Shown here: positions 1 through 64,000 of the stretch, piece by piece
How the letters are laid out: the number at the start of each line of letters is the position of its first letter
How positions within the stretch are numbered: the first letter of the stretch is position 1
Origin: a virus
Taxonomy: Duplodnaviria; Caudoviricetes
Direction: 5' to 3' (one strand)
DNA: 64,000 bases
Virus record (IMG/VR): IMGVR_UViG_3300017914_000750
Location: 1-64,000 of that record
Translations under genes and position numbers: made by a program
Notes under the pieces: generated by a model
The model's database searches: none
What the model was told of the DNA's origin: nothing
The model's input: the letters and a program-made list of their open reading frames with translations, nothing else

Positions 1-743
1 CCTTTCTCTTCATTCTTATCTAATTCTTTAGTAACTTTCTTTTCAATCATTTTTAAGATATAAGATAATACTTCTAATCTAGGTGCAACATATTTACCTT
101 CTTTGATTTCTTCACCCATGACTAAACCTGATAATTGTTGAACCAAACTAGTTACTACTGGTGAAGGTAATGTTGCTAGCATTTCTAATTGTTTCTTTGT
201 AAGACCTTTGACTTTCTTTAATTGTTTTTTGATATTGACTGCTTCTTCAATTGACTCTGATTTACCTCTGACCTTTGCAGCCAAGTCTTTATCTGCACCA
301 CCCCATGTTCCTTTTGATTTAGTTACAAAAGAATTAACGCGTGCATGTCCCCATTGAACTGCTGTTGTTCCAGGCCTATGACCTGATTGCCATGCTTTTA
401 CACCTCTTTGGAATACTTGTTTTAGGATACCGAAAGGCATTCCTGTTTTGTCTGCTTTCTTTCTTAGAGATTTATCTGCAGCTGCTTCGTCAATAGTCTC
501 TCCGAACATTTTGTGATACTTTTTAGTGTGTTGTGAAGGTTTTGTATCTGCGTCTGCATCGCCTGGTGCTGGTTCTTTACTACCCTTTGCAAAATGAGCA
601 GCTCTTTTTTCTTTTGTTTTCTTAGACATCTTATCACCGTCTGCATCTGCAGCGTAATATTTCTTAGGTTGAGTTCCTTTCTTGTCCTCAACATCTTTAT
701 CTTGTTGTGTCCTTCTTAACTTTTCTCTTATATCTTCTAACAT
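1..743 (-). CDS. Hypothetical virion-associated protein with DUF5824-like domain (runs off the window start)
   Basis: Hand translation from ATG 743: MLEDIREKLRR...KKADKTGMPFGILKQVFQRGVKAWQSGHRPGTTAVQWGHARVNSF. Late promoter CATAAATA 5 nt upstream. Not in the ORF track because it is truncated. Confidence 0.75.
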   Translation of the reverse strand, partial: MLEDIREKLRRTQQDKDVEDKKGTQPKKYYAADADGDKMSKKTKEKRAAHFAKGSKEPAPGDADADTKPSQHTKKYHKMFGETIDEAAADKSLRKKADKTGMPFGILKQVFQRGVKAWQSGHRPGTTAVQWGHARVNSFVTKSKGTWGGADKDLAAKVRGKSESIEEAVNIKKQLKKVKGLTKKQLEMLATLPSPVVTSLVQQLSGLVMGEEIKEGKYVAPRLEVLSYILKMIEKKVTKELDKNEEK

Positions 744-751
744 AATACTAT

Positions 752-2032
752 TTATGACCTTTTTGCATCTAACTGAGACTGTTTCCATGAAAGTGCTTTC
801 TTATTACTTGGGAATGAACCAGTCCAACCTAATAGTTTTGAATAAAGTTTTTGTGCTTTTGATTCTAATGATTTCAAATCATCGTCATTTCTAACTTCAA
901 CAAAATCTCTACCAAATATACTCTTATAATCTTTTACATTTTTTTGTGCTTTTTCCCAATCACTCTTTACAATTTCGGGTGGAAGTTTTCTACTTCTCAT
1001 TGAATTTCTTTTTTGTGCATTGTCTAAATTTGTATTGACATAAACCATTTTATATTCATAACCTAGATTGTCTAACATTTTTTTATAGTTCTTAATCTTA
1101 CTTGACTTTGCAGAAGTTGTATCAAAGATTAATCCAAGTCTTCCAGCAAGATAGTTATCCATATTCTTACCAGTTATCTTCTTTGCTTTTGCACGGATTG
1201 GGTCAACCTGAGTAAAGTCTGCAGCTCTTAAATCTAATGATAAACCAGCTTTCTTTAAACCAATTTCAAATGCTTTATCAGTGTTTACCATTTTGAGTCC
1301 AAGTGCTTTTAGTGATAACTTATCTACAACTGTAGATTTACCACTTCCTGGCCCACCTGCTAGGAATACTGCTTTGAATACGCCTGGGTCATAAACACCC
1401 TCTGAAATTAAATCTTCTATCATGTAACTAGGTAAGGTTCCTTCATTGATACCCATACCCTTTCTGATATCTTTGTATAGTTTATCTGCAAGTTTTTTAC
1501 CCTTAGAAGGAACACCGTCTTTGAAGTTTTCAAAGTCTCCGTCCTCTGCATACTGTCTCATTTTACTTGCACTCATACCTGATACATCATCTGCATCAGG
1601 GTCTCTTTCTCCAGCTGATACAATATTGATATTCTTAAACTTGTAATATCCGTGTCTTGCTTTGACTCCGTTGTATTTGGTCAATAACATTTCGAACTCT
1701 TTTACTCGGTCTGAACCTACAACCATGTTTACATTTACATATTTCTTTTGGTGTAAGAAGTTTGCAATCTCAAATACAGTTCTGACATTTGCATCAACAA
1801 CGATTTTACCAAAGAACTTTCTAAGGTATTTTACTTTATCTTTGTGGTTTAGTGGGTTCTTTCTTTTGTCGTTTGAATGAGAAGAGAATAATAATACATC
1901 TGTTCCTCTACCAATTTGTAGAAGTTTCTTGACAAGTTTTTCATGTCCTGTAGTAGGTGGATTAAAACGACCAAAAGTGAATGTTGCACTCTTCTCTTTT
2001 TGTTCTGATACGAAATAATTAAATGTTTTCAT
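752..2032 (-). CDS. HIGH-family nucleotidyltransferase (cytidylyltransferase-like) fused to a P-loop kinase
   Basis: FGRFNPPTTGH and SASKMR motifs; C-terminal GGPGSGKS Walker A. Start MKTF overlaps the upstream stop (ATGA). Confidence 0.85.
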   Translation of the reverse strand: MKTFNYFVSEQKEKSATFTFGRFNPPTTGHEKLVKKLLQIGRGTDVLLFSSHSNDKRKNPLNHKDKVKYLRKFFGKIVVDANVRTVFEIANFLHQKKYVNVNMVVGSDRVKEFEMLLTKYNGVKARHGYYKFKNINIVSAGERDPDADDVSGMSASKMRQYAEDGDFENFKDGVPSKGKKLADKLYKDIRKGMGINEGTLPSYMIEDLISEGVYDPGVFKAVFLAGGPGSGKSTVVDKLSLKALGLKMVNTDKAFEIGLKKAGLSLDLRAADFTQVDPIRAKAKKITGKNMDNYLAGRLGLIFDTTSAKSSKIKNYKKMLDNLGYEYKMVYVNTNLDNAQKRNSMRSRKLPPEIVKSDWEKAQKNVKDYKSIFGRDFVEVRNDDDLKSLESKAQKLYSKLLGWTGSFPSNKKALSWKQSQLDAKRS

Positions 2033-3228
2033 TTGTCCCAATTCTTTTGTGCAGTAAAGTTGTTAAATGCAAACTCCATTCTATCTACGAGTTTGACTGC
2101 ACTTCCTGTTTTATCAATTGCAACATAACCTTCGGGGTTTACTACCTCAAAGCCATTTGCAGTTTTCTTAAATGTTCCTATACTCTTTACTCTATTTAGG
2201 ACGGTTATGACCATTTGTTTTGCAACGACCAAGTGTCCCATGAATGCAGTAAGATTCTCTATAAACTTTTTAAGACCTCTTAATTCACTGTATAATTGTT
2301 CACCAATCTCTGTCTTAATTTGTTTTGTTTTTTCCATTTTAACTTTACCAACTACTTTATCTCTCCAGTAGTTTTCAAAGTGTTTCATATATCCTTCATA
2401 GGTTGGTTTAAATTTACCACTCCTAATTAATGCATTACAATATGTTTTATAACTTGCACCAGCTCCTTTAGAACCGATTGCACTTTGTATTTCTTGAAAC
2501 TTTTGTAGGTCTTTTCTTTTGATACCATGAAATGCTTTACCAGTCTTAGATAACTCTTGAGTCAATGCAAGAGTTTCTTTTGCAGTCATAGAACCTTTAC
2601 CACTCACATCTTTATAACTTGCATCGTCTATCCATACATCTTTATTGTGTCCTAACTTCGATATATCTGCACCAAAACTTGCAGATAAATCCTCTATAGT
2701 AGAACCTGAATATGTGGTGTGAAATACAATTCCCATTTTAGAACCAGCAATATGCTTACCTAAATCTGATTCAGTATTTACTGCATATAGAATAGTATTT
2801 GGTTGAAATGTGACGAATGATTTACCGTCAATCTTTTGCATTTTCTTATCGTTGGTATACATTAAATCACCTTGCATGACTGTATTCCAAGATAGTTTAG
2901 ATAGGTATTTGAATGAGGTTAAAAACTTCTCTTGTAGTTGACCTGATAGGTCTGAGTTTTTGATTTCGTGTTCTGAAGTATAGAACTTAGGTTCTTTATT
3001 AAAAAGTGATTTCTTTGCAACAAAGAATTGACCAGTCTCGGGGTGTTTACCACAAAAGATTGCAGGAGCTCCGTCCCATTTTACAGTCATTTTGACACCT
3101 GAAGAAGCATTACCCTTCAACATGTCTCTCAGTCCTTGTAGAAAATTTATTGCACCACGACCACCATCAATACCTTGGTTGATAATTTCGTCTTCTAAAT
3201 GTTCTAAATGTAGATTCTTTGCACCCAT
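2029..3228 (-). CDS. DUF6267-like protein with ATP-dependent ligase-type motifs
   Basis: KNLHLEHLED N-terminus typical of marine T4-like phages; KWDG, QGDLMY, EGYV and VKLV resemble ligase motifs I, III, IV and V. Confidence 0.7.
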   Translation of the reverse strand: MGAKNLHLEHLEDEIINQGIDGGRGAINFLQGLRDMLKGNASSGVKMTVKWDGAPAIFCGKHPETGQFFVAKKSLFNKEPKFYTSEHEIKNSDLSGQLQEKFLTSFKYLSKLSWNTVMQGDLMYTNDKKMQKIDGKSFVTFQPNTILYAVNTESDLGKHIAGSKMGIVFHTTYSGSTIEDLSASFGADISKLGHNKDVWIDDASYKDVSGKGSMTAKETLALTQELSKTGKAFHGIKRKDLQKFQEIQSAIGSKGAGASYKTYCNALIRSGKFKPTYEGYMKHFENYWRDKVVGKVKMEKTKQIKTEIGEQLYSELRGLKKFIENLTAFMGHLVVAKQMVITVLNRVKSIGTFKKTANGFEVVNPEGYVAIDKTGSAVKLVDRMEFAFNNFTAQKNWDK

Positions 3229-3234
3229 AATAGT

Positions 3235-3263
3235 AGTATATCACAATGTTGTTGTGTCGTCTA
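3235..3263 (-). promoter_or_regulatory. Sigma70-type promoter, leaderless transcript
   Basis: TAGACG-17-TATACT with TGn extension; ATG follows 6 nt after the -10 box. Confidence 0.6.
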
Positions 3264-3284
3264 CTATTTATGGTTTTTTAGAGG

Positions 3285-3701
3285 TTATAAAGCTTTAACT
3301 TTGTTTTCCCACTCTTCTTCAGTTTCATTACCAGTAAAACCGTCTGAAATGAGTTGTTGAAGTCTTGCAATCTCAGTGTTGTTTGCAGAAATGATAGCTT
3401 TTTGAGAGTCAACATCAGTTGTTCCTTCTTGTCCAAGAAGGTCTGAACCATTGTCTGACCAATTTTTCCATGCATTGTAATTCTCAAGAGCTCCACCTGT
3501 TGCAGTATCGTCTACACTTGGATTATTACTTCTCCACTCTGCATGATATGCGTCTGCACCACCACCAGTCCAGTTAGACGCGTTTCCGTCATTACCGATT
3601 ACTGAATATGTTGCATTATTACCTTCAACCCAATCTACCATGTTCTGAAGTTTAGTATTTTGTGCTTGTAATTCTGTTACTTGGTCTGCTAAAAGAGGCA
3701 T
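3285..3701 (-). CDS. Hypothetical late protein
   Basis: 138 aa ORF, GGAG RBS, TATAAATA at 3731-3738. Confidence 0.75.
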   Translation of the reverse strand: MPLLADQVTELQAQNTKLQNMVDWVEGNNATYSVIGNDGNASNWTGGGADAYHAEWRSNNPSVDDTATGGALENYNAWKNWSDNGSDLLGQEGTTDVDSQKAIISANNTEIARLQQLISDGFTGNETEEEWENKVKAL

Positions 3702-3733
3702 ATAAATCTCCCGAATTTATGTTATACGGTTAT

Positions 3734-3910
3734 TTATATTTTCGAGAGAGGTGAGGAATGAAGTTTATCCTCTAAAGAATCAATTTTGAGTTGCACGATT
3801 TGTGCTTTTTTATTTTCACCTAGTTTTTTGAGCTGTCTCAATTCCTTCTTTAACTCTATTTTAAGAGTTATAGAATCAATAACTTCATTAGGTTTCAATG
3901 TTTTAGTCAT
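3734..3910 (-). CDS. Small basic hypothetical protein
   Basis: Start moved to MTKTLK; TATAAATA at 3922-3929. Confidence 0.6.
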   Translation of the reverse strand: MTKTLKPNEVIDSITLKIELKKELRQLKKLGENKKAQIVQLKIDSLEDKLHSSPLSKI

Positions 3911-3949
3911 AATAACAATATTATTTATATCACCTTCCAGTATATAATA

Positions 3950-3977
3950 TAAACCCCCTTTCGTCAAGGGGGTTTTT
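3950..3977. terminator. Intrinsic terminator after the tRNAs, overlapping a TTGACG-17-TATACT promoter (3939-3967)
   Basis: AAACCCCCTT/AAGGGGGTTT hairpin flanked by A/T tracts. Confidence 0.7.
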
Positions 3978-3980
3978 AAC

Positions 3981-4056
3981 TGGCGATTCCAAGGGGACTC
4001 GAACCCCTAATACCACCGTGACAGGGTGGCGTGTTAACCAATTACACCATGGAACC
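3981..4056 (-). tRNA. tRNA-Asp(GTC)
   Basis: Cloverleaf: acceptor GGTTCCA/TGGAATC, anticodon arm CCACC-CTGTCAC-GGTGG, TTCGA T-loop, encoded CCA. Confidence 0.95.
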
Positions 4057-4061
4057 GTAAT

Positions 4062-4136
4062 TGGCAGCCCGTAGGAGAATCGAACTCCTGTTGCATGGAT
4101 GAAAACCATGTGTCCTAACCACTAGACGAACGGGCC
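4062..4136 (-). tRNA. tRNA-Glu(TTC)
   Basis: Acceptor GGCCCGT/ACGGGCT, anticodon arm CATGG-TTTTCAT-CCATG, TTCGA T-loop, encoded CCA. Confidence 0.95.
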
Positions 4137-4139
4137 GTG

Positions 4140-4583
4140 TTAAAAGTCTCCTTCTGCAACTTGAACTACAGTGGTTCCTCTTGCTCTCCACATATCAACA
4201 ACTTTATTTCTGTCGTCAAATACAAGGTCAATTACACCACCAAATTTTTCAAACTTATCTGCAAGTTGTGATTTGAATACTTCATCAGGAGTATAGTCTC
4301 CGTTAGGTCTAAGGAAAACTCCTTTATGACCATCTCCAATCCACTTTTTGATTTGTAATTCAGTAATCTCTCTTTCTGACTCATTCCTCGCTGAAAAGAA
4401 TGCAACATCATCACCTTGAGCAATGAACCTTTTTGCAATGTCACAAACCCATTGAACAGGAGTATCAAACCTAGTTTCTGCTCTGAATGAATCCCAGTCG
4501 TTGTTTCCGTTTACAAAATGTCTTCTATGCTCTACATTTGCAATAGTTCCGTCAACATCAAAAATTACAGTTTTTTTGTTCAT
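4140..4583 (-). CDS. HAD-family phosphatase (PseT 3'-phosphatase-like domain)
   Basis: DVDGT motif I, FSAR, FDDR..VVDMWR...QVAEGDF. Confidence 0.85.
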   Translation of the reverse strand: MNKKTVIFDVDGTIANVEHRRHFVNGNNDWDSFRAETRFDTPVQWVCDIAKRFIAQGDDVAFFSARNESEREITELQIKKWIGDGHKGVFLRPNGDYTPDEVFKSQLADKFEKFGGVIDLVFDDRNKVVDMWRARGTTVVQVAEGDF

Positions 4584-4584
4584 T

Positions 4585-4821
4585 TTAGTGAAAAACCCTC
4601 CAGTTTTTACCACCGTCTACAGAGATATGAGTAATTGCCATTTTACCAATTGGATTCATAAATCCATGAGCTGGTAATTTAGAACACATTAAATCCCAAT
4701 CATTACCGTTACCACTAAGTGCAAGGTCATTCAATACAGACGGTATAGGTATATCAAGGACAGCACCGTCATTAATTACACCGTTATATATTGGGAAACC
4801 TTTAATTCTTACCTTTTTCAT
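4585..4821 (-). CDS. Hypothetical early protein
   Basis: Start MKKVRI lies 6 nt after the -10 box of a strong promoter. Confidence 0.65.
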   Translation of the reverse strand: MKKVRIKGFPIYNGVINDGAVLDIPIPSVLNDLALSGNGNDWDLMCSKLPAHGFMNPIGKMAITHISVDGGKNWRVFH

Positions 4822-4827
4822 ACTACT

Positions 4828-4860
4828 AGTATAACAAAAAGCTGGACTCGTTGTCAAGGC
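4828..4860 (-). promoter_or_regulatory. Early promoter, class GCCTTGAC...GCTTT
   Basis: GCC-TTGACA-18-TATACT with TGn; similar copies at 29024, 32137 and 32418. Confidence 0.8.
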
Positions 4861-6237
4861 TTATATTTTGAAATCTGAGTAATCTCTACCTCTATCTGCA
4901 ACTGGAACATCGTCACTAATATATTGTTCACCTTCAACCAATTCAGTCTGTGCTTCTTGTTCACAATCATATAGTTTCATACGACTTCTATCAATACCAA
5001 TCACAAATCTTTTGAAGATTGTAGGGTCATTGTATCGATTCTTCAGCTGTTTAACTACGAGTTGGTCTAGGTCTTCTAGTTCATCACTAGTAATCAATGC
5101 AAACATTAAGTCTGCAGTTGCAGGCAGACCAAAAGATTCTGAAGTATCTTCTAGTCCAATATCTGTAGAACCATATCCACTTCTTGTAGTCTGAGTTGCA
5201 GATACAAGTGGGACATCAAACTCAACTGCAAGACCACGAAGTTCTTCTGCAATACTCTTAACTAGTGTGTATGAGTTTGCACCTTGGCCTGGTCTTACTC
5301 TATGACTTGCACATATGTTTAGATAGTCAATGAATATGATATCGGGTGTGAAGTCTTTCTTGATATCCAGTTCTTGTAATAAGTGTCTGAAATGACCAAC
5401 ATGAGCAGCTGCAGTTGGATATTCTTTAATGATTAGTTTACCTTTAGTTTTGTTTTTGAGTTTATCAACTTTCTTATCAAACTGTTTCTTACTCAAATCG
5501 GGGATTTCTTTCATAGGAACATTCATAATGTTTGCGTCAATCCTCTCTGCAATTCTTTCTTCTGACATTTCAAGTGTAATGTATAATACATTCTTGTTCA
5601 TCATAAGACAACTTGCAGCTTGGTGACACATAAACAATGATTTACCAACACCCGTTCCAGCAAGAACAATGTTCAAAGTTTTGTTAGGTAATCCACCTTT
5701 TGTAATCTTGTTGAAGTATTCTAAATCAAAAGGAATCTTCTCTTCTTCTGTATGATAGAAATCAAATCTATCGTCTGAGTCTTCCAACTGGTCGTGTCCA
5801 ATTTGAGTATCAAAGGACACGGAAAGTGCATCTTTCAAAAGCTCTGGTATTTCACCTGTTGACCTTTGAGATTTCTTGTCGATAACCTCAATAGAATCCA
5901 TGACTGCAATGTAGATTGCTCTATCTTTACACCATGATTCTGTTTCGTCAACTAACCAATCTTGAGGTGTATTATCAACCTCAAATTTTCCAACGATATT
6001 TTTTGCGTCCTTGACGACATTCTCGTTTATACTTGTCGAATTGTCAAGGTTTATGAGAAGTGCTTCTTTCGTTGGTGGTTTTGTATACTTCTGAAAATAT
6101 GCATATACTTCTTCAAATATAGTCTTTTCAGTTGTATCAGTGAAATACTCTGGCTTCAGAAATGGGATACACTTCCGTGTAAACTCTTCATTCTGAATCA
6201 GATTCTTCAGTATTGTCTGTTCTAGTCGCGTTTCCAT
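4861..6237 (-). CDS. gp41: DnaB-like replicative helicase
   Basis: [29 protein letters not shown]. Confidence 0.97.
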
Positions 6238-7240
6238 ACTTAAAATAATCTTTTACTACCTCTTCGAGTCTTTCCATTACTTCATCAGTAAAGTATTTCT
6301 CGGGGTTATTGTTAATAGTTTTACCAAATTCTGTTTTACCGTTTGGTAATTCAATTCTTGTTGAGGACTTCTTGAAGATACCACTTGCAAGTGCAAGGTC
6401 AAGAAGACCATAGTATCTATCAAGTCCAGTATCATAGTGCAATCTTACATCTACGACTCTGTTCTCAACTGTAAGTCTTGATTTTGCATTCTTACAATGA
6501 ATGATATTACCTACAACTTCAGTCCCTTCTTTTTCTTTTTTCTTAGATAGATAAACAATGGAAGAAGCTGCATACTTCAATCCACTACCACCACCCATTT
6601 CTTTCTGAGGGAACATTGAACCAATCACATCATAAGTATGATTAGTTACAATCATAGGGACTCCTGCCCTACCAAGTTTTAGGGTCAACACTCTGAATGC
6701 ACCTTTAACAACTTGAGCTCGAGTCATGTCTCGGGTTTCTTTACCCTCTGCAGTGTCCTCAATCTCTTTTGTAGTTGATAACATTCCAAGAGAATCAAGA
6801 CACATTGCCATTGGTGGTCTCTTATCTTTTGGAGTTTCAAGATACTTATCAAGTATGCTGATTGCCTGTTTACGAAATTCTTGAACGGTTACCACAGGCA
6901 CGATAACAATTCTGTTTGAATCGATTCCTCTATCCTCAATCATTTGTCTACTGATTGCAGATTCAGATTCGAAATAGATTACTGCAGCTTCGGGATTATC
7001 GTCAAGGAATTGTTTACACATTCCAAGTGCAAAGTAGGTTTTACCTGTTGCTGATTCTCCTGCGATTGCAGTGATTTTGTTTTTAGGTAATCCACCATAT
7101 AGTGAACCACTCAATAATGCATTAAAGATATAACTTCCTGTATCAATGAAGGAATCTACATCTCCAGCACTCACACCTTCTGCAACGATATCTGCATATT
7201 CGTTACCTGATGCTTTTACTAAGTCTTTAATAAATGACAT
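6188..7240 (-). CDS. uvsX: RecA-like recombinase
   Basis: [21 protein letters not shown]. Confidence 0.97.
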
Positions 7241-7269
7241 ATACACCTCTCATAATGTTTATACTATTC

Positions 7270-7307
7270 AGTATAATATATAGAGGGTTATTCGTCAATA
7301 GGGTTTT
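7270..7307 (-). promoter_or_regulatory. Sigma70-type promoter with upstream AAAACCC element
   Basis: AAAACCCTA-TTGACG-17-TATACT upstream of uvsX. Confidence 0.75.
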
Positions 7308-7467
7308 GATTTAATTTATGGCAAAGTTCTTTTATGGAATCGTCTGTTCTTACATGTTCTTCCATCATTTTTTTCACCATTGACATTTGAGCTTCTAAAT
7401 GGATTATAAATCCAAAGATTACTGCAATCATAAAGATATAAAACAAATCCATTATTGTTATTATCAT
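7288..7467 (-). CDS. Small membrane protein (59 aa)
   Basis: Hand translation MIITIMDLFYIFMIAVIFGFIIHLEAQM...; ATGA overlap with the upstream gene. Confidence 0.6.
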   Translation of the reverse strand: MIITIMDLFYIFMIAVIFGFIIHLEAQMSMVKKMMEEHVRTDDSIKELCHKLNQNPIDE

Positions 7468-7925
7468 GATACTTTGTCTATTTGCTCTTGGGTAACTGCA
7501 CCACTTTCCATAACTCTCTTTCTATTATCCAAGTGTTGTTGTTCTACTAAATCTTTATTTTCTCCAGTATACGGAACTGCATGTCCGTCTGCAATCATTT
7601 CTTGATTGATATCTACTTTTACTCCGAATACTGGGTGACCGTCAGCGTGGTGTGCATATAAGGTTCCTAAGATTCTCCCAAACTTTCCTTTGTCATGTGA
7701 TACTAGAGTTACAAATTCTGCAGATTCTAATAAACCTTTTAAATGTTTTTTAGAAGCTTTACCAAATAGTTTTTCTACTTTGTCTCTTGTTCGCGACTCT
7801 GGCGTATCGATTCCTACCATTCTAACTCTTTGTTTTTTGTAGACCATACCGAATCCTAAATCGATATCTACATCTACGGTGTCGCCGTCTACGACTTTTG
7901 ATATACTTACTTTATACTCATACAT
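7464..7925 (-). CDS. SNase/thermonuclease-family protein
   Basis: VVDGDTVD, RVRMVGIDTPE, KFGRILG. Confidence 0.9.
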   Translation of the reverse strand: MYEYKVSISKVVDGDTVDVDIDLGFGMVYKKQRVRMVGIDTPESRTRDKVEKLFGKASKKHLKGLLESAEFVTLVSHDKGKFGRILGTLYAHHADGHPVFGVKVDINQEMIADGHAVPYTGENKDLVEQQHLDNRKRVMESGAVTQEQIDKVS

Positions 7926-8340
7926 GTTGATTGTGTTTCCTATGTGCAGATTTCTTTTCCCAGTCTTCGATAGCTCTTCTAATCGAACCTTCTGCAAGAA
8001 CAGAACAATGTAATTTAATTGGAGGCAAATCTAGTATCGCTGCAATATCTTTATCTTTGATTAATTTTGCTTCTTCTATAGTTTTACCTTTTAACATTTC
8101 TACGAATGTTGTTGATGATGCAATTGCAGAACCACAACCATATGTTTTAAATTTTACATCTATGATTCTTTCGTCTAGGTCTAACTTCAATTGAAGTTTC
8201 ATAACATCGCCACATGCTGGAGCTCCTTCCATTCCTGTTGCAACCATAGGGTCGTTGGGGTCGAATCTTCCAACAGCATGTTTTTCGGGGTTATTTAGAA
8301 CTGACTCAAATCGTTCTACTACTTCTTTACTATATGCCAT
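7918..8340 (-). CDS. iscU: Fe-S cluster scaffold IscU
   Basis: GAPACGDVM, FKTYGCGSAIASS, LPPIKLHCS; all three Cys ligands present. Confidence 0.95.
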   Translation of the reverse strand: MAYSKEVVERFESVLNNPEKHAVGRFDPNDPMVATGMEGAPACGDVMKLQLKLDLDERIIDVKFKTYGCGSAIASSTTFVEMLKGKTIEEAKLIKDKDIAAILDLPPIKLHCSVLAEGSIRRAIEDWEKKSAHRKHNQHV

Positions 8341-8349
8341 TACTGTTAT

Positions 8350-10866
8350 TTATCCAAAAAAGGAGTCTAAACTTGCAACTGGTTCTACATTCCAATTGAT
8401 TAAGTTTACGACAACTTTCAATGGTTCAACAAATGCTTTGTCAAACTGCATATCATAGTCTACGAACCTATGGAGGTCAAACTCTCTTGGTAAGACATTC
8501 ATGAATGATATGACATTCTCATTGATAGGATTTGGTGTTGTTAGATAAGTAAAGTGAATCTTCTCTCCGTTCTTTATCTTCTCATACCTCATGTCCACAT
8601 TCTTTTGTGCAAGGTGGTGATTGTATAGAAGAGAACCACGGACATGGATAGGTGTTCCTTTACCATATATGTTTGTTGTATCTTTGTATTGTGCAAGATT
8701 CTTACAACCTCTAGGGAATGCAACCTCTTCGGGTGGTAAGTTACGAAACTCTTTTCGTGCAGTTTCTACGAACTCCCATAAGTCTTGTTCAGTTCCACTC
8801 ATGACAACCTTGAAAGCTTCTGTAAGTTTTGTTCTGACCCATTGTGGTGTAGAAGACTTTGCAGTCTCGATACCCATCATCTTAAGTTTTGGAACTGCAA
8901 GTCTTACACCTTCGTTGTCGTGGACATTTAGAATGTATCTTTTCTTTGCAGTCCAAATACCACGGTCAGCGATTACCTCTCTCCCCATTTCCATTTTGTT
9001 TTGAAATGCATTTGTGTATTCTGCAAGTTCGTCAAATCCGTCTGCAAGAACTTTCTCAAACATACCTTCGGACTTGTTCAAGAAATCAATAATCTTGGTC
9101 TTGTCTGTTTCTTCGGGAAGGACTTTCTGAACTAGTTTGTCCATAGTGATATAGACTGAATCAGTATCCATTGCAATCACAAAGTCTTCGTTCTCTGTTC
9201 CTAGAGTCTTGTTCATGAAGTCATTGATAGTTCTTTCTGACCACTGAATAATCAACTGACCACTGGTAGTGATTGCCTCTGCAAGGTCAATAGAAAAGAA
9301 TGCAAAGTATTGATTTGCCAAAGCACCATAAGCTGAGTTCAGTGCAATCTTACGAACCATTTGATTGTTGTTTGCTCTCTTGATTAGAGTGTCGAGTTGT
9401 CTTCTTCGTTTTGCGTCTTTGCATGATTCTCGTTCAACTTGATACTCAATCATTTTCTTCTTCCATGCTTTCCTTTCGTCATAGAATTTTTCCATGAGTT
9501 CGGGAAGGAATCCTTGTCGTTCTCTAGAGAACTTTGTTCCGTTAGGACATACTGTATTGTTCTGTTGTTTGAGATATGATAGGTCACATTGTTTGTTGAG
9601 TAATCTTTCAATCGATACATCTTCTTTGTATCCTTTGACCATTTTCTCGGGACTGATATTGTATTGCATAATGATATGTGGATACAGTGAGTTCAAGTCA
9701 AAAGAGACAACCCAGTTATGTCCACCGACCAATGGTTCTTTTACATAGGCACCAATGATAGGTTTGTTTTTATCGTTACCAGTCTTGAGTTTTTGTGGTG
9801 GTGTTTGTATGTTCTGTTCTTTTAGGAAGTTGTATATAATAGTTTCCCAATACTTCACCATTCCAAAAGTGTCATTGTAATTACACTTTGCATTGTAGGA
9901 CATTGCTTGAACCAGTTCGATTAGTCCAAGTTTCTCCTCTAGTTCCTCAACCAATACAGCGTCTTGGACATTGTATTCAAGGAACTTAGGATAGTCTTGT
10001 CGGTAAAGGGTATGTAGATTTCCATACTCTGAATAGTCGAGTTTCCCTTTACCGAGTTCGACATGAGCAATATGGTCTAGTTTGTATGATTCTTGATTTA
10101 CGAATGTATGTTTACGATATAGTTCTAGATAGTCAAGAACATTGATACCGTATAGATTGAATACCATTTGTTTCTGATATCCAAAAGAAGTAAACTCTCT
10201 GACATCTGATTGATTCCATGGTGATAGTTTTTTGTGTTCGTCCTCTCCGATAATCTTATCAATACGATTACAAAGATATGTGATATCGAAACTGTTTACA
10301 TTCCAACCAGTAATGATATCAAAAGATTCTATTCTCCAGTATTTGATAAACTTCAAAAGAAGTTCGGGTTCATTCTTACAGTTGTGATATATTATATCAG
10401 TTCTATTATGTTCCCATGGGCCGATACCAAATACTACAGTTTCTTTTCCAAATGGTTTGATTGATATTGCATTGACCTTTTCATTTGCAAGAATAGGTTC
10501 GGGAAATCCGTCTTCACACTCACACTCAATATCAAGAGAAGCAACCTTAATAAGTTTAGGGTCAAACTCTATATCACCTTGAAACTTATCTGCAATGTAA
10601 GTGTAGATATATCTGTCGTATCCATGGATTTCAAATCCTTCGACACCACTGTATCTCTCTCTGAATTTTCTTGCACCACCCATGGAGTTGAGGTTCACTA
10701 CCTCAAGAGGTCTACCGTCTAATGCACGATAAGCTGTTTCTCCTTTCTTGGACGGGATATAATGATTAGGTCGATAGTCGACTGCAAGTTTGATTTGCTT
10801 TCGACCTTTGTAACCTTTTACTAGAATCTTGTCTCTAGTCCGACAAACATTTGTATAGAAATCCAT
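8350..10866 (-). CDS. gp43: Family B DNA polymerase
   Basis: DIE exonuclease motif, SFDLNSLYP, KIALNSAYG, DTDS, KKRY. Confidence 0.98.
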   Translation of the reverse strand: MDFYTNVCRTRDKILVKGYKGRKQIKLAVDYRPNHYIPSKKGETAYRALDGRPLEVVNLNSMGGARKFRERYSGVEGFEIHGYDRYIYTYIADKFQGDIEFDPKLIKVASLDIECECEDGFPEPILANEKVNAISIKPFGKETVVFGIGPWEHNRTDIIYHNCKNEPELLLKFIKYWRIESFDIITGWNVNSFDITYLCNRIDKIIGEDEHKKLSPWNQSDVREFTSFGYQKQMVFNLYGINVLDYLELYRKHTFVNQESYKLDHIAHVELGKGKLDYSEYGNLHTLYRQDYPKFLEYNVQDAVLVEELEEKLGLIELVQAMSYNAKCNYNDTFGMVKYWETIIYNFLKEQNIQTPPQKLKTGNDKNKPIIGAYVKEPLVGGHNWVVSFDLNSLYPHIIMQYNISPEKMVKGYKEDVSIERLLNKQCDLSYLKQQNNTVCPNGTKFSRERQGFLPELMEKFYDERKAWKKKMIEYQVERESCKDAKRRRQLDTLIKRANNNQMVRKIALNSAYGALANQYFAFFSIDLAEAITTSGQLIIQWSERTINDFMNKTLGTENEDFVIAMDTDSVYITMDKLVQKVLPEETDKTKIIDFLNKSEGMFEKVLADGFDELAEYTNAFQNKMEMGREVIADRGIWTAKKRYILNVHDNEGVRLAVPKLKMMGIETAKSSTPQWVRTKLTEAFKVVMSGTEQDLWEFVETARKEFRNLPPEEVAFPRGCKNLAQYKDTTNIYGKGTPIHVRGSLLYNHHLAQKNVDMRYEKIKNGEKIHFTYLTTPNPINENVISFMNVLPREFDLHRFVDYDMQFDKAFVEPLKVVVNLINWNVEPVASLDSFFG

Positions 10867-10872
10867 GTAGTT

Positions 10873-10902
10873 ATTATACTACAAAGTATACTATTCTGTC
10901 AA
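10873..10902 (-). promoter_or_regulatory. Consensus sigma70 promoter of gp43, leaderless transcript
   Basis: TTGACA-18-TATAAT-6-ATG; no SD sequence. Confidence 0.8.
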
Positions 10903-11121
10903 TGTCCTTTGTGGGTAATCGTTCAATAATTCTTCGACTGCTTCGTATTTTTCTTTTGCAGTTGCATACTTCTCGATTTGAGTATCAAGTGCTTGTGCAA
11001 CCTCGGGGTGTTCACCAATACCAGCTGGATTACCTTGATACACTTCTATGTTTGCAAGTGCAATATCCATTTCTCCACGGTATTGTGATTTTAATGCTTT
11101 CAATAATGATTCTCTACTCAT
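10891..11121 (-). CDS. Conserved T4-like hypothetical protein
   Basis: ANIEVY..NPAGIGEHP motif, familiar from marine myoviruses. Confidence 0.75.
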   Translation of the reverse strand: MSRESLLKALKSQYRGEMDIALANIEVYQGNPAGIGEHPEVAQALDTQIEKYATAKEKYEAVEELLNDYPQRTLTE

Positions 11122-11122
11122 A

Positions 11123-11416
11123 CTATTTCTGAATTTGACCTCTTACATTGTTACCAGTTGCAACCTTGTAATTTGTTTCTAGTTGAGGTCTTGGTTTAAA
11201 TATTGTTTGCACTTGAGATTTTTCAATTACAAACTCGTAATCAGCTGCATACGGAATCCATGGTGCAAAGTTTACTTCCATTTTTCCTTGGTCAGCTGTA
11301 GTTAAAATTATTTGAGGTTCTATGATTTCATAGTTCAGATTTTTCAGAACTTTTGTAAACCCCATGATAACTTCACCAGTGTTTAATCTGATACACTTTA
11401 CTTCATAATCAGCCAT
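11123..11416 (-). CDS. Hypothetical protein (Sm-like T4 conserved family)
   Basis: IRLNTGEVIMG...FAPWIPY. Confidence 0.7.
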   Translation of the reverse strand: MADYEVKCIRLNTGEVIMGFTKVLKNLNYEIIEPQIILTTADQGKMEVNFAPWIPYAADYEFVIEKSQVQTIFKPRPQLETNYKVATGNNVRGQIQK

Positions 11417-11420
11417 AGGA

Positions 11421-11867
11421 CTAAACACTTCTAACTATTTCCTGTAGTTCTATACTTCTTCTACCAACTTGTTTGAACCAACGGGAATCTTCCATTTCAA
11501 CTGCCATTCTCTCCCAATCATGGTCTTCAACTGCATTCAACATGTTCTTGAATTTACCCAGTCTAGTTCCACCTAGATTAAAACACATATTAACTAATAC
11601 TTCTTGAATCTCTGAAGGTAATCCGTCAAATACATCTTTACCAACAACATGTTCAGTTTCAACTAAGTGTTTATCAAAGTCAACTGCATAGTATTCGTCT
11701 ACTACTTCTTGACTTACTGGAGTTCCAGCTGGTTGACCGTGTTCGGGGTCATGTGGTTGAATTAGGTGTCCTACACCTAATGTTAAGTATCCTAGTGAGT
11801 CTTCGTAAATTTCAAGGACTTCACCTTCGTGTCTTTTAATCTGCTCTTTTAGTTTCTCTAAGTTCAT
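11421..11867 (-). CDS. Phage lysozyme (GH24-like endolysin)
   Basis: HEG..IYEDSLG..TLGVGH, NMCFNLG, DSRWFKQVGRR. Confidence 0.9.
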   Translation of the reverse strand: MNLEKLKEQIKRHEGEVLEIYEDSLGYLTLGVGHLIQPHDPEHGQPAGTPVSQEVVDEYYAVDFDKHLVETEHVVGKDVFDGLPSEIQEVLVNMCFNLGGTRLGKFKNMLNAVEDHDWERMAVEMEDSRWFKQVGRRSIELQEIVRSV

Positions 11868-12147
11868 TTTCTTTTTCTCTCTCGATTTGTTCTTGCATAA
11901 GTTCAACAAGAATGTCTCCCATAAGGTTGTTCAATTCACTATTATTTAGGAGTTCGTCCATGTTACCACCTTCGGGTAATCTACGGATTGTTCTCTCAAA
12001 ATTTAAATGATTCTTACCTTCGACAAATTCTACTTTACCGTATTGGTATACTAAATCTTTCCATTCACCGTCAATAATTTCTATTGCAGCGTCCTTTTCA
12101 TGAGGATTCTCTACGACTCTATATGTTTCACCGAACAATTTTGCCAT
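11836..12147 (-). CDS. Conserved T4-like hypothetical protein
   Basis: 103 aa; YQYGKV and MGDILVEL motifs. Confidence 0.7.
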   Translation of the reverse strand: MAKLFGETYRVVENPHEKDAAIEIIDGEWKDLVYQYGKVEFVEGKNHLNFERTIRRLPEGGNMDELLNNSELNNLMGDILVELMQEQIEREKENELRETKRAD

Positions 12148-12664
12148 AAATGTAATCCTCTAATTTCATTGATTGTTGTATATCATAGTTCTCATGAATG
12201 ATTAATCTATCCATGAGATTAAAATTCTTTCTGATATTATCAATCTGAGTTCTTCTACCTTGTAACCAAACTTCTGACTGAGTATCTCCTCTAAGTTTGT
12301 GTCTTTCTTTCTCAGTTTCTAAATCAACGGTAAGTATATAGACTTCAGCTTCATGGTTATCTAACAACCATTCAATGTCTTCATTACGAAAGTATCTATC
12401 TCCTTCTATAATAGTATGTTTATAACGAGGACTTATATCGTCTATAAATGTTCTGAATTGTGGTATAGAACCATGAGATAATTTATCTGTTCCACCAAAG
12501 GTTTCTCCTTCGGGATATCTTCCTACAACTAATATGTTATCATGTAATTGACATTTAAATAAAGGCATAGGTTCAATGTCAACTGGGTCGGGTAAACGAC
12601 TAATGAGATTTCGGGTAAGTGTTGACTTACCCGAACATGGTATTCCCCCAATTAGAAATATCAT
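12128..12664 (-). CDS. P-loop kinase of the type found in phage base-hypermodification loci
   Basis: GGIPCSGKST, GRY...FGGTDKLS, IIEGDR. Confidence 0.75.
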   Translation of the reverse strand: MIFLIGGIPCSGKSTLTRNLISRLPDPVDIEPMPLFKCQLHDNILVVGRYPEGETFGGTDKLSHGSIPQFRTFIDDISPRYKHTIIEGDRYFRNEDIEWLLDNHEAEVYILTVDLETEKERHKLRGDTQSEVWLQGRRTQIDNIRKNFNLMDRLIIHENYDIQQSMKLEDYIYGKIVR

Positions 12665-13656
12665 AATACTAAATCTCTCTCCCTAGGTAAACCACCTTGA
12701 TTTGGGTCGGCAGTTGTAATTTGTGGAAGAAAACCTTTGAACACGACTATGTCATGATACTCAGGCTTTAGATGTTTTTTCATCCAAGCTTTTGCTCTGT
12801 TGAAAGCTTTGAGATAATCTTTTCTTTGTTTCCCAATTTTGTCGTGAATTGGATTCTGTATGAAACCTACGATTTCAATTTTTGCACCATAGTTATCATA
12901 AAGATTTACTATGTCATAGATTTTACTACTAAAGTTACCTTCATATCTCACAAAACCACTTCTATCCCAAGCAGGATTAGAAGTATTTTTAACATAACCT
13001 TTAGTTGGTTGTCCTAATTGTTTTGCTTTTTTGTTTGCTTCGGGTGTTGTATATCCTACAACATTTTCTTCTCTAGTATTACTCTGTCTGAATCTCTTCA
13101 ATACAACTTCAACATCTGTATCTGAAAGAGTTCCATCAGCCATATCTCTGATTTCTGCTCTACAAACATCGTCATCTCTCCAATTGATACAATTTTCATT
13201 TTTCATTTCCACTAAACCTTTTTTGTATGTGTCTAGTGTATTTGGAGTTCCCTGTTTTCTATGGTCTTCTCCAGTATTGAATCGTCTTTTCCATTTGATT
13301 TTGTCTTTTGGAGACTCAAATTGTAAGACTTCGTAAAAGTATCTATTGACACCCATTGATAGTAACGCGGAAAGTCTTCCGAAACCCGAAATGAGTTCGA
13401 GTTGTCCGTCACCTCTCTCTTCAACAACCATAGGTTCTTTAGTGTAATCAACTCCAAATTGTTGAAAGTCTCTAACGATTCCATATTGGTTGTCTTCCAA
13501 AGCAATTTGCCTTGGTTGTTTTAGAACACCATTTTCGTCTGTTGTTACCAATTTAGACAACGGGCCGTCCTGTCTCCCGAGATTTTTTTTGATTCCATTA
13601 CCAGTAATGGGAGGGTAAGCTTTTCTGCTTCTCTCTATATCATAATTTAACTGCAT
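12661..13656 (-). CDS. ParB/Srx-like N-terminal domain protein
   Basis: PMVVEE...ELISGFGRLSAL; GGAG RBS. Confidence 0.6.
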   Translation of the reverse strand: MQLNYDIERSRKAYPPITGNGIKKNLGRQDGPLSKLVTTDENGVLKQPRQIALEDNQYGIVRDFQQFGVDYTKEPMVVEERGDGQLELISGFGRLSALLSMGVNRYFYEVLQFESPKDKIKWKRRFNTGEDHRKQGTPNTLDTYKKGLVEMKNENCINWRDDDVCRAEIRDMADGTLSDTDVEVVLKRFRQSNTREENVVGYTTPEANKKAKQLGQPTKGYVKNTSNPAWDRSGFVRYEGNFSSKIYDIVNLYDNYGAKIEIVGFIQNPIHDKIGKQRKDYLKAFNRAKAWMKKHLKPEYHDIVVFKGFLPQITTADPNQGGLPRERDLVL

Positions 13657-13710
13657 AGTTATACTCCTTGTGCAATTTGTCGTATACCTTCATACCCAGT
13701 ATACAACGGT

Positions 13711-14700
13711 TTATAAAAATTCATCGAGCGACCCATGTTTATCTTTATTATGGGGCCCGATTGGATTCTCAGATTTACCTGCGATACCCATTGTTGCAAC
13801 ATGTTCATCACAATATGCAACACATGATAGTCTCACCCCGTTTCCACTGATAGGTGTAACTCCATGTAATTCGTTTGAATCTGCAATGATAACATCACCA
13901 TCGTCAGCGTCTACTGCAATCCCATATCTAGGGAATGTAAGGTATGCACCTTTGTAATCACCGATTCTGAATACGCACATTGTAGTCAAACCAAATTCTA
14001 AATCCTTTCCGTCTACATGAGCAGACATTTTTGCAGTTCCTTCTGTAGAATATCTGTTTGCAGAAAGAGCTGTTATAGGTGCGCCCCCGATATGATACTT
14101 ACTTTCAATATGGTTATCTGCAAAAGTTCTTTGCATTCTCCATACATCGGGGGCAGCTTTCTTTAATGCACTCTCATTTAATGGTGCAATTCTTTTTAGT
14201 ATTTCCCACTTAGGTTGGTTCTTTACTTTTTCCATCCAACCACTGGCACCAATCATTCCAGTAAATCTTCCTCTTTTGTATCCGATTAAAACTGAATGTA
14301 TTGCATTTGCTTCTGCAATACGATTGAACTTACCATTCTTTTTAAGTGGGTAATATGAATTAGGTGTTCTGAGTTTGTAGTGGACTCCTTCAATCAATCC
14401 TTTCTTTTTCATTTCTTCGTGGTCGATTGGCCCAGCTGCATTTGCTCTCATAGTAGATACATCGTCAATTGAAAACAAAGTATCTTTGATTTCTATTTCA
14501 TTTTTGACATGACCTTTTACTATGGCTGCAAGTAAAGGTTTCTCACCAAGACTTGCATGTGGTTTGTAAATCTTAATTATATCTGCGTCAACTCCTTTTG
14601 AAGTTACGACTTCGTCATAGGAATCTTCGGTAAGAAATTTACCGTTCCATTTGTCGAAGGTTTCTTTAAATCCTAAGTCTTTTGTTGCAGTGTATTCCAT
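13711..14700 (-). CDS. TET/JBP-like 2OG-Fe(II) dioxygenase
   Basis: HVD...LTFPRYGIAVD..DGDVIIAD..ELHGVT...RLSCVAY; overlaps the C5-MTase gene. Confidence 0.8.
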   Translation of the reverse strand: MEYTATKDLGFKETFDKWNGKFLTEDSYDEVVTSKGVDADIIKIYKPHASLGEKPLLAAIVKGHVKNEIEIKDTLFSIDDVSTMRANAAGPIDHEEMKKKGLIEGVHYKLRTPNSYYPLKKNGKFNRIAEANAIHSVLIGYKRGRFTGMIGASGWMEKVKNQPKWEILKRIAPLNESALKKAAPDVWRMQRTFADNHIESKYHIGGAPITALSANRYSTEGTAKMSAHVDGKDLEFGLTTMCVFRIGDYKGAYLTFPRYGIAVDADDGDVIIADSNELHGVTPISGNGVRLSCVAYCDEHVATMGIAGKSENPIGPHNKDKHGSLDEFL

Positions 14701-15932
14701 GGTTCTAAAATCTGTTTTTTAATTTCCTCTACAAGATAGTATAAACATAATGGTGCCACCATTAATCCTATTCTTGCACCCTTATCATTATAGTCACCAG
14801 TCATTTTGTAATCGTTAGGAAGAGTCATAAGTCTCACCATTTCTTTAGGAGTATATATTCTCTTCCCACTATAATGAAAATGATTACCACCCATGAACTT
14901 AGGTTGACACCCTTGTTCTGTTAGGGAATGAGCTGGTAAATGACTTGGAACAATTCTTGACATATAATAAGAATGTTTTTCATTCTCGGGTGGGATATTA
15001 CCTAATCTTATATTCTCTTGATACCAAGGTTTTACTATGTGGTCTCCAACAGAAATGTAAGATAGATTATCTCCGTTCACTCCGTCAACACCTTTACATG
15101 GTGTGCAATGTTCTAGTTCGGGGTCGGGGTGTTTTTCAAATCCATGAACCCAATGACCTTTTGAACTATCAATCATTGCTTGTTCTAAGTATTTTGCGTC
15201 TTCTATATTTTCGGGGTCTGTTTGCAAATCGTCAATTGCTTCCCCGATACTTGTTCTTTCATCACTTGGTTGTGGAAATAATCCACTCAAACACATAAAA
15301 GGCATTCCAATTGCATCTAAAACATCGTCTCTAACACCAACCATGAATACTCTTTCTCTCTTTTGAGGAACTCCATGTTCATGTCCTTTCATGATTTTCC
15401 ATGTTACTGAGTAACCAAGTGCTTCAAAATCTCTTACCATTTTGTTTAGGTGGTCTCTTGCATAATCCATTGATAGACCTTTTACATTCTCACATACAAT
15501 AACCTTAGGCATAAGGTCACCAGTGATTCTAATTTGTTCCCATGTTAGGTCTTCAATGTTTTGTTGTTTCATTCCATATGCAATCTTCTCTTGTTCCCAA
15601 CCTTCTCTTTTAGTTCCAGCCATAGAGAATGGTGGACAAGGTGGAGAACCGTCTAAGATATCTAACTCAAACTTTTTAAGTCCAGTAAGTTCCATGATAT
15701 CTTTACCTGTAACTTGTTTGATATCTTTACACTGGTGAACAGTGTTAGGAAAGTTCTCTAGATATGTGTCAACATGAATCTGTTGGAACTCATTCATGTA
15801 TCTGACATCACCACCTGCGAGTTTATATGCACACGATGAACCACCACCGCCTGCAAAAAATGTGATATAGTTGAATTCTTTTTTGGAACTGCGTTCCTGT
15901 AGGTCTTTTAAATTGTATTGAAAGTAAGTCAT
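14673..15932 (-). CDS. DNA (cytosine-5) methyltransferase
   Basis: FAGGGG (I), GSPPC (IV), ENV (VI), PQKRERVF (VIII), RLMTLP (IX), IGLMV (X). Confidence 0.93.
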   Translation of the reverse strand: MTYFQYNLKDLQERSSKKEFNYITFFAGGGGSSCAYKLAGGDVRYMNEFQQIHVDTYLENFPNTVHQCKDIKQVTGKDIMELTGLKKFELDILDGSPPCPPFSMAGTKREGWEQEKIAYGMKQQNIEDLTWEQIRITGDLMPKVIVCENVKGLSMDYARDHLNKMVRDFEALGYSVTWKIMKGHEHGVPQKRERVFMVGVRDDVLDAIGMPFMCLSGLFPQPSDERTSIGEAIDDLQTDPENIEDAKYLEQAMIDSSKGHWVHGFEKHPDPELEHCTPCKGVDGVNGDNLSYISVGDHIVKPWYQENIRLGNIPPENEKHSYYMSRIVPSHLPAHSLTEQGCQPKFMGGNHFHYSGKRIYTPKEMVRLMTLPNDYKMTGDYNDKGARIGLMVAPLCLYYLVEEIKKQILEPWNTLQQKT

Positions 15933-15968
15933 GTCTCTATTATACACTGACAATAGAGACATTGACTA
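15931..15968 (-). promoter_or_regulatory. Leaderless promoter of the MTase inside an 11-bp perfect inverted repeat
   Basis: TAGTCA-18-TATAAT-6-ATG; ATGTCTCTATT (15931-41) / AATAGAGACAT (15952-62). Confidence 0.65.
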
Positions 15969-15984
15969 GAGGGTTTTTGAAGTT

Positions 15985-16506
15985 TTATGCAACGAAGTCA
16001 TCTCCTTCGTTCCACTCACAACCTGTAAGACCACCAGCTTGTAATCCTTTTAAAGTTCTTAGAACTTCATTGTGATTTCTACCAGTGTCTAATGCATTGA
16101 TTGATGCATGTTGGATAGTTCTATCTTTATCAAAGATAAATGTTGCACGATAACAAACACCTTCTTCTTTATTGACGATACCTAATGTATGTGATAATCC
16201 TAGTCCACAATCAGCTGCAAGTGTATGTCTGATATTACCTATCAACTCATTATCTTGTTTCCATGCTAATTTACAGAACTCATTATCTCCACTGATTCCA
16301 ATGACATTTGCATGGTCGACTAAAGTATCGAAACCAGCAATCTCTGTTGGACATATAAAGGTAAAGTCTTTTGGATAAAAGTAAACTACTGACCAGTCAT
16401 GGTTAGATGGTGGATATTTTTCATCTACTTCAACTCTCACAAATTCATTATTTTCATTGATTCCCTGTAGTGAGAAGGCAGGGAATTTGTCACCGACTGA
16501 TAACAT
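15985..16506 (-). CDS. ahpC: 2-Cys peroxiredoxin (AhpC/TSA)
   Basis: FYPKDFTFICPTE, GRN..EVLR, C-terminal GCEW. Confidence 0.93.
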   Translation of the reverse strand: MLSVGDKFPAFSLQGINENNEFVRVEVDEKYPPSNHDWSVVYFYPKDFTFICPTEIAGFDTLVDHANVIGISGDNEFCKLAWKQDNELIGNIRHTLAADCGLGLSHTLGIVNKEEGVCYRATFIFDKDRTIQHASINALDTGRNHNEVLRTLKGLQAGGLTGCEWNEGDDFVA

Positions 16507-16524
16507 AATTTCTCCTCTTATATA

Positions 16525-16575
16525 AGATTAGACCCTCAGTATAACACCAAAGGTCTAATCTGTAAATAGGGTTTT
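16525..16575 (-). promoter_or_regulatory. Promoter of ahpC with a 10-bp inverted repeat
   Basis: AAAACCCTA-TTTACA-17-TATACT; AGATTAGACC/GGTCTAATCT flank the -10 box. Confidence 0.65.
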
Positions 16576-16984
16576 AAGAAATCTTGATAGTGACTGGTTT
16601 ATCCTCTTCGGGAATAACCTTCTCTAACTTAACAGACAAGATACCGTCTTTTAACTCTGCACCTTCGATTATAACATCGTCTGCAAGAGTCCAACTTCTC
16701 TTGAATGCTCTAGAAGCTAATCCTTTATGGACAAAGTCCTTAGAATCTTCTTCTGTTTTACCCTCAATGATAAGTAGATTTTTCTCTTTAGTAATAGAGA
16801 TATCTTTCTTACCAAAACCAGCAACTGCAAGTTCAACGGTGAAATGTTCATCGTCTTCCTTTACAACATTGTAAGGTGGGTAGTTAGTATTAGTGTGGGA
16901 TTGAAGTCTCTCCAAGTCTTCGAAGTATCTATCAAATCCAATTGCGAACGGTCTGAATTGACCAAATATATCTAAATGCGTCAT
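16574..16984 (-). CDS. hsp20: Small heat shock protein Hsp20 (IbpA-like)
   Basis: IGFD, NYPPYN, ELAVAGF, HKGLASRAF, DGIL, IPEE. Confidence 0.96.
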   Translation of the reverse strand: MTHLDIFGQFRPFAIGFDRYFEDLERLQSHTNTNYPPYNVVKEDDEHFTVELAVAGFGKKDISITKEKNLLIIEGKTEEDSKDFVHKGLASRAFKRSWTLADDVIIEGAELKDGILSVKLEKVIPEEDKPVTIKIS

Positions 16985-16990
16985 ATTTTT

Positions 16991-17040
16991 CTCCTAAATT
17001 TAGCAAGTTTAATATATCCTAACCTCTATTGAGCATTAGG
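16991..17040 (-). promoter_or_regulatory. ROSE-like RNA thermometer
   Basis: CUUGCUA can pair with UAGGAG (SD) leaving the G bulged; upstream hairpin CCUAA-UGCUC-AAUA-GAG-GUUAGG. Confidence 0.65.
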
Positions 17041-17043
17041 TGT

Positions 17044-17106
17044 GAGAACCGAGCTCTTTTGAAGATTATTTCTCCGATTGATAATCCGAGCTCTTTTGAA
17101 GTTCTC
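17044..17106 (-). repeat. 16-bp direct repeat nested in inverted repeats (two-fold symmetric hairpin)
   Basis: CCGAGCTCTTTTGAAG at 17049-64 and 17086-101; stems GAGAAC/GTTCTC and GATTAT/ATAATC. Confidence 0.85.
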
Positions 17107-17115
17107 TACTATATT

Positions 17116-17143
17116 ATATAGGGTCTTTTATGATTTAATCAAG
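17116..17143 (-). promoter_or_regulatory. RpoH (sigma32)-like promoter of hsp20
   Basis: CTTGAT-14-CCCTATAT, compared with consensus CTTGAA-N13-17-CCCCATNT. Confidence 0.55.
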
Positions 17144-17151
17144 GGGCTTTT

Positions 17152-17757
17152 TCATTTTTTTTGGCATAATCTATCTGCTCTGTTTATTACATTCATATTA
17201 TTACCAATGACAATTGCCATGAAAGCATTTGTTGACCTAATGGTTGCCTTGTTTAGATTACCATTCTTTTTATCGTATTGAATTGCTGGTGTCAATACTG
17301 CAAACTTAGTAAGTGTCATATCACTGATTGAAGGTTGCCTACCAAACAATGGATTTGCTTCTTCAACACAATTGTATTTTAAACCACGATAAGTTGACCA
17401 TACATCAGCAACTTGTAAGAAGACAAACACTGTCCAGTCTAAATTAGAAGGGTGGTCAATCAGTTCCCAACGGTGTGTATATTCGAACTTTCTCTGATTT
17501 ACCCTTGACGAGTATTCTATCGACTTCCATAAAGCTTCGTGATGGACAGCAGTGATAAGTTCTTTCCGATAACAACAAGTCCACCCCATCATAATTTCGT
17601 GTTTGACCCTCGAGTCGAGCCCCAAGGTTGACGGCATCTCCAATGACGGAATAGTCAAATCTAACTTCTGACCCCATGTTTCCGACAATACATTCTCCTG
17701 TGCTGATACCAATGCCGACATTAATAGGAGGGAGATTGAGAGGAGAAAGTTCTTCAT
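17152..17757 (-). CDS. Predicted exported/membrane protein overlapping the cyclase gene
   Basis: Signal peptide MKNFLLSISLLLMSALVSA-QE; C-terminal D..ST..G....EANP membrane domain. Confidence 0.65.
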   Translation of the reverse strand: MKNFLLSISLLLMSALVSAQENVLSETWGQKLDLTIPSLEMPSTLGLDSRVKHEIMMGWTCCYRKELITAVHHEALWKSIEYSSRVNQRKFEYTHRWELIDHPSNLDWTVFVFLQVADVWSTYRGLKYNCVEEANPLFGRQPSISDMTLTKFAVLTPAIQYDKKNGNLNKATIRSTNAFMAIVIGNNMNVINRADRLCQKK

Positions 17758-19306
17758 TTAATTCTTTAGTTGCTTGTAATACTTCAAGTGCAGATTTAAC
17801 GGCGAGGTCTGCGTGGTCTTCACAATCAAGGGGAGCATTCCAAAATGCCATTATACAGTCGCCCATGTATTTGTCGATTGTTCCTTTATTATTTATTATA
17901 ATCTTGGTTTGGACATCTAAAAATTTGTTTATCAAGTCTACTAATCCTTCGGGGTCGTCTTTGTTCTTATAAGCTTCTGATATAGGAGTGAACCCACATA
18001 TGTCCATGAACATGAAGGTCATTTCCTTTCTTTCTCCACCAAGTCTCAATTTTTCGGGGTTTTTAGCCAGTTCGTCAACCATGTCGGGAGATAAATATTT
18101 TTGGAACTGCTTCTTAATTTGTTCTTTGAGTTGATAGGTCTTATAATATTTGTTGAAGGAAGCATGTCCGAAAACAATTATGGAGGCTATCGATGAGTAG
18201 AAAGTATCGAAAAGAACGAGAGATGAAGACCACCAATAGAGACCCCCACCCACCTGAAATCCAACAATACCTAGACTCACTATCCCCGAGTAAATTGTGG
18301 GAAGTCTGTAAACCACTACCAATATTCCTAGAAGGACTATCAGAAGAAGAACGAGAGATACAAATTCAAGATAGTAGGATTGTTGTATTAGAACTCCTGT
18401 GGAGACGGAGTGGAGGATATTGGCTTGAACTTCATGGGGATACATTACACCCACTGGGGTTGAAACTGGATTATTCAGACCCTCAGCTGTCAGACCCCAA
18501 ACAAGAATCTTACCCTGAATATCTGACTTAGGTAAATCAACTGCAGATATTCTTTGAAACTCATTCCAATATGATATCATAATGTCTGCAGTAGGAGTTG
18601 TTTCAATAGGAGGTTGTCTTCCTATTCTAATCCATTCTATTCCTACTTCGTCTGTAACTTTAGTTTGATAATTCTTTTGGTCAAACATTGCACGAAGAAC
18701 TTCTAGTGCAACGGAAGGATATACAACACCATTTGCAGATATAATCAACGGTGCAGAACGAACTGTTCCGTCAAAGTTTGCAGTTCCATTTACAGCTGGA
18801 GTTGTAACTGTAACACCTGAACCATATGAATTTTGTTCTAGTATCGGTATCGGTGAAGATATTCCTGAGAAGTTCCATATGTGTTCTGATATATCTCCAC
18901 CCCCAAACACGGAAGTCCTGACATATGGTGCTGACCCTGAGTCCTTTTGTATAGTTGGTGCAGCTGAAAGTATACTCAGCCGATTGACTAATCCTTCTGC
19001 AAATGCTTCGTCTCCTGAAAATCTATCGGGTTCTTTGAATAGTTGAGTATATACATGAGTGTTTGAGTAATGAGTATCAAACATGATATCTGCATATATG
19101 TTTCTTGGCCATGGATACTGACCATATTTTTCTAATGACCTTTCGTCTATATCGACAAGAACAATATTATCTACTTGTTCTATTTCTTTTGATTGGTGTA
19201 GAAAATCAAACCATGACCATGTGATATTTTCTACGAGATAGGGATTCCATATTTTAAGTCCGAATAGTAACCCTATAGTTACTAGGACGGTTTTCCACGA
19301 ATACAT
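17456..19306 (-). CDS. CHASE2-domain class III adenylate cyclase
   Basis: IVLVDIDERSL..YGQYPWPR (CHASE2), three TM helices, FMDICGFT, DKYMGDCIMAFW, GDAVNLGARLE. Confidence 0.93.
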   Translation of the reverse strand: MYSWKTVLVTIGLLFGLKIWNPYLVENITWSWFDFLHQSKEIEQVDNIVLVDIDERSLEKYGQYPWPRNIYADIMFDTHYSNTHVYTQLFKEPDRFSGDEAFAEGLVNRLSILSAAPTIQKDSGSAPYVRTSVFGGGDISEHIWNFSGISSPIPILEQNSYGSGVTVTTPAVNGTANFDGTVRSAPLIISANGVVYPSVALEVLRAMFDQKNYQTKVTDEVGIEWIRIGRQPPIETTPTADIMISYWNEFQRISAVDLPKSDIQGKILVWGLTAEGLNNPVSTPVGVMYPHEVQANILHSVSTGVLIQQSYYLEFVSLVLLLIVLLGILVVVYRLPTIYSGIVSLGIVGFQVGGGLYWWSSSLVLFDTFYSSIASIIVFGHASFNKYYKTYQLKEQIKKQFQKYLSPDMVDELAKNPEKLRLGGERKEMTFMFMDICGFTPISEAYKNKDDPEGLVDLINKFLDVQTKIIINNKGTIDKYMGDCIMAFWNAPLDCEDHADLAVKSALEVLQATKELNEELSPLNLPPINVGIGISTGECIVGNMGSEVRFDYSVIGDAVNLGARLEGQTRNYDGVDLLLSERTYHCCPSRSFMEVDRILVKGKSEKVRIYTPLGTD

Positions 19307-20001
19307 TATTGTTGTGTTACATTAACCGTGCAACCACCAACTGTATAACAGTTTTGGGTTAGTGTATATGATTGATTTGTTGAACCTTGTTGTAAAAGAT
19401 TTAAAGTTGTATGTTGTGTTCCTTGTAATCTAATTTGTGCATTATGATTACCGCTTCCTTTTTGCATAACATCTGTAACAGAATCGTCTGAAATTCCATA
19501 GAAGTATACATGACTGTAATGTGTTCCTGTTCCCTCTTGCCAATTCTCATGAGTTACACCGTCAACATGGATATCTAAATTGTGAGTATGGTCTCCACTT
19601 TGATAGATATCTACTTCATTATTATTACCCCATATGTGTCTACCATATGTTGCACCGTCATATTGAACTACTGTTTCAGTATTACCTGAACCGTCAACAT
19701 CACCACCCCATGATTTACCTGAACCCCAATATGAAACCCATGATACAGAATTACCTACTCCGTATTGTGTAATATTAAATTCATTGTTTGCATGGTCAAA
19801 AGAGAAGTTGATTGTATTTCCATATCCTAACTGTTGGAGATTTAATTCTACATTATCTCCTCCATTCAGTTGTTCTACATGGATATGATTATCATCAGTT
19901 GGGCCTGCAAATACTGGTGCAACTATGAGCATAAATGGAGCCCAAGGTGCAACCCAGTATTTGAAAAATGTTTTTTTAAATCCCTTTAAAAAATCAACCA
20001 T
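19306..20001 (-). CDS. Curlin-repeat secreted protein (CsgA/CsgB-like)
   Basis: Signal peptide ending VFA-G; repeated Q.G..N beta-arc units; start moved to MVDFLK. Confidence 0.7.
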   Translation of the reverse strand: MVDFLKGFKKTFFKYWVAPWAPFMLIVAPVFAGPTDDNHIHVEQLNGGDNVELNLQQLGYGNTINFSFDHANNEFNITQYGVGNSVSWVSYWGSGKSWGGDVDGSGNTETVVQYDGATYGRHIWGNNNEVDIYQSGDHTHNLDIHVDGVTHENWQEGTGTHYSHVYFYGISDDSVTDVMQKGSGNHNAQIRLQGTQHTTLNLLQQGSTNQSYTLTQNCYTVGGCTVNVTQQ

Positions 20002-20132
20002 ATTAATAATCCTAAAATAAGACCTTTTGCATATGCAATCCACATTGCGTGGTATTCTGATATTTGAAGTCTTTCTATCCACTTATAAGTCAAATCTTCA
20101 TGCCATGATAAAAATTTGTGTAAGTAGTCCAT
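19986..20132 (-). CDS. Small membrane protein (48 aa)
   Basis: Hand translation MDYLHKFLSWHEDLTYKWIERLQISEYHAMWIAYAKGLILGLLIWLIF; AGGAG RBS; ACTAAATA promoter at 20151-58. Confidence 0.7.
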   Translation of the reverse strand: MDYLHKFLSWHEDLTYKWIERLQISEYHAMWIAYAKGLILGLLIWLIF

Positions 20133-20153
20133 ATTTTCTCCTTAAATAAGTAT

Positions 20154-21305
20154 TTAGTTAGATTGATTAATGAAGATTTGAATAGCTGGGTCTCCATTTC
20201 CAAATTCTATAATACCTTCGTATCCTTCTACTCTTGTATTAATGAAACCTGAATTACCATTTGCAATGATAATTTCTATGATTCCATTTACATCTCTGAA
20301 GAATACTAGATTACCGTCTTCTTCAAATATATTATATTGTGAGTCTTTATTAAATCCAAAGCTTGCACCCTGTAAATTTACTCCCCCACTTGTTGCTTGT
20401 TTATCTTCAAGAGAGGCTGTTGTTCTTGTTAATTCTTCTACGACATCTAAAACATCTACAAGAAAATCAACATCTAAAAAATCTATATCTAATCTTCCAC
20501 CCCTTGCATCATAATCGGGGTCTTCTGCATAGTCGTCATAGTCCTTTTCTAGTTCATTGAACTCTAAAAAGTCTACATCTAATACACCCGAATCATCGTT
20601 CATATCTTCTCTAGCTTGTTCTTCTACGGCCTCCTGAACCTCCTGAGGCGGTGATACAATGAACATATTGTCTATCATAGAGGTTGTTAAGTTATTAATA
20701 ACAACTGAATTTGTAGGTGGTGTTTCTCTTGTAGACACCATTGTTGCTTGATATGCCTGATTTAGTGTTATACTTCCACCTTCATTTGATACAACTATCT
20801 CACCTGAAGGTGTTACTCCGTCTTCATCGGGAAGCAAAATAACCAATGTTCTTCCGAGTTCATCTATGGTTGTTGTAAAATCTGTCCCGTTGATTGCAAT
20901 TTGAGCTGTCGGTGTGCTGATATCTATATTTGCTTTCTTTATTTTATTACCTTTGCCCGAAGCAAAACGGGCGGTTCCTTGAACCATTCTCAAGGACATT
21001 TTTGATAGTGAAGGGTTTGGGTCGTAGTATACTTCGTCTATGTATACTTCAGTGTGTTCTATTAAGTCTAGTTCTTCTGCATCTAAGAACTCTATTTTCA
21101 TTCGACCATTTACGGTCTCTGCAACATCATATAATTCTATTCCATAACCAACAAACTGTTGTGTTGCTTCATTGTTACGAACAATTTGACCAACACCTGT
21201 TGATTCAACTATGTCACCAATGGAGTCAGCATAACTGACTCCACTGAATAACAACAAACTAAGAATCGTTTGACGAATCTTTTTGATTGATTTGAATAAC
21301 AGCAT
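20154..21305 (-). CDS. Periplasmic FecR-domain protein
   Basis: Signal peptide ending SYA-D; D.AET.NG.M.I.FLD, GTARFASG, TPTAQIAINGTDF. Confidence 0.85.
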   Translation of the reverse strand: MLLFKSIKKIRQTILSLLLFSGVSYADSIGDIVESTGVGQIVRNNEATQQFVGYGIELYDVAETVNGRMKIEFLDAEELDLIEHTEVYIDEVYYDPNPSLSKMSLRMVQGTARFASGKGNKIKKANIDISTPTAQIAINGTDFTTTIDELGRTLVILLPDEDGVTPSGEIVVSNEGGSITLNQAYQATMVSTRETPPTNSVVINNLTTSMIDNMFIVSPPQEVQEAVEEQAREDMNDDSGVLDVDFLEFNELEKDYDDYAEDPDYDARGGRLDIDFLDVDFLVDVLDVVEELTRTTASLEDKQATSGGVNLQGASFGFNKDSQYNIFEEDGNLVFFRDVNGIIEIIIANGNSGFINTRVEGYEGIIEFGNGDPAIQIFINQSN

Positions 21306-22002
21306 TATCACTTGTAATATCCAATGTGATGTTTGCATTAGGTGTTGAACAACTATTGCCTGCACCACTTACACATGAACCTGAAATCTGATTAATATCA
21401 ACATCAGCTGAATCACCTTCTAGAGTAAAGTTTAAAGTTTGCTCTCCGTCATTCTGCAATGTATTGATATTATTAGATGAACCTGTAACATCAAAGTTCC
21501 ATGTTAAATCATCGGACTCCCAATCTATATCAAATATATTTGAGCTTCCAATTAAAACTAAATCGGCATTTAGTCTTTCTGCACTTAAACCATAACCTTG
21601 GTCAAGGTCAAACTGGTTACTAGACCCAGTAACATCAAAGTTGATATCTGAGTCATCTGTGCTACCTTGATAACCAATATTCCAATCTATCTTATTTGAA
21701 TCACCAGTAAAATCCAACTTGATTGTTGAATCGTCTGATACTAATGGCCCAAAAAGAATATTAGAGTTACCGTTAAAATCAAAATCTAAATCCAGTCCTG
21801 AACCTGTGATTGTCATTGCAGATAGGGAACCCCCACTTGCATCGTCTCCACCAACTTTGTTACCAAATCCTACTTGGTCAATATAAAGTTTTAGAGTATC
21901 ACCAGTCTGAGTGATTTTAATTTCGTTATCATCAGTGGCTTGTGCGAAAAGAATATTTGTCGACATTAATGCAATTATGCATAAACTAATTATTTTCTTC
22001 AT
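21259..22002 (-). CDS. Curlin-like secreted beta-solenoid protein
   Basis: Signal peptide; ~23-aa repeats with G.SN; acidic; directly follows csgG. Confidence 0.7.
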   Translation of the reverse strand: MKKIISLCIIALMSTNILFAQATDDNEIKITQTGDTLKLYIDQVGFGNKVGGDDASGGSLSAMTITGSGLDLDFDFNGNSNILFGPLVSDDSTIKLDFTGDSNKIDWNIGYQGSTDDSDINFDVTGSSNQFDLDQGYGLSAERLNADLVLIGSSNIFDIDWESDDLTWNFDVTGSSNNINTLQNDGEQTLNFTLEGDSADVDINQISGSCVSGAGNSCSTPNANITLDITSDNAVIQINQKDSSNDS

Positions 22003-22888
22003 TTTCGTTTACCTCTTTTATTTCCCAAAAACCTCTATCGTGTCCTTGGTATATTAATTCCAACACGGCTGCCTCAACAGCAGACCTTGTTGCGTAAGTC
22101 ACTGATTCATTATTACCCACTCCGTCCTCGATTTCTACGAGTTGAGTTCCTTCCTCAATGAAACGGAAGACATCTCCACCCGAACCATATGATAAAATGG
22201 TCTTACGAGTTTGGACATTTAATAAAACTTCTCCAGTAAGAACTGAAACAGCTCTCAAGGAGATTGTGACAGCGTCTTGTCGATACTGTCTACTAAAACC
22301 AATTCCGAGGGTTCGTGCGCCTCGACCCCCAGTCTTGATATTAGAATCATACCCAATGATACCACCTTCGATAATTATTCCAGCGAATAGCAAAGGTTGT
22401 ATCCCTTCATCCGTTTGGTCGGTCTTCTTTGCATAATCTGACCTTGCAGAACGAATGATTTGTCTTTCACGGACTAAATGGTCTATACCGTTTCTTTCAA
22501 CGACACGGAACCATGTCCCACCTCCAGCAGTTTTAAGTGCGTCTATAACCATTTCAGTTGCACCTTGGGTAACTGCAGTAGAGAAACTTGCAATGTTAGT
22601 AACTGATTTTCTTTGTCCTGTTTTGTCTAGTATATTGTAAACTGCAACTATAGGTTTTTCTTCTGCTGGTGGTAAATTTAATAATTCAACATAAGCTGGA
22701 AGTTTTACAACTGTTGGATTTTCTACACAAATATACTTTCTTGATAATTGTTTTTTGACACCTGAATACAAGTCTTTACTAAAACCTTCATTCCAGCGGT
22801 CGCAGTCTTGAGGTGATTCACTCCATTGCGGAAAACTTGCACACCCCGACAATGCAATGACCATTGCCAGTAGACCTACTCTTAACAT
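21986..22888 (-). CDS. csgG: Curli secretion channel CsgG (lipoprotein)
   Basis: Lipobox LSGC; AVY...DKTGQRK, STAVTQG, WFRVVER, ERQIIR, EGGIIGYD, G..NE. Confidence 0.93.
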   Translation of the reverse strand: MLRVGLLAMVIALSGCASFPQWSESPQDCDRWNEGFSKDLYSGVKKQLSRKYICVENPTVVKLPAYVELLNLPPAEEKPIVAVYNILDKTGQRKSVTNIASFSTAVTQGATEMVIDALKTAGGGTWFRVVERNGIDHLVRERQIIRSARSDYAKKTDQTDEGIQPLLFAGIIIEGGIIGYDSNIKTGGRGARTLGIGFSRQYRQDAVTISLRAVSVLTGEVLLNVQTRKTILSYGSGGDVFRFIEEGTQLVEIEDGVGNNESVTYATRSAVEAAVLELIYQGHDRGFWEIKEVNENEENN

Positions 22889-23391
22889 TAAGAACCTCCG
22901 TCACCGCCACCAGTATCGGGGTCTTGACCAAAGTTACCTGTTCCTACTGGAATCTCAACTATGGTTTCAGAACCGTCTTCTGCGACGATTGTTAATCTAA
23001 TAAACTCTGCACCTGATTCATCTGTTATAACTTCCCATGTGATTATGTTTCCTTCTAATGCAAAGGAACCGAATCCTGCTGGATTGTCGTTTGAAAACAT
23101 AGATTCAACTAATTGTTTTGCAAACTGAGCATAGATTCTGCTTTCTAAGTTCCTGATAAATTTAGCAAGGGTGGTGTTTTCTGCTTCTCTTTCTGCAGCT
23201 TTTCTCGCTGCCTCAAGTGCATCTTCGATTGATTTCTTACGCGAGAACTCCTGATTCTCGATTGTAAGATAATGGGCTCCAGTTCCGACTCCACTGAAGC
23301 TTGGATTTTTAAACTTATGAACTATTTCATCTGCATGTGCAGTGAAACTAAAAATTAAAACTAAAAAAGATATTGGTAATACAAATCTCAT
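22888..23391 (-). CDS. csgF: Curli assembly protein CsgF
   Basis: Signal peptide AHA-D; FKNPSFSG; FIRNLESRIYAQ. Confidence 0.85.
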   Translation of the reverse strand: MRFVLPISFLVLIFSFTAHADEIVHKFKNPSFSGVGTGAHYLTIENQEFSRKKSIEDALEAARKAAEREAENTTLAKFIRNLESRIYAQFAKQLVESMFSNDNPAGFGSFALEGNIITWEVITDESGAEFIRLTIVAEDGSETIVEIPVGTGNFGQDPDTGGGDGGS

Positions 23392-23678
23392 TTTTTCTTT
23401 TTCTCCTCTAGAGCTTTCTTTTCCTCAGCGTCTTGTAATATTTCCTGAGTTTCTTTATACTCTAATACTGTATTGACTTTCTGCTGAAGTCTTATCAAAT
23501 CATTATCTAACATTCTGATTTGGTCGAGTAGTTTTATGAGATTGCCGTTTGTTTTACTTAAGGTTGGTTTCAATTCCTCCGTTACAAACTTCCAAACGAA
23601 ATAAATGAAATACCCCATTCCTAGTGCAAGGACTACGGGGAATCCGAACTCTGAAATTAATTGTGCTAATTTGTCCAT
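23388..23678 (-). CDS. Small single-TM coiled-coil protein
   Basis: EFGFPV TM helix; RMLDNDLIRL; paralogous to the adjacent gene. Confidence 0.75.
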   Translation of the reverse strand: MDKLAQLISEFGFPVVLALGMGYFIYFVWKFVTEELKPTLSKTNGNLIKLLDQIRMLDNDLIRLQQKVNTVLEYKETQEILQDAEEKKALEEKKKK

Positions 23679-23971
23679 TAATCTCTTCTTGCATCGACCT
23701 TTCCGTCCTCTAGAAAATTCTCTGCTCTTGCAATCCTATCGATATCGGGCTTGAGTTCCAATGCCGAGGATATTAATAAATCTATCTTAATCATGTCATT
23801 GTTCATTTGTCTAACTCTAGACTCCAATGACCCTATAATATTGTATAGTCCATTCACTTGTCCTACTACTGACTCAAGGATATATCTTAAAGTTAGGAAG
23901 ATAAAGAACGCCATAACTACAGCAGTTCCTATCGGGACTCCTACTTCACTCAAAAACGATAACATATCCAT
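23678..23971 (-). CDS. Small single-TM coiled-coil protein
   Basis: EVGVPI TM helix; RQMNNDMIKI; TATAAATA 5 nt before the ATG. Confidence 0.75.
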   Translation of the reverse strand: MDMLSFLSEVGVPIGTAVVMAFFIFLTLRYILESVVGQVNGLYNIIGSLESRVRQMNNDMIKIDLLISSALELKPDIDRIARAENFLEDGKVDARRD

Positions 23972-24006
23972 ACCATTATTTATACTTTTGAGTTTGTTGT
24001 AGGCCT

Positions 24007-24031
24007 AAAAAAGGGGACTTGAAGTCCCCTT
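24007..24031 (-). terminator. Intrinsic terminator
   Basis: AAGGGGACT-TCA-AGTCCCCTT followed by a T tract. Confidence 0.8.
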
Positions 24032-24046
24032 AGTGTGTATTCAAAA

Positions 24047-24328
24047 TCACTTTCTGAGCTGTGAATGAATGTCGTTTATTACGCTTGCTTTTGAACCACT
24101 CTTTTTGATTTTGAGATTTTTCTTATCTGCAAATTCAACTAATTGGTTCTTAGTAAGTTTTTTCAATTCCGCCTTTGAAGTAATACCGTTATTGTTCTTG
24201 TCTGCAACCACGGGTTTCGAAGGTTTTTTAACTGCAGTCTTTTTGACTACTGGTTTCTTCTTGGAGGTATCTCTCCATAAGAGTCCACCTACTATTGCAA
24301 GGAATAATAATATCGCAATATATTCCAT
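24047..24328 (-). CDS. Membrane-anchored basic protein with a C-terminal HeH/Rho-N-like helical motif
   Basis: N-terminal TM; ELKKLTKNQLVEFA. Confidence 0.7.
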   Translation of the reverse strand: MEYIAILLFLAIVGGLLWRDTSKKKPVVKKTAVKKPSKPVVADKNNNGITSKAELKKLTKNQLVEFADKKNLKIKKSGSKASVINDIHSQLRK

Positions 24329-24363
24329 AATTATTTCCTCAATTATTAATAATATTTAGGTTT

Positions 24364-24537
24364 TTAGTCCTTGGCCTTTCCGACATTAAGTGCAACCCAA
24401 TCAAGAACTTTATAAGCTTTCTTGACTAAGCCGTCGTCCACTGGTGTAGGTGTAAGAGCTGCAACTAATGATGCACCCATTACCAACCAAGGTATCACTT
24501 GAATCCATGCTATAATCCATTGTAGGAATTCTAACAT
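24364..24537 (-). CDS. Small membrane protein (57 aa), possible holin
   Basis: Hand translation MLEFLQWII...ASLVAALTPTPVDD...ALNVGKAKD; AGGAG RBS. Confidence 0.7.
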   Translation of the reverse strand: MLEFLQWIIAWIQVIPWLVMGASLVAALTPTPVDDGLVKKAYKVLDWVALNVGKAKD

Positions 24538-24586
24538 ATTTTCTCCTATCGAATACCCTTTATGATATTCGTAGGTATATTTAGGG

Positions 24587-24991
24587 TTAATTAGACCCTA
24601 TAGAGTATTTAGTGGTTAATTTCCAGTGGTTTTTTTCCTTAAAAGGAATGATTTTAATTTGGGACAAAGGTGCTTTTGGTTCAGAAATTTGTTGCTTATC
24701 AACAACTGAAACTAGATTCCATTGCTCTAATAATGAGACAATTGTATTTCTTCTACCAATATCTGACTCGTCTATGTTGGTTGGTTTACCGTCTAACTTG
24801 AATAGTTCTTTGAAATGGGTAATGTAATACTTACCCCTTTTGTGTAGGATATGACATGACTGGAAGAGTTCTTGTTCCCTTCTAGAGGCAACTCCTATGC
24901 GTGATAAGGTTTCCCTAATCTTTAGGAAGTCGTCTTTTTCGGGAAATGTGACCTCGACTAGGTCTTTAATTATGTCTTCTTGGTTATCCAT
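24587..24991 (-). CDS. regA: Translational repressor RegA
   Basis: DDFLKIRETLSRIG, QSCHILHKRG.YYI.HFKE. Confidence 0.96.
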   Translation of the reverse strand: MDNQEDIIKDLVEVTFPEKDDFLKIRETLSRIGVASRREQELFQSCHILHKRGKYYITHFKELFKLDGKPTNIDESDIGRRNTIVSLLEQWNLVSVVDKQQISEPKAPLSQIKIIPFKEKNHWKLTTKYSIGSN

Positions 24992-25376
24992 TATCCTTAC
25001 CACCAGTTTTCATACTGTTTTTCAATTCTCGAATCTGTTTGTCTGATAAGATTTCTGCATAGTCTTTTGCTTCCTTTGTAGATATCTTATAATAACTCTT
25101 AACAGTATCGATTTTTTTACTAATATATGGCTTCTGCCATTTGGAAAATCTTTGTCTTTTCCTAAGAGTATTTAGGAAAAACATGTATTGAAGACGATTG
25201 TCTACACCATGTCTGACATTCATTTCGTTAGTAAGAAAAACAGCATCTTGGTGATAAGATAATGCTTTATTAATTAAGAATGGTTGATATGCTTTCTCTT
25301 CGACCTCATCAACCATGAGGTCTTTTTTGTCGTAAGAGACCGACTTTACAAAATCAAAAGGATTTCGTTTAGACAT
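24984..25376 (-). CDS. gp62: Clamp loader small subunit
   Basis: Y.PFLIN..LS, NEMN, QY.F; synteny with gp44 and regA. Confidence 0.9.
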   Translation of the reverse strand: MSKRNPFDFVKSVSYDKKDLMVDEVEEKAYQPFLINKALSYHQDAVFLTNEMNVRHGVDNRLQYMFFLNTLRKRQRFSKWQKPYISKKIDTVKSYYKISTKEAKDYAEILSDKQIRELKNSMKTGGKDNG

Positions 25377-25638
25377 GTCTGAGATATTCGTCTAACAGTG
25401 CGTCACCTTTGAGTTCTGTCCCAAAGTAAACTGTATATCCGTCATGTGTTTTTCTTTCAATGAGTCCACTATTATATTGGATATCCATTACAGATTTTCC
25501 GTCTTCAGTGTCTTGAGGACGATTATCATACCACATTGAATTAAGTGAATGTGCATGAATATTTTTAATGTCCTTTGCCCATTTCTCTGCTTTTAATAAG
25601 TCCCTTTGTTTTTGAACTCTGTCATCATATTGTGTCAT
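25369..25638 (-). CDS. Hypothetical protein
   Basis: 89 aa ORF with GAGG RBS. Confidence 0.65.
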   Translation of the reverse strand: MTQYDDRVQKQRDLLKAEKWAKDIKNIHAHSLNSMWYDNRPQDTEDGKSVMDIQYNSGLIERKTHDGYTVYFGTELKGDALLDEYLRHV

Positions 25639-25736
25639 TTTTTACCTCTCTCAAATAACTTGTTTGCTTGTCTTTGAAAAGACTTTTCTACTTGTTTATC
25701 AAACCATTTATAAAACCATTGTCTGAGTTTACCCAT
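25635..25736 (-). CDS. Small hypothetical protein (33 aa)
   Basis: Hand translation MGKLRQWFYKWFDKQVEKSFQRQANKLFERGKK; overlaps both neighbours. Confidence 0.5.
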   Translation of the reverse strand: MGKLRQWFYKWFDKQVEKSFQRQANKLFERGKK

Positions 25737-26673
25737 CTTTGAATTTACACTCCGACATAATCTCAGTCATACATGCAACGAAATTGATTTCTGAATCCAT
25801 TGCAAAAGCTGACTTGTATTGATAGTCTGCAATAAACAAAACTGCAGCTGGTATTGAACTTGGTTCCAATCTAGACTCAAGTGCATTGAACACCTTTCTA
25901 TATAGAGTATTGAAGTCGTTATCAGAATTTTGTCCAACCCATTTTCTCATTCCACCCCAGTTTTTATTTGCCAACATGTCAATCAATGGTGTAAGTTTTT
26001 CTTCTGAAAGTGTAGATAATAATCCACTATCAATTACACCACTTGCACCATATCTTTGAACCTCATTGATACACCTTCTGAAGTCGGGAAAGAATTTGAT
26101 AACTAATTCAACTAGAACCTTTTGGTCATACTTGATACTTTCGTTATCACAAATCTCCATAAGTCTTGCAAGAAATACTGAAGCAAGTCTTTGTTTTTCA
26201 TCGGGTGTCATTGAGAAATCAATAACAGTTGTTCTTGAATGTAGAGGTGGTATGATTCTATTCTTGTAGTTACAAGTAAAAATGAATCTACAGTTACTTG
26301 AGAACTCCTCTATGAAGTTTCTCAAAGCTGGTTGAACTGAGTCTGCAGAAATATAATCTGCCTCGTCCAGTATAACAACCTTGGGTGCATTCGACAATGA
26401 TACAGTCGAAGCAAAGTTTTTGATTTTTGTTCTTAGGGTATCAATCAATCTACCTTCGTCTGACCCATTGATTACAATAAAGTCTGCACCAAGTTCATTA
26501 CATAATGCTTTTGCAATTGTTGTTTTACCAACACCAGCAGAACCACATAACATGAGATTAGGAATCTCACCTTGTTTAACGAACTCTTCGAAAGTTGATT
26601 TGATTGAAGCAGGTAGTATCGTGTCCTCAATTGTTTGAGGACGATACTTTTCTACAAATAGAAATTCATTCAT
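25729..26673 (-). CDS. gp44: Clamp loader large subunit
   Basis: VEKYRP, GSAGVGKTT, LDEAD, SRT. Confidence 0.97.
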   Translation of the reverse strand: MNEFLFVEKYRPQTIEDTILPASIKSTFEEFVKQGEIPNLMLCGSAGVGKTTIAKALCNELGADFIVINGSDEGRLIDTLRTKIKNFASTVSLSNAPKVVILDEADYISADSVQPALRNFIEEFSSNCRFIFTCNYKNRIIPPLHSRTTVIDFSMTPDEKQRLASVFLARLMEICDNESIKYDQKVLVELVIKFFPDFRRCINEVQRYGASGVIDSGLLSTLSEEKLTPLIDMLANKNWGGMRKWVGQNSDNDFNTLYRKVFNALESRLEPSSIPAAVLFIADYQYKSAFAMDSEINFVACMTEIMSECKFKDG

Positions 26674-26787
26674 AAGAGTAAACTCCCCGCCGAGTCTACA
26701 GTGTTATTCACCCTTGAAGATTGATGAGATTGAATAACTCCCGTATGCATTGTAGAGACTGGCACAATACTTACACTAATATATAGG

Positions 26788-27456
26788 TTAGGCATTGTAT
26801 TTTGAATCTGGCTCTAATGCAATAAAATACTCCAAGTCAACATCTTTGTTGTTGAAGTGTGAAATACCTTTACTTGATACAGAAACCTCATAATTTCCGT
26901 CAAGGACTTTCAAGTTTTCAATCTTGAAATTCATTGTATAAGATACTCCATTTCCTTCACCCACGATTCTTGAGAATGTGTTTGAAGTTGTATTCTTCTT
27001 ATCAGTTACTTCTAACTTGATAGTTGTTCCGTCACTCGATAGAATCAAGTCATTAACACCTAGAACACTTGCAGCTTTCTGTAGCTCACTTAGTAGTGTT
27101 GAAGATATATCAATTACAATCTCTGCGTCAGGCATTGTAATCATTTTATCGGGTGCAGTAACCATACCTTCACTTGCATAGAAGTATGCAAGACTTGAGT
27201 TGTTATCTGCAACAGTCAAACTTGAATCACCGAATTGAAAGTCGGGGTCGTCTAGTAAACTAGTTGCACCCAAAAACTCAGGCAAGTTATAGATACTAAA
27301 ATCTTGAGGGAACGATTCATCTACCGTTGCCACTGCAAGAATATTTTTCATTTGGGAAATGGTTTCCAATTTGTTACCACTCTTAACTCTAATCCCCGAG
27401 TTAATAGTTGAGAAATTTTTGAAGATATTCCTCGTATCATTACTAATTTTCATCAC
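26788..27456 (-). CDS. gp45: Sliding clamp
   Basis: KNFSTIN, IY.L.EFL, YFIALE. Confidence 0.95.
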   Translation of the reverse strand: MMKISNDTRNIFKNFSTINSGIRVKSGNKLETISQMKNILAVATVDESFPQDFSIYNLPEFLGATSLLDDPDFQFGDSSLTVADNNSSLAYFYASEGMVTAPDKMITMPDAEIVIDISSTLLSELQKAASVLGVNDLILSSDGTTIKLEVTDKKNTTSNTFSRIVGEGNGVSYTMNFKIENLKVLDGNYEVSVSSKGISHFNNKDVDLEYFIALEPDSKYNA

Positions 27457-27746
27457 TTGTTAGCCTCCTTTACATGCGTATCGTGATTATATAAAGCAAG
27501 GAATCCATAGTGAATGACTTTTAATATGTCTGCACGATTGTATCCGTCCTTCTTACCATACCTTTGGGCATACTTAAGAATGTTACCAATACAGAATCCC
27601 TCTCCGTGACCACCGTCCATGATAAATTCAGTTGCCTGAAACTTATCTTTGGAATAATGTTGGTCGTAAGTCTTGTCTACATATTGAGAAAACTCTTTTA
27701 AAAGAGCTTTCTCATTGTATTTGTAGTCAATCTTTTTATTAAACAT
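27453..27746 (-). CDS. DUF3310-like protein
   Basis: HYS, GFCIGNILKY..RYGKK; own promoter AAAACCCAG-TTGACG-17-TATAAT (27754-27782). Confidence 0.75.
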   Translation of the reverse strand: MFNKKIDYKYNEKALLKEFSQYVDKTYDQHYSKDKFQATEFIMDGGHGEGFCIGNILKYAQRYGKKDGYNRADILKVIHYGFLALYNHDTHVKEANK

Positions 27747-28992
27747 TGTCTTCATTATACTCTGAAGTTTCTGTTTCGTCAACTGGGTTTTCCTCATTGA
27801 GGTCAATCCCAGCATCGATTTTTGAGTAGAGGTCAAGAATAGAGTTTCTTGTCTCTTCGTCAAATCTTGAAATGCACATTTCAATAGACTTGAGTCTATC
27901 TTTGAACATTCTGAAAGCATTCACAATGTGAACCAGTCTTCTAGTAGTAACAACATCATCGATACCACCTTCGTAGTATGTTTTTCTGATTATGTCAGCC
28001 CAGTCGACAAGTTTATCAGTGAACTCGGAATCAACCTCACCAGTCAATCCCATTTCTTTCTCAAGAATTTTCTTCTCAGTTTTCACTGGTGGATATTCTT
28101 GTTGCATTGTGATTGCAAATCTTTCCAACATGGCTTCGTTCATGATTTGAGTTCCAATGAACTTTCCATCTTCGGAACCTTGTCCTTTAGTATTTGCAGT
28201 TGCAAGAATCGTGAACCCAGCTTTTGGAGTCACCCACTCACCAGTTTTCTTGATTAGGTAACCTTTACCTTCAAGAACTGATTGTAAACACATTAACTTG
28301 TTAGAACCCAAGTCAACTTCGTCAAGAAGAAGGACTGACCCTTTTCTCATTGCTTTGACAACAGGGCCTTCTCTGAAGACAATGTTACCATTGACCAAAG
28401 TATGACCACCCATTAGGTCGTCCTCATCAGTCTCAATAGTAATGTTGACTCTGTAAAGTTCTCTCTTCAATTGAGCACAAATTTGTTCAACCATTAAGGT
28501 TTTACCATTACCACTCAAACCAGTAATGAATACTGGGAAGAATATTTTAGACTTGATTATGTTCTTGACATCTTTGAAATGTCCAAAAGGAACATAGTTT
28601 GACATTTTCTCGGGAATGATTTTGACATTGTCGTCAAGAACATTCACGGACTCAGTTGCAGCTGCAACAGGCATGTTATTTGGAACTGCCCTGGCAGGAA
28701 CTGCCACTGGTTGTGGTGCAACTGGAGTCTCACCACCGTGAGAATATCCACCGTTGTATCCACTGATTACAGCTTCAAGGTTGAAGAGAACAGACCCATC
28801 GGGTTGTTTCTCTTTGAAAGGGAACCTAGAGGATTTCACCCAGTAAGGGAGATAACCATTGGTTGCCTCTTTTATCTCACCCCTCGTAAAAGAGGTTTGA
28901 TTAGGATAAGCACCGACCAGTGCATCAATCACTTCGGTCTTATCGGGAGTAAGGGGAAAATCCTTACCATTTACAATTATTGATTTCTTCAT
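27739..28992 (-). CDS. cobS: CobS/MoxR-like AAA+ ATPase
   Basis: GLSGNGKT, LLLDEVD, TANTKG, ERF. Confidence 0.9.
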   Translation of the reverse strand: MKKSIIVNGKDFPLTPDKTEVIDALVGAYPNQTSFTRGEIKEATNGYLPYWVKSSRFPFKEKQPDGSVLFNLEAVISGYNGGYSHGGETPVAPQPVAVPARAVPNNMPVAAATESVNVLDDNVKIIPEKMSNYVPFGHFKDVKNIIKSKIFFPVFITGLSGNGKTLMVEQICAQLKRELYRVNITIETDEDDLMGGHTLVNGNIVFREGPVVKAMRKGSVLLLDEVDLGSNKLMCLQSVLEGKGYLIKKTGEWVTPKAGFTILATANTKGQGSEDGKFIGTQIMNEAMLERFAITMQQEYPPVKTEKKILEKEMGLTGEVDSEFTDKLVDWADIIRKTYYEGGIDDVVTTRRLVHIVNAFRMFKDRLKSIEMCISRFDEETRNSILDLYSKIDAGIDLNEENPVDETETSEYNEDNV

Positions 28993-29021
28993 ACAGTCTC
29001 CTTTTTCATCAATCTATACAT

Positions 29022-29477
29022 CTATGCTATCAAAAAGCTGGGGTCATTGTCAAGGCCAAAAAATAAATTTCTGTCTTTGAACGGGACTTTACACTTTGGA
29101 TAATCCTTTAAAAGGTCTTCACCTTTTACAAATCTCACTTTCACTTTAGGGAAGTCTATAATATCACATGCAATATATGTAATTGTTTTTGCATGGGCAT
29201 GAGCGAGGTCTTCATCTAAACTTCTACCTTTTCCTATCATATTCGAAGGTGCAAAATTTAAACCACCCTTAGTGAAACATTTTTGGTCATACAAATTTCC
29301 TTCAGTGTCAACATGGTCATGTCCTCTTCCGTCCACAAAAGTTAAATGTGGATACCAAACACAAAGTTGTCTCTCAAGAAAATGAGAAGCAAGTCTCCCG
29401 TCTTTTAAGATTTCATGTATGTCCTCTTCATTGAGGTCACCAAAAGATATGTTTTTTATTTCGTAATAATCTGTCAT
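29022..29477 (-). CDS. Hypothetical protein, possible PD-(D/E)xK nuclease fold
   Basis: E...GHD.VD...YDQK pattern; weak. Confidence 0.5.
   Translation of the reverse strand: MTDYYEIKNISFGDLNEEDIHEILKDGRLASHFLERQLCVWYPHLTFVDGRGHDHVDTEGNLYDQKCFTKGGLNFAPSNMIGKGRSLDEDLAHAHAKTITYIACDIIDFPKVKVRFVKGEDLLKDYPKCKVPFKDRNLFFGLDNDPSFLIA
29024..29056 (-). promoter_or_regulatory. Early promoter
   Basis: GCC-TTGACA-ATGACCCCAGCTTTTTGA-TAGCAT; near-identical to the copy at 32137-32169. Confidence 0.75.
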
Positions 29478-29743
29478 TTTATTGGTTCTAATCTTTGTCC
29501 CATTTTCTTGACACATTTGATTTCACCTTTTGCACTTTTCTCAGTTAGGTATTTCTCACCATTGTTTACCCATGTTCTGAATGCAAAACATTCAACCTTT
29601 TCTTCTTTACATTCATTGTATCTCTCACAATTGTGGAAGACACAAGGACTTGGCCCAACTTCCATAACTGCATCTGCAAACTTAGAAAAGTCTTGCTGAA
29701 CTGGAATGTAATAAGCTGGGTCTACTCTTAACGGTTCTCTCAT
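29474..29743 (-). CDS. Small Cys-rich protein
   Basis: PC...NC....EC....VECFAF. Confidence 0.65.
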   Translation of the reverse strand: MREPLRVDPAYYIPVQQDFSKFADAVMEVGPSPCVFHNCERYNECKEEKVECFAFRTWVNNGEKYLTEKSAKGEIKCVKKMGQRLEPIK

Positions 29744-32130
29744 TATGCTATCTCCTTAATAAATTCATTAGTCAAAAATCTAGAAGTCGTTTTAGACTTT
29801 TGGTTCTTTTTGAAAGCTGACATGATTCTTGATTTCTTTGCATCAACCAATTCGTCATCAAGTTCATCACTTCCTTCAACTCCAATCTTTGAAGCAGCTG
29901 CAACAAACAATTTGTTGTATCCGTGAGCTTCAATGACACAACCACCGTTTCTTGCGTCCTTCCAGTTTTGGTCATACCATGTAGTGTTGTAGTATGAGTC
30001 ATCGACAAGTTGGAACAACTGAGTTGCATCTGCTTTCTTACTGCAGATAAAGTATCCAGTGATTGTAGTATTTGTTTCTTTACCTAACCAGTGTAGAAGG
30101 TTCTGAGTAACTTTGAAATCCATACTACCCCAGTCACTACTAGTTTCTTGTAGAGGGTAAACTTTTCTAGAGTAAGGGTCAATCATTTCTCTAATTCTTT
30201 TGACTCTCCAGCCGTCTGAATCACCCAGCTGTTCCTTCTCTGCTTCTCTCTCGTCATTGTCTTTCTTCAAGCACTCAGCACTATGTGAGTATCCATCAGT
30301 GATTACTGTTAGGATTGATTTCTCAATTGAATACTTCTTAATGAAATCTCTCAAGTGAGTTCTCATTCCAACAATACTTGCATCAAGTGGTGTTCCACCC
30401 AAGTTGTATCTGTTTGGAATCACATCACTAGGAACTGAAGTCCAGCCGTCCTCTTTGTAGATTGGGTCTTGACAACCTTTGAACCAGTCGTCATATCTTT
30501 GAACTTTCTTTTCCCAACCTCTTCCCCAAGTGTTTAGGTATTGAGTATAGAAGTGGTTGTAGAAAGCACAAACATTGACTAACATTGCTTTGTAATCTTT
30601 TGAACTCATCTCGTTAGAGAAAATCTCAATCATTTTACTAGTATCAGAATCCCAGTCATAATCGTTTCTAGCTGTGATTCTATCTGAGAACAAGTAAACT
30701 CTATGTGGAATGTTTACTTTTCTGCAGAACATTGTAAGAATGATTGTTTGTTCTAGAATGTCTTGAACCTCATTACAGATTGAACCACTCCAGTCAACAA
30801 GAATGTTGACACCATGATTCTGTCCGTCAGGCATAAGAGTTGTTCTTTTGAAAACATCGTCAACAATCTGATACTTTGCAAGTCTGTTCATATCAAGTTT
30901 ACCAGTCTTACCAGTAAATGCATGGACAGCTCTTTGTGCAGTTTGTCTCATTTCAAATTCTTTTGCCATGTGCATGACAATTGATTTGTTTTTTCTTTCA
31001 AGTTTTCTTGCAGTATGTCTTGCTCTGTTTACAGTAGATACTTTGTAGTCATTGTCATATGAATCTTCTTCAGTATTGTTGTAATACTTGTCCATATCTT
31101 TCATGACATCTTTGTAAGAGTAAACCATGTCTTTGAAGTAACCATTCTTTTTGAACTTCTTAGTTAGGTCAATCTGATACTTAATGAAGTTCTCATCTGA
31201 AATGAATTGTTCTTCATTGTTATGTGCATTGTGTTCAGTGATTGATTCTCTTGCACCGTCTTCGTCATCGAACTGGTCGGGAGTAGCACCACCACCTTTA
31301 CCAGCAACAGAACCAGTAGGTTTGTTATCGTCTGCTTCTTCTTCAGTTTCTTCTTCACCAGTTGACTTAGCTTCCTCTTCACCGTCTTCTTCAGACTCTA
31401 CCTCGGGAAGTGAATCTTCTTCTTGTTCTTCTTCGTTGTCTTCGTAAGACTCACCCCAAGACTCATCTGAATCTTCGAAGTCTTCGTCTTCGTCCTCGTC
31501 TTCTTCTTCGTCACCAACATCAAACATTTGAGGAACTAACTGCTCGTCAACCTCAGTTCTTGTTTCGTTTTCTTTTGACCACTCATAGATTGCAGTTGCA
31601 CATTCTTCAACCTCTTCCCAAGTCTCACACTTCATTGCCCAGTCAAGGAAGAATTGTTCTTCTTTAGTAAGAGTAATAGAAACTCTAGAACCACATTTAG
31701 TAATCAAGTTGATTTTGTCAATCAATGAACATTCTTTAGTAAGGTCTCTACCTTTGACACCAAAGAAATCCATATCCATAAGTTCATTGTATGCAGTGTA
31801 GAAAGATTTTCTAAGGCCTGGATATTTGTTCTTGATAATTCTCTCAATCCTTACATCTTCTACAACATTAAGATATCCTTTTAGAGTTCTGTTTTTAGTC
31901 ACTGCAGAATGCACACCTTCATATGGTGTATGCAATGCATGAGAAACCTCATGACCCATAAACAAGTCATAAAGTTCGGGGGAAATGTCGTCCTTAAGAA
32001 TAGGGCAACATAGTAATCTATTCTTCAAATCGAAGTATGCAGTAGGAACCTTTCTATGAACAACAGTAAGATTCTCTGTTGCCATTAGTTTTGCAAGGTT
32101 GTCTTTTTGGTTTGTTAATCTCTCATTCAT
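29743..32130 (-). CDS. CobT-like protein (HExxH metallopeptidase-like domain, acidic linker, VWA domain)
   Basis: HEVSH, NVVEDVRIE, acidic tract, DWSGS, GGTPL, ITDG. Confidence 0.88.
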   Translation of the reverse strand: MNERLTNQKDNLAKLMATENLTVVHRKVPTAYFDLKNRLLCCPILKDDISPELYDLFMGHEVSHALHTPYEGVHSAVTKNRTLKGYLNVVEDVRIERIIKNKYPGLRKSFYTAYNELMDMDFFGVKGRDLTKECSLIDKINLITKCGSRVSITLTKEEQFFLDWAMKCETWEEVEECATAIYEWSKENETRTEVDEQLVPQMFDVGDEEEDEDEDEDFEDSDESWGESYEDNEEEQEEDSLPEVESEEDGEEEAKSTGEEETEEEADDNKPTGSVAGKGGGATPDQFDDEDGARESITEHNAHNNEEQFISDENFIKYQIDLTKKFKKNGYFKDMVYSYKDVMKDMDKYYNNTEEDSYDNDYKVSTVNRARHTARKLERKNKSIVMHMAKEFEMRQTAQRAVHAFTGKTGKLDMNRLAKYQIVDDVFKRTTLMPDGQNHGVNILVDWSGSICNEVQDILEQTIILTMFCRKVNIPHRVYLFSDRITARNDYDWDSDTSKMIEIFSNEMSSKDYKAMLVNVCAFYNHFYTQYLNTWGRGWEKKVQRYDDWFKGCQDPIYKEDGWTSVPSDVIPNRYNLGGTPLDASIVGMRTHLRDFIKKYSIEKSILTVITDGYSHSAECLKKDNDEREAEKEQLGDSDGWRVKRIREMIDPYSRKVYPLQETSSDWGSMDFKVTQNLLHWLGKETNTTITGYFICSKKADATQLFQLVDDSYYNTTWYDQNWKDARNGGCVIEAHGYNKLFVAAASKIGVEGSDELDDELVDAKKSRIMSAFKKNQKSKTTSRFLTNEFIKEIA

Positions 32131-32136
32131 AAGTAT

Positions 32137-32169
32137 ATGCTAACAGAAAGCTGGGGTCATTGTCAAGGC
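32137..32169 (-). promoter_or_regulatory. Early promoter, leaderless transcript
   Basis: TTGACA-18-TAGCAT-6-ATG. Confidence 0.75.
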
Positions 32170-32173
32170 TTGA

Positions 32174-32389
32174 TTAGCCGTGTATTGACGGGGCTTGTAG
32201 AGCATCGTCAAACATTAATTTAATTAAAACATCAATATGGTCGTCATCGTCTTTAGAATAAACGACTTTTTCTTGACCGTAATCAGAAGCGATTTTATCG
32301 ATTACACCCCATACACCTTTATCGGCATAGAGGTCATATACATCATTTGCAATATTGTCTGCAATGATATCATTTGAAATGTGACTCAT
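32174..32389 (-). CDS. Hypothetical early protein
   Basis: AGGAGG RBS; promoter TTGACT-18-TATGAT at 32418-32447. Confidence 0.7.
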   Translation of the reverse strand: MSHISNDIIADNIANDVYDLYADKGVWGVIDKIASDYGQEKVVYSKDDDDHIDVLIKLMFDDALQAPSIHG

Positions 32390-32450
32390 AATTCCTCCTT
32401 TTTCACAATATAGTATCATCATACTATAAAGCGGGAGGCATAGTCAAGGC

Positions 32451-33251
32451 TTACTTTTTAGTAATTTTTAAGAGGTGTTGTCTCCATTCGTGTTTACTTC
32501 TATGCGTTGCATGATAATTATTACGAATGACATCATAGGTGGGAGTTATCAATTCTTTTTTGACTGAGTATTCGTTGTGGTCTAAATTTTCTATTGGTCG
32601 TTGTGTTGCAGATTTGTTTATATCGTTGGTGAACCAAAATGATAATGTATGTCTTGAACACCTTCTCACTGGAAACACTCCATGTTGGTGATAGATACCT
32701 TGAAATAATAATGCATCTCCTGTTACCCTTTCTCTAAACATAGGATTACCAGCAGATTGCCAACCCATAGGATAATAATCAGTTGGTGGGAAATATGTTT
32801 CTCCACCCCCGTGGTCGTCATTTAGGTATACTATACAAGTCCATTCTCTAGAAGAACCTCTCAATCCTTTTTCAATCTTAACATCGTAATCGGGGTCTTC
32901 GTCTTTTTCTGTATCTGAATAAGTATCGAGGTGTGGTGTTTGAACTCCACCAACAGGCCACTCGTTGATTGCAGACATTTCAGTATAATATACTGTATCT
33001 GTTGCTTTATAAATTTCGGATATGCAATGATTTTCTACTTTTTGAAATAATTTACGAATACTTTCATTTAGGATATTCATTCTACGAATACCCCAGTAGT
33101 CTGACCCGTCTCCTAATCTACGCAGATGCTTGTGACTTTGGTGCCACCGAATCAGTGTCTTGCACTCCTCCTTCGTCAGAACTGGAATCAGTTTGTGATT
33201 CCACACTTTGTTGTTCTTGGAGGTATCTAGCAATTGCCATTCTTCTTTCAT
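32451..33251 (-). CDS. 2OG-Fe(II) oxygenase (prolyl-hydroxylase-like)
   Basis: HLD, YLNDD..GGET.F, HGV, R..LSFW. Confidence 0.85.
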   Translation of the reverse strand: MKEEWQLLDTSKNNKVWNHKLIPVLTKEECKTLIRWHQSHKHLRRLGDGSDYWGIRRMNILNESIRKLFQKVENHCISEIYKATDTVYYTEMSAINEWPVGGVQTPHLDTYSDTEKDEDPDYDVKIEKGLRGSSREWTCIVYLNDDHGGGETYFPPTDYYPMGWQSAGNPMFRERVTGDALLFQGIYHQHGVFPVRRCSRHTLSFWFTNDINKSATQRPIENLDHNEYSVKKELITPTYDVIRNNYHATHRSKHEWRQHLLKITKK

Positions 33252-33753
33252 AATCTAATCTCTTTTTCATTTCTTTTGGTCTAGCTTTTAATGCTCTTTC
33301 AATCTTAAGTCTAGACGCTCTTTGAAGAAATATAATTCCGTTTAGGTGGTCAATCTCATGTTGGACACACCTAGAACCAATACCGTCTAATTGTAATGTC
33401 TTTCTTTCTCCTTCTGCATCAGTGTAATCAAATTCTATCACCTTTGCTCTTTTTATCATTAAGTATATATCGGGAAAAGAAAGGCACCCTTCTTTCATCA
33501 TTTCAGTCTCTTTTGATAGTTTTGTAATCTCGGGATTAAAGAATGCTTTGGTTCCACTATCTGCAGTCTTCATTACAAAAACTCTGTAATCTAATCCTAA
33601 CTGATTTGCAGATAATCCTATACCACCAAACCTATCCATTGCCTCTGCAAGGTTCTTTTCTATTTGTATAGGGTCTTCGGGTGGATTTTCAAAGTCAAAC
33701 TCTGAAGTTGGATTTCTTAATACTTTACTTGCTTCTTCTACTAACTCATACAT
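33118..33753 (-). CDS. def: Peptide deformylase
   Basis: GIGLSANQ, EGCLS, QHEIDHLNG. Confidence 0.96.
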   Translation of the reverse strand: MYELVEEASKVLRNPTSEFDFENPPEDPIQIEKNLAEAMDRFGGIGLSANQLGLDYRVFVMKTADSGTKAFFNPEITKLSKETEMMKEGCLSFPDIYLMIKRAKVIEFDYTDAEGERKTLQLDGIGSRCVQHEIDHLNGIIFLQRASRLKIERALKARPKEMKKRLDYERRMAIARYLQEQQSVESQTDSSSDEGGVQDTDSVAPKSQASA

Positions 33754-35222
33754 TACAAACTCACCTCAACTGGAATATTTTTTACATCTGATATTTCAAC
33801 ACCAAAGAAAGCCATGACTGCTTCAAACATTCTTTTACCCATGTTTACAATCTTACTTAATGCTTTCTTTATATTTTTCATTACATTTTGAATGACCTTT
33901 TGGAATTTCTTCCATGTTTGTTGACCTATAGATTTTGCCCAATTACCTGCTCTCTTAATCATATCAAAGGCACCTTCTTCTAAGAAGTCTTCGGTTAATA
34001 GGGTTTCATATCCGTCTAGTGTTTGTAATTCGTTTAGAACCATGTCTTTCATTGTGTCTATACCATAGTTCTCTTTGAGTCCTATTCTCATTGTAGAGTA
34101 TGCTGGAGAGTCTCCACCACCTTTTTTGAATGCAATGTAAGGGTTTATCTTACTTGCATAGTCTTTGATTATTTTATCATTGATAGAAGTGATAGGTTCT
34201 ACTACAACCTTTTGACTACCAATATCAAATTTACCTAATAAATTTGCAGCTGCTGGGCCTTCACTAAATTTTACATTACCCGTTGAAGCTTCAAGGACAA
34301 CATTCAGTGAGAATAGTTCATTTACTTTTGAATTATTATTTAGGTATGAAGATAAAACTTCTGATAGTTCTCTATTATCTTTATCTTTCTTTTGGAAATC
34401 TAAAATTGCTTCGTCTGATTCACCGTCTTTAACTCTCTTATTAAGAGAAGTAACAGTTTCAGTTGTAATCAACTTATCCATTTTCTCTTCCATTTGAGAT
34501 ATCAAACCCTTTGCAAAGTTTTTGTTTTCACCCATTTTAGAAAGTGCAGCTCTTACCGTTGCAATAGATTCTCCTTTTGCACCCGACATTAATTGTGAAC
34601 CACCAGCTTTCTTAAGTGAAATCTTTTCTTTAAATTTAGAACCAGCAATATCTGTTTTAGGTGTAGTATTACTTGCACCACTATCTTTATAAATTTTTGA
34701 TATTGCATTTGGAATACCACCTTTACCAGTGGATACTAATTCATTCTCTCTTAGTTTCTTATTAAAGTTTTCTGCAATACCTTTTGCAATATCTAGATAT
34801 AATGGAAATGATTCTGCAGTCTTTACAACATCTGAATCTGTTTTTGCACCATTTAATTTGTTGTATTCATATATGATAAGTTCTTCCCATTGAGCTCCAC
34901 TTGGTTTACCACCACCTTCTTTTACATGATTGAAGTATGCAGATTTATATCCTGCTGAACCTTTGACATAGAATGTCTTACCGTTTGACTCTAGATATTT
35001 TTCGTTTGTTCCTTCTTCGTCACCAATGAAAATGAATTTTTTAGTAGGAACTACTGCAGTAAATATATCACCGTGTTTGAATCCTTCTTTATCCATTTCT
35101 TTAATTCCACCTTTATACATAAACTTATGACCAATAACATAGTCGGGTTTAAGTATAGAAGCCTCTGCAAGGTTTAATTTAATATCCTTGGTTGGGTCTT
35201 GGAATTGTGAAAAAGTTTTCAT
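33753..35222 (-). CDS. Late hypothetical protein, likely head-internal, with a nuclease-like motif
   Basis: MKTF N-terminus; PKTDI...ISLKK; late promoter 5 nt before the ATG. Confidence 0.6.
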   Translation of the reverse strand: MKTFSQFQDPTKDIKLNLAEASILKPDYVIGHKFMYKGGIKEMDKEGFKHGDIFTAVVPTKKFIFIGDEEGTNEKYLESNGKTFYVKGSAGYKSAYFNHVKEGGGKPSGAQWEELIIYEYNKLNGAKTDSDVVKTAESFPLYLDIAKGIAENFNKKLRENELVSTGKGGIPNAISKIYKDSGASNTTPKTDIAGSKFKEKISLKKAGGSQLMSGAKGESIATVRAALSKMGENKNFAKGLISQMEEKMDKLITTETVTSLNKRVKDGESDEAILDFQKKDKDNRELSEVLSSYLNNNSKVNELFSLNVVLEASTGNVKFSEGPAAANLLGKFDIGSQKVVVEPITSINDKIIKDYASKINPYIAFKKGGGDSPAYSTMRIGLKENYGIDTMKDMVLNELQTLDGYETLLTEDFLEEGAFDMIKRAGNWAKSIGQQTWKKFQKVIQNVMKNIKKALSKIVNMGKRMFEAVMAFFGVEISDVKNIPVEVSL

Positions 35223-35234
35223 AATACTATTTAT

Positions 35235-36950
35235 CTATTCTGCGATACGACTGAAGTTTTTATATTTTTCAAATCGTATTACATTCTCAAATTTGTCATA
35301 TAAGATATCACCTTTGTGAGATATAACGAATGCATTTGTATTTTCTGTAAGTGTGTTCAACATTTTCATGAACTCGTCTGTTCCAGCAGCGTCCAATGAA
35401 GAATCAAATACTTCGTCTAAAATCAATAGATTAGTGTTCACTGAGTTCTTCATTCTTGCAACTGCTCTCCATGTGAATAGTAGTGCAAGGTCAATTCTCA
35501 TTTTCTCACCTTGAGAGAAGTTCTCATATTTGAATACATCTCTAAATCTAGATTTGATTGTTTCGTCAAACGATTCGTCCAGTTCAAATCCTACATAAAA
35601 TTCTAATTGTGCAAGATACTTATTAATAAGCTTATTCATAATAGGAACATACTGTTTAATAATCTTTTCTTTTACACCTTGGTCTCTTAATAGAAGAGTT
35701 GCAATTTCTAGATAATGACCATGTTCAGATAAGAACTCCTTCTTTCCTTGAAGGATATCTAAATCGTCTTCTGCCTTTGTTACCTCGTCATGTGTATCAG
35801 AATTACCTTCTACTTCTTGTTTAAGGTCTTCAATCTCACCTTGTAGTTTGTTAACATATTTTTGATTAGATACAATTTCAGTTTGTAATAAACCAACCTC
35901 TCTTTGTATCTCGTCTATTTCTGCTTGGACATCGTTGATTCGTTGGATTTCGTCATTGAGTTCTTGGACTTGTTTGTCAAGAGTTGACACCGCCTCCTTG
36001 ATTTCTGAGACCTTATCCTGCTTTTCCTTAATGCATTTCTCTTTGTGTTCACCAGTTAAATCCTGTTTACATGTGGGACAGTTGTCGTGGTTTTCGTAGA
36101 ATTCAATATCTGCAATTGCTTTCTTTCTAGCTGTTGCGAGTGATTTCTCCACTTCAATCGTTTGTTGCAATCTAGTTTCCGTAGTATTTTTATCCGAGAT
36201 ACTGGATTTTTTCTCCACCACATTTTGCGTCTTTTCATCAACTTCTCCTAATAGTTTGGTAATATTACCTTGGGTTTGCTCTATCGTTGATTCGAATTTA
36301 GAGATTTTTTCTTCTCTATTTTCACGGAGTGCATTAAGTTGACTATTCAAACCATTGATTCTTTCTTCAAGAATTGCAATTTCATGTTGATTCTCTTTTG
36401 TATCTAATGCATGATTAGATTTTCTTTTCCTCAACAATTGCATCATAGTTGTAAATATGGTTATATCCAAAAGGTCTTCTACTAACTTTCTTCTATCTTT
36501 TGCTCTTAACTGCATGAAAGGAGTAAAGTTTGCAGAACCTAGGATTGCCACTTGAGTAAAAGAACGATAACTCATTTTGAGTATGTTCGATTCTAAGTGG
36601 TCTTGATAGTCACGGACACTGGCGTCTTGGTTAACCATAATACCATTACACCATAGTTCAAACTTATTAGGTTTGGTTCCACGAACTACTTTGTATTCTT
36701 TTTTACCGATTGTGAAATCTAATTCAACTAGTAAATCTTTTTGATTGATTGAGTTTACGAGAAGGTCTTTCTTTAGATTACGAAAGCCTTTTCCATACAA
36801 TGCATAACATAATGCATCTAATAAAGTAGACTTACCAGCACCATTCTCTCCAAGGATTAATGTTGTTTGGTGGGTGTCTAGTTTTATTGTGGTAAATCTA
36901 TTTCCCGAAGATAACAAATTTTTGTATCTTACTTCTGTAAATTTTATCAT
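35235..36950 (-). CDS. gp46: Rad50/SbcC-like recombination ATPase
   Basis: GENGAGKST, CPTC hook, FSQGEK, LDEVFD. Confidence 0.97.
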   Translation of the reverse strand: MIKFTEVRYKNLLSSGNRFTTIKLDTHQTTLILGENGAGKSTLLDALCYALYGKGFRNLKKDLLVNSINQKDLLVELDFTIGKKEYKVVRGTKPNKFELWCNGIMVNQDASVRDYQDHLESNILKMSYRSFTQVAILGSANFTPFMQLRAKDRRKLVEDLLDITIFTTMMQLLRKRKSNHALDTKENQHEIAILEERINGLNSQLNALRENREEKISKFESTIEQTQGNITKLLGEVDEKTQNVVEKKSSISDKNTTETRLQQTIEVEKSLATARKKAIADIEFYENHDNCPTCKQDLTGEHKEKCIKEKQDKVSEIKEAVSTLDKQVQELNDEIQRINDVQAEIDEIQREVGLLQTEIVSNQKYVNKLQGEIEDLKQEVEGNSDTHDEVTKAEDDLDILQGKKEFLSEHGHYLEIATLLLRDQGVKEKIIKQYVPIMNKLINKYLAQLEFYVGFELDESFDETIKSRFRDVFKYENFSQGEKMRIDLALLFTWRAVARMKNSVNTNLLILDEVFDSSLDAAGTDEFMKMLNTLTENTNAFVISHKGDILYDKFENVIRFEKYKNFSRIAE

Positions 36951-38014
36951 AAAAATGTATGTTCATCTAATGCTTCATTATACAATGAAGTCATTAAATC
37001 TGTAAGGTGCTTTTTCTTTCCTTGAATTTCCATTCCCTCAACATACTTGTTGAGTATTGTTAATGTATCTTCGACATTCTCTACATCAGCGTCGTCCATT
37101 AAATCCATATGTTTATGGTCATCAACTACATTTAAATGCAATGGACTTGCATTATGAATCTTATCTAAGAATGAATCAAACCAATATGGATTGTCTTTAT
37201 TGACTACGATTACTTTTGTAAATTTTCCAGTAACATTACTATAGTCTTTATTACTAATGGTCTCAAAAGTTTCTTTTGTATCGTCATAGAATACTTTTTC
37301 AAATATAGTCAATGGATTTGGAACTGGTAACATTTCTCTAGTTTCTGTATCAAAGATATGGAAGTATTTGTTGTCTCCATAATCTGACCAAGTAAACTGC
37401 ATTTGTGAACCAAGATAAACTATATTTGCAAACTCAGACCTTTGGTGGAAATGACCACTATAAACTTTTTCATATCGTTTTACATAAGAATGGTCTAGTC
37501 CGTGTTGACATGTCATGCCTGGCATCATTAAAGCTCCTTCGAACTCAAAATGACCCATACAGATAGGTGCATTTGCAGAAGTTAAGAACTCAACTGAATC
37601 TGCATAATTTTCTGAATTAATCCATGGAACTAATGCAATGTCGAGGCCGTCGAAATTTTTTACTTCGGGTTCTGTTATTACATTAATTGCTTCGTCACCA
37701 AACAACAACAACTCGGGTGAGTTTACATCATTAGTATTCTTATAGTAAGTATCATGGTTACCTATAATTAAGTCCATGGTCATACCATTCTCTAATAATG
37801 GTTCAATGAAATGCTCTCTATTCAATTTGAGTGAAGAGAAGTTTACATATTTCCTACGGTCAAAGTAATCACCCAAGTGGAGAATATGTGTTATACCATT
37901 CTCTTTTAGATATGGGAAGAATACTTCGTTATAGAATCGTCCTTGGTATTTTGCCATTTCAAGCATATCACCTCGGACACCTGCGTGTGTGTCGTTAAGT
38001 ATTGCTATTTTCAT
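36947..38014 (-). CDS. gp47: Mre11/SbcD-like nuclease
   Basis: DTH.G, LGD.FD, GNHD, GHFH. Confidence 0.96.
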   Translation of the reverse strand: MKIAILNDTHAGVRGDMLEMAKYQGRFYNEVFFPYLKENGITHILHLGDYFDRRKYVNFSSLKLNREHFIEPLLENGMTMDLIIGNHDTYYKNTNDVNSPELLLFGDEAINVITEPEVKNFDGLDIALVPWINSENYADSVEFLTSANAPICMGHFEFEGALMMPGMTCQHGLDHSYVKRYEKVYSGHFHQRSEFANIVYLGSQMQFTWSDYGDNKYFHIFDTETREMLPVPNPLTIFEKVFYDDTKETFETISNKDYSNVTGKFTKVIVVNKDNPYWFDSFLDKIHNASPLHLNVVDDHKHMDLMDDADVENVEDTLTILNKYVEGMEIQGKKKHLTDLMTSLYNEALDEHTFL

Positions 38015-38562
38015 TCAGTAAATTTTTCTAGATTGGTTGCCTTTTTCACCTTTTTAGTTCTTTTTGATTTTCTCGGTTCATATTCAACCCGATTCATATT
38101 CTCTTGCATCCATTCTACATTTGTATTGGTAAGAGTTGGGTCGTGTTCACCGTCTATGGTTGTGTATGCGTCCATTGTAATATTAGCTTCCTCTATAGAC
38201 TTCTGTTTAATGAAGACTTGTTTCTTCTCCTTTTGTATTCTTCTGAGGAATGCATAATAGCATATCTGAGTAATATATGCAAACGCATTGTTTGATTTTT
38301 CTTGATTGAAGTTACCGATATATTGGATACAGTTTTCAATTGCATCACAAATCATTTCGTCTCGGTAAGTATAATTTATAAAGTTAGGACGAGTGGATAG
38401 TCGGGTTGCAATCTTATAGATACACTCACCGATATATTCAGTCATTCTAGGTGGGACTTCTCCCTTTGATTCTGCAAGTTTACACGCTGTGTTAAACTCG
38501 GAGACTGCTGCTGTGAACTCTTTGTTATTTACATAGTGTTCATTTTGTTTTTTCGTAGTCAT
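38011..38562 (-). CDS. gp55: Late-transcription sigma factor
   Basis: HYVNNKEF, RPNFINYTYRDEM, AFAYITQI..AF.RRI.KEK. Confidence 0.96.
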   Translation of the reverse strand: MTTKKQNEHYVNNKEFTAAVSEFNTACKLAESKGEVPPRMTEYIGECIYKIATRLSTRPNFINYTYRDEMICDAIENCIQYIGNFNQEKSNNAFAYITQICYYAFLRRIQKEKKQVFIKQKSIEEANITMDAYTTIDGEHDPTLTNTNVEWMQENMNRVEYEPRKSKRTKKVKKATNLEKFTE

Positions 38563-38568
38563 GTATAC

Positions 38569-38606
38569 ATTATACCTGAAAAACCCTGTATTGTAAGGGG
38601 GTTTTT
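38569..38606 (-). promoter_or_regulatory. Promoter of gp55, leaderless transcript
   Basis: AAAAACCCC-CTTACA-17-TATAAT-6-ATG. Confidence 0.7.
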
Positions 38607-38634
38607 AGTATTTATTTAATTTGATTTTTTTAGC

Positions 38635-38671
38635 AAAACCCTATAGACATATGGGAAATCTATGATAAAAT
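38635..38671 (+). promoter_or_regulatory. Divergent (antisense-direction) promoter
   Basis: AAAACCCTA-TAGACA-16-TAAAAT with TGn; same upstream element as the minus-strand promoters. Confidence 0.5.
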
Positions 38672-38691
38672 GAATATGTTCCCGAGGGGAA

Positions 38692-38811
38692 TTAGCTATT
38701 AAGAGATATTTCTATTCTTCTTTCGATTGCACGGGACATTCTATCCATATCTCCTACCGATATGTAGAACATACATAAGCTTATCATTCCACCCATTATA
38801 TAGTGCTTCAT
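38692..38811 (-). CDS. Small membrane peptide (39 aa)
   Basis: MKHYIMGGMISLCMFYISVGD...; ATGA coupling. Confidence 0.55.
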   Translation of the reverse strand: MKHYIMGGMISLCMFYISVGDMDRMSRAIERRIEISLNS

Positions 38812-38891
38812 ACGAGACTGAATAGGAGGACGATTCCTATCTCCCAAGGTATAAGTATTGCAGCGTAAATGAGATATTTGTTTATATTCAT
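38808..38891 (-). CDS. Small membrane peptide (27 aa)
   Basis: MNINKYLIYAAILIPWEIGIVLLFSLV; ATGA coupling at both ends. Confidence 0.55.
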   Translation of the reverse strand: MNINKYLIYAAILIPWEIGIVLLFSLV

Positions 38892-39157
38892 GAGAAGATA
38901 CTCTGATTGAGGGCCATGACTGCAAACATGAGTCCTAACATAGTAACCTGAACTAATGTGGCAATTGCGACGATATTAAGTTGACGGTCTCCCCATGGTT
39001 TTAATTCTGTTTCATACCATTCTTCAGCTTCTTCGGGGGTTGCGTCTGCTGGTTTGTTTAGATTTAATGACAATTGAGTTTCATATCCTGACATTACATC
39101 TGCAGCGTCATCAACTGCAGAAGGTAAATCTCGTTTCCAAACTGGGTCATATTTCAT
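38888..39157 (-). CDS. Small protein with a C-terminal TM helix
   Basis: MKYDPVWKR...; ATGA coupling. Confidence 0.65.
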   Translation of the reverse strand: MKYDPVWKRDLPSAVDDAADVMSGYETQLSLNLNKPADATPEEAEEWYETELKPWGDRQLNIVAIATLVQVTMLGLMFAVMALNQSIFS

Positions 39158-39258
39158 AAGTATACACTTCCTATCATATATCCACAAAGGAAAAATGCAA
39201 TTGACCAGCCTGGAAATTCTTTACAGAACTCGATTATTCTTTCGAAGTATTCAATCAT
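39154..39258 (-). CDS. Small membrane peptide (34 aa)
   Basis: MIEYFERIIEFCKEFPGWSIAFFLCGYMIGSVYL; ATGA coupling. Confidence 0.55.
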   Translation of the reverse strand: MIEYFERIIEFCKEFPGWSIAFFLCGYMIGSVYL

Positions 39259-39356
39259 ATGGAAGGACTTACCCCCATAATTGAAAGCAAAAAGATAGAA
39301 CAGAGCGTAAATAACTCTAAATGGTCTTTAAGTTGTTCTATCTTTTTTTGTGACAT
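39255..39356 (-). CDS. Small membrane peptide (33 aa)
   Basis: MSQKKIEQLKDHLELFTLCSIFLLSIMGVSPSI. Confidence 0.5.
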   Translation of the reverse strand: MSQKKIEQLKDHLELFTLCSIFLLSIMGVSPSI

Positions 39357-39380
39357 ATCTTTCTATATGCCACAACAATC

Positions 39381-39551
39381 TCAATACCCTGCTGACGCAA
39401 GGAACATGATTCCCAAGGGAAGTAATATCGGAAGAGTCAATAGTGTTAGAAATTCTATTCCTTCGATAGCCTTTGATGTAATCTCCAAGTCTCTAATGTA
39501 TTCGAGTTCAGACACCATGCTCTTCACAGCTCTTAAAACTGTTGTGGTCAT
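39381..39551 (-). CDS. Small membrane protein (56 aa)
   Basis: MTTTVLRAVK...EFLTLLTLPILLPLGIMFLASAGY; AGGA RBS. Confidence 0.6.
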   Translation of the reverse strand: MTTTVLRAVKSMVSELEYIRDLEITSKAIEGIEFLTLLTLPILLPLGIMFLASAGY

Positions 39552-39652
39552 GGTTTTTTTCCTAAATTAATTATAAACACACTGAATAATATGATATAAC
39601 TCAAAATTATTCGTTAGTATATATATGAATTGAAAGTCTAAGAAATATATTT

Positions 39653-40165
39653 CTAATGAATTTTTTTCGGGTCGGTAGGTTTTTGTGCAAAGGTAAATTC
39701 GTCTTCTAATTCCCACCCTTCTTCTTCGAGTCGTTCTAACATTCTTTCTTCTTTTTCAGTGATTGGCCCACCAGTAGATTCCATGAGTTCGTCTATCACT
39801 CTTTGAATGTATTCTCTATGAACTTTATCTCCACTCTTTGATAAAGGTATATTACCACCTTCAACCATGTTAAACCATTTTGAACTTGCTTCGTCATACA
39901 ATCCTACAAATTGATTGTTCATATTATTTCTATGTGCAATCAAATCATAAGGTATAACAACAGTTGGGTCTGAGGACAAGGGAGCGTATGGATAAAAAGT
40001 TGCAAGGGTTGTAGTTTTATCGGGAACAACTTGTAATGAACACATCATAGGTAAGGTTACCTCTACACCTTTGTCGGTGTCTCTAACCATGCCTACGATT
40101 TCTGCGCCAGTTCTAAGTTTTAGAACTTCGTATCTTTGTGGAATAAGGTCTTTAGGTGTTGTCAT
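39653..40165 (-). CDS. Conserved T4-like hypothetical protein (Sm-like N-terminus)
   Basis: VLKLRTGAEIVG; usual position downstream of uvsW. Confidence 0.7.
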   Translation of the reverse strand: MTTPKDLIPQRYEVLKLRTGAEIVGMVRDTDKGVEVTLPMMCSLQVVPDKTTTLATFYPYAPLSSDPTVVIPYDLIAHRNNMNNQFVGLYDEASSKWFNMVEGGNIPLSKSGDKVHREYIQRVIDELMESTGGPITEKEERMLERLEEEGWELEDEFTFAQKPTDPKKIH

Positions 40166-41570
40166 TTAAATCAAATTGTAAAATTTCGTAAGGAAATTTC
40201 TCCTCGTTGTAAATATTTATACGGTCTTTAAGGTGACCAAGTGTATAATTATCACATTGTAGGTCGTCTGCTATATCAAACAAACGCATTGATTCTTTAC
40301 CTTCTACCTTTCTTAAACCTCTTCCTATCGATTGTAGGTTTCTGATTCTTGATTTACTAGGACTTGCAAATACGATATTATCTATTCTTTTTATATTAAC
40401 ACCAGTAGAGAATGTTCCATAAGATGCAAGTATGGTATCGTTCTCTGCCTTCTCTACTATCTCTCTAACAGCTTCTCTGTCTTCCGTGTCTGTTCCACCA
40501 TATACATAGTGTAAGTTTTCACCCAGTCTCTTAAACATTTTCTCATGTAGAAGAACTCCATGTTTTTCGACATATTGGAATAATACGAGTGTATTTCCCG
40601 ATAAACTATACACAAGATTACAGATAAATTCGTTTCTTGCCTCATTAGAAACAAGGTAATCCATTTCTTCTTGGTATGTTAATTTCTTCTGTTTAGTATG
40701 ACGAAGTATGACACATTGTATATCTAATTTTGCAATAGTTCCTTCGTCCATGAGTTGGTATGACGATATTACTTTCTTTACAGGCCCGAATAGACCTTCT
40801 AATTGTAATCTATGACACTCTGACCCGTCTAATGTTCCTGTAGTTCCTATACGAACTGCAGTCTTTCTCATTTTCTCTAGTATACCTTTTAACACATTTG
40901 CTTTAAATAAATGTGCTTCGTCTCCTACTACTACTTCGAAACTTTCCAAGACTTCTTTAGGAGCCTTACTAAATGACTGCCATGTAGTGATTGTGATGTC
41001 CGAATCAAATACAGGCTGACCCGAATAAATCTTACAAATCTTTTCATCATATCCATACTCCTCAAAGTCTTTTGCCATTTGCTCTACCAATGAAGTAGTA
41101 GGGACAATGATAACAGTTTTCTTATTATAATACCTTGTAAGCATATATATAATCAACGACTTTCCACTTGCAGTAGGTGAAAGTAATAGTTGTCTACCAT
41201 ATTGAACTGCAGTTCTGAATGCGTCTAATTGGTAATCTCTTGGTTCAAAAGGAAGTCCTAAATGTTTAATAAAGTCCTCATCGGCTTGTCTTGTTTTTTC
41301 ACCGAGGATATCCCCTATACCTTTTATTTCATACCCTCTCTCCCTACAGAACTCGTCTACATAAGGAAGGAGACCGATATAAATCTTATTTGTTTTTATG
41401 CTGAAGAGTCTGACCTTCCCGTCCCAATACCTATTCTTTACGGAAGGCATAAACTTTGCATTTGGAACGGTGAACGAGAAGAAGTCGAAGAGGTCTCTAG
41501 CTAGACCGTCATCACATTCTACTTTCATGAAGACTTCGTCAATCTTCTTTAGGTTTATTTCAGAGGCCAT
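40152..41570 (-). CDS. uvsW: SF2 helicase UvsW
   Basis: WDGK, PTASGKS, DEAH, QSIGRGLR. Confidence 0.96.
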   Translation of the reverse strand: MASEINLKKIDEVFMKVECDDGLARDLFDFFSFTVPNAKFMPSVKNRYWDGKVRLFSIKTNKIYIGLLPYVDEFCRERGYEIKGIGDILGEKTRQADEDFIKHLGLPFEPRDYQLDAFRTAVQYGRQLLLSPTASGKSLIIYMLTRYYNKKTVIIVPTTSLVEQMAKDFEEYGYDEKICKIYSGQPVFDSDITITTWQSFSKAPKEVLESFEVVVGDEAHLFKANVLKGILEKMRKTAVRIGTTGTLDGSECHRLQLEGLFGPVKKVISSYQLMDEGTIAKLDIQCVILRHTKQKKLTYQEEMDYLVSNEARNEFICNLVYSLSGNTLVLFQYVEKHGVLLHEKMFKRLGENLHYVYGGTDTEDREAVREIVEKAENDTILASYGTFSTGVNIKRIDNIVFASPSKSRIRNLQSIGRGLRKVEGKESMRLFDIADDLQCDNYTLGHLKDRINIYNEEKFPYEILQFDLNDNT

Positions 41571-42247
41571 CCTGTATTCCATACTACCAAGGATTTTCTG
41601 ACTCCTCTTGTTACGGGTGTAACTTGGTGGTGTAACCATGAAGGGAAAACTAATAGTGAACCTAATTCCTTTCCACTAAATGGTGCAGTTTGAACTAACT
41701 TATCATAGGGTAAATTCTTTTGATTGAACTTCAAAGTATCGAATACTTCTGTTGATTCAATCCATTGAAAATGTCCACCTTCATAATCTTCGGGTGGAGA
41801 TAGTTGTATAGAAGCTGATAACTTTCTAGTCATACCACTTGGATATAAATCTGCACTAGAATCTGTATGCCATGTGTAGAAGTCTCCAGTAGGTAATTCG
41901 GGTTGGTGTTCATATATGGTATACTGCCATGTTTCCATAAACTCTAATTCATAATTCCAACCAGCTTGTTGGTTTGCAGACATCATACCGTCTTGAATTT
42001 TTTGTTTTAATTTTGGGTCAAATCTAGGGTCTGAATGGTCTAACCAACGATTGGTTGATTGTCTAATACTATTATCAATTGCACCACCATCGTCTCCACT
42101 TCTTGCTCTTTCACCGTCTGCGTCAAAATCATTATTACCAATTTTTGCTGTAATGATTTCTAAATTTTGTGCATATCCATGTATATAATCTACTTCTTGA
42201 GGTGTCAAGAAATTAGGAATTACATAACAATAAGTTTTATATAACAT
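41555..42247 (-). CDS. 2OG-Fe(II) oxygenase (PKHD/PiuC-like)
   Basis: WHTD, RKLS, YEGG, FPS...HQVTPV..G.RKSLV.W. Confidence 0.88.
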   Translation of the reverse strand: MLYKTYCYVIPNFLTPQEVDYIHGYAQNLEIITAKIGNNDFDADGERARSGDDGGAIDNSIRQSTNRWLDHSDPRFDPKLKQKIQDGMMSANQQAGWNYELEFMETWQYTIYEHQPELPTGDFYTWHTDSSADLYPSGMTRKLSASIQLSPPEDYEGGHFQWIESTEVFDTLKFNQKNLPYDKLVQTAPFSGKELGSLLVFPSWLHHQVTPVTRGVRKSLVVWNTGWPLK

Positions 42248-42690
42248 TAAGAACCCGCCATAAACTTTCTCCAATCAATTGTGTTCTTAATTGTTTGGTG
42301 TCTCCAAGTGATATTAGTCATACACTCTTTGAGAAAGTTAATCTTTATATTTGCATACTCTAAGTTTGCATTTAGTTTCTGTAAATCTGTATCTGCATTG
42401 AAGAATACTTGCATATCATTCTTCATAATTTTAAGACCGTCAAAGGGGTCGTCATTCCACCCTAGTTCTTTGATTCTTGCTTCGTCCATTTTACCATTGA
42501 ACCATAACCATTTATCTTTCAATAATGTATTATATTGAAACTGTATATTCTTTTGTTGGATAATAGCGTCTGTTAAATACTCTGAGTATTTTGCATGGAG
42601 TTTAGGGATTTCTAGGGAAGATTTATCCAGTTCGATATCGTCTATCTCACAATCGGATTTCCATTCAGCTTTCAATTCGTCAATATTCAT
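42247..42690 (-). CDS. uvsY: Recombination mediator UvsY
   Basis: W..D..ID...LD..SL.IPKLHAKY; IKN.IDW.KF..G. Confidence 0.9.
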   Translation of the reverse strand: MNIDELKAEWKSDCEIDDIELDKSSLEIPKLHAKYSEYLTDAIIQQKNIQFQYNTLLKDKWLWFNGKMDEARIKELGWNDDPFDGLKIMKNDMQVFFNADTDLQKLNANLEYANIKINFLKECMTNITWRHQTIKNTIDWRKFMAGS

Positions 42691-42718
42691 AATAATATTA
42701 TATCACAAAAGTGTGATA

Positions 42719-43258
42719 TTAACTAGTGGATTCTATATCGTAATATGTAAATCTAAATTCAACTGTTGCAATAACGGTCTCACCGTCTGCACCTGATTCT
42801 AATTCTATCCCACTCAATGAGATTGGGAATGCGTCATGGAATCTGAAGAATTTATTTGGTATGTTTTTGTTTGTATTAGTAACTAAAGTGATATCTGAAT
42901 ATTGATTCATGTCATTATCTATTGCACTTAGTGTTCCTGTTTCAGTCTTTGCAGATGCAACATAGTTTGCAAAGTCTTTAGGGTCTGATACTGGAACAAT
43001 AGAATCCATCCAATCAAATATCTCTTTAAAGTTTTGTAAATCTTCGTCTACTAGGAAGGATACAGATAAGGTTTCAAATTGTATTTTGTCGCCTGGGAAG
43101 AATGCATCTAAACCAATACCCGCTGCAAGAACTGTCTCCGTGAATGTAAGGCCAGGGATATTTACAGACTTAACAAAAAATTCCACATTTGGAACTTTGT
43201 CAATCAGTAGTCTGAAATTATTCTTACTGAGTAATGATTTGTTTATACTAGTTGTCAA
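42719..43258 (-). CDS. gp3: Tail tube terminator / tail completion protein
   Basis: PNVEFF...NIPG, FLVDEDL.N..EI..W, FP.SLS. Confidence 0.85.
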   Translation of the reverse strand: MTTSINKSLLSKNNFRLLIDKVPNVEFFVKSVNIPGLTFTETVLAAGIGLDAFFPGDKIQFETLSVSFLVDEDLQNFKEIFDWMDSIVPVSDPKDFANYVASAKTETGTLSAIDNDMNQYSDITLVTNTNKNIPNKFFRFHDAFPISLSGIELESGADGETVIATVEFRFTYYDIESTS

Positions 43259-43466
43259 GTTTTATAATCCTCTTTGTTTTGACTGTATCATGATAATCAC
43301 CGTCACGATAGTCTCTGTTTACAGTTTGTTCACATAGATAACCGTCTTGAATGTAAGTAGTGATAATCTTTCTAGACATAACATTCGTGGATTCCTCACC
43401 GTTTGAAAATGCATGATTTACAAATGGCCCTTCTAACATAGTAATATTCTTTCTGTATTCTTCCAT
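43248..43466 (-). CDS. Hypothetical late protein
   Basis: 72 aa; CATAAATA 5 nt before the ATG. Confidence 0.65.
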   Translation of the reverse strand: MEEYRKNITMLEGPFVNHAFSNGEESTNVMSRKIITTYIQDGYLCEQTVNRDYRDGDYHDTVKTKRIIKLDN

Positions 43467-43479
43467 AGTAGTATTTATG

Positions 43480-43695
43480 TTATTTCTCGTTTACAAATTC
43501 ATTAAGTTGTCTTGCAACTGAAATAACTTCTTCCGTAGACACAAACTGGTCACCATAAGGTTTTCTATCGTTTGGGAAGTTATTGTTGTGTTCAACAACT
43601 GCTTCATTGTTACGATAGATATTACCTTCCAGTAATCCTTGTGCTTGATTTAGTAGTTCGGCTCTGATTTCGAACCCTGATTTTCCGTTTGACAT
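43480..43695 (-). CDS. Conserved small T4-like protein
   Basis: MSNGKSGFEIRAELL...A..LNEFV; AGGAG RBS after a CA-rich leader. Confidence 0.75.
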   Translation of the reverse strand: MSNGKSGFEIRAELLNQAQGLLEGNIYRNNEAVVEHNNNFPNDRKPYGDQFVSTEEVISVARQLNEFVNEK

Positions 43696-43796
43696 ATTTT
43701 TCTCCTGTGTGTTTTGCATGTGTGTGTTTAAAGTAGGTCGGGGGTATCTGACATGCCAGACCCCCCTTGCCTTTCGACTATTAGTATATAGGTGTC

Positions 43797-43916
43797 TTAA
43801 GCAACCCACTTAGAACCACGGTATACACCCTTGGTCTGTGGCTTTGACTTAGTGACTTCACCGTTGTGACGAACACCACGATATACTAACTTGAGGTCAG
43901 CTTTCTTTTTAGTCAT
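43797..43916 (-). CDS. DUF4278-like peptide (39 aa, two YRG motifs)
   Basis: Hand translation MTKKKADLKLVYRGVRHNGEVTKSKPQTKGVYRGSKWVA; GGAG RBS. Confidence 0.8.
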   Translation of the reverse strand: MTKKKADLKLVYRGVRHNGEVTKSKPQTKGVYRGSKWVA

Positions 43917-43949
43917 TTCCATTCTCTCCGTTTAAAGGTTGAACAAAAA

Positions 43950-44010
43950 TGCGTTCCTTCGGCCCCATGCCTACTTCCGTTCACTGCTACATTTAGAGTG
44001 AATGAACGAT
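43950..44010 (-). ncRNA. Glutamine riboswitch (glnA / Downstream-peptide class)
   Basis: CGUUCA...UUCACU/AGUGAA stem...CGGAAGUAGG...CCGAAGGAACGC, upstream of a YRG peptide; begins 5 nt after TCTAAATA. Confidence 0.85.
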
Positions 44011-44024
44011 TGTATTATTTAGAC

Positions 44025-44053
44025 AAAAAAAAACCCCTCGAAAGAGGGGTTTT
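44025..44053 (-). terminator. Intrinsic terminator of gp23
   Basis: CCCCTCT-TTC-GAGGGG hairpin followed by T9. Confidence 0.9.
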
Positions 44054-44072
44054 AATTCGAAATTTAATTCGA

Positions 44073-45389
44073 TTACAGAATGTTGCTTACTGCAAATTTT
44101 CTGTAGTATTGGTTAGTTCCAGCACTTGCTAAACCGTCTGAAGGTGTTGAACCTACGAATGGGTTAGAAACCATACCATATCTAGTTTTGAAACCGATTT
44201 TTGGTTGGAAAGTGTTTTCGCCAACTGCTCTCACCATTTGTAGTGGAACATATGGGCAATAGAACATACCTGCGTCATAAGGATTTGAACCTCTGTAACC
44301 AACTGTTAAGTAATCAACACCAGCATATGGGTCGATGTATACTTTAACTCTTCCGTTAAGAACACCAGCAAATGTATTGCCTGTGTCATCAACATTTAAG
44401 TTAGTTGATAAAGCTGGTGCATAATCTAACACTCCAGCCATTGAAAGTGCTGATGCAACATCAGAAGAACAAAGGATAAAGTTACCTTTACCTCGTCTTG
44501 TTTCTTTTGCTATTACATTGCTTTCTCTTTCGATTTGGAACAATAATCCCTTGAATTTTTCTACAGACCATCTACCGTTTGCGTCAACATCTAAGTTAAA
44601 TGTTCCAGCAGAAGCAGTTGCTGATGCACCTGTTTTTGCTTGTAAGTTAACATTTCTTACAACTTCTCTGTTGATTTCTGCAAGGATTTCTGATGATAGA
44701 ATATTTGCAAGTTCTGATTCTGCATCAAGACCGTGGATTGCTTTGAGGTCTTGTGCTAATTCTAATGTATACTCTGCTTTTAGTGCTCTTGACTTCGCAG
44801 TAACAGTTGCCTTTTCAATTGTGAAAGACATTTCGTTGAAATGGTTACCTGAACCACTTCCGTCACCTAAAGCTTCTGCAGCTGCAGTAGACATTCCTGC
44901 TACTGTATCGCCTGCATAAGTCTCTGGGCCTGATGCGTCAAAAGGGTCACCAACTGGGTCTGAGTCTGCAGTGTTATCGATGTCGTCTGAGTTCCCTGCT
45001 GAGAATTTTGAACGAGCTTCGTTGTGTAATGCTTCAGATTGGTTTAATCTGTCAGCATTTGCATCGTCTTGATATCTTGCTTTCATAGCAAAGATAAGAC
45101 CTGTTGGGCCAGTCATTGGTTGAACACCGCAAATGTCGTATGCAACGAGATTTGGCATAGCTCTTCGAACTAGTGATATTAGGATTGGATCCCAGTTACT
45201 AATTCCAGTGCCAGTAGAGTTTAAAGGTGCAGCTTCCTCAAGAGTTGCTCTGTCTTCGTTAAGAGCTTTCTCTTGGTTTTCAAGTATAACTGCTGTGACT
45301 GCCTTCTTGTAGTTGTCCTCGATTTTTGGTAAATCGGAATGTTCTAGAATAGGCTCCCACTTCTCTTGTAAGTTTTCTGATAAAAACAT
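44073..45389 (-). CDS. gp23: Major capsid protein
   Basis: LVRRAMPNL, GVQPMTGPTG, RALKAEY, YCPYVPL, GFKTRYG. Confidence 0.98.
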   Translation of the reverse strand: MFLSENLQEKWEPILEHSDLPKIEDNYKKAVTAVILENQEKALNEDRATLEEAAPLNSTGTGISNWDPILISLVRRAMPNLVAYDICGVQPMTGPTGLIFAMKARYQDDANADRLNQSEALHNEARSKFSAGNSDDIDNTADSDPVGDPFDASGPETYAGDTVAGMSTAAAEALGDGSGSGNHFNEMSFTIEKATVTAKSRALKAEYTLELAQDLKAIHGLDAESELANILSSEILAEINREVVRNVNLQAKTGASATASAGTFNLDVDANGRWSVEKFKGLLFQIERESNVIAKETRRGKGNFILCSSDVASALSMAGVLDYAPALSTNLNVDDTGNTFAGVLNGRVKVYIDPYAGVDYLTVGYRGSNPYDAGMFYCPYVPLQMVRAVGENTFQPKIGFKTRYGMVSNPFVGSTPSDGLASAGTNQYYRKFAVSNIL

Positions 45390-45408
45390 GAGTTTAGTTT
45401 CCTTTAAA

Positions 45409-46785
45409 TTAACCTAATGGTTTTAGTTTAGTTAAAGCCTCTGAATATCTTGCAATTGAAGGGTCTAGGACTTTCTCTTCGTCTGAAGCGAATTCTCCTG
45501 TTCCTTCTTCAACTACAGTTTCTTCTGAGACCGTTTCACCGTCAACTTTGAAGTATGCTTCTTTGATTTCTGCAATTTTCTCTTCGAAATCTGCTTCGTC
45601 TGTGAAGTCTACTCCTTTTGATAATGAAACTAGCTTTTCTCTTTGTGATTCAGTAAGGTCTTCCCCTGCTGATTTCACAACATTTTCTCTCTTCAATGAA
45701 CCAAGTTCCTCATTGATATCGATGTTCTTTTGAACTTCGGCATCGAGTTTTTGTTCCATCTCATCGAGACGATTTGCGAGTTCGTCAACAACATTATACT
45801 TGTCTTCAGGAACTTCAACATAGTGTTCTACGAACAATGTTTTCAATCCTTCGATAAAGTTTTCAGTCATTTCCGACCTCAAACCCCTTTCTATTGCGAG
45901 TTCGTTTTCTTTCGTCCACTCTTCAGCACAGTATGATAGATACTTGTCAACTGCTTCCGATAGGTCACCTTTAACTTTCTCTACTGAGGTTTTTAATTCT
46001 TCTGAATATTGAGACTCTAGTTCTTCTTTAATCTCTTCGACTTTAGATGATACTGCAGCCTTAAAGATTGTTTTTGCTTTCTCTGAGTTCTCTTCTGATA
46101 ATTCTAGTGCTTCTGAAATTTTTGATAGGTCGTCATCTATTTCAATTTCTACTAGTGAAGATTCGAGTTCAGCAGAAGTTTCTTCGTCTACATTCTCTTC
46201 AGATGTTTCTTCGTATTTTGCCATGAGTTTTTTCTTCTTCTCATCGTCTTTTTCATATGAACTATCTAGTTCGGAAACGAATTTTTGAACATCTTCTTGA
46301 GACATAGCCTTAAGAGATTCTACTACTTTTCTAGCAACTTCTGCTTTAGTCAAGGATTCATCGACCTCTTCGTCCTCTTCAGACAATGAAGAAAGCATTT
46401 CTTTGATTGATGCTTTGTCTAGACCTTTCATCTTGTCGACTACTGCCTTGATGTTTTCCATCTTAGAAGTTGTTGCCTCGTCTACTTTAGACTCTTCTTC
46501 ACCTTCTTTTAATTTCTCTCCTTTCTCAGGAGCAGATGCACCTTTCTTCTGAGGGTCACCTTCGTTTGAAGGAGCCTTCTCATTAGATTTAACTGATGCT
46601 ACGGCTTTGTCAACAGGATTTTCTTCTGGCTTGACGACTTCACCTTTACCGCCTTCGATTTTCTCGGCGTCTGATGAACCTTGCTTTACTGCAGATTTGT
46701 CACCCTGTTCTGCACCGTCATGTGGTTGCTTAACTTCGTCAAGCACCTCTTCGGTGTTTTCAACTTGATTTTCTAAATCTGACAT
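45409..46785 (-). CDS. gp22: Prohead core scaffold protein
   Basis: Acidic coiled coil; KTIFKAAV, VDKYL.Y..EEW..EN. Confidence 0.9.
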   Translation of the reverse strand: MSDLENQVENTEEVLDEVKQPHDGAEQGDKSAVKQGSSDAEKIEGGKGEVVKPEENPVDKAVASVKSNEKAPSNEGDPQKKGASAPEKGEKLKEGEEESKVDEATTSKMENIKAVVDKMKGLDKASIKEMLSSLSEEDEEVDESLTKAEVARKVVESLKAMSQEDVQKFVSELDSSYEKDDEKKKKLMAKYEETSEENVDEETSAELESSLVEIEIDDDLSKISEALELSEENSEKAKTIFKAAVSSKVEEIKEELESQYSEELKTSVEKVKGDLSEAVDKYLSYCAEEWTKENELAIERGLRSEMTENFIEGLKTLFVEHYVEVPEDKYNVVDELANRLDEMEQKLDAEVQKNIDINEELGSLKRENVVKSAGEDLTESQREKLVSLSKGVDFTDEADFEEKIAEIKEAYFKVDGETVSEETVVEEGTGEFASDEEKVLDPSIARYSEALTKLKPLG

Positions 46786-46823
46786 AAATTTCTCCTGTTT
46801 ATGATTACTTTTTTATTTATATG

Positions 46824-47477
46824 CTAAAGGCTTTCAACAAACCTTTTCCATAAGTTCAATTTGGTTTCTTCAAGCTTATTCAGTCTTGCAGACTTTAATT
46901 CTTTCTGCATTTGTTCGACTTCTACTGCTTTTAAGATACCGTTTTCCATTACCCATTCAACTCCTTCCATGATTCCTTCTACGAAAGCCTCAGGTGCTGA
47001 AGGGTCTGCGACTATGTCCCCTGCTGTTGCAAGTTGAAAGTCGTCTTTTACATATTGTGCATTTCCTTTAGATTCTAGTGAACCTAGACCTCTAGAAGAA
47101 ACACCCAACTTTGCACCGTCATCAATCAAATTTTTAACAATTTGACCGTTTGGTGTTGATAAAATCTTTGCTCTTCCCACATAGTTGTTTCCATCTTCTT
47201 CTAATTTCGTGATTAAGTGGGATACTTTGTCTAAATTGATTGTAGGCCCTTCGGGGTGTCCTAACTCTCCGAATGCTCTACTTTTTTCTACGAACTCTTT
47301 GTTATACCTTTTTACTTCTTCTTGTATAACTTGTTTAGGGTATATACGACCATTTCTGTTTTTAATTTCAGACTGCATAAAGATACCTTCGATGTAGTAA
47401 TCTTTCTCACCCTTTTCGTTTTGTTCTACTATTACAGGTTCAATCCCGTAGTCATTAAATTCAGAAATTAATTTCAT
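46824..47477 (-). CDS. gp21: Prohead protease
   Basis: NRNGRIY, GELGHP, GVSSRGLGS, DIVADPSAP. Confidence 0.97.
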   Translation of the reverse strand: MKLISEFNDYGIEPVIVEQNEKGEKDYYIEGIFMQSEIKNRNGRIYPKQVIQEEVKRYNKEFVEKSRAFGELGHPEGPTINLDKVSHLITKLEEDGNNYVGRAKILSTPNGQIVKNLIDDGAKLGVSSRGLGSLESKGNAQYVKDDFQLATAGDIVADPSAPEAFVEGIMEGVEWVMENGILKAVEVEQMQKELKSARLNKLEETKLNLWKRFVESL

Positions 47478-47754
47478 TTGTTATTTCCTCTATTGATATA
47501 CCTTCTTCGGACATGTCTTTCAAAATTTGTTTAACATGCTGTATACCAGTTTTCAAAGACTCTTGGTCTTCAAAGGTCTCTTGTATTCCATGTCCGTTCA
47601 AGAATACAGTCAACCCTTCTTCACACTCGGTGTAAACTATATTTATAGTTTCTTCACCAGCTTTAAAGAGTTCCCTCTTTACTTCAGTATGTCCCTCGGG
47701 AATACTGAACTTCGACTCATGAAGTTCCTGAGCTATATCAGAAAAGGTTTTCAC
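47461..47754 (-). CDS. Probable prohead core/internal protein
   Basis: MKTF...LHE N-terminus; gp68 position. Confidence 0.6.
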   Translation of the reverse strand: MKTFSDIAQELHESKFSIPEGHTEVKRELFKAGEETINIVYTECEEGLTVFLNGHGIQETFEDQESLKTGIQHVKQILKDMSEEGISIEEITNEINF

Positions 47755-47930
47755 TTCTCTACTTCACCTTCTGAAGTGTTATTATTCATCCAGTTAACAC
47801 TCTTTTCTACTCTCTTCATGTCAACCACTTCTGCAGCTTTCTGTTTGATACCGTCAAAGATTTCACTCTTTGCTTGTTCTAACTTTCCTGCCTCAATACT
47901 ATCAACTATTTTATCTGATATTTCACTCAT
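47751..47930 (-). CDS. gp67-like prohead core protein (59 aa)
   Basis: Hand translation MSEISDKIVDSIEAGKLEQAKSEIF...; lies immediately after the portal gene. Confidence 0.7.
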   Translation of the reverse strand: MSEISDKIVDSIEAGKLEQAKSEIFDGIKQKAAEVVDMKRVEKSVNWMNNNTSEGEVEK

Positions 47931-47932
47931 TA

Positions 47933-49465
47933 TTAAAATCCTCCAAAGTCGTCATCGTCTCCACCTTCCTCATCACCACCTTCGTCTTGTATCTGTTGGT
48001 CAATGAGTTTGATGTCCTCTTCTGATTGTCTTAGAACATACTTTCTAACATATTCGTTTGAATAGTATTTTCCAACATAATCAGATATTGTTCCAAGAGT
48101 ATCTAATCTTTCTCTTAGAACCTCTGCATCTTTCAACTCTGTAAAGTGGTTGTCCGTTGCAAAGTCATACTGGATAAAGTCTTTCATTTTGTCAAACTCT
48201 TCACCAGTTACGATTTCCTTAAGAACTAATTGTGTCTTAAGAATATCTGTAAAACTTCTTGCAAATTTATTTTGCAATCTATTAGTGAACTTATTAAATT
48301 TAAGTTCGTCTCTAGATATCTCTGAAGCACGACCCATGTTAAATCCATTGTCTGCTTCTAATCTAGTTGCAGGCACATTTAGTGACTGATATAACTTCTT
48401 CTTGAAGTATTCTATATCGTCAATGTCTGCAAGGTTTTGACCGCCTGGGAGTGTGGTAATCTCTGTTCCTCTACCACCCTCTCTTCTAGGTAACCAAAAG
48501 TCCTCAAGCATAGACATGTGTTTTCTATCATCTTTGATTTCACCTGTCTGTGCGTTATAAACAAGTTTATTTCTATACTTGTTCATTACATCTGCAAGAT
48601 ATTGTTCTGCTTTTGCTTTTGGCAAGTTACCAACATCAATATAGAAGATTCTTCTTTCAGGAGCTCTTGAAATCCTATAGATTACAAGTGCATCTTCCAT
48701 CATTGATAACTGGTTTGCAGTCTTCAATGCCTTGTGCAGATATCCGATAACTACATTCTTACTGTAGTCGAGAAGGCCACTAGTAGTGTATGAGACGGCC
48801 TCAGGTGCAATTCTTACGACATTCCCGTCTGTTGCACTAGATTTATCAAATCCTTTGTCATTAAAGACATAGAACTCTTCAATCTTCTCTACTCGTTCTA
48901 TCTTTGTCTTAGGGTCTTTACCCTTTTCGACATTCCTGACCTTCTTAATTTTAAGTGGGTCAATGTTTCTTAGGTCTACTATACCTAACTTTGGTCGTTT
49001 GCTATCAACGACCTTATGGAAGTAAATCCTTCCGTCAACATACCACTTTCTGAAAATTTCATGAGAGTTCTGATTGAACTTCATTATGGATAAGATGTGA
49101 TTGAACTCGTCATGTATCTTATTTTTGATACTATCAGAGAGTTTCACATCTCTGAGGTCGAGTGTCACTATCTTATCTGAAGTATCAGAAGTGATACACT
49201 CATTAACAATATCTTCTATTGCTGAGTCACATTCGGGAACTAATGACACTTCACGGTATCTACGAATGAGTTCTGCCTCATTCTTGATACCACCTTCCAT
49301 ATCAACATAGGCACCGTAAGCACCTCCTGATATGTAACCCGCCTGTTGTTGTATAACGGGTGTGCCATCATCGTCAACAGGAGGCACGAATGACTTAGCA
49401 TTCGGTGTCTCCTTGACTCTCAACTCGTCTTTCTTACGAGTTATTTCAAACCCAAATAGTTCCAT
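47933..49465 (-). CDS. gp20: Portal protein
   Basis: WYVDGR, YRISRAPERRIFYIDVG, EDFWLPRREG. Confidence 0.98.
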   Translation of the reverse strand: MELFGFEITRKKDELRVKETPNAKSFVPPVDDDGTPVIQQQAGYISGGAYGAYVDMEGGIKNEAELIRRYREVSLVPECDSAIEDIVNECITSDTSDKIVTLDLRDVKLSDSIKNKIHDEFNHILSIMKFNQNSHEIFRKWYVDGRIYFHKVVDSKRPKLGIVDLRNIDPLKIKKVRNVEKGKDPKTKIERVEKIEEFYVFNDKGFDKSSATDGNVVRIAPEAVSYTTSGLLDYSKNVVIGYLHKALKTANQLSMMEDALVIYRISRAPERRIFYIDVGNLPKAKAEQYLADVMNKYRNKLVYNAQTGEIKDDRKHMSMLEDFWLPRREGGRGTEITTLPGGQNLADIDDIEYFKKKLYQSLNVPATRLEADNGFNMGRASEISRDELKFNKFTNRLQNKFARSFTDILKTQLVLKEIVTGEEFDKMKDFIQYDFATDNHFTELKDAEVLRERLDTLGTISDYVGKYYSNEYVRKYVLRQSEEDIKLIDQQIQDEGGDEEGGDDDDFGGF

Positions 49466-49509
49466 AATATTATTTAGTCTCCCCTAAAGGAGTCATTTTT
49501 ATTAGGTTA

Positions 49510-50007
49510 TTATACGACTCTTTCCCAGTGCGAATATGTGAAATCAACTGTGAACTCCTCTAATGCATCTACTGTTTCGTAATTTAAGTCGATAGCAGCG
49601 ATATTCTTAGGGAATATGTTGAAGAACTCATATTTAGCAAGGACTGAGTCGTCTTTTCCTAATTGTTCAACACTTGCTCTTGCAAGTAAGTAGTCGTTTG
49701 ACGCCATACCTACACCTGAGTCAAGTTCTTGAATGTCTTGTTGCCAAGCTTCTAGTGCTGACCTAGCAGAAAATTCAGAATCATTAATGATAGTCACTGA
49801 CCAATCTTCGAATGTTCTGTCTCCCGCCAATTTAAGATTGTGTCCTCTAAAAGGAACCAAAATCTCACCTAGGGTAGCAGCTGGAATTTGTGCAGCCTTA
49901 CATAGGAACTCAATCCTATTACCGCTTCTTGGAATGAAGACTCTGAATCGGTTTGGTCTTGGGCCACCACCAATCAGTTGTGCTTTAAATTCATCTATTG
50001 TTGCCAT
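49510..50007 (-). CDS. gp19: Tail tube protein
   Basis: RPNRF, AGDRTFEDW, EEFTVDF.Y. Confidence 0.95.
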   Translation of the reverse strand: MATIDEFKAQLIGGGPRPNRFRVFIPRSGNRIEFLCKAAQIPAATLGEILVPFRGHNLKLAGDRTFEDWSVTIINDSEFSARSALEAWQQDIQELDSGVGMASNDYLLARASVEQLGKDDSVLAKYEFFNIFPKNIAAIDLNYETVDALEEFTVDFTYSHWERVV

Positions 50008-50017
50008 TCTTTACTCC

Positions 50018-51988
50018 TTAAACTGCTCCGTAGATTTCTTCAAACTCAACTCCTGACCTTGCAGCCACGAAGTTAAGAGTGATAAAGTTAATACTTCTAG
50101 CAGGTTTCACAAAGATAGAACATACAAATTCATTTCTATCTATAACAGTATCAGTGTTGTTTGTTTCATCACATAATACTGAGAAGTCTACTAGACCCCT
50201 TCTGTTTTTAACATCTCTTAAGAAAGGTTCTACCGCTGCTCTAAATTGTGCTCTAGTGAATGCATCGTTAAATTCAAAGAGTTGTGATTTAGCTGCAGTT
50301 GCAATTGCTTTCTCTAAGACAATGAATAACCTTCTGACATTGATTCTATCGAATGCTGAAGGTGATGTTAGTGCAGTTTTGTCTCCGAAAAGAACTGTTC
50401 CTTGGCCTGGGAATGTTACTATTGGATTGATTCTTGCACTGTATAAATCATCTCTAGATGATTGCGATGGGTTAAATGCAAGTTTTGTAATCCCTAAGTA
50501 TTGACCTCTTGAGAATCCTGCTGGTGAGAACCATGGGTCTCTCAATAAATCTGACCTTGCCATAAGTCCTGCTGTATGTCCGTTGCCTGGCACCCAACAA
50601 TATCTGTCGTTATATCTGTCATATTGATATACCCAACCTGAATCTAAGACTGCATATGAACTTGAAGTTACATTTGCAAAGTCTTGAATTACTTGACTTG
50701 ATTGAGTAGATTCTGAAGATACATTTACTACTGATACTTTCTTAGGTGAAGCAATAACCATACAATCTTTTCGACTTTCTGCTACTTGGATAATTTGGTT
50801 AACTATAGTGTTGTGGTCTGCCTCGTTTGCATTGTCTGTTCTAGTAGAACCTACAATCAAGAATGAAACATCAACTGTTTCTGCGTCTCCGAATAAGTCC
50901 ACATATGCACCATACTTCTGACCTGCTGTATGTTGAGCTCCATCGGAACCGTTTGCAAGTGAAGAGTTAATTGGTGCAGAAGGTCTTGAGAACGCAGTTG
51001 AAGCTGAATCTAAGTGTGTTGTTACTGAGTTTGCAGCTGCGTGAGTTGAGGTTGAGTGACCTGTCCACCATACCCATTTTGATTGATTATTAATTACTTC
51101 TTTGTAGTAATTAGACCCACCTTGTGAATCTTTTGCGTCTGAAGCACATGAAACAAACCCGTAAGTTTCTAGAACTTCGTGTTGTTTACCTGTAATACTT
51201 CCGTCTTCGTCTACGACTACTACATGAATTTCGTCTGCACTACCTGATACTGCACTCGCAGATACAGATGTGCCTGGAGCTTTATCAAATAGATTATAAA
51301 ACTCCCAATACCTATGAACATTAGCTCCTGAAGATAATGCTTCAACGAGACCTGTTCCTGCTGGTTGGTTTAGTGCTTCGATGGTTATAGTTCCTGTTGC
51401 AGTAGCAGTTACCCTATATTCTTGAGGGTTAGTAGCAAATCTTACGATATCTCTAACTTGGAATCCCGCTTCGGAAGTGACTGATATTACAGTCTGACCG
51501 ACAGCTTCGTTTTCGTCTAAGGTAGTTACAATGTCGTTGAAGTATGCATCTGAACTTGCACATACTGAAACTTTCAATGAATTACCTAGTGCGCCTGGGT
51601 ATTTTGCTGTCCAACTACCTACAGTGCCTGCAGCTCCACCATTTTCAAATCCTGATTGGTAAGCATCTAGGTTTTTGATACTTGCATCAGTATCTCCACC
51701 TGAGTTAGCATTGTATGTTGTTGCACTTGCAACACGAACAACTCTTAGTGATGAACCATATCTAAGAAAAGACTCTGCTGTATAGAAGTCTTCTGCACTA
51801 GCGTTTGTGTTTGCTGGTGACATGAAGTTGTCAACTAAACCTGTTGCGTCTGAAACTGATACTACTTCATCAACAGGGCCCCATCGAAATGAACCTGCGA
51901 ATCCACCAGTTGTGGACGATACTGCAGGCACAACATTTGTCAAGTCTACTTCTTTGACCTGAACGCCTGGTGATACTTGAAATGCCAT
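50018..51988 (-). CDS. gp18: Tail sheath protein
   Basis: SPGV..KE.D, PWFSPAG, FDRINVRRLF, KPARSINFI. Confidence 0.97.
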   Translation of the reverse strand: MAFQVSPGVQVKEVDLTNVVPAVSSTTGGFAGSFRWGPVDEVVSVSDATGLVDNFMSPANTNASAEDFYTAESFLRYGSSLRVVRVASATTYNANSGGDTDASIKNLDAYQSGFENGGAAGTVGSWTAKYPGALGNSLKVSVCASSDAYFNDIVTTLDENEAVGQTVISVTSEAGFQVRDIVRFATNPQEYRVTATATGTITIEALNQPAGTGLVEALSSGANVHRYWEFYNLFDKAPGTSVSASAVSGSADEIHVVVVDEDGSITGKQHEVLETYGFVSCASDAKDSQGGSNYYKEVINNQSKWVWWTGHSTSTHAAANSVTTHLDSASTAFSRPSAPINSSLANGSDGAQHTAGQKYGAYVDLFGDAETVDVSFLIVGSTRTDNANEADHNTIVNQIIQVAESRKDCMVIASPKKVSVVNVSSESTQSSQVIQDFANVTSSSYAVLDSGWVYQYDRYNDRYCWVPGNGHTAGLMARSDLLRDPWFSPAGFSRGQYLGITKLAFNPSQSSRDDLYSARINPIVTFPGQGTVLFGDKTALTSPSAFDRINVRRLFIVLEKAIATAAKSQLFEFNDAFTRAQFRAAVEPFLRDVKNRRGLVDFSVLCDETNNTDTVIDRNEFVCSIFVKPARSINFITLNFVAARSGVEFEEIYGAV

Positions 51989-52053
51989 ACTTTTCTCCTG
52001 TTAATGTAAAAAGTTGTTTACTGTTTTATTTATAACCAAACTAATTCTAACGA

Positions 52054-53658
52054 CTACCATTTTATCTCTACATCATTCTCTTTTGTATACCAACGGTCTC
52101 CATTATCGTCTACAAAGGTTACATCTTCGGGTTTTTCCCCTCCAAACACCCCTGCTGGTAATAAATCCTCTTCTATCATCTTCTGTTGTTCTGCATACAA
52201 TAAGTCTTTGACCTGAGTATCCGTTAAATGGTAGAAGTAATCAGTGGTTATAAACCACGAAAATAATACTAAATTCATGACCATATCGTCATGATATCCC
52301 TTGTCTGCTTCAAAGGAATTACCCTTATTGACAAAGGTCATAAGCTCTGTTATAGTAGGTCTATCAACTACTGATAATCGATTTTCCTCTAATAGTTCTT
52401 TAAGAGTAGAACAACCGATTCTCTTAATCTTACGATTTACAGATATTCCAATATCCTCAGCCTTTAACTGTCCTTGAGTAAACACATTTGGATATTCAAT
52501 ATCATAATGTAATTGAGTTGCAACTATACCACCTTCTGCATTATTTTCAATGATAACTAATGCCTCATTATAAGGTCTTACATATTTATTTATAATATCG
52601 GGAAACAGCATGGGACTTACCATGTCGTCTCGATAGGTTGCAACTTGTTTAAAAGGTTTACTTGTTACATCAAATATAGAGAATGTGGAAAAGTCCATAC
52701 CTCTACCTTTTGCAACATCAACCGTGCAAACATAATTATGTCCTTCAATCGGCTTCTGATATATACTCACACCGTCGCGATTCCACTCGGGGTCTTCGGA
52801 CATCATACCTAACAAGGTATTAGAGTTAATTAGAGTATTACCAGTTCCTAAGAATGAGTTACCATACTCTTGTTCAAACTGTGCTTCTGAGGTGTTTGCA
52901 ATAGTTTGTTCTTTCCATTCCTCGTCTCTGCCTGGCACATCATACCAATTGATTATGAAGTGTTTATATTCTGACTGTTCGTGAACTGCAGATTCGTATA
53001 TCTTATGGAACATATTACCTACACCGTTTGCAGTTGAGGTAATGATAACCTTTGAATCTTTACCCGAGGTAATTACGGGATATGTTGCAGTATAGAATGT
53101 CTCTGCATCGTCTACAAAAGCAAACTCGTCCAAGTATAGTAGATTGATAGACATACCACGAATCGAACTTGAACTTGTTGCAGCTGCAACTACTTTTGAG
53201 TCATTTGCAAACTCAATTGACCCTTTGTTTAAAATCTTTACGCCTGGTTGTAAAAAGAATGGAACAGACTCTAACATGGTTACGACCCTTGCAATCATTT
53301 CTCTTGCAATTGCACCTTTGTTAGCAAGAACTGCAACGGTAACTTCGGGGTGAAATAATAGATACCATAATAAGTATGCACACGAAGTGATTGATTTACC
53401 ACTCTGTCTACTTGCAAGAACTACATTAAATCTATTTGAATTATAGTGTTCTATGAGTTTATCTTGATATCCACGAAGTTTAAATGGAACCATACCTTCG
53501 TCAAGAGATATAATCTGAGTATAAGATTCAATAAAATGCACGGGGTCTTGAGAACACTTCATGTATTCTTTCAATTCCTCTTCAGTATATTGAGTCTCAA
53601 TACCAGCTCTCTTAATAAGAGTGTTACCGAGATATCCTTCGTTTGTTGGTTTAACCAT
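52054..53658 (-). CDS. gp17: Terminase large subunit
   Basis: SRQSGKS, LDEFAF, STANG, HDDMVM. Confidence 0.97.
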   Translation of the reverse strand: MVKPTNEGYLGNTLIKRAGIETQYTEEELKEYMKCSQDPVHFIESYTQIISLDEGMVPFKLRGYQDKLIEHYNSNRFNVVLASRQSGKSITSCAYLLWYLLFHPEVTVAVLANKGAIAREMIARVVTMLESVPFFLQPGVKILNKGSIEFANDSKVVAAATSSSSIRGMSINLLYLDEFAFVDDAETFYTATYPVITSGKDSKVIITSTANGVGNMFHKIYESAVHEQSEYKHFIINWYDVPGRDEEWKEQTIANTSEAQFEQEYGNSFLGTGNTLINSNTLLGMMSEDPEWNRDGVSIYQKPIEGHNYVCTVDVAKGRGMDFSTFSIFDVTSKPFKQVATYRDDMVSPMLFPDIINKYVRPYNEALVIIENNAEGGIVATQLHYDIEYPNVFTQGQLKAEDIGISVNRKIKRIGCSTLKELLEENRLSVVDRPTITELMTFVNKGNSFEADKGYHDDMVMNLVLFSWFITTDYFYHLTDTQVKDLLYAEQQKMIEEDLLPAGVFGGEKPEDVTFVDDNGDRWYTKENDVEIKW

Positions 53659-54619
53659 ACATTCTCGTTGTAAAATCCCAATCGTAAGTCATTCTCCAAT
53701 GAGTAAGACCCATATTGGTAAAATTAAATTTACCGTCAAATCCACATTCCCAACCTAACATTACTTTCTTGTCGGGGTCATGAAATTTTTCTCCACCTAA
53801 TATATCACCTTCATATACTTGTTTCGTTATTTTAAAAGTATCTGTATAATCACACCATAGATTTTGGTTCCTAAAACCAGCTTGTTCCCATGCATGTTGT
53901 AAATCTGAAATCATATCTAGGTATGTGAGACCAGCTTTATCTAAATCACCACCATAATCTACTTTTGTATCTTCACCATACATTTTAGTTTGTTCTAGTT
54001 CGTATAGGTTTACAGTATTAGGATATAGTTTATCCATTACTCCTCTTTCTTTTGCACTTTCAAATAAAGGAACTATACCCTCTCCATAAAAGTTATATGC
54101 AACCATTTCATGAATATAGATATCTGCTTCAGGCCATTCTGCTCTATTGAAACAATCATGAATTATATTCCAATTAGGAAAACGACCTTTTAGATATACA
54201 TTACTCCAAAAGTTTTTATCTATACCTATACATTTTTTTGCACCATGAAAGTCTGCAAGTGCTAAGAGACAACCAGTTCCTACTCCTAAATCACAAACAG
54301 TTTTACCCCTTGCATGTTCTTTAAAGAATTTTGAGTATGCATTATTTCTATCTGCATCTCTTATCATTGCAGTATATCCTGTTCCTCGTTTAGTTAGATT
54401 ACTGACTGCTTCATACCATAGTGGGTGTCCCATATCTATATGAGGAGGCATTTTTATTTCACTATCACTTTGAAACTGTTGTTTGAGTCTGAGAACTTTT
54501 AAATATTTATCCTCACCCATTTCAGTAAAATCAGGCTCAACATATGATATCGAACCCTGTTTCATGTCATGAATTACATATGGTTCGTCATTGTTGTTTT
54601 CTTTAGTCTGTTCCGTCAT
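53651..54619 (-). CDS. Class I SAM-dependent methyltransferase, PRMT-like
   Basis: MIRD..RN.AY, VCDLGVGTG, GAKKCIGID, HEMVAYNFYGEG (double-E-like), THW near the C-terminus. Confidence 0.7.
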   Translation of the reverse strand: MTEQTKENNNDEPYVIHDMKQGSISYVEPDFTEMGEDKYLKVLRLKQQFQSDSEIKMPPHIDMGHPLWYEAVSNLTKRGTGYTAMIRDADRNNAYSKFFKEHARGKTVCDLGVGTGCLLALADFHGAKKCIGIDKNFWSNVYLKGRFPNWNIIHDCFNRAEWPEADIYIHEMVAYNFYGEGIVPLFESAKERGVMDKLYPNTVNLYELEQTKMYGEDTKVDYGGDLDKAGLTYLDMISDLQHAWEQAGFRNQNLWCDYTDTFKITKQVYEGDILGGEKFHDPDKKVMLGWECGFDGKFNFTNMGLTHWRMTYDWDFTTRMYG

Positions 54620-55013
54620 TTCCCTTTGATTTCTTCAAGAACTTTTGCAACTCACTTGTCGAACCGACATATAAATGGTTGTGTTGTGTCTTGATAGAAC
54701 TATCCTCCTTTTCTAAATCCTTTAATTTTTTCTGTATATCAATAAGCTTTTCTGCAGTATCAGATACAGTCTTAATTAACTGTCCAGCAACCTCGTATGC
54801 ACGGGGGTGTTCTGTTTCTTTGGATAGTTCTAATATACCGTCTATTGCATCTTGTCCTCGTTCTACGAGGTTATAGAGGTTCTCACGGGCATATTTGTAA
54901 TCGGTCTCAATGTTCTCTGACCTTTTAGGGACTTTGACAATCTGAGTTTCTTTTTTAATATCAGAATTGATATCAAGAAGATTATCTAATTTTTCGTCTA
55001 TTTCTTTTGTCAT
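54603..55013 (-). CDS. gp16: Terminase small subunit
   Basis: DY.YAR.NL, HPRAYEV, VGSTSELQK. Confidence 0.93.
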   Translation of the reverse strand: MTKEIDEKLDNLLDINSDIKKETQIVKVPKRSENIETDYKYARENLYNLVERGQDAIDGILELSKETEHPRAYEVAGQLIKTVSDTAEKLIDIQKKLKDLEKEDSSIKTQHNHLYVGSTSELQKFLKKSKGNDGTD

Positions 55014-55015
55014 AA

Positions 55016-56068
55016 TTAACCGTCACTGGCTCTATCCTCAGAATATGTTGAGGTTACACCGTCATCATAAAAACTCACTGTTTCTGCAACTACGAAAGTA
55101 TCGTTAGGTTGAACTGAACCAACATACTTCAACTGCGTGTTTGCAGATATTGTTACAGCACTACTTAATGTAATTCCAAGTTTATCACTTGTAATTGCTG
55201 TAATTGTAGGATTCGTTGTTAAGTTAGTTCCAAAAACCTCGTCTCCTACACTTATCTTACTATTTATTGCTGTGGGGAATGTTACTGTTGCACTACCACT
55301 TACTGCATTATTGTTGTCTGTTGCAAACGCAGGTTCATAGTGTTTAACTTCTTTGACCAATCCTGAATTATTAATCTGAGTTGAAGTAAATCCAGGCTGG
55401 ATATCTGTATTAATGTAATCTCTTTCGATAACATTTTTGATAACCTCTCCAGTATAAACTGGGCCGAAGAAGTATATCTTCATAGTAAATTCTAATGTGT
55501 ATTCTATAACTCTTCTTTCTACAAACTCACCTTCATATTGGTCGTCCATTGTAACTGAGTTCAATATGACTGGGACATCTCTTACTTCATTCATACTATC
55601 AACCATTTTCATTGATACTGTATATTCGGGTTGGAAGTAAGGAAGTATTTGTTCTACAATTTGAATTGCGTCAATAGCATTCTTTGACATAATTGATAAT
55701 GTAAAACTTAAATTGTATGGTGCTGGTTGATACTGGAAACCTCTCTTCCCTGTATCTGAAGTTTCTAATTGTGATTTTTGTGTTCTGAGTAATTTATTTT
55801 GTTGTCTTGCTGGGTCATACTCTAGACCTGTAAGTTCGAATGCCATACGAGGTAAAGATATAGAAGTAACATTACCGTCTTTTGCTTTTACATCGTCTTT
55901 TAATCTTAAGAGGAATTTTTGTTTTGGGCCATATGATATAGGAACTAAATTTTTTGCCAATACAGTTCCGTCTGCTTTTATTTTACTTGTATAGATATTA
56001 TTAAATAAGGTTCCAAATACAGAAATTGACCTTTTAATAGTTTCATTGTAAAAGAATGTTCCAAACAT
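55016..56068 (-). CDS. gp15: Tail sheath stabiliser/terminator
   Basis: FGTLFN, PISYGPK, LPRMAFE, EQILPYFQP. Confidence 0.92.
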   Translation of the reverse strand: MFGTFFYNETIKRSISVFGTLFNNIYTSKIKADGTVLAKNLVPISYGPKQKFLLRLKDDVKAKDGNVTSISLPRMAFELTGLEYDPARQQNKLLRTQKSQLETSDTGKRGFQYQPAPYNLSFTLSIMSKNAIDAIQIVEQILPYFQPEYTVSMKMVDSMNEVRDVPVILNSVTMDDQYEGEFVERRVIEYTLEFTMKIYFFGPVYTGEVIKNVIERDYINTDIQPGFTSTQINNSGLVKEVKHYEPAFATDNNNAVSGSATVTFPTAINSKISVGDEVFGTNLTTNPTITAITSDKLGITLSSAVTISANTQLKYVGSVQPNDTFVVAETVSFYDDGVTSTYSEDRASDG

Positions 56069-56925
56069 TATGGTTCACCAAACGGGTTAGTTTCACTAAA
56101 GTCTAAGTAGTTATTATCATTATCTTCAAACTCTTTGTTCTGAGCAGAAGATAGACTTTCGAAAGTCATTACATCAACAATACTATTGATAGGTCTTGCT
56201 GTATTTGATACAGTTCCCGTCAATACATCATTAACAGATAAAGTCTGAGTATTGTTTTTGATTGTAAGTTTATTAGTTGAAGCTTGCCATGTTATTACTT
56301 CACCTACAGTATATTCAGTTCCAGCAATTGTTGCTCTCAAGTCTTCACCAACTGTATAATCACCTGAACCACCCATAGTCATTTCGATTGAGTAACCTTG
56401 GTCTGCTTCTACTAGGTCTGCAGCTGAACCAGTATCGAAATCCTCTCCACTGTATTCGAACAATGATACTCTCATCTTGAATACAAATATTTTTCCTAAC
56501 TGATAGAATGGGTCGGGGTCTGTTACAAATCTAATTTCAAATAAATGACCTGTCATAGGGAAGTAAATTAAATCACCTTCATTAGGTCTGTTTGAAACTA
56601 CGAGATTAGAATCAAGAGAAATAAATCTTTCCCAAGTTCTTAAACTCATTATAAAGGTAGCATCGTCATTGATATCAACACCGAACTTAGTAACTAAATC
56701 GTCCTGACCGTCATATCCTTCTGTATTCTCTAGATACATTTCAACCGAATAGGCGTCACCAAATCTAGCTTGGATATCTTCTCCAAGAATAGTCTCCTCT
56801 TCTACTATTTGTCTAGGTAGATATAAGACATCATGACCATACATTCTAAGTGCTTCAACAACTAAATCCTCGTAGAGGTGTTGTTCAGTCGCTACTGCAT
56901 GGTTAAAGAATACATTTGTTGGCAT
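56068..56925 (-). CDS. gp14: Neck protein
   Basis: E.L..YG..V.YLPR, RPNEGDLIYFP, PFYQLG, FSETNPFG. Confidence 0.93.
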   Translation of the reverse strand: MPTNVFFNHAVATEQHLYEDLVVEALRMYGHDVLYLPRQIVEEETILGEDIQARFGDAYSVEMYLENTEGYDGQDDLVTKFGVDINDDATFIMSLRTWERFISLDSNLVVSNRPNEGDLIYFPMTGHLFEIRFVTDPDPFYQLGKIFVFKMRVSLFEYSGEDFDTGSAADLVEADQGYSIEMTMGGSGDYTVGEDLRATIAGTEYTVGEVITWQASTNKLTIKNNTQTLSVNDVLTGTVSNTARPINSIVDVMTFESLSSAQNKEFEDNDNNYLDFSETNPFGEP

Positions 56926-56929
56926 TCAA

Positions 56930-57745
56930 TTACCCCATTAAGTCCATGACTGGTAATTCATAATTCAGTCTTGACTCTTCTTCTAATTTTGTTATTTCCT
57001 CTTGTGCTTGTGCTTTCATTTCAGAAGCGTCTAGTTGCACTCCGCCTGGCAACTGGAATCCTGAAAACTTAGATAAATTTTCACCCCACTGATATTTCAC
57101 TAGTGCAGTTGCATATCTTTTTAACCACATATCATTATAGATATCTGTAAAATCGTTTGGGTCAATCTTTCTATGACATTCTATAAGTAAGTGTTCTGTA
57201 TCTTGAAAATCTTCTATAGATGCATCGATATACAATCTATTCATATGTTGTTTATATCTGATAGGTGTTTGTCCTACTAATACTTGGTCTAACATACTGA
57301 TATGTTGTTGAACCATTTCATAGTATAAAATGTTTGTAGAAGTTAAATCATACAAATCATTTAATCTTAATTGATATCTTAAATCAAACATATTAAGATT
57401 ATGTCTATCATTGAAAGGGAAGATTTTATTTACTGCAAGAACAAACTCAGGCAGAACTATATAATTCTTCTGTTGTTTGACTTGCATGTCAGCATAATCA
57501 TGAGTTCCAGCCGAAGTTTCCGTGAAGGTTTCGTCTGTTCTCATTGCGTCTATTTGAGTTTGAGTTAACTGGTGCTTCAAATAACAACGAATAGACCCGT
57601 CATAATGGTATTCTTGAAAGTATTGGACTGCCTCGTCTATTCTATCATCAAACTGGTCATCGTCCACATTAATTTCTAGAACTGGAGCTCCAAGTTTTCT
57701 CTTTATGTATTCTTTAAATGTTGCTTTTGAATTTGGTGTTGCCAT
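56930..57745 (-). CDS. gp13: Neck protein
   Basis: LGAPVLEINV, WLK.YATAL.K.QWG.NL.KF, LPGG. Confidence 0.94.
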   Translation of the reverse strand: MATPNSKATFKEYIKRKLGAPVLEINVDDDQFDDRIDEAVQYFQEYHYDGSIRCYLKHQLTQTQIDAMRTDETFTETSAGTHDYADMQVKQQKNYIVLPEFVLAVNKIFPFNDRHNLNMFDLRYQLRLNDLYDLTSTNILYYEMVQQHISMLDQVLVGQTPIRYKQHMNRLYIDASIEDFQDTEHLLIECHRKIDPNDFTDIYNDMWLKRYATALVKYQWGENLSKFSGFQLPGGVQLDASEMKAQAQEEITKLEEESRLNYELPVMDLMG

Positions 57746-57792
57746 AATAGTATAATCCAGTTATTTCCTGCTTTATACTATTTATAACGATT

Positions 57793-58053
57793 CTATTCTT
57801 GGAAATAAGTTTTAGATTGGATTCGGTCTAACTTCTCGTCAATCCTTTGAATAGACCTCATTATTTTGTCGAAATCTGCTTCAATTTGGTCTCTTGTAAC
57901 ATAATCTTTTGCGATTTCTTCTCTTGTTTTATTGACTAAGATATCTAATCTTTTTTGTTCGTTTAATACATTTCTAATTAGAAATCCTAACGGGGCTACG
58001 ATTACCGTGATGATAATGTTCCATAAGATATAAGGTGATACAGTAATTTCCAT
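57793..58053 (-). CDS. Small single-TM coiled-coil protein
   Basis: N-terminal TM; TREE.A..YVT; TATAAATA 5 nt before the ATG. Confidence 0.7.
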   Translation of the reverse strand: MEITVSPYILWNIIITVIVAPLGFLIRNVLNEQKRLDILVNKTREEIAKDYVTRDQIEADFDKIMRSIQRIDEKLDRIQSKTYFQE

Positions 58054-58070
58054 ACTGTTATTTATAAAAA

Positions 58071-58763
58071 CTACTTGACTATGTCGTAATCTTCATTCAA
58101 TGGGAAGTGATTCCAGTCGGGGTCTATATCCATTGCATGGTCATTACTCATGTTTAATTTATGAGAAACAACATTAAAGGATATAGAATATCTATCTTTT
58201 TCTGTTCTATTTGGTTCAACCATATGCATCATAGCACTTGGAAACAATATTAAAGACCCTGTTGTAGGTCTTATTCTATATGTATCCATTTGTCTTACAT
58301 TATTTGGAAAGTCTGATACTACTTTTGGGTCTTTATCGAGTGCAACAAAGTCTCCTTCATCGCCGTCTCCTTTAATATAAAAAGCACCACTATACCAACA
58401 ACCATTATGTAAATGGGGTTTATTCCATGCACCATTATCATTTATATTTGCCCATGAGTTACCTATATCTATTTGAATTTTACCTGTATTGATAGCATGA
58501 AATCCACAAATTTCGTTGTTGTAAATATCTTTTAATACTCTCATTATTTTTGTAAATGCTGGGTGTCTATCACAACCGTCATTTGATTGCCAACCACTAT
58601 ATGCATTTGATATGTTTCTACCAACTGGGTCTTTCTTTCTCATACCGTCTACAGCTTCTCTCAACATATCACAATAATCTTCTGTAATCCTACCACTCTC
58701 AATAAGATTTTCTTCGTATACTATCGTTGGAAATAGTAATCTAATTCCCTTTTTCATCGTCAC
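58071..58763 (-). CDS. Putative 2OG-Fe(II) oxygenase (TIGR02466-like)
   Basis: GWQS, SWANIN, HLH, SG.FY, FPS...HMV.PN, R.SISFN. Confidence 0.85.
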   Translation of the reverse strand: MTMKKGIRLLFPTIVYEENLIESGRITEDYCDMLREAVDGMRKKDPVGRNISNAYSGWQSNDGCDRHPAFTKIMRVLKDIYNNEICGFHAINTGKIQIDIGNSWANINDNGAWNKPHLHNGCWYSGAFYIKGDGDEGDFVALDKDPKVVSDFPNNVRQMDTYRIRPTTGSLILFPSAMMHMVEPNRTEKDRYSISFNVVSHKLNMSNDHAMDIDPDWNHFPLNEDYDIVK

Positions 58764-59676
58764 CGTCCCAATTTAATTCTGTTCTTTTCTTTTGTTCAAC
58801 TTTAAAATCAAACTCCATTTGTTCTTCTTTCTTATGCATAGGACACTCAGGTGGTGGAGTATCTTCTGAGAATAATTTTGCCTTATTAGTTTTTATCTTG
58901 GCATTTCTATAACCACCAATGTTTAATTTTTCTGAAGCTTTCCTCTGTATATATTCACCTGTTGCTGGGTCTATTTTCATATGTCCACCTTCCATTTGCC
59001 ATTTTTGCATTGACCTATCATGTATACCATGTGTTTGATACCATTCATTTGATTCTGCATAGGTATAAGTTGCATGATATTCTTCTCTTTTATATGGGAC
59101 AAATTGACATATAGGTTGTCCAGCTGGTATAATGAAAGAATGATTAACTTTAGGATAAAATATAATTTGTGCATTATCCATATTCATATTAAAGTTATCC
59201 GTATCAATGATACCTTGCCATACTGCAAAATATTGATTTTGAAATAAAAAAGGGTCTATAAAGAATGTGGAATACCCTTCGGGTGTTGTAATGTTCCACC
59301 TTTGACTTATTTTAAATGCGTCTTTGACTGGACAATCTTCACCCATGTATTCAAATATATCTTCAAATTGTGAAGACCCATGTGAAGGTGAACGGATAGG
59401 ACTATTAGGAGAGGTTACGAATATTTCATTTTCTTCGGGAAAATTCCAATCATGACCATTCATAACTGGTATATCTTGAGTTGCAATTATATACCAACCT
59501 AGTTTTAAATAATCGTCCATGGCTGGACATGACCTTAGAGTTTGAACTATTTGACCCCTATGGTGAACTTTTACTTTTGCTTTCTTCCACCATTCGGGGT
59601 GATAGTTCTTTGCAAGAACTGGTCTAAAGTTCTCAAAAGCACTTCCATCGAATGTTCTAAAATCAATTGTAGGCAT
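58741..59676 (-). CDS. Hypothetical protein (DUF6065-like)
   Basis: PEWWK, CPAM.D, W.I.TPEGYS, GIIDTD, G.PICQF.P; family commonly found beside oxygenases. Confidence 0.65.
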   Translation of the reverse strand: MPTIDFRTFDGSAFENFRPVLAKNYHPEWWKKAKVKVHHRGQIVQTLRSCPAMDDYLKLGWYIIATQDIPVMNGHDWNFPEENEIFVTSPNSPIRSPSHGSSQFEDIFEYMGEDCPVKDAFKISQRWNITTPEGYSTFFIDPFLFQNQYFAVWQGIIDTDNFNMNMDNAQIIFYPKVNHSFIIPAGQPICQFVPYKREEYHATYTYAESNEWYQTHGIHDRSMQKWQMEGGHMKIDPATGEYIQRKASEKLNIGGYRNAKIKTNKAKLFSEDTPPPECPMHKKEEQMEFDFKVEQKKRTELNWDGDDEKGN

Positions 59677-60376
59677 ATCTATCCTGTTTATCTAGTAGTC
59701 TAACTTCGTCTCCTCTCAAGACTATAGACCTTCTATCTATGTAGTTTGCATTTGAAGAAGGTGCTTCTGCACCATGTGGTATTCTACCGTCAAACATTAA
59801 TAATCTATTCGGTTTAAATGCAACTCTTCCTATTTCAAACTCATTCATGTGGTCTTCTGTTCCAGTCTCTACATGTTGACTATAAAATCTTAAATCTCCA
59901 CCCCAGTTATCATTCCAAAATGTATTTGTATAATATAGAAAAGATAAATTAAAATCATCATCAAGACTACAATCAGCATGACAGCTTCCATTTTGACCCA
60001 TAGTTTGAGAGTTGGTTCCCATATATTGAAATCGTATCCAATCAAAAGAGAAATCAGTTCTTATTTTCTTATCTATGTAATCCATAAAATATGGATAGTA
60101 AAAGTTTGATTTACATTTTACTTTTTGTCCGTTGTTTGCTCTAAAATATGAAGCACCCCATAATTCATGACTAGGTAATCCACCTCTTTTTCTATTATCT
60201 ACAGTTTGAACACAATTGTTCTTTTGCCAATTTGTTTGATTTCTTAGAAAGGAGTCTGTATGGTGGTGTAATTCAGCTGACAAATAATTGTCAAAGATAT
60301 AAACTTTATTTCCTAGTGGGAGTTCTTCAATATAGAACGGTGAATCACATTCTATTACTTCAATAGAATTAACCAT
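59663..60376 (-). CDS. 2OG-Fe(II) oxygenase
   Basis: HAD, LYY...W...WGG, PNRL..FDG.IPH, R.SIV. Confidence 0.85.
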   Translation of the reverse strand: MVNSIEVIECDSPFYIEELPLGNKVYIFDNYLSAELHHHTDSFLRNQTNWQKNNCVQTVDNRKRGGLPSHELWGASYFRANNGQKVKCKSNFYYPYFMDYIDKKIRTDFSFDWIRFQYMGTNSQTMGQNGSCHADCSLDDDFNLSFLYYTNTFWNDNWGGDLRFYSQHVETGTEDHMNEFEIGRVAFKPNRLLMFDGRIPHGAEAPSSNANYIDRRSIVLRGDEVRLLDKQDRYAYN

Positions 60377-60920
60377 CTTGTATGACTGAAGAAGGTGGAA
60401 GAGTCATTATATAATCTTCTAAATCTCTTAGAGTGTCTTCTCTAGTTACAGATATGTCTCTGTAAATACCGTCTGCAACTGTATATGTTGCATCTGCAAA
60501 CTCTAAGACCCTTCTTGCTTCAGACCTGTATGGGTGTGCTGAACCTTCTCTACCAGCATATATAGCGTCAAGAAAATTTTCAAATCCATATGCTTCACAT
60601 TGAACTTCTATATTTCTTTTTACTGCGTCATGAACTCTATCAATGAATTGATTATTAAGAGTTACACCATGAGGTGGTTCTGAATTTTCAATGTATCTCT
60701 CAATTGCATCTCTATCTGTTTCTGATAAAGGTTGAGTGTCTTGTTCATCAAAAGGTTTGTCTTTATCCCATTCTAAAATTTTTACTTCGATTTGGTCATA
60801 TACCAACACATCAAAGTCAAACCCTAAGTCTGGCTTATCAACATTTTCAAATCTATATTCTAATCCGTTTGGTTTTCTTACTAATAAATTTCCAAACTCA
60901 CAATATACTAATGCATTCAT
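60369..60920 (-). CDS. Hypothetical protein resembling tail-fibre assembly helpers
   Basis: C-terminal AYGFENF..A..A....YRSEA pattern; weak. Confidence 0.5.
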   Translation of the reverse strand: MNALVYCEFGNLLVRKPNGLEYRFENVDKPDLGFDFDVLVYDQIEVKILEWDKDKPFDEQDTQPLSETDRDAIERYIENSEPPHGVTLNNQFIDRVHDAVKRNIEVQCEAYGFENFLDAIYAGREGSAHPYRSEARRVLEFADATYTVADGIYRDISVTREDTLRDLEDYIMTLPPSSVIQDG

Positions 60921-60940
60921 AATATCTCCATTCTAACATA

Positions 60941-62479
60941 TTAGTTGTTTTTTGGCAACCCGTTTTTTACTCTATCGTAGTAACCTAACATATTTATGTT
61001 ACTCGTATCCATGCCTTTAATCCAAGGGCCACCTCTTGTATAATGGATTGCATGTTCTGTTTTTTGAAATTTTGTATCGAATCCTTCTGTTGCAATTTTA
61101 CCATGTGGTATTTTACTTACTTTATCAGTCCATTGAAACTGATGTAGATATTGTCCACTTGCAGTATTAATTAATTCGGGTGTTAGTTTCCTACAATCTT
61201 CATGACCATTATTAAAAATCATCATACTAGACCATAATTTTTTAGGATATGATACATTCTTTTCTCCACCCATTTTAACTTCGTCATGGTGTTCAAAATC
61301 ATATTGAACACATGCTACTGCATTGTCGGGGTCTAAGAAATAGAATAAAGGTAAGGGAGACCTTTGCCATATGTAATCGTTATCAATGAAGAAACTAAAT
61401 CCTTCATAGTTTTCTAAATATGGAATTAAGAATCTACTGTAAGTAAATTCAGTAGACTGTTGTGCATACTCTCTATTATACACTGGAATTTTAGAATAGT
61501 CAAGGCGTTTGACTTCTATTTTATAATCTTCAAAGAACTCTTCTCCTACACCTTTACATTTTGACTTTTCTATGCTATCATGTATTGACTTTTCTGCAAC
61601 TTCATGTATAATATCGTCATGACTTGAATCATAACCAATATAGATATTGATTGGTTTTTTCTTTGTTAGTTTATGCACCTTTCTATTAAAAGCATGAACT
61701 TGTTTTCTAAAGTCTGTTCCCCCATGGTCTATTGGAACATTGATTTCTATTTTTCCTTGGTCTGTCCATATACCACTTATATTTTTTCTTCCCTTTGGAA
61801 CTAATGAAGTCCAAAAATCTAAAAGGTTATCTACATTTAGACTTGGGTGGTTTGAAAAACAGTTTGAATAGTCTGTAACTAAACAAGTCATATCGGGTTC
61901 GTCCATTGCTTGGAATGATTGACACCTCATAGAGCCTGGGTGTATATTAAGTTTACCGTTTTTAGTGTGTCCTTGGATAGGTTGCCAGAGACCTTCTTTT
62001 TGAATATTGTTTATTAACCAGTGTGCTTTTGCAGCGTGATAATAAACTGCAGCCACTTGATTTTCTTGAACTGGGTCTTCGTCTTGACCAGTTATTTGTT
62101 CATAGACACCGTCTTCAATCATATAGTCCATTGAACCACCACCAATAGGGTGATTTTCTCTTAAATCTGCAGTCCAACCTTTATGAACAAAAGTAAAGTA
62201 ATTTAATGAAGGATTTATTAAACCACCCCATTCTTGTAGGTCTCCTTCGTTCATTAATTTTTTGATATGTTTCCATGTAACTAATCTAATAGGTGGTAAT
62301 GTATCCAAAATATGTTGCCATATTTCTTTTCTGTCTTCGATAGGTTTATGAGCTCTTTCACCTTCTGCCCATAATTGGGGAAGAATAAATTGTTCTTTAG
62401 GACGAGTTTCATATGTGAAACTATCGTTAAATAGTTCTTTTGCTCGTTCAAGGGTTTTGATTTCTTCAAATCTGTCCAT
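60941..62479 (-). CDS. Glycosyltransferase (GT-A, GT8-like) fused to an unknown N-terminal domain
   Basis: IYIGYD, STEFTYSRFLIP, DND, WSSMMIFN, HYTRGGPW. Confidence 0.82.
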   Translation of the reverse strand: MDRFEEIKTLERAKELFNDSFTYETRPKEQFILPQLWAEGERAHKPIEDRKEIWQHILDTLPPIRLVTWKHIKKLMNEGDLQEWGGLINPSLNYFTFVHKGWTADLRENHPIGGGSMDYMIEDGVYEQITGQDEDPVQENQVAAVYYHAAKAHWLINNIQKEGLWQPIQGHTKNGKLNIHPGSMRCQSFQAMDEPDMTCLVTDYSNCFSNHPSLNVDNLLDFWTSLVPKGRKNISGIWTDQGKIEINVPIDHGGTDFRKQVHAFNRKVHKLTKKKPINIYIGYDSSHDDIIHEVAEKSIHDSIEKSKCKGVGEEFFEDYKIEVKRLDYSKIPVYNREYAQQSTEFTYSRFLIPYLENYEGFSFFIDNDYIWQRSPLPLFYFLDPDNAVACVQYDFEHHDEVKMGGEKNVSYPKKLWSSMMIFNNGHEDCRKLTPELINTASGQYLHQFQWTDKVSKIPHGKIATEGFDTKFQKTEHAIHYTRGGPWIKGMDTSNINMLGYYDRVKNGLPKNN

Positions 62480-62505
62480 AATATAAAGTATTTAGTTGTT
62501 AAAAA

Positions 62506-63312
62506 TTAACTACCAATCGGAGTTGCAGGCCACTGTTGGTTTACATCTCCATCCCATCTTGCTTCAGGTGTTCTACCCTGTCTTGCATATGTAAATGGTG
62601 ACCTATGGTCGTATGTAAATGGATTTTGACCAGTTCTCTGATAAGTTGAAGGTGACCTATAATCATATGTAAACGGTGTTTGACCCGTTCTCTGATATGT
62701 TGAAGGAGACCTATAATCATATGTGAAAGGTGTCTGACCAGTTCTTTGATAAGTCGAAGGCGACTGATAATCGTAAGTAAATGGTGTTTGACCAGTTCTT
62801 TGATATGTTGAAGGAGACCTATGGTCATATGTAAATGGAACCTGTTGGTCTCTTATATTTGGTTGTTGTGCTGACCTAATGTTAGGTTCTTGAGCATTTG
62901 CAATATAAGGACTAGGTTGTTGTATTGACCTAATATTAGGTTCCTGTGCATTCACTGGATTTCTATAGGTGAATGGTGACCTATGAGAGTAAGTATTAGG
63001 TTGTCTCGCAGGTGCTTGATATGTAAATGGTGACCTATAGTTATAAGTAAACGGGTTCCTTGCTGGTGCTTGATATGTGAAAGGAGACCTGTAATGATAT
63101 GTAAACGGGTTCCTTGCTGGTGCTTGATATGTAAACGGTGACCTATAGTGATAAGTAAACGGGTTCCTTGCTGGTGCCTGATATGTAAATGGCACCCTAT
63201 GATGATAAGTAAATGGGTTCCTAGCATCGTTCTCATATATGAAAGGTTGCCTAAAAGAAAAGGGAACTGGCTGTCTAGCAGAAGAAATAAATGGTGATTG
63301 ATATGTTGGCAT
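62506..63312 (-). CDS. Pro/Tyr/Thr/Gln-rich tandem-repeat protein
   Basis: PFTY repeats; no Lys, Leu or Cys; GAGGAG RBS. Confidence 0.85.
   Translation of the reverse strand: MPTYQSPFISSARQPVPFSFRQPFIYENDARNPFTYHHRVPFTYQAPARNPFTYHYRSPFTYQAPARNPFTYHYRSPFTYQAPARNPFTYNYRSPFTYQAPARQPNTYSHRSPFTYRNPVNAQEPNIRSIQQPSPYIANAQEPNIRSAQQPNIRDQQVPFTYDHRSPSTYQRTGQTPFTYDYQSPSTYQRTGQTPFTYDYRSPSTYQRTGQTPFTYDYRSPSTYQRTGQNPFTYDHRSPFTYARQGRTPEARWDGDVNQQWPATPIGS
62623..62838 (-). repeat. 4 x 54-nt coding tandem repeat (PFTYDxRSPSTYQRTGQT)
   Basis: Visible in the translation; copies differ mostly at synonymous sites. Confidence 0.9.
63001..63216 (-). repeat. 4 x 54-nt coding tandem repeat (PFTYHYRSPFTYQAPARN)
   Basis: Visible in the translation; copies differ mostly at synonymous sites. 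Confidence 0.9.
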
Positions 63313-63326
63313 TCTCCTCTATCCTC

Positions 63327-64000
63327 CTACTTCTGTTGTCTGTTATGAGCAAGTATATCATGTGCAAAATAGTTTTGATTTCCACTTACTTTTGTTAAAT
63401 GGTATACTTTATGTAGACCTTCTAGTTTTTCTATACAGTCGACTGCATGTTTAGGTGTGTTTTGTAAAATACATGATATTGTATCAATGATTTTATCACC
63501 TTCTTCAACTACACCTGAGATTTCTCCACCCCATGCTGTTCCTTCTGCAACTTCTTGTTCCCAATCTTCCATGCTTATAACACACCAACCTTTTCCGTCA
63601 ACTTTGATTGGGTGTCCACCTGTTAGTTTTACACCTCTACCACCGAAAGATATTTCGTATAATTCACATTCTCTTGGAACCATTAGTTCTTCTACTTCAC
63701 CTACCATGATTGTTAAATTCTCATCTGCAGTCATAACCATATCACCAACTTCAACTTTTTGAATTGGCATATATGAACCGTCTTCCATCCAAATCATAGT
63801 ATCTTCTGCGAAGCAACCACCACCTCGACCACCGCCTGGGAAGAAGACTGGTTGTCTTGCTTGGAAGGTGAATGGGTTTTGGAATGCACCAGTATTCGGT
63901 TGCTGAAGGTTTGCAATATAGGTAAATGGTTGCTGAGCACTTCTAATATTCGGTTGTTGAATATTCGCAGGATATGTAAATGGTTGTCTTGCACTTCTAA
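63327..64000 (-). CDS. Repeat protein with a C-terminal Hint (intein-like) domain; 5' end lies outside the window
   Basis: Frame is open to the window end: ...QQPNIRSAQQPFTYIAN...PGGGRGGG-CFAEDT...LTGGHP...NYFAHDILAHN-RQQK; Cys1 codon at 63813-63815. Confidence 0.88.
   Translation of the reverse strand, partial: RSARQPFTYPANIQQPNIRSAQQPFTYIANLQQPNTGAFQNPFTFQARQPVFFPGGGRGGGCFAEDTMIWMEDGSYMPIQKVEVGDMVMTADENLTIMVGEVEELMVPRECELYEISFGGRGVKLTGGHPIKVDGKGWCVISMEDWEQEVAEGTAWGGEISGVVEEGDKIIDTISCILQNTPKHAVDCIEKLEGLHKVYHLTKVSGNQNYFAHDILAHNRQQK

Follow-up and report, generated by a model that had tools for sequence, protein, structure and literature searches.

The distal end of the 64,000-nucleotide stretch of DNA analysed here (hereafter the window) belongs to an uncultured marine T4-like phage and carries, on the minus strand between the tail-fibre and neck genes, a pair of repeat-protein genes followed by a cassette of enzyme genes. 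We tentatively interpret this region as a fibre module with a dedicated late tailoring cassette. It is plausible that the repeat proteins are virion components, that they serve as the enzyme substrates, and that particular residues are modified in a fixed succession of steps. If true, such a fibre-tailoring system would be new for phages. Gene calls together with domain matches recovered every gene named in the original prediction, in the order repA-repB-GT fusion-p183-oxy3-p311-oxy5-p86-gp13.

The repB gene (62506-63312, minus strand) encodes 268 aa of Pro/Tyr/Thr/Gln/Arg repeat units, with 38 Pro residues and, as previously noticed, no Lys, Leu or Cys. The repeat unit [Q/R]-x-P-(F/Y)-(T/I)-(Y/A) is 8 or 10 residues long, and the Pro residues are mostly spaced by 4, 6, 8 or 10 residues rather than by the 7-10 first proposed. 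The protein closes with a conserved C-cap ending in ..QQWPATPI(G/S)S. Its partner, repA, had likewise been recognised, but this gene is cut by the window edge (63327..64000 in the window; full gene G000 63327-64739, minus strand) and the Hint domain at the C-terminus of its product had been overlooked. The complete 470-aa protein comprises a 53-aa Trp-rich N-cap, about 250 aa of Pro-punctuated 8/10-residue units, a GGGRGGG linker and the Hint domain. The repeats of both proteins far exceed chance expectation; the repeat family was seen in about 200 viral contigs, and repA homologues are present in 80 of 80 related loci.

Comparison of the two proteins showed that the series of unit lengths in repB, read from the C- to the N-terminus, equals that of repA read from N to C in 28/28 units. 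Furthermore, the lengths of the repA repeat and of repB covary (Spearman 0.88, n = 58 pairs, repB 206-559 aa), the former exceeding the latter by 32-38 aa in most pairs (repB 206-480 aa in those). This mirror and covariation suggest that repA and repB probably form an antiparallel two-chain fibre. Together with the neighbouring genes, which encode fibre and structural proteins, they support the fibre nature of the pair.

The Hint/bacterial-intein-like (BIL) domain of repA (63342..63809, minus strand) extends from Cys311 to Asn466, followed by RQQK and the stop. Pfam Vint matches the repA C-terminus with 28.0 bits against a cut-off of 27, and Hint, Hint_2 and Intein_splicing match more weakly. 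Aligning 19 distinct copies showed an invariant Cys1, a conserved TxxH and a terminal HN in 18 of them; the +1 residue is R, M, L, G, I, A or F and never C, S or T. On this pattern, self-cleavage would be expected rather than canonical splicing. The domain is carried by only about one-third of the otherwise syntenic relatives. With its Cys1, TxxH and terminal His-Asn, the lack of a nucleophile after Asn, and its location in a hypervariable, non-conserved protein, it resembles the A-type BIL domains (Amitai 2003, Dassa 2004, to the extent summarised in PMC7765530), but it differs from them in occupying the extreme C-terminus of a fibre-like repeat protein from a phage, where only 4-14 residues follow it.

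Downstream of the repeat pair, the neighbouring genes p183/oxy3, oxy3/p311 and p311/oxy5 overlap. A CTAAATA late-promoter-like motif (62489..62495, minus strand) ends 9 nt 5′ of the GT fusion start codon. Among 46 distinct relatives, 43 have CTAAATA or ATAAATA 12-41 nt upstream of the GT gene, within the late structural region, often preceded by a hairpin and a T-run 3′ of repB. The earlier suggestion of late promoters needs qualification: the enzyme block has the CTAAATA variant, and the canonical TATAAATA occurs only before p86 (58059-58066) and gp13 (57779-57786). We propose that the enzyme block may be expressed late from its own late-type motif. The small protein p86 (57793..58066, minus strand), which starts with a hydrophobic segment and is otherwise helical, is context and lies outside the cassette, as do the neck genes Ad2 (gp13) and Hc2 (gp14) and the tail sheath stabiliser gp15 (55016..57786, minus strand). 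In T4, whisker and short-fibre genes lie between the tail fibres and gp13, at the place taken here by repA and repB, and in T4-like phages this gap is a variable region.

The GT fusion (GT512; 60941-62479, minus strand) is a 512-aa protein joining a ParB/Srx-like domain to a GT8 glycosyltransferase. The N-terminal domain (residues 1-272; 61664..62479, minus strand) has an invariant HPGSxR and was modelled with an AF2 pLDDT of 89.6. Its Foldseek top list contains nearly exclusively ParB/Noc/Srx/SbnI proteins at weak E-values (0.08-0.6), and the best VIA Z is only 4.0; judging from the model, it may be a ParB/sulfiredoxin-like nucleotide-binding core. Residues 277-512 (60944..61651, minus strand) form a GT8-type retaining GT-A domain, in which the DxD (D366/D368) and the C-terminal H479-x-T-R-G-G-P-W are invariant in 41 sequences; PF01501 matches 24 of these 41 relatives weakly. 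The fold matches LgtC (Z 15.5), then GlyE, UGGT, the Skp1 alpha-galactosyltransferase and glycogenin (Z 13-14), and also PBCV-1 A64R. Among the fold neighbours, GlyE, the Skp1 galactosyltransferase, glycogenin and mimivirus R699 (Z 9.7) glycosylate proteins or protein glycans. GT8 enzymes more commonly extend glycans than initiate them on protein, a preference that counts against tailoring.

The oxy3 gene (59663..60376, minus strand) encodes a prolyl-hydroxylase-type 2OG-Fe(II) oxygenase (PF13640, 37.8 bits). Its H133-x-D135, H201 and R215 do not vary, and 41 sequences all keep the metal and 2OG ligands. The only notable PDB matches of the oxy3 profile are protein prolyl hydroxylases (Dictyostelium P4H 6t8m, HIF-PHD, Tpa1 and EGLN1), the best, 6t8m, with an E-value of 8e-4. 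The second oxygenase, oxy5 (58071..58763, minus strand), matches TIGR02466 with 86.8 bits (cut-off 62.5) and PF13759 with 71.9 bits, and its nearest structures, 2rg4 and 3bvc, are both uncharacterised. Between them, p311 (phrog_7084; 58741..59676, minus strand) overlaps the oxygenase genes on both sides. Its original designation as DUF6065-like holds transitively only: with an E-value of 1e-26, the p311 profile matches a protein of another phage, G001, and this protein itself passes Pfam's cut-off for DUF6065. The conserved p183 (60369..60920, minus strand), whose 3′ end shares 8 nt with the start of the following gene, is present in 76/76 covered loci and had no match in Pfam, PHROG, NCBIfam or the PDB; for the earlier term 'assembly-like', the sole leads are weak language-model hints to tail-assembly families.

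All ~100 related viral contigs that we examined share the whole gene order. The order from repA through gp13 is retained in all 76 covered loci and, in a second sample, in all 21 clade loci covering the region, with protein identities of only 40-65%. In phage C48C1, the nearest complete isolate (TerL 55%), repB, GT512 and p311 are absent and the fibre genes directly precede gp13. The proposed co-occurrence of repeats and enzymes is strict within the clade, and DUF6065 and oxygenases recur in two further T4-like lineages, but a GT adjoins the repeat/oxygenase block only in the window clade. In G001 (TerL 41%), a 625-aa Pro/Tyr/Thr repeat protein of the fibre block is directly followed by a PF13640 oxygenase and DUF6065, then by a second p311-like protein, a JmjC/Cupin_8 oxygenase and a PF13759 oxygenase. 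In a third lineage (TerL 32-38%, including a complete 372-kb phage), a Tyr-rich low-complexity protein precedes a PF13640 oxygenase, DUF6065 and a paralogue. These low-complexity proteins are unrelated to repA and repB, and the oxygenases paired with DUF6065 are closer to a window-genome oxygenase at 41555-42274 than to oxy3, which speaks against tailoring. Recurrence of DUF6065 and oxygenases beside low-complexity fibre-block proteins in three lineages supports a link between oxygenases and fibre proteins. However, since all three lineages are T4-like, the arrangement could reflect inherited synteny in a plastic region instead of repeated selection.

In the tailoring system that we tentatively propose, repA and repB would pair in antiparallel orientation, zipping up into a long, thin fibre of two chains whose 8/10-residue units all begin with x-Pro. 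The Hint domain of repA would remove itself through an N-S acyl shift at Cys311, after which the thioester would be hydrolysed or transferred to a nucleophile. The products of the five downstream genes, expressed late from CTAAATA, would have as their substrate this fibre or other low-complexity fibre proteins resembling it. The PHD/P4H-like oxy3 and the TIGR02466 oxygenase oxy5, with the DUF6065-like p311, would hydroxylate side chains of the repeat units, most obviously the Pro at unit boundaries. A hexose would then be attached by the GT8 domain, either at the hydroxyl so created or straight onto the Thr/Tyr of the TY motif; the order of hydroxyproline before O-glycan is purely one that we infer. 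The idea of a modified fibre is partly supported by the enzyme families, which act on proteins or protein glycans, by the strict co-inheritance of the cassette with the repeat pair, by the conserved late-type motif before the GT gene, by the joint absence of repB, GT512 and p311 from C48C1 and by the recurrence in other lineages.

Homologous enzymes also occur away from fibres, which counts against tailoring. The cassette could instead be cargo of a plastic region, adjacent to the fibre only through inherited order and acting on non-repeat host or phage molecules such as LPS/capsule sugars, nucleic acids, ribosomal or other host proteins, or small molecules; marine T4-like phages carry many 2OG oxygenases and glycosyltransferases, which the cassette enzymes would then resemble. 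An oxy3 homologue lies among the replication genes of P-SSM2, and a replication module of the window genome likewise contains homologous oxygenases. The window genome has four 2OG oxygenases, of which two are in the late block and two are distant from any fibre gene, the one at 41555-42274 in the recombination module. G001 has a distant ParB/Srx-GT8 fusion whose gene belongs to the replication module and has no fibre link, and the GT8 homologue of pelagiphage Mosig is found in a methyltransferase/sulfotransferase/GT cluster. DUF6065 homologues lack a fibre context in haloarchaeal viruses, where one adjoins thymidylate synthase, and in loci L195-L197; the generally known variability of the fibre-to-gp13 gap fits as well. 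We nevertheless consider the cargo explanation somewhat unlikely, given the strict order of overlapping genes over ~100 loci at such low identity, the late-type motif of the block itself, the position of DUF6065 and oxygenases directly after unrelated fibre-like proteins in two more lineages, and the repeats and cassette being jointly missing in C48C1.

Less probable still, the cassette might modify or help to assemble virion proteins other than the PFTY-type repeat pair, such as the upstream conventional tail fibres or the capsid. In favour of this, GTs encoded by phages and other viruses are known to decorate capsid and tail proteins, the GT fold matches include A64R, the late cassette lies within the structural region, and ordinary fibre genes also flank the block in G001 and the third lineage. 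However, in all three lineages it is a low-complexity gene, not a conventional fibre gene, that immediately precedes the oxygenase/DUF6065 genes (in the window clade, it lies two genes before them). It is very doubtful that the oxygenase-like and DUF6065-like proteins, with p183, are mainly non-catalytic folding or assembly factors of the fibre: chaperones commonly follow fibre genes and p183 has its tail-assembly hints, but the invariant oxy3 ligands and GT DxD argue for retained catalysis. The original alternative of RiPP-like multi-core precursors, cut into peptides after modification, is scarcely credible, as only sequence repetitiveness and adjoining tailoring-type enzymes speak for it, against the mirrored, structural-type length covariation, the conserved caps, the location among fibre genes and domain searches of the block that found no RiPP recognition element, peptidase, exporter, radical-SAM or cyclodehydratase domain.

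Several known systems resemble the proposed tailoring of the repeat fibre. Mimivirus encodes collagen-like fibre proteins together with a lysyl hydroxylase and glycosyltransferases (L230, R699; PMC9546862, PMC12279948). Both viruses combine repetitive structural proteins with a 2OG hydroxylase or hydroxylase-like enzyme and glycosyltransferases; hydroxylation is followed by glycosylation in mimivirus and may be in the window phage. In contrast to the Gly-X-Y collagen and modified Lys of mimivirus, the window phage has non-collagen repeats, a Lys-free repB and a bacterial host. In the Skp1 pathway of protists, the prolyl hydroxylase PhyA, which we take to be the 6t8m entry, reportedly acts first and glycosyltransferases follow. 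The GT8 enzyme Gat1 belongs to this hydroxyproline glycosylation pathway (bioRxiv 10.1101/764241). The proposed succession of Pro hydroxylation and sugar addition is similar, and the Skp1 GT8 alpha-galactosyltransferase is among the top GT-domain matches (Z 13.7), but the likeness is weak (E 8e-4; 14% identity). Furthermore, Skp1 has a single target Pro, whose sugar is started by a different GT family, Gat1 only capping the glycan.

In PBCV-1, one viral P4H with known in-vitro activity acts on virus-encoded Pro-rich repeats (Eriksson et al. 1999, as cited in PMC7019647). Going by the reference list of that review, hydroxyproline was reportedly not found in the virions, which counts against tailoring. 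PBCV-1 likewise combines a P4H-family enzyme with Pro-rich repeat ORFs in one genome, but it is a eukaryotic virus with PAPK-type repeats and no gene linkage to fibre or GT. Finally, T4-like cyanophages have the same oxygenase Pfam/PHROG families in several copies per genome (P-SSM2 PSSM2_159, 160, 170). There they lie among replication genes without a fibre link, whereas two of the four window-genome oxygenases belong to the conserved late block that comes directly after the fibre repeat genes and also encodes DUF6065 and a GT.

The IMG/VR viral record of which the window makes up the first 64 kb is 93.7 kb long. TerL of the window shares 55% identity with its counterpart in phage C48C1 (Kyanoviridae) and about 45% with cyanomyovirus terminases, and the record was therefore assigned to an uncultured marine T4-like myovirus. 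The region is encoded entirely on the minus strand. In transcription order, fibre and structural genes are followed by the Pro/Tyr-rich repeat proteins repA (470 aa, positions 63327-64739 of the whole record, crossing the window edge) and repB (268 aa, 62506-63312), and then by the enzyme cassette, which consists of the 512-aa glycosyltransferase (GT) fusion GT512 (60941-62479), p183 (60369-60920), oxy3 (59663-60376), p311 (58741-59676) and oxy5 (58071-58763). The gene pairs p183/oxy3, oxy3/p311 and p311/oxy5 overlap. Between the cassette and the neck genes lies p86 (57793-58066), which has a hydrophobic N-terminal segment and an otherwise helical remainder and is kept in 75 of 80 relatives; Ad2/gp13, Hc2/gp14 and the sheath stabiliser gp15 come next, followed by TerS and TerL. 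A DNA search with the 6-kb region against isolated phages returned no match.

The original prediction had described two repeat proteins here, and this observation is right in substance. A residue count confirms that the 268-aa repB lacks Lys, Leu and Cys; it contains 38 Pro, 30 Thr, 29 Tyr, 28 Gln and 27 Arg. Among 58 distinct homologous pairs, Cys occurs in none and Lys is absent from 43. The repeat unit reads [Q/R]-x-P-(F/Y)-(T/I)-(Y/A)-... with a length of 8 or 10 residues, and the most frequent cores in the 58 pairs are PFTY, PYIA, PYPY, PNIR and PSTY. An Arg two residues before the Pro is a very common end of the repeat units. Weak matches of the repeat proteins to Cementoin, DUF1388 and AXH were judged to be low-complexity noise, while a role of the Gln-rich repeats as transglutaminase substrate was dropped because repB has no Lys. 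A tblastn search with repA, run with the low-complexity filter on, gave no match.

In repA, a 53-aa Trp-rich N-cap precedes about 250 aa of repeat units, a GGGRGGG linker and a Hint domain. When SPFTYQ and APAR are merged into a single 10-mer, the unit lengths of repA, read from N to C terminus, form the same series as those of repB read from C to N terminus in 28/28 units (window 62506-64000 together with L009:5507-7740, a locus on the same record). Furthermore, the length of the repA repeats tracks that of repB across the 58 distinct pairs (Spearman 0.88), the difference being 32-38 residues in most of them; in the latter pairs repB spans 206-480 aa, and up to 559 aa across all 58. Because of the mirrored unit-length series and this covariation in length, repA and repB almost certainly pair antiparallel over their full length, and probably form a two-chain fibre. 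A third repeat protein, 543 aa long and built from the same unit types, lies 7.5 kb beyond repA/repB (L009:14412-16043, minus strand; 71411-73042 of the whole record), among fibre genes and with no enzyme genes adjoining it.

The Hint domain of repA (window 63342-63809, minus strand) scores 28.0 bits against Pfam Vint (cut-off 27) and ends in HN, followed by RQQK and the stop codon. In an alignment of 19 distinct Hint copies, Cys1 is invariant and TxxH is kept, while the terminal His-Asn is present in 18 and lost in L058. The +1 residue after HN is R, M, L, G, I, A or F in those 18 copies, never Cys, Ser or Thr, and just 4-14 residues follow the Asn. The domain thus combines the N-terminal Cys, the block-B TxxH, the C-terminal His-Asn and the lack of a +1 nucleophile that define A-type bacterial intein-like (BIL) domains, which undergo self-cleavage rather than canonical splicing (PMC7765530). 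It carries the signature of an A-type BIL and is predicted to be self-cleaving. If repA and repB pair antiparallel, the Hint domain would therefore lie at the fibre end adjoining the repB N-terminus. It occurs in about a third of the relatives only. In the other repA proteins, among them those of L045, L076, L087, L055, L074, L090 and L065, the C-terminus is either a short Gly-rich tail, closing a few residues after a Gly run, or a different extension of ~110-190 aa, which has no Pfam match and could be a swapped tip domain.

The AlphaFold model of GT512 has a pLDDT of 85, and residues 1-272 modelled separately reach 89.6. Structure comparison of the model places residues 277-512 in a GT-A fold nearest to solved GT8 enzymes: LgtC (Z 15.5, rmsd 3.4, 208 aligned), 3tzt (Z 15.0), GlyE (14.3) and glycogenin (13.6), with UGGT and Skp1 alpha-galactosyltransferase as further fold neighbours (Z 13-14). 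D366, D368, H479, G483, G484, P485 and W486 show no variation among 41 sequences, and we take them to represent two GT8 motifs, DxD for metal and nucleotide-sugar binding and a C-terminal one of the H-x-x-G-x-x-x-P-W type. Pfam gave no match for the window protein at E<=0.1, and PF01501 is matched weakly by 24 of the 41 clade GT proteins (best E 5.3e-5). On the model, the C-terminal half of GT512 is a GT8-type retaining GT-A domain, for which sugar transfer is predicted. The N-domain (residues 1-272) has no strong structural neighbour, the best overall VIA score being Z 4.0, with Srx at Z 3.0. Its top Foldseek rows consist almost purely of Noc, Srx, ParB, Spo0J, KorB and SbnI, all weak (E 0.08-0.6 over 53-95 columns), and HPGSxR is an invariant motif of the domain. 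A putative ParB/Srx-like, nucleotide-binding core is a reasonable though tentative reading of this domain.

The oxygenase oxy3 belongs to PF13640 (2OG-FeII_Oxy_3; 37.8 bits, cut-off 27), and its H133, D135, H201 and R215 are constant across 41 sequences. By alignment to the prolyl 4-hydroxylase (P4H) 6t8m, these residues were assigned as the HxD...H iron triad and the 2OG-binding basic residue, an assignment for which we also assume the roles generally accepted for such residues. A single-sequence search of the PDB produced chance matches only, and a profile was needed; nearly all of its matches were protein prolyl hydroxylases, with P4H 6t8m as the best (E 8e-4) and HIF-PHD, Tpa1 and EGLN1 as weak ones (E >0.1). 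This suggests a weak resemblance of oxy3 to PHD/P4H-type protein prolyl hydroxylases, at the family level only. The second oxygenase, oxy5, scores 86.8 against TIGR02466 (cut-off 62.5) and 71.9 against PF13759 (cut-off 27), and the structures nearest to it are uncharacterised proteins. Two further 2OG-Fe(II) oxygenases (phrog_61) are encoded in the replication/recombination module, at 32451-33251 and 41555-42274, both on the minus strand. One adjoins a peptide deformylase gene (33118-33753) and SbcCD-like genes, and the other lies between a helicase gene and a UvsY-like gene.

Pfam scans of p311 and 42 clade relatives gave no match to PF19541 (DUF6065). The clade profile of p311 matches, at E 1e-26, a protein of G001, a 160-kb contig of a second T4-like lineage, which itself reaches 39.2 bits on PF19541 (cut-off 26.6), and 16% of the members of an atlas cluster carry the DUF6065 label. 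No match was found for p183 in Pfam, PHROGs, NCBIfam or PDB profile searches, and PDB profile searches with GT512 and p311 likewise yielded nothing useful. To our knowledge, the TIGR02466 family has no known substrate or function and DUF6065 no known function; in the literature searched, DUF6065 was not mentioned and TIGR02466 scarcely so. Homologues of p311 form >600 protein clusters at 90% identity, several with a Tara source tag, in a profile search whose listed matches were filled by p311's own clade. On these grounds, the window clade is abundant.

Within this clade, the module is strictly conserved. Among the 80 best-ranking IMG/VR loci that contain a repA relative, 76 span the region, and all 76 carry repA, repB, GT, p183, oxy3, p311, oxy5, p86 and gp13-15 in identical order at 40-65% protein identity. 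A second sample, reached via the GT, added 23 clade loci; the order is shared by 21/21 covering ones, and the two incomplete loci agree over the stretch present. The canonical late-promoter motif TATAAATA occurs in the region only before p86, which thus has its own copy, and before gp13. In 43 of 46 distinct relatives, the variant CTAAATA or ATAAATA stands 12-41 nt upstream of the GT start codon (window copy 62489-62495), often preceded by a hairpin and T-run closing the repB transcript. Since this motif is kept before the GT, the enzyme block looks like a separate late transcription unit within the structural region. Scans for sigma-70 promoters and terminators in the region remained at chance level. 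The hairpin between repB and the GT is G+C-rich in L013, L014, L015, L028, L032, L041, L042, L056 and L057, and the window itself has none after repB.

In C48C1, the nearest complete isolate, gp13 directly follows fibre genes, and repB, the GT fusion and p311 are all missing. A GT-profile search of representatives retrieved more distant ParB/Srx-GT8 fusions, whose genomic context was taken from IMG/VR loci; a scan with one of them, P0145, found nothing. G001 (89% complete, TerL 41% identical to that of the window) carries such a fusion in its replication module with no repeat gene near. Inside its tail-fibre block, a 1120-aa fibre and a 340-aa fibre-like protein precede a Pro/Tyr/Thr/Ala repeat protein of 625 aa, with units like QPAYSVTT-NYPSRAVPD. 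Next come a PF13640 oxygenase and DUF6065, then a second p311-like protein, and after it two more oxygenases, of the JmjC/Cupin_8 and the PF13759 type in that order, and fibre genes. The JmjC_2/Cupin_8 gene (L182:10961-11764, plus strand) lies between the p311-like gene and the TIGR02466-like oxygenase, and oxygenases of this type are known for protein hydroxylation. In a third lineage of 11 loci, including a complete 372-kb phage (TerL 32-38% identical), 7/7 mapped loci show a fibre-like gene, a Tyr-rich low-complexity protein (263-512 aa, conserved caps), a PF13640 oxygenase, DUF6065 and a paralogue, in some loci near gp13-/gp15-like genes. The low-complexity proteins of the three lineages have no detectable homology to each other, and the recurrence of the enzymes beside them is the strongest argument found that the oxygenase/DUF6065 genes are functionally linked to the fibre-like repeat proteins. 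Our reading, held tentatively and a little short of an even prospect, is that a fibre module is combined here with a late tailoring cassette that would hydroxylate, and perhaps glycosylate, low-complexity fibre proteins.

The main rival, which we consider rather unlikely, is that the enzymes are cargo of this region and act on other molecules. The three lineages share T4-like ancestry, so that the gene order may be inherited, and the PF13640 enzymes of the other two resemble the window's oxygenase at 41555-42274 more than oxy3, the former being one of the two additional 2OG oxygenases in the replication/recombination module of the window genome. Related genes also lie away from fibres: the P-SSM2 homologue of oxy3 is among replication genes, the GT8 homologue of pelagiphage Mosig is inside a sugar/methyl/sulfo-transferase cluster, and DUF6065 homologues of haloarchaeal viruses and of loci L195-L197 have no fibre context. 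However, cargo of this kind would not readily account for oxygenase/DUF6065 companions that recur beside non-homologous fibre-like proteins in three lineages. As to co-occurrence of repeats and enzymes across phages, which had been proposed as a check, a GT next to repeats is confined to the window's clade.

As to the chemistry, the original prediction invoked extensin-type maturation, which is only one possibility for the cassette. Extensin-type hydroxyproline (Hyp) O-glycosylation involves Ser-Pro(n) motifs, P4H and Hyp-specific arabinosyl or galactosyl transferases. The repeats here (x-P-F-T-Y, P-Y-I-A, P-N-I-R) have single Pro residues and no Pro runs, and the transferase is GT8-type, a family presumably not among the plant Hyp transferases. 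Since the solved relatives of the GT8 domain include glycogenin, which glucosylates a Tyr, direct glycosylation of Thr or Tyr would by analogy be as likely as that of Hyp. The suggested RiPP-like precursor was rejected, as Pfam, PHROGs and NCBIfam reveal no recognition/maturation, peptidase or exporter domains in the block.

Fibre tailoring can be extended to a fuller scheme, which we regard as improbable as a whole, in which the clade matures a two-chain fibre by hydroxylation and then glycosylation from a dedicated late cassette, with Hint-thioester joining of repA in some members. The PHD-like oxygenase, its DUF6065 partner and the TIGR02466 oxygenase would hydroxylate repeat units of the sequence-coded fibre in an O2- and 2-oxoglutarate-dependent manner, and the ParB/Srx-GT8 fusion would glycosylate them afterwards. 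In some members, a Hint thioester at the repA tip would join repA covalently to the adjoining repB N-terminus or another nucleophile.

2OG-Fe(II) oxygenases are among the commonest unexplained 'auxiliary' genes of marine T4-like phages, and a conserved late block behind low-complexity fibre proteins in three divergent lineages offers a concrete substrate hypothesis for TIGR02466 and DUF6065. If this is correct, protein hydroxylation encoded by a phage would be described for the first time, as would hydroxylation-coupled glycosylation of a virion fibre, and DUF6065 and TIGR02466 would gain a function. Virion quality would be tied to the O2/2OG state of the host, with a bearing on host recognition, virion stability in seawater and infection outcome in relation to oxygen and host carbon/nitrogen status. 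The closest known systems include the collagen hydroxylase/glycosyltransferase pair of mimivirus (PMC9546862, PMC12279948), the protist Skp1 Hyp-glycosylation pathway (PMC7864055; bioRxiv 10.1101/764241) and the PBCV-1 P4H, as cited in PMC7019647.

Two minor observations concern the terminase genes. In the window, a 322-aa gene (53651-54619, minus strand) lies between TerS and TerL. In the 372-kb phage of the third lineage, the TerL match falls into two separate pieces that lie in different open frames (L199/L200, G002 21094-23766), a pattern suggestive of an intron, intein or split gene.

Follow-up and report, generated by a model that had tools for sequence, protein, structure and literature searches.

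A type-A BIL-like Hint domain at the C-terminus of a phage fibre-module repeat protein, with occupied, empty, and decayed alleles at one locus

What does a Hint domain do at the end of a phage repeat protein, where it is followed by only four residues and has no Cys, Ser, or Thr at the +1 position? The window analysed here is the first 64,000 bases (1-64000) of an uncultured virus record that is 93,736 bp long, and the gene in question lies on the minus strand of the window. The open frame (63327..63998, minus strand) leaves the window at its end. A first-pass annotation of the window had proposed retrieval of the full gene upstream, and this gave an open reading frame at genome positions 63327-64739 (minus strand) that encodes 470 residues. 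The protein is composed of, in order, a conserved N-terminal unit of ~50 residues, ~250 residues of repeats, a Gly linker, the Hint domain, and a tail of four residues. The repeats are 18-residue units rich in Gln, Pro, Tyr, and Asn, which in the DNA are 54-nt tandem repeats. The motifs picked out by the first-pass annotation (GGGRGGG-C1FAEDT, TGGHP, a terminal HN, and RQQK followed by the stop codon) are all present on the minus strand, and its description of an intact Hint domain that has neither a +1 nucleophile nor an endonuclease was borne out: the domain has 158 residues, the +1 residue is Arg, and a homing endonuclease insert between Cys1 and Asn is absent, the 158 residues forming one compact fold. 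No second Hint domain was found elsewhere in the 93.7-kb record. The coordinates are collected in Table 1.

Table 1 Features of the Hint gene and its downstream neighbour, in window coordinates
Feature	Position	Strand	Basis
3' part of the 470-aa gene	63327..64000	-	Translation; rest of gene past the window end
End of repeat region (N-extein) within the window	63837..64000	-	Translation, tandem repeats, AlphaFold pLDDT 31-45
Gly linker GGGRGGG, residues -7 to -1 ahead of Hint	63816..63836	-	Sequence
Hint / type-A BIL domain (assigned from sequence and predicted fold), Cys309 to Asn466, 158 aa	63342..63815	-	Pfam, PDB sequence match, AlphaFold, Foldseek
Cys309 (Cys1), presumed N-S acyl shift nucleophile; FAEDT next	63813..63815	-	Conserved wherever the N-junction is covered
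Block B T-G-G-H-P, Thr373 to Pro377	63609..63623	-	His and Pro invariant in alignment A1
His465-Asn466, block G, presumed Asn cyclisation site	63342..63347	-	Invariant in alignment A1 and in 30/30 sequences
RQQK, four-residue C-extein with conserved Lys	63330..63341	-	Homologous to xQQK end of Hint-less orthologues
TAG stop; next gene starts 14 nt downstream	63327..63329	-	Sequence
Downstream 268-aa repeat protein (rep268), always adjoining the Hint gene	62506..63312	-	Translation, synteny

To which family does the domain belong? Its resemblance to Hint domains is far beyond chance. Five Pfam models match it (Vint, Hint, Hom_end_hint, Hint_2, and Intein_splicing), of which Vint alone lies just above its cut-off, and an NCBIfam scan gave intein matches at sub-threshold level only. 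The top PDB sequence match is the Clostridium thermocellum BIL domain 2LWY. An AlphaFold model built with an alignment of 18 relatives had a pLDDT of 93.1 and a pTM of 0.87, and the top Foldseek match of this model was BIL2 of Tetrahymena BUBL1 (6TMM/6Y75; E 4e-10, TM 0.78-0.82), followed by 2LWY (E 9e-9) and then by the RecA, DnaB, and gp41-1 mini-inteins and Hedgehog 1AT0 (to E 1e-6). In the AlphaFold model of the full-length protein the repeats (pLDDT 31-45) have neither a stable structure nor a beta-grasp, and the Hint domain is the sole part that is confidently folded.

Type-A BILs are known from Amitai 2003, from Dassa 2004, and from the C. thermocellum BIL domain 2LWY, as summarised in PMC4031507 and PMC7765530. 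The domain described here shares with them the HINT fold, Cys1, TxxH, and the C-terminal His-Asn that separates type A from type B, the lack of a +1 nucleophile and of an endonuclease, and a hypervariable, non-conserved host region; both the repeat number and the C-terminus of the host protein differ among syntenic orthologues. By every feature that can be tested in the sequence and the predicted fold, it is a type-A BIL HINT domain, and on the same grounds we predict that it is very probably active and removes itself from the protein. It differs from the known type-A BILs in that its host is a repeat protein of a phage fibre module rather than a bacterial secreted protein, in that its C-extein is short in most members (4-13 residues) and always contains Lys, and in that Hint-less alleles exist at the same locus.

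An exhaustive profile-free search returned 779 relatives of the Hint domain. Many of these are tandem Hint arrays joined through HN/K(G)(G)/CF (a slash marks a domain boundary here and below), and many others lie at the extreme C-terminus of their proteins. The metagenomic proteins P0007, P0008, P0010, and P0017 are arrays of as many as nine Hint domains in tandem, with HN/K(G)(G)/CF as the sole linkers. In P0076, a protein of the foraminifer Nonionella stella (EukProt), ubiquitin-like units that start with MQIFVKT are flanked by BIL domains, and from its sequence the ciliate-type BUBL arrangement seems to occur in Rhizaria too.

No PHROGs family was found for the 470-residue protein, and tblastn detected no homologue of it in 50,697 phage records, so no cultured phage can be named as a model. 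When the Hint domain alone was searched against the same records by tblastn, an unrelated Vibrio phage intein was the sole match. In the literature searched, we found no phage fibre-module protein described as having a BIL or Hint domain.

The large terminase of the record is 55% identical to that of 'Phage C48C1' and ~45% identical to those of T4-like cyanophages, and a VrlC-like structural protein is 35% identical to that of Methylophilales phage Melnitz. Because of these matches we take the source to be an uncultured marine T4-like myovirus. Upstream of the Hint gene are fibre-like genes with PHROG 'structural protein' and 'tail fiber' matches, and downstream are a second repeat protein, a large GT512 protein of no named family, and 2OG-Fe(II) oxygenases. 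A scan of IMG/VR for related loci found 196 stretches, from which 80 loci were kept and compared. All 80 loci have the gene order fib538, fib274, p136, fib277, fib576, [Hint gene], rep268, GT512, p183, oxygenase, and since this order is the same throughout, the gene copies at the 80 loci are orthologues.

The ten-gene block (window 58071-64000; L009:1-16001) that keeps its order in 80/80 loci contains four fibre-like genes and two repeat proteins together with a 512-residue protein (PHROG 28018), a 183-residue protein, and a 2OG-Fe(II) oxygenase. A third repeat protein of 543 residues with PFTY / PYIAN repeats and no Hint domain is encoded 7 kb upstream in the same fibre module (L009:11412-13043, minus strand, which is genome 71411-73042). 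The rep268 orthologues have in common the conserved end QQWP(A/G)(T/S)P(I/V)(S/T)S. Both adjoining repeat proteins are nearly free of Lys, its frequency past residue 60 being 0.0007 in the Hint-gene family, and the N-terminal 50 residues of that family have three invariant Lys residues, K9, K23, and K38.

At these 80 loci the same gene is found with and without the domain. An HN-type Hint is present in 25 loci, one locus has a decayed copy (L057), and 54 have none. The Hint-less orthologues in the clade of the window finish with ...PGGGSPG-HQQK before the stop codon, whereas Hint-bearing genes end in ...PGGGSPG-FGGG[Hint]LQKR or, in the window, ...PGGG-RGGG[Hint]RQQK. The correspondence extends to the codons. 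At the empty site of L038 the sequence reads ..cca ggc ggt ggt agc cca ggc / cat caa cag aaa taa, at the occupied site of L011 it reads ..cca ggc ggt ggt tca cca ggc ttc ggt ggt ggt [Hint] tta cag aag aga taa, and in the window, also occupied, it reads ..cca ggc ggt ggt cga ggt ggt ggt [Hint] aga caa cag aag tag. In a second such pair, L015 ends in ..YFYGGGG[Hint]ISTK and its Hint-less sisters in ..YFYGGGGGGGGFFPQQLK and ..NPLTK. Other short, Gly-rich ends of Hint-less orthologues are ...LPGGGSPGHQQK, ...SGGGNPQIK, ...PTPGQQQK, ...FYGGGGGGGGFFPQQLK, and ...GGEEP, each followed by the stop codon. Removal of the Hint domain in silico leaves an end that resembles the C-terminus of the Hint-less proteins. 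Because the Hint-less orthologues end in poly-Gly plus xQQK at the same locus, the Hint domain is an insertion in the Gly-rich C-terminus of its host, four residues ahead of the end.

The poly-Gly run and the RQQK tail had been viewed as devices that belong to the Hint domain, a view that the like ends of Hint-less orthologues contradict. Judged from the aligned ends, the poly-Gly run and the Lys-ended tail belong to the C-terminus of the host protein itself, although the tail may be either purely native or partly borne by the cassette. The Hint-less sister lineages might be derivatives of precise deletion that retained a cassette-borne tail. P0044, which reads HN/IPMQQK-GEEP, looks from its sequence as if the Lys segment arrived with the Hint domain ahead of the native GEEP end.

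In other orthologues the Gly-rich tail is replaced by a non-repeat C-terminal domain of 130-170 residues that ends in ...TIALF, ...SLTLY, or ...RIDVTK (L044:10001-11362, L054:10001-11815, L064:4547-6703, L075:10001-11470, L085:3649-5196, and L089:5535-7166, all on the plus strand). On the evidence of these sequences and by analogy with receptor-binding fibres, the C-terminus of the Hint-gene protein is a site at which ends are swapped. A globular tip is accepted in the family, and the Hint domain might likewise be retained unprocessed, as a binding domain or distal tip of the mature protein, but we consider this highly improbable, since the catalytic residues are strictly kept although identity over the remainder of the domain has fallen to about 30-40%, and a binding domain needs no Cys1, TxxH, or HN.

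How long has the Hint domain been in this gene? Its presence mapped on the tree of the adjacent gene, GT512, requires at least six changes, at least four of them on well-supported branches. The Hint tree mostly mirrors the GT512 clades and, since these are separated by ~1.4 changes per site, the Hint domain has long been resident. The sole supported conflict concerns L048, whose Hint domain groups with that of L015 (support 100/97) and whose GT512 groups with L074/L053; this placement suggests that a Hint-bearing gene end was exchanged between lineages. The G+C content of the Hint DNA (0.362) matches that of the window (0.361), and therefore there is no sign of a recent foreign origin. The trees and the genome-like composition together thus indicate that the Hint domain is an old resident that has repeatedly been lost, gained, or exchanged, in the manner of an intein but free of an endonuclease.

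Conservation at the junctions was scored in 30 distinct Hint-bearing members of the family of the 470-residue protein. Cys1, T/SxxH-P, HN, a Gly at -1, and a Lys in the tail are each kept in 30/30 sequences. The +1 residue (Arg467 in the window) is G, M, F, I, L, A, R, or Y in the family, and Cys, Ser, or Thr in none. Tails are 4-13 residues long in most members, and the Lys is as a rule one of the last three residues, at +3 to +6. A tail Lys occurs in 12/12 deep lineages, which at the Lys frequency of the Hint domain (0.042; that of the repeats is 0.0007) has a chance of ~1e-7. Lys is likewise the last residue in Hint-less sisters of the Hint-bearing clades (HQQK, QQQK, PQIK, PLTK, and QQLK), and more distant Hint-less clades have ends in ..EP or ..R. 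The tail could have been conserved because the Hint chemistry requires it, and not because the mature protein does. A reading of GGGRGGG as an RGG or arginine-methylation motif was rejected as a conserved feature, as orthologues lack the Arg.

Elsewhere in the superfamily, terminal Hint domains for which N-cleavage alone is needed are often without HN (TN/ER, NN/E.., and HS/EI). In the Hint-gene family HN has been lost in one copy, that of L057 (L057:10001-11263, plus strand), and the Lys tail has been lost there too: this decayed Hint keeps Cys1 and T-E-D-H-P but ends in LVDS/VIDRGNN, with no HN, no Lys tail, and no preceding poly-Gly. It may be a natural N-cleavage-only state or a dead one. 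Because the HN and the Lys tail are kept intact beside an old Hint domain, the C-junction and the tail appear to be in use. This argues against the 'non-splicing' label given in the first-pass annotation, as does the finding that splicing is possible in type-A BILs with His-Asn even where a +1 nucleophile is lacking, by thioester formation, Asn cyclisation, and attack by an amine of the C-flank (PMC4031507). In tested type-A BILs the cleavage products outweigh the spliced products (PMC4031507), and a contrary review states that type-A BILs cannot ligate (PMC7765530).

From the predicted fold, motifs, insertion polymorphism, tail homology, and conservation described above we infer the following chemical steps and product. 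Cys309 would attack the carbonyl of Gly308 in an N-S acyl shift aided by Thr373 and His376 to give a glycyl thioester, and Asn466, aided by His465, would cyclise and so cut the Hint domain from the RQQK tail. The thioester would be captured by the tail, through its released alpha-amine (the proposal made for type-A BILs) or through the epsilon-amine of its conserved Lys470 (as in BUBL BIL2). The Hint domain would then depart and leave a mature protein that again ends in ...GGG-RQQK, in the way that Hint-less orthologues do. As a side reaction one would expect the thioester to be hydrolysed, which gives cleavage without ligation, and this route could even predominate. Our best reading, to which as a whole we give an even chance on sequence, model, and analogy, is that a type-A BIL excises itself and that the tail is probably re-joined. 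For the re-joining of RQQK to the protein, taken by itself, we see the case as evenly balanced. A point against it is that a free peptide of four residues would diffuse off after Asn cyclisation unless ligation precedes it.

The structural match nearest to this domain bears on the choice of amine. In PMC8616854, BUBL BIL2 is described as forming, without ATP, an isopeptide between a Lys epsilon-amine and the C-terminal Gly of the N-extein, with other proteins also modified. As in BUBL1 BIL2 (6TMM/6Y75; Dassa 2004 Trends Genet; Chiarini 2021, cited in PMC8616854), the phage protein has Gly as the last residue of its N-extein, lacks a +1 nucleophile, and has a Lys downstream. In contrast, the N-extein consists of unstructured repeats rather than a ubiquitin-like beta-grasp, the C-extein is a tetrapeptide rather than a folded domain, sequence identity is ~23%, and the comparative data lend no support to transfer to other proteins. 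Capture of the thioester by the protein's own tail Lys, which would give an isopeptide-branched C-terminus, is in our judgement rather unlikely.

The alternative that survives best is cleavage alone, in which the Hint domain would be a self-removing C-terminal cap: the Gly308-Cys309 thioester would be hydrolysed, the mature protein would end in ...GGG-COOH, and the Hint domain and tail would be discarded. Some phage fibres carry self-cleaving C-terminal chaperone domains, and by analogy with these the Hint domain may first aid folding, solubility, or assembly. Cleavage alone would be in keeping with the predominance of cleavage in tested type-A BILs (PMC4031507; PMC7765530), with the position of the Hint domain as the sole confidently folded part of a low-confidence AlphaFold model, and with L057, where the retention of Cys1 and TxxH without HN argues that this gene can tolerate a state of N-cleavage alone. 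However, N-cleavage needs neither the HN nor the Lys tail, both of which are invariant (30/30) despite deep divergence, terminal Hint domains elsewhere drop HN, and the tail tracks the ends of the Hint-less sisters (RQQK versus HQQK/QQQK and ISTK versus PLTK). We therefore regard cleavage alone as possible but doubtful.

The first-pass annotation favoured a different fate, release of the repeat protein as a glycyl thioester like that of activated ubiquitin, possibly followed by ligation to another molecule. In such a scheme the thioester would be transferred, independently of ATP, to a Lys of another virion protein, to a host-surface molecule, or to a small molecule. The chemistry has a precedent in amine capture by BUBL BIL2, the closest solved structure, which joins its N-extein to Lys of other proteins (PMC8616854); the -1 residue is Gly without exception (30/30), and the gene lies within a virion fibre module. 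The likeness to ubiquitin does not extend further, as the AlphaFold model gives the N-extein no ubiquitin-like fold. Moreover, Hint-less orthologues in the same neighbourhood share the poly-Gly, Lys-ended C-terminus, which indicates that poly-Gly is not an activation device, and the conserved HN and tail would be left unexplained. Nor is there an evident acceptor. The adjacent repeat protein, which had been suggested for this role, has no Lys in the translation from the window and 0-3 Lys in its orthologues, with no Hint-linked difference; the repeats of the Hint protein are themselves Lys-free; and a search for genes that co-occur with the Hint domain, covering 10 kb to each side, found none (largest difference 0.19). 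The Arg of GGGRGGG, too, varies in the family. External conjugation is thus improbable in our view, and we think it equally improbable that the thioester is caught by a Lys of another virion or host-surface protein to form a covalent fibre cross-link.

The domain can also be set beside the wider Hint families. It resembles the class-1 mini-inteins (Mtu RecA, Ssp DnaB, and gp41-1) in fold, in blocks A, B, F, and G, and in having empty and occupied alleles with a patchy spread, but unlike canonical inteins it has no Cys, Ser, or Thr at +1 with which to form the branched intermediate and sits in a low-complexity tail rather than in a conserved functional site. With Hedgehog/Hog proteins it shares a Gly-Cys-Phe N-junction and, by analogy, thioester chemistry and release of the N-terminal part; unlike Hog, it is followed by RQQK only, without a sterol-recognition region, and it has the HN that Hog lacks. 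The PT-HINT domains of polymorphic toxins (PMC3482391) are similar in being releasing peptidases of filamentous proteins, whereas here four residues and no toxin domain follow the Hint domain and there is no PF07591 match.

Work on BIL domains has dealt with a few bacterial proteins and a single ciliate locus. The IMG/VR series presents one orthologous phage gene with, without, or with a decayed Hint domain in an otherwise identical neighbourhood. With a C-extein of four residues, this natural series makes directly testable whether type-A BILs splice, cleave, or ligate to Lys. It also indicates that poly-Gly before Cys1 and a very short Lys tail can be present without being special devices of a Hint domain. 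Lys-directed ligation, if true, would add a new post-translational chemistry to those of phage virions and would provide a compact natural ligation tag and, were the ligation intermolecular, the Hint domain would be an enzyme-free, ATP-free ligase as in the ciliate BUBL loci.
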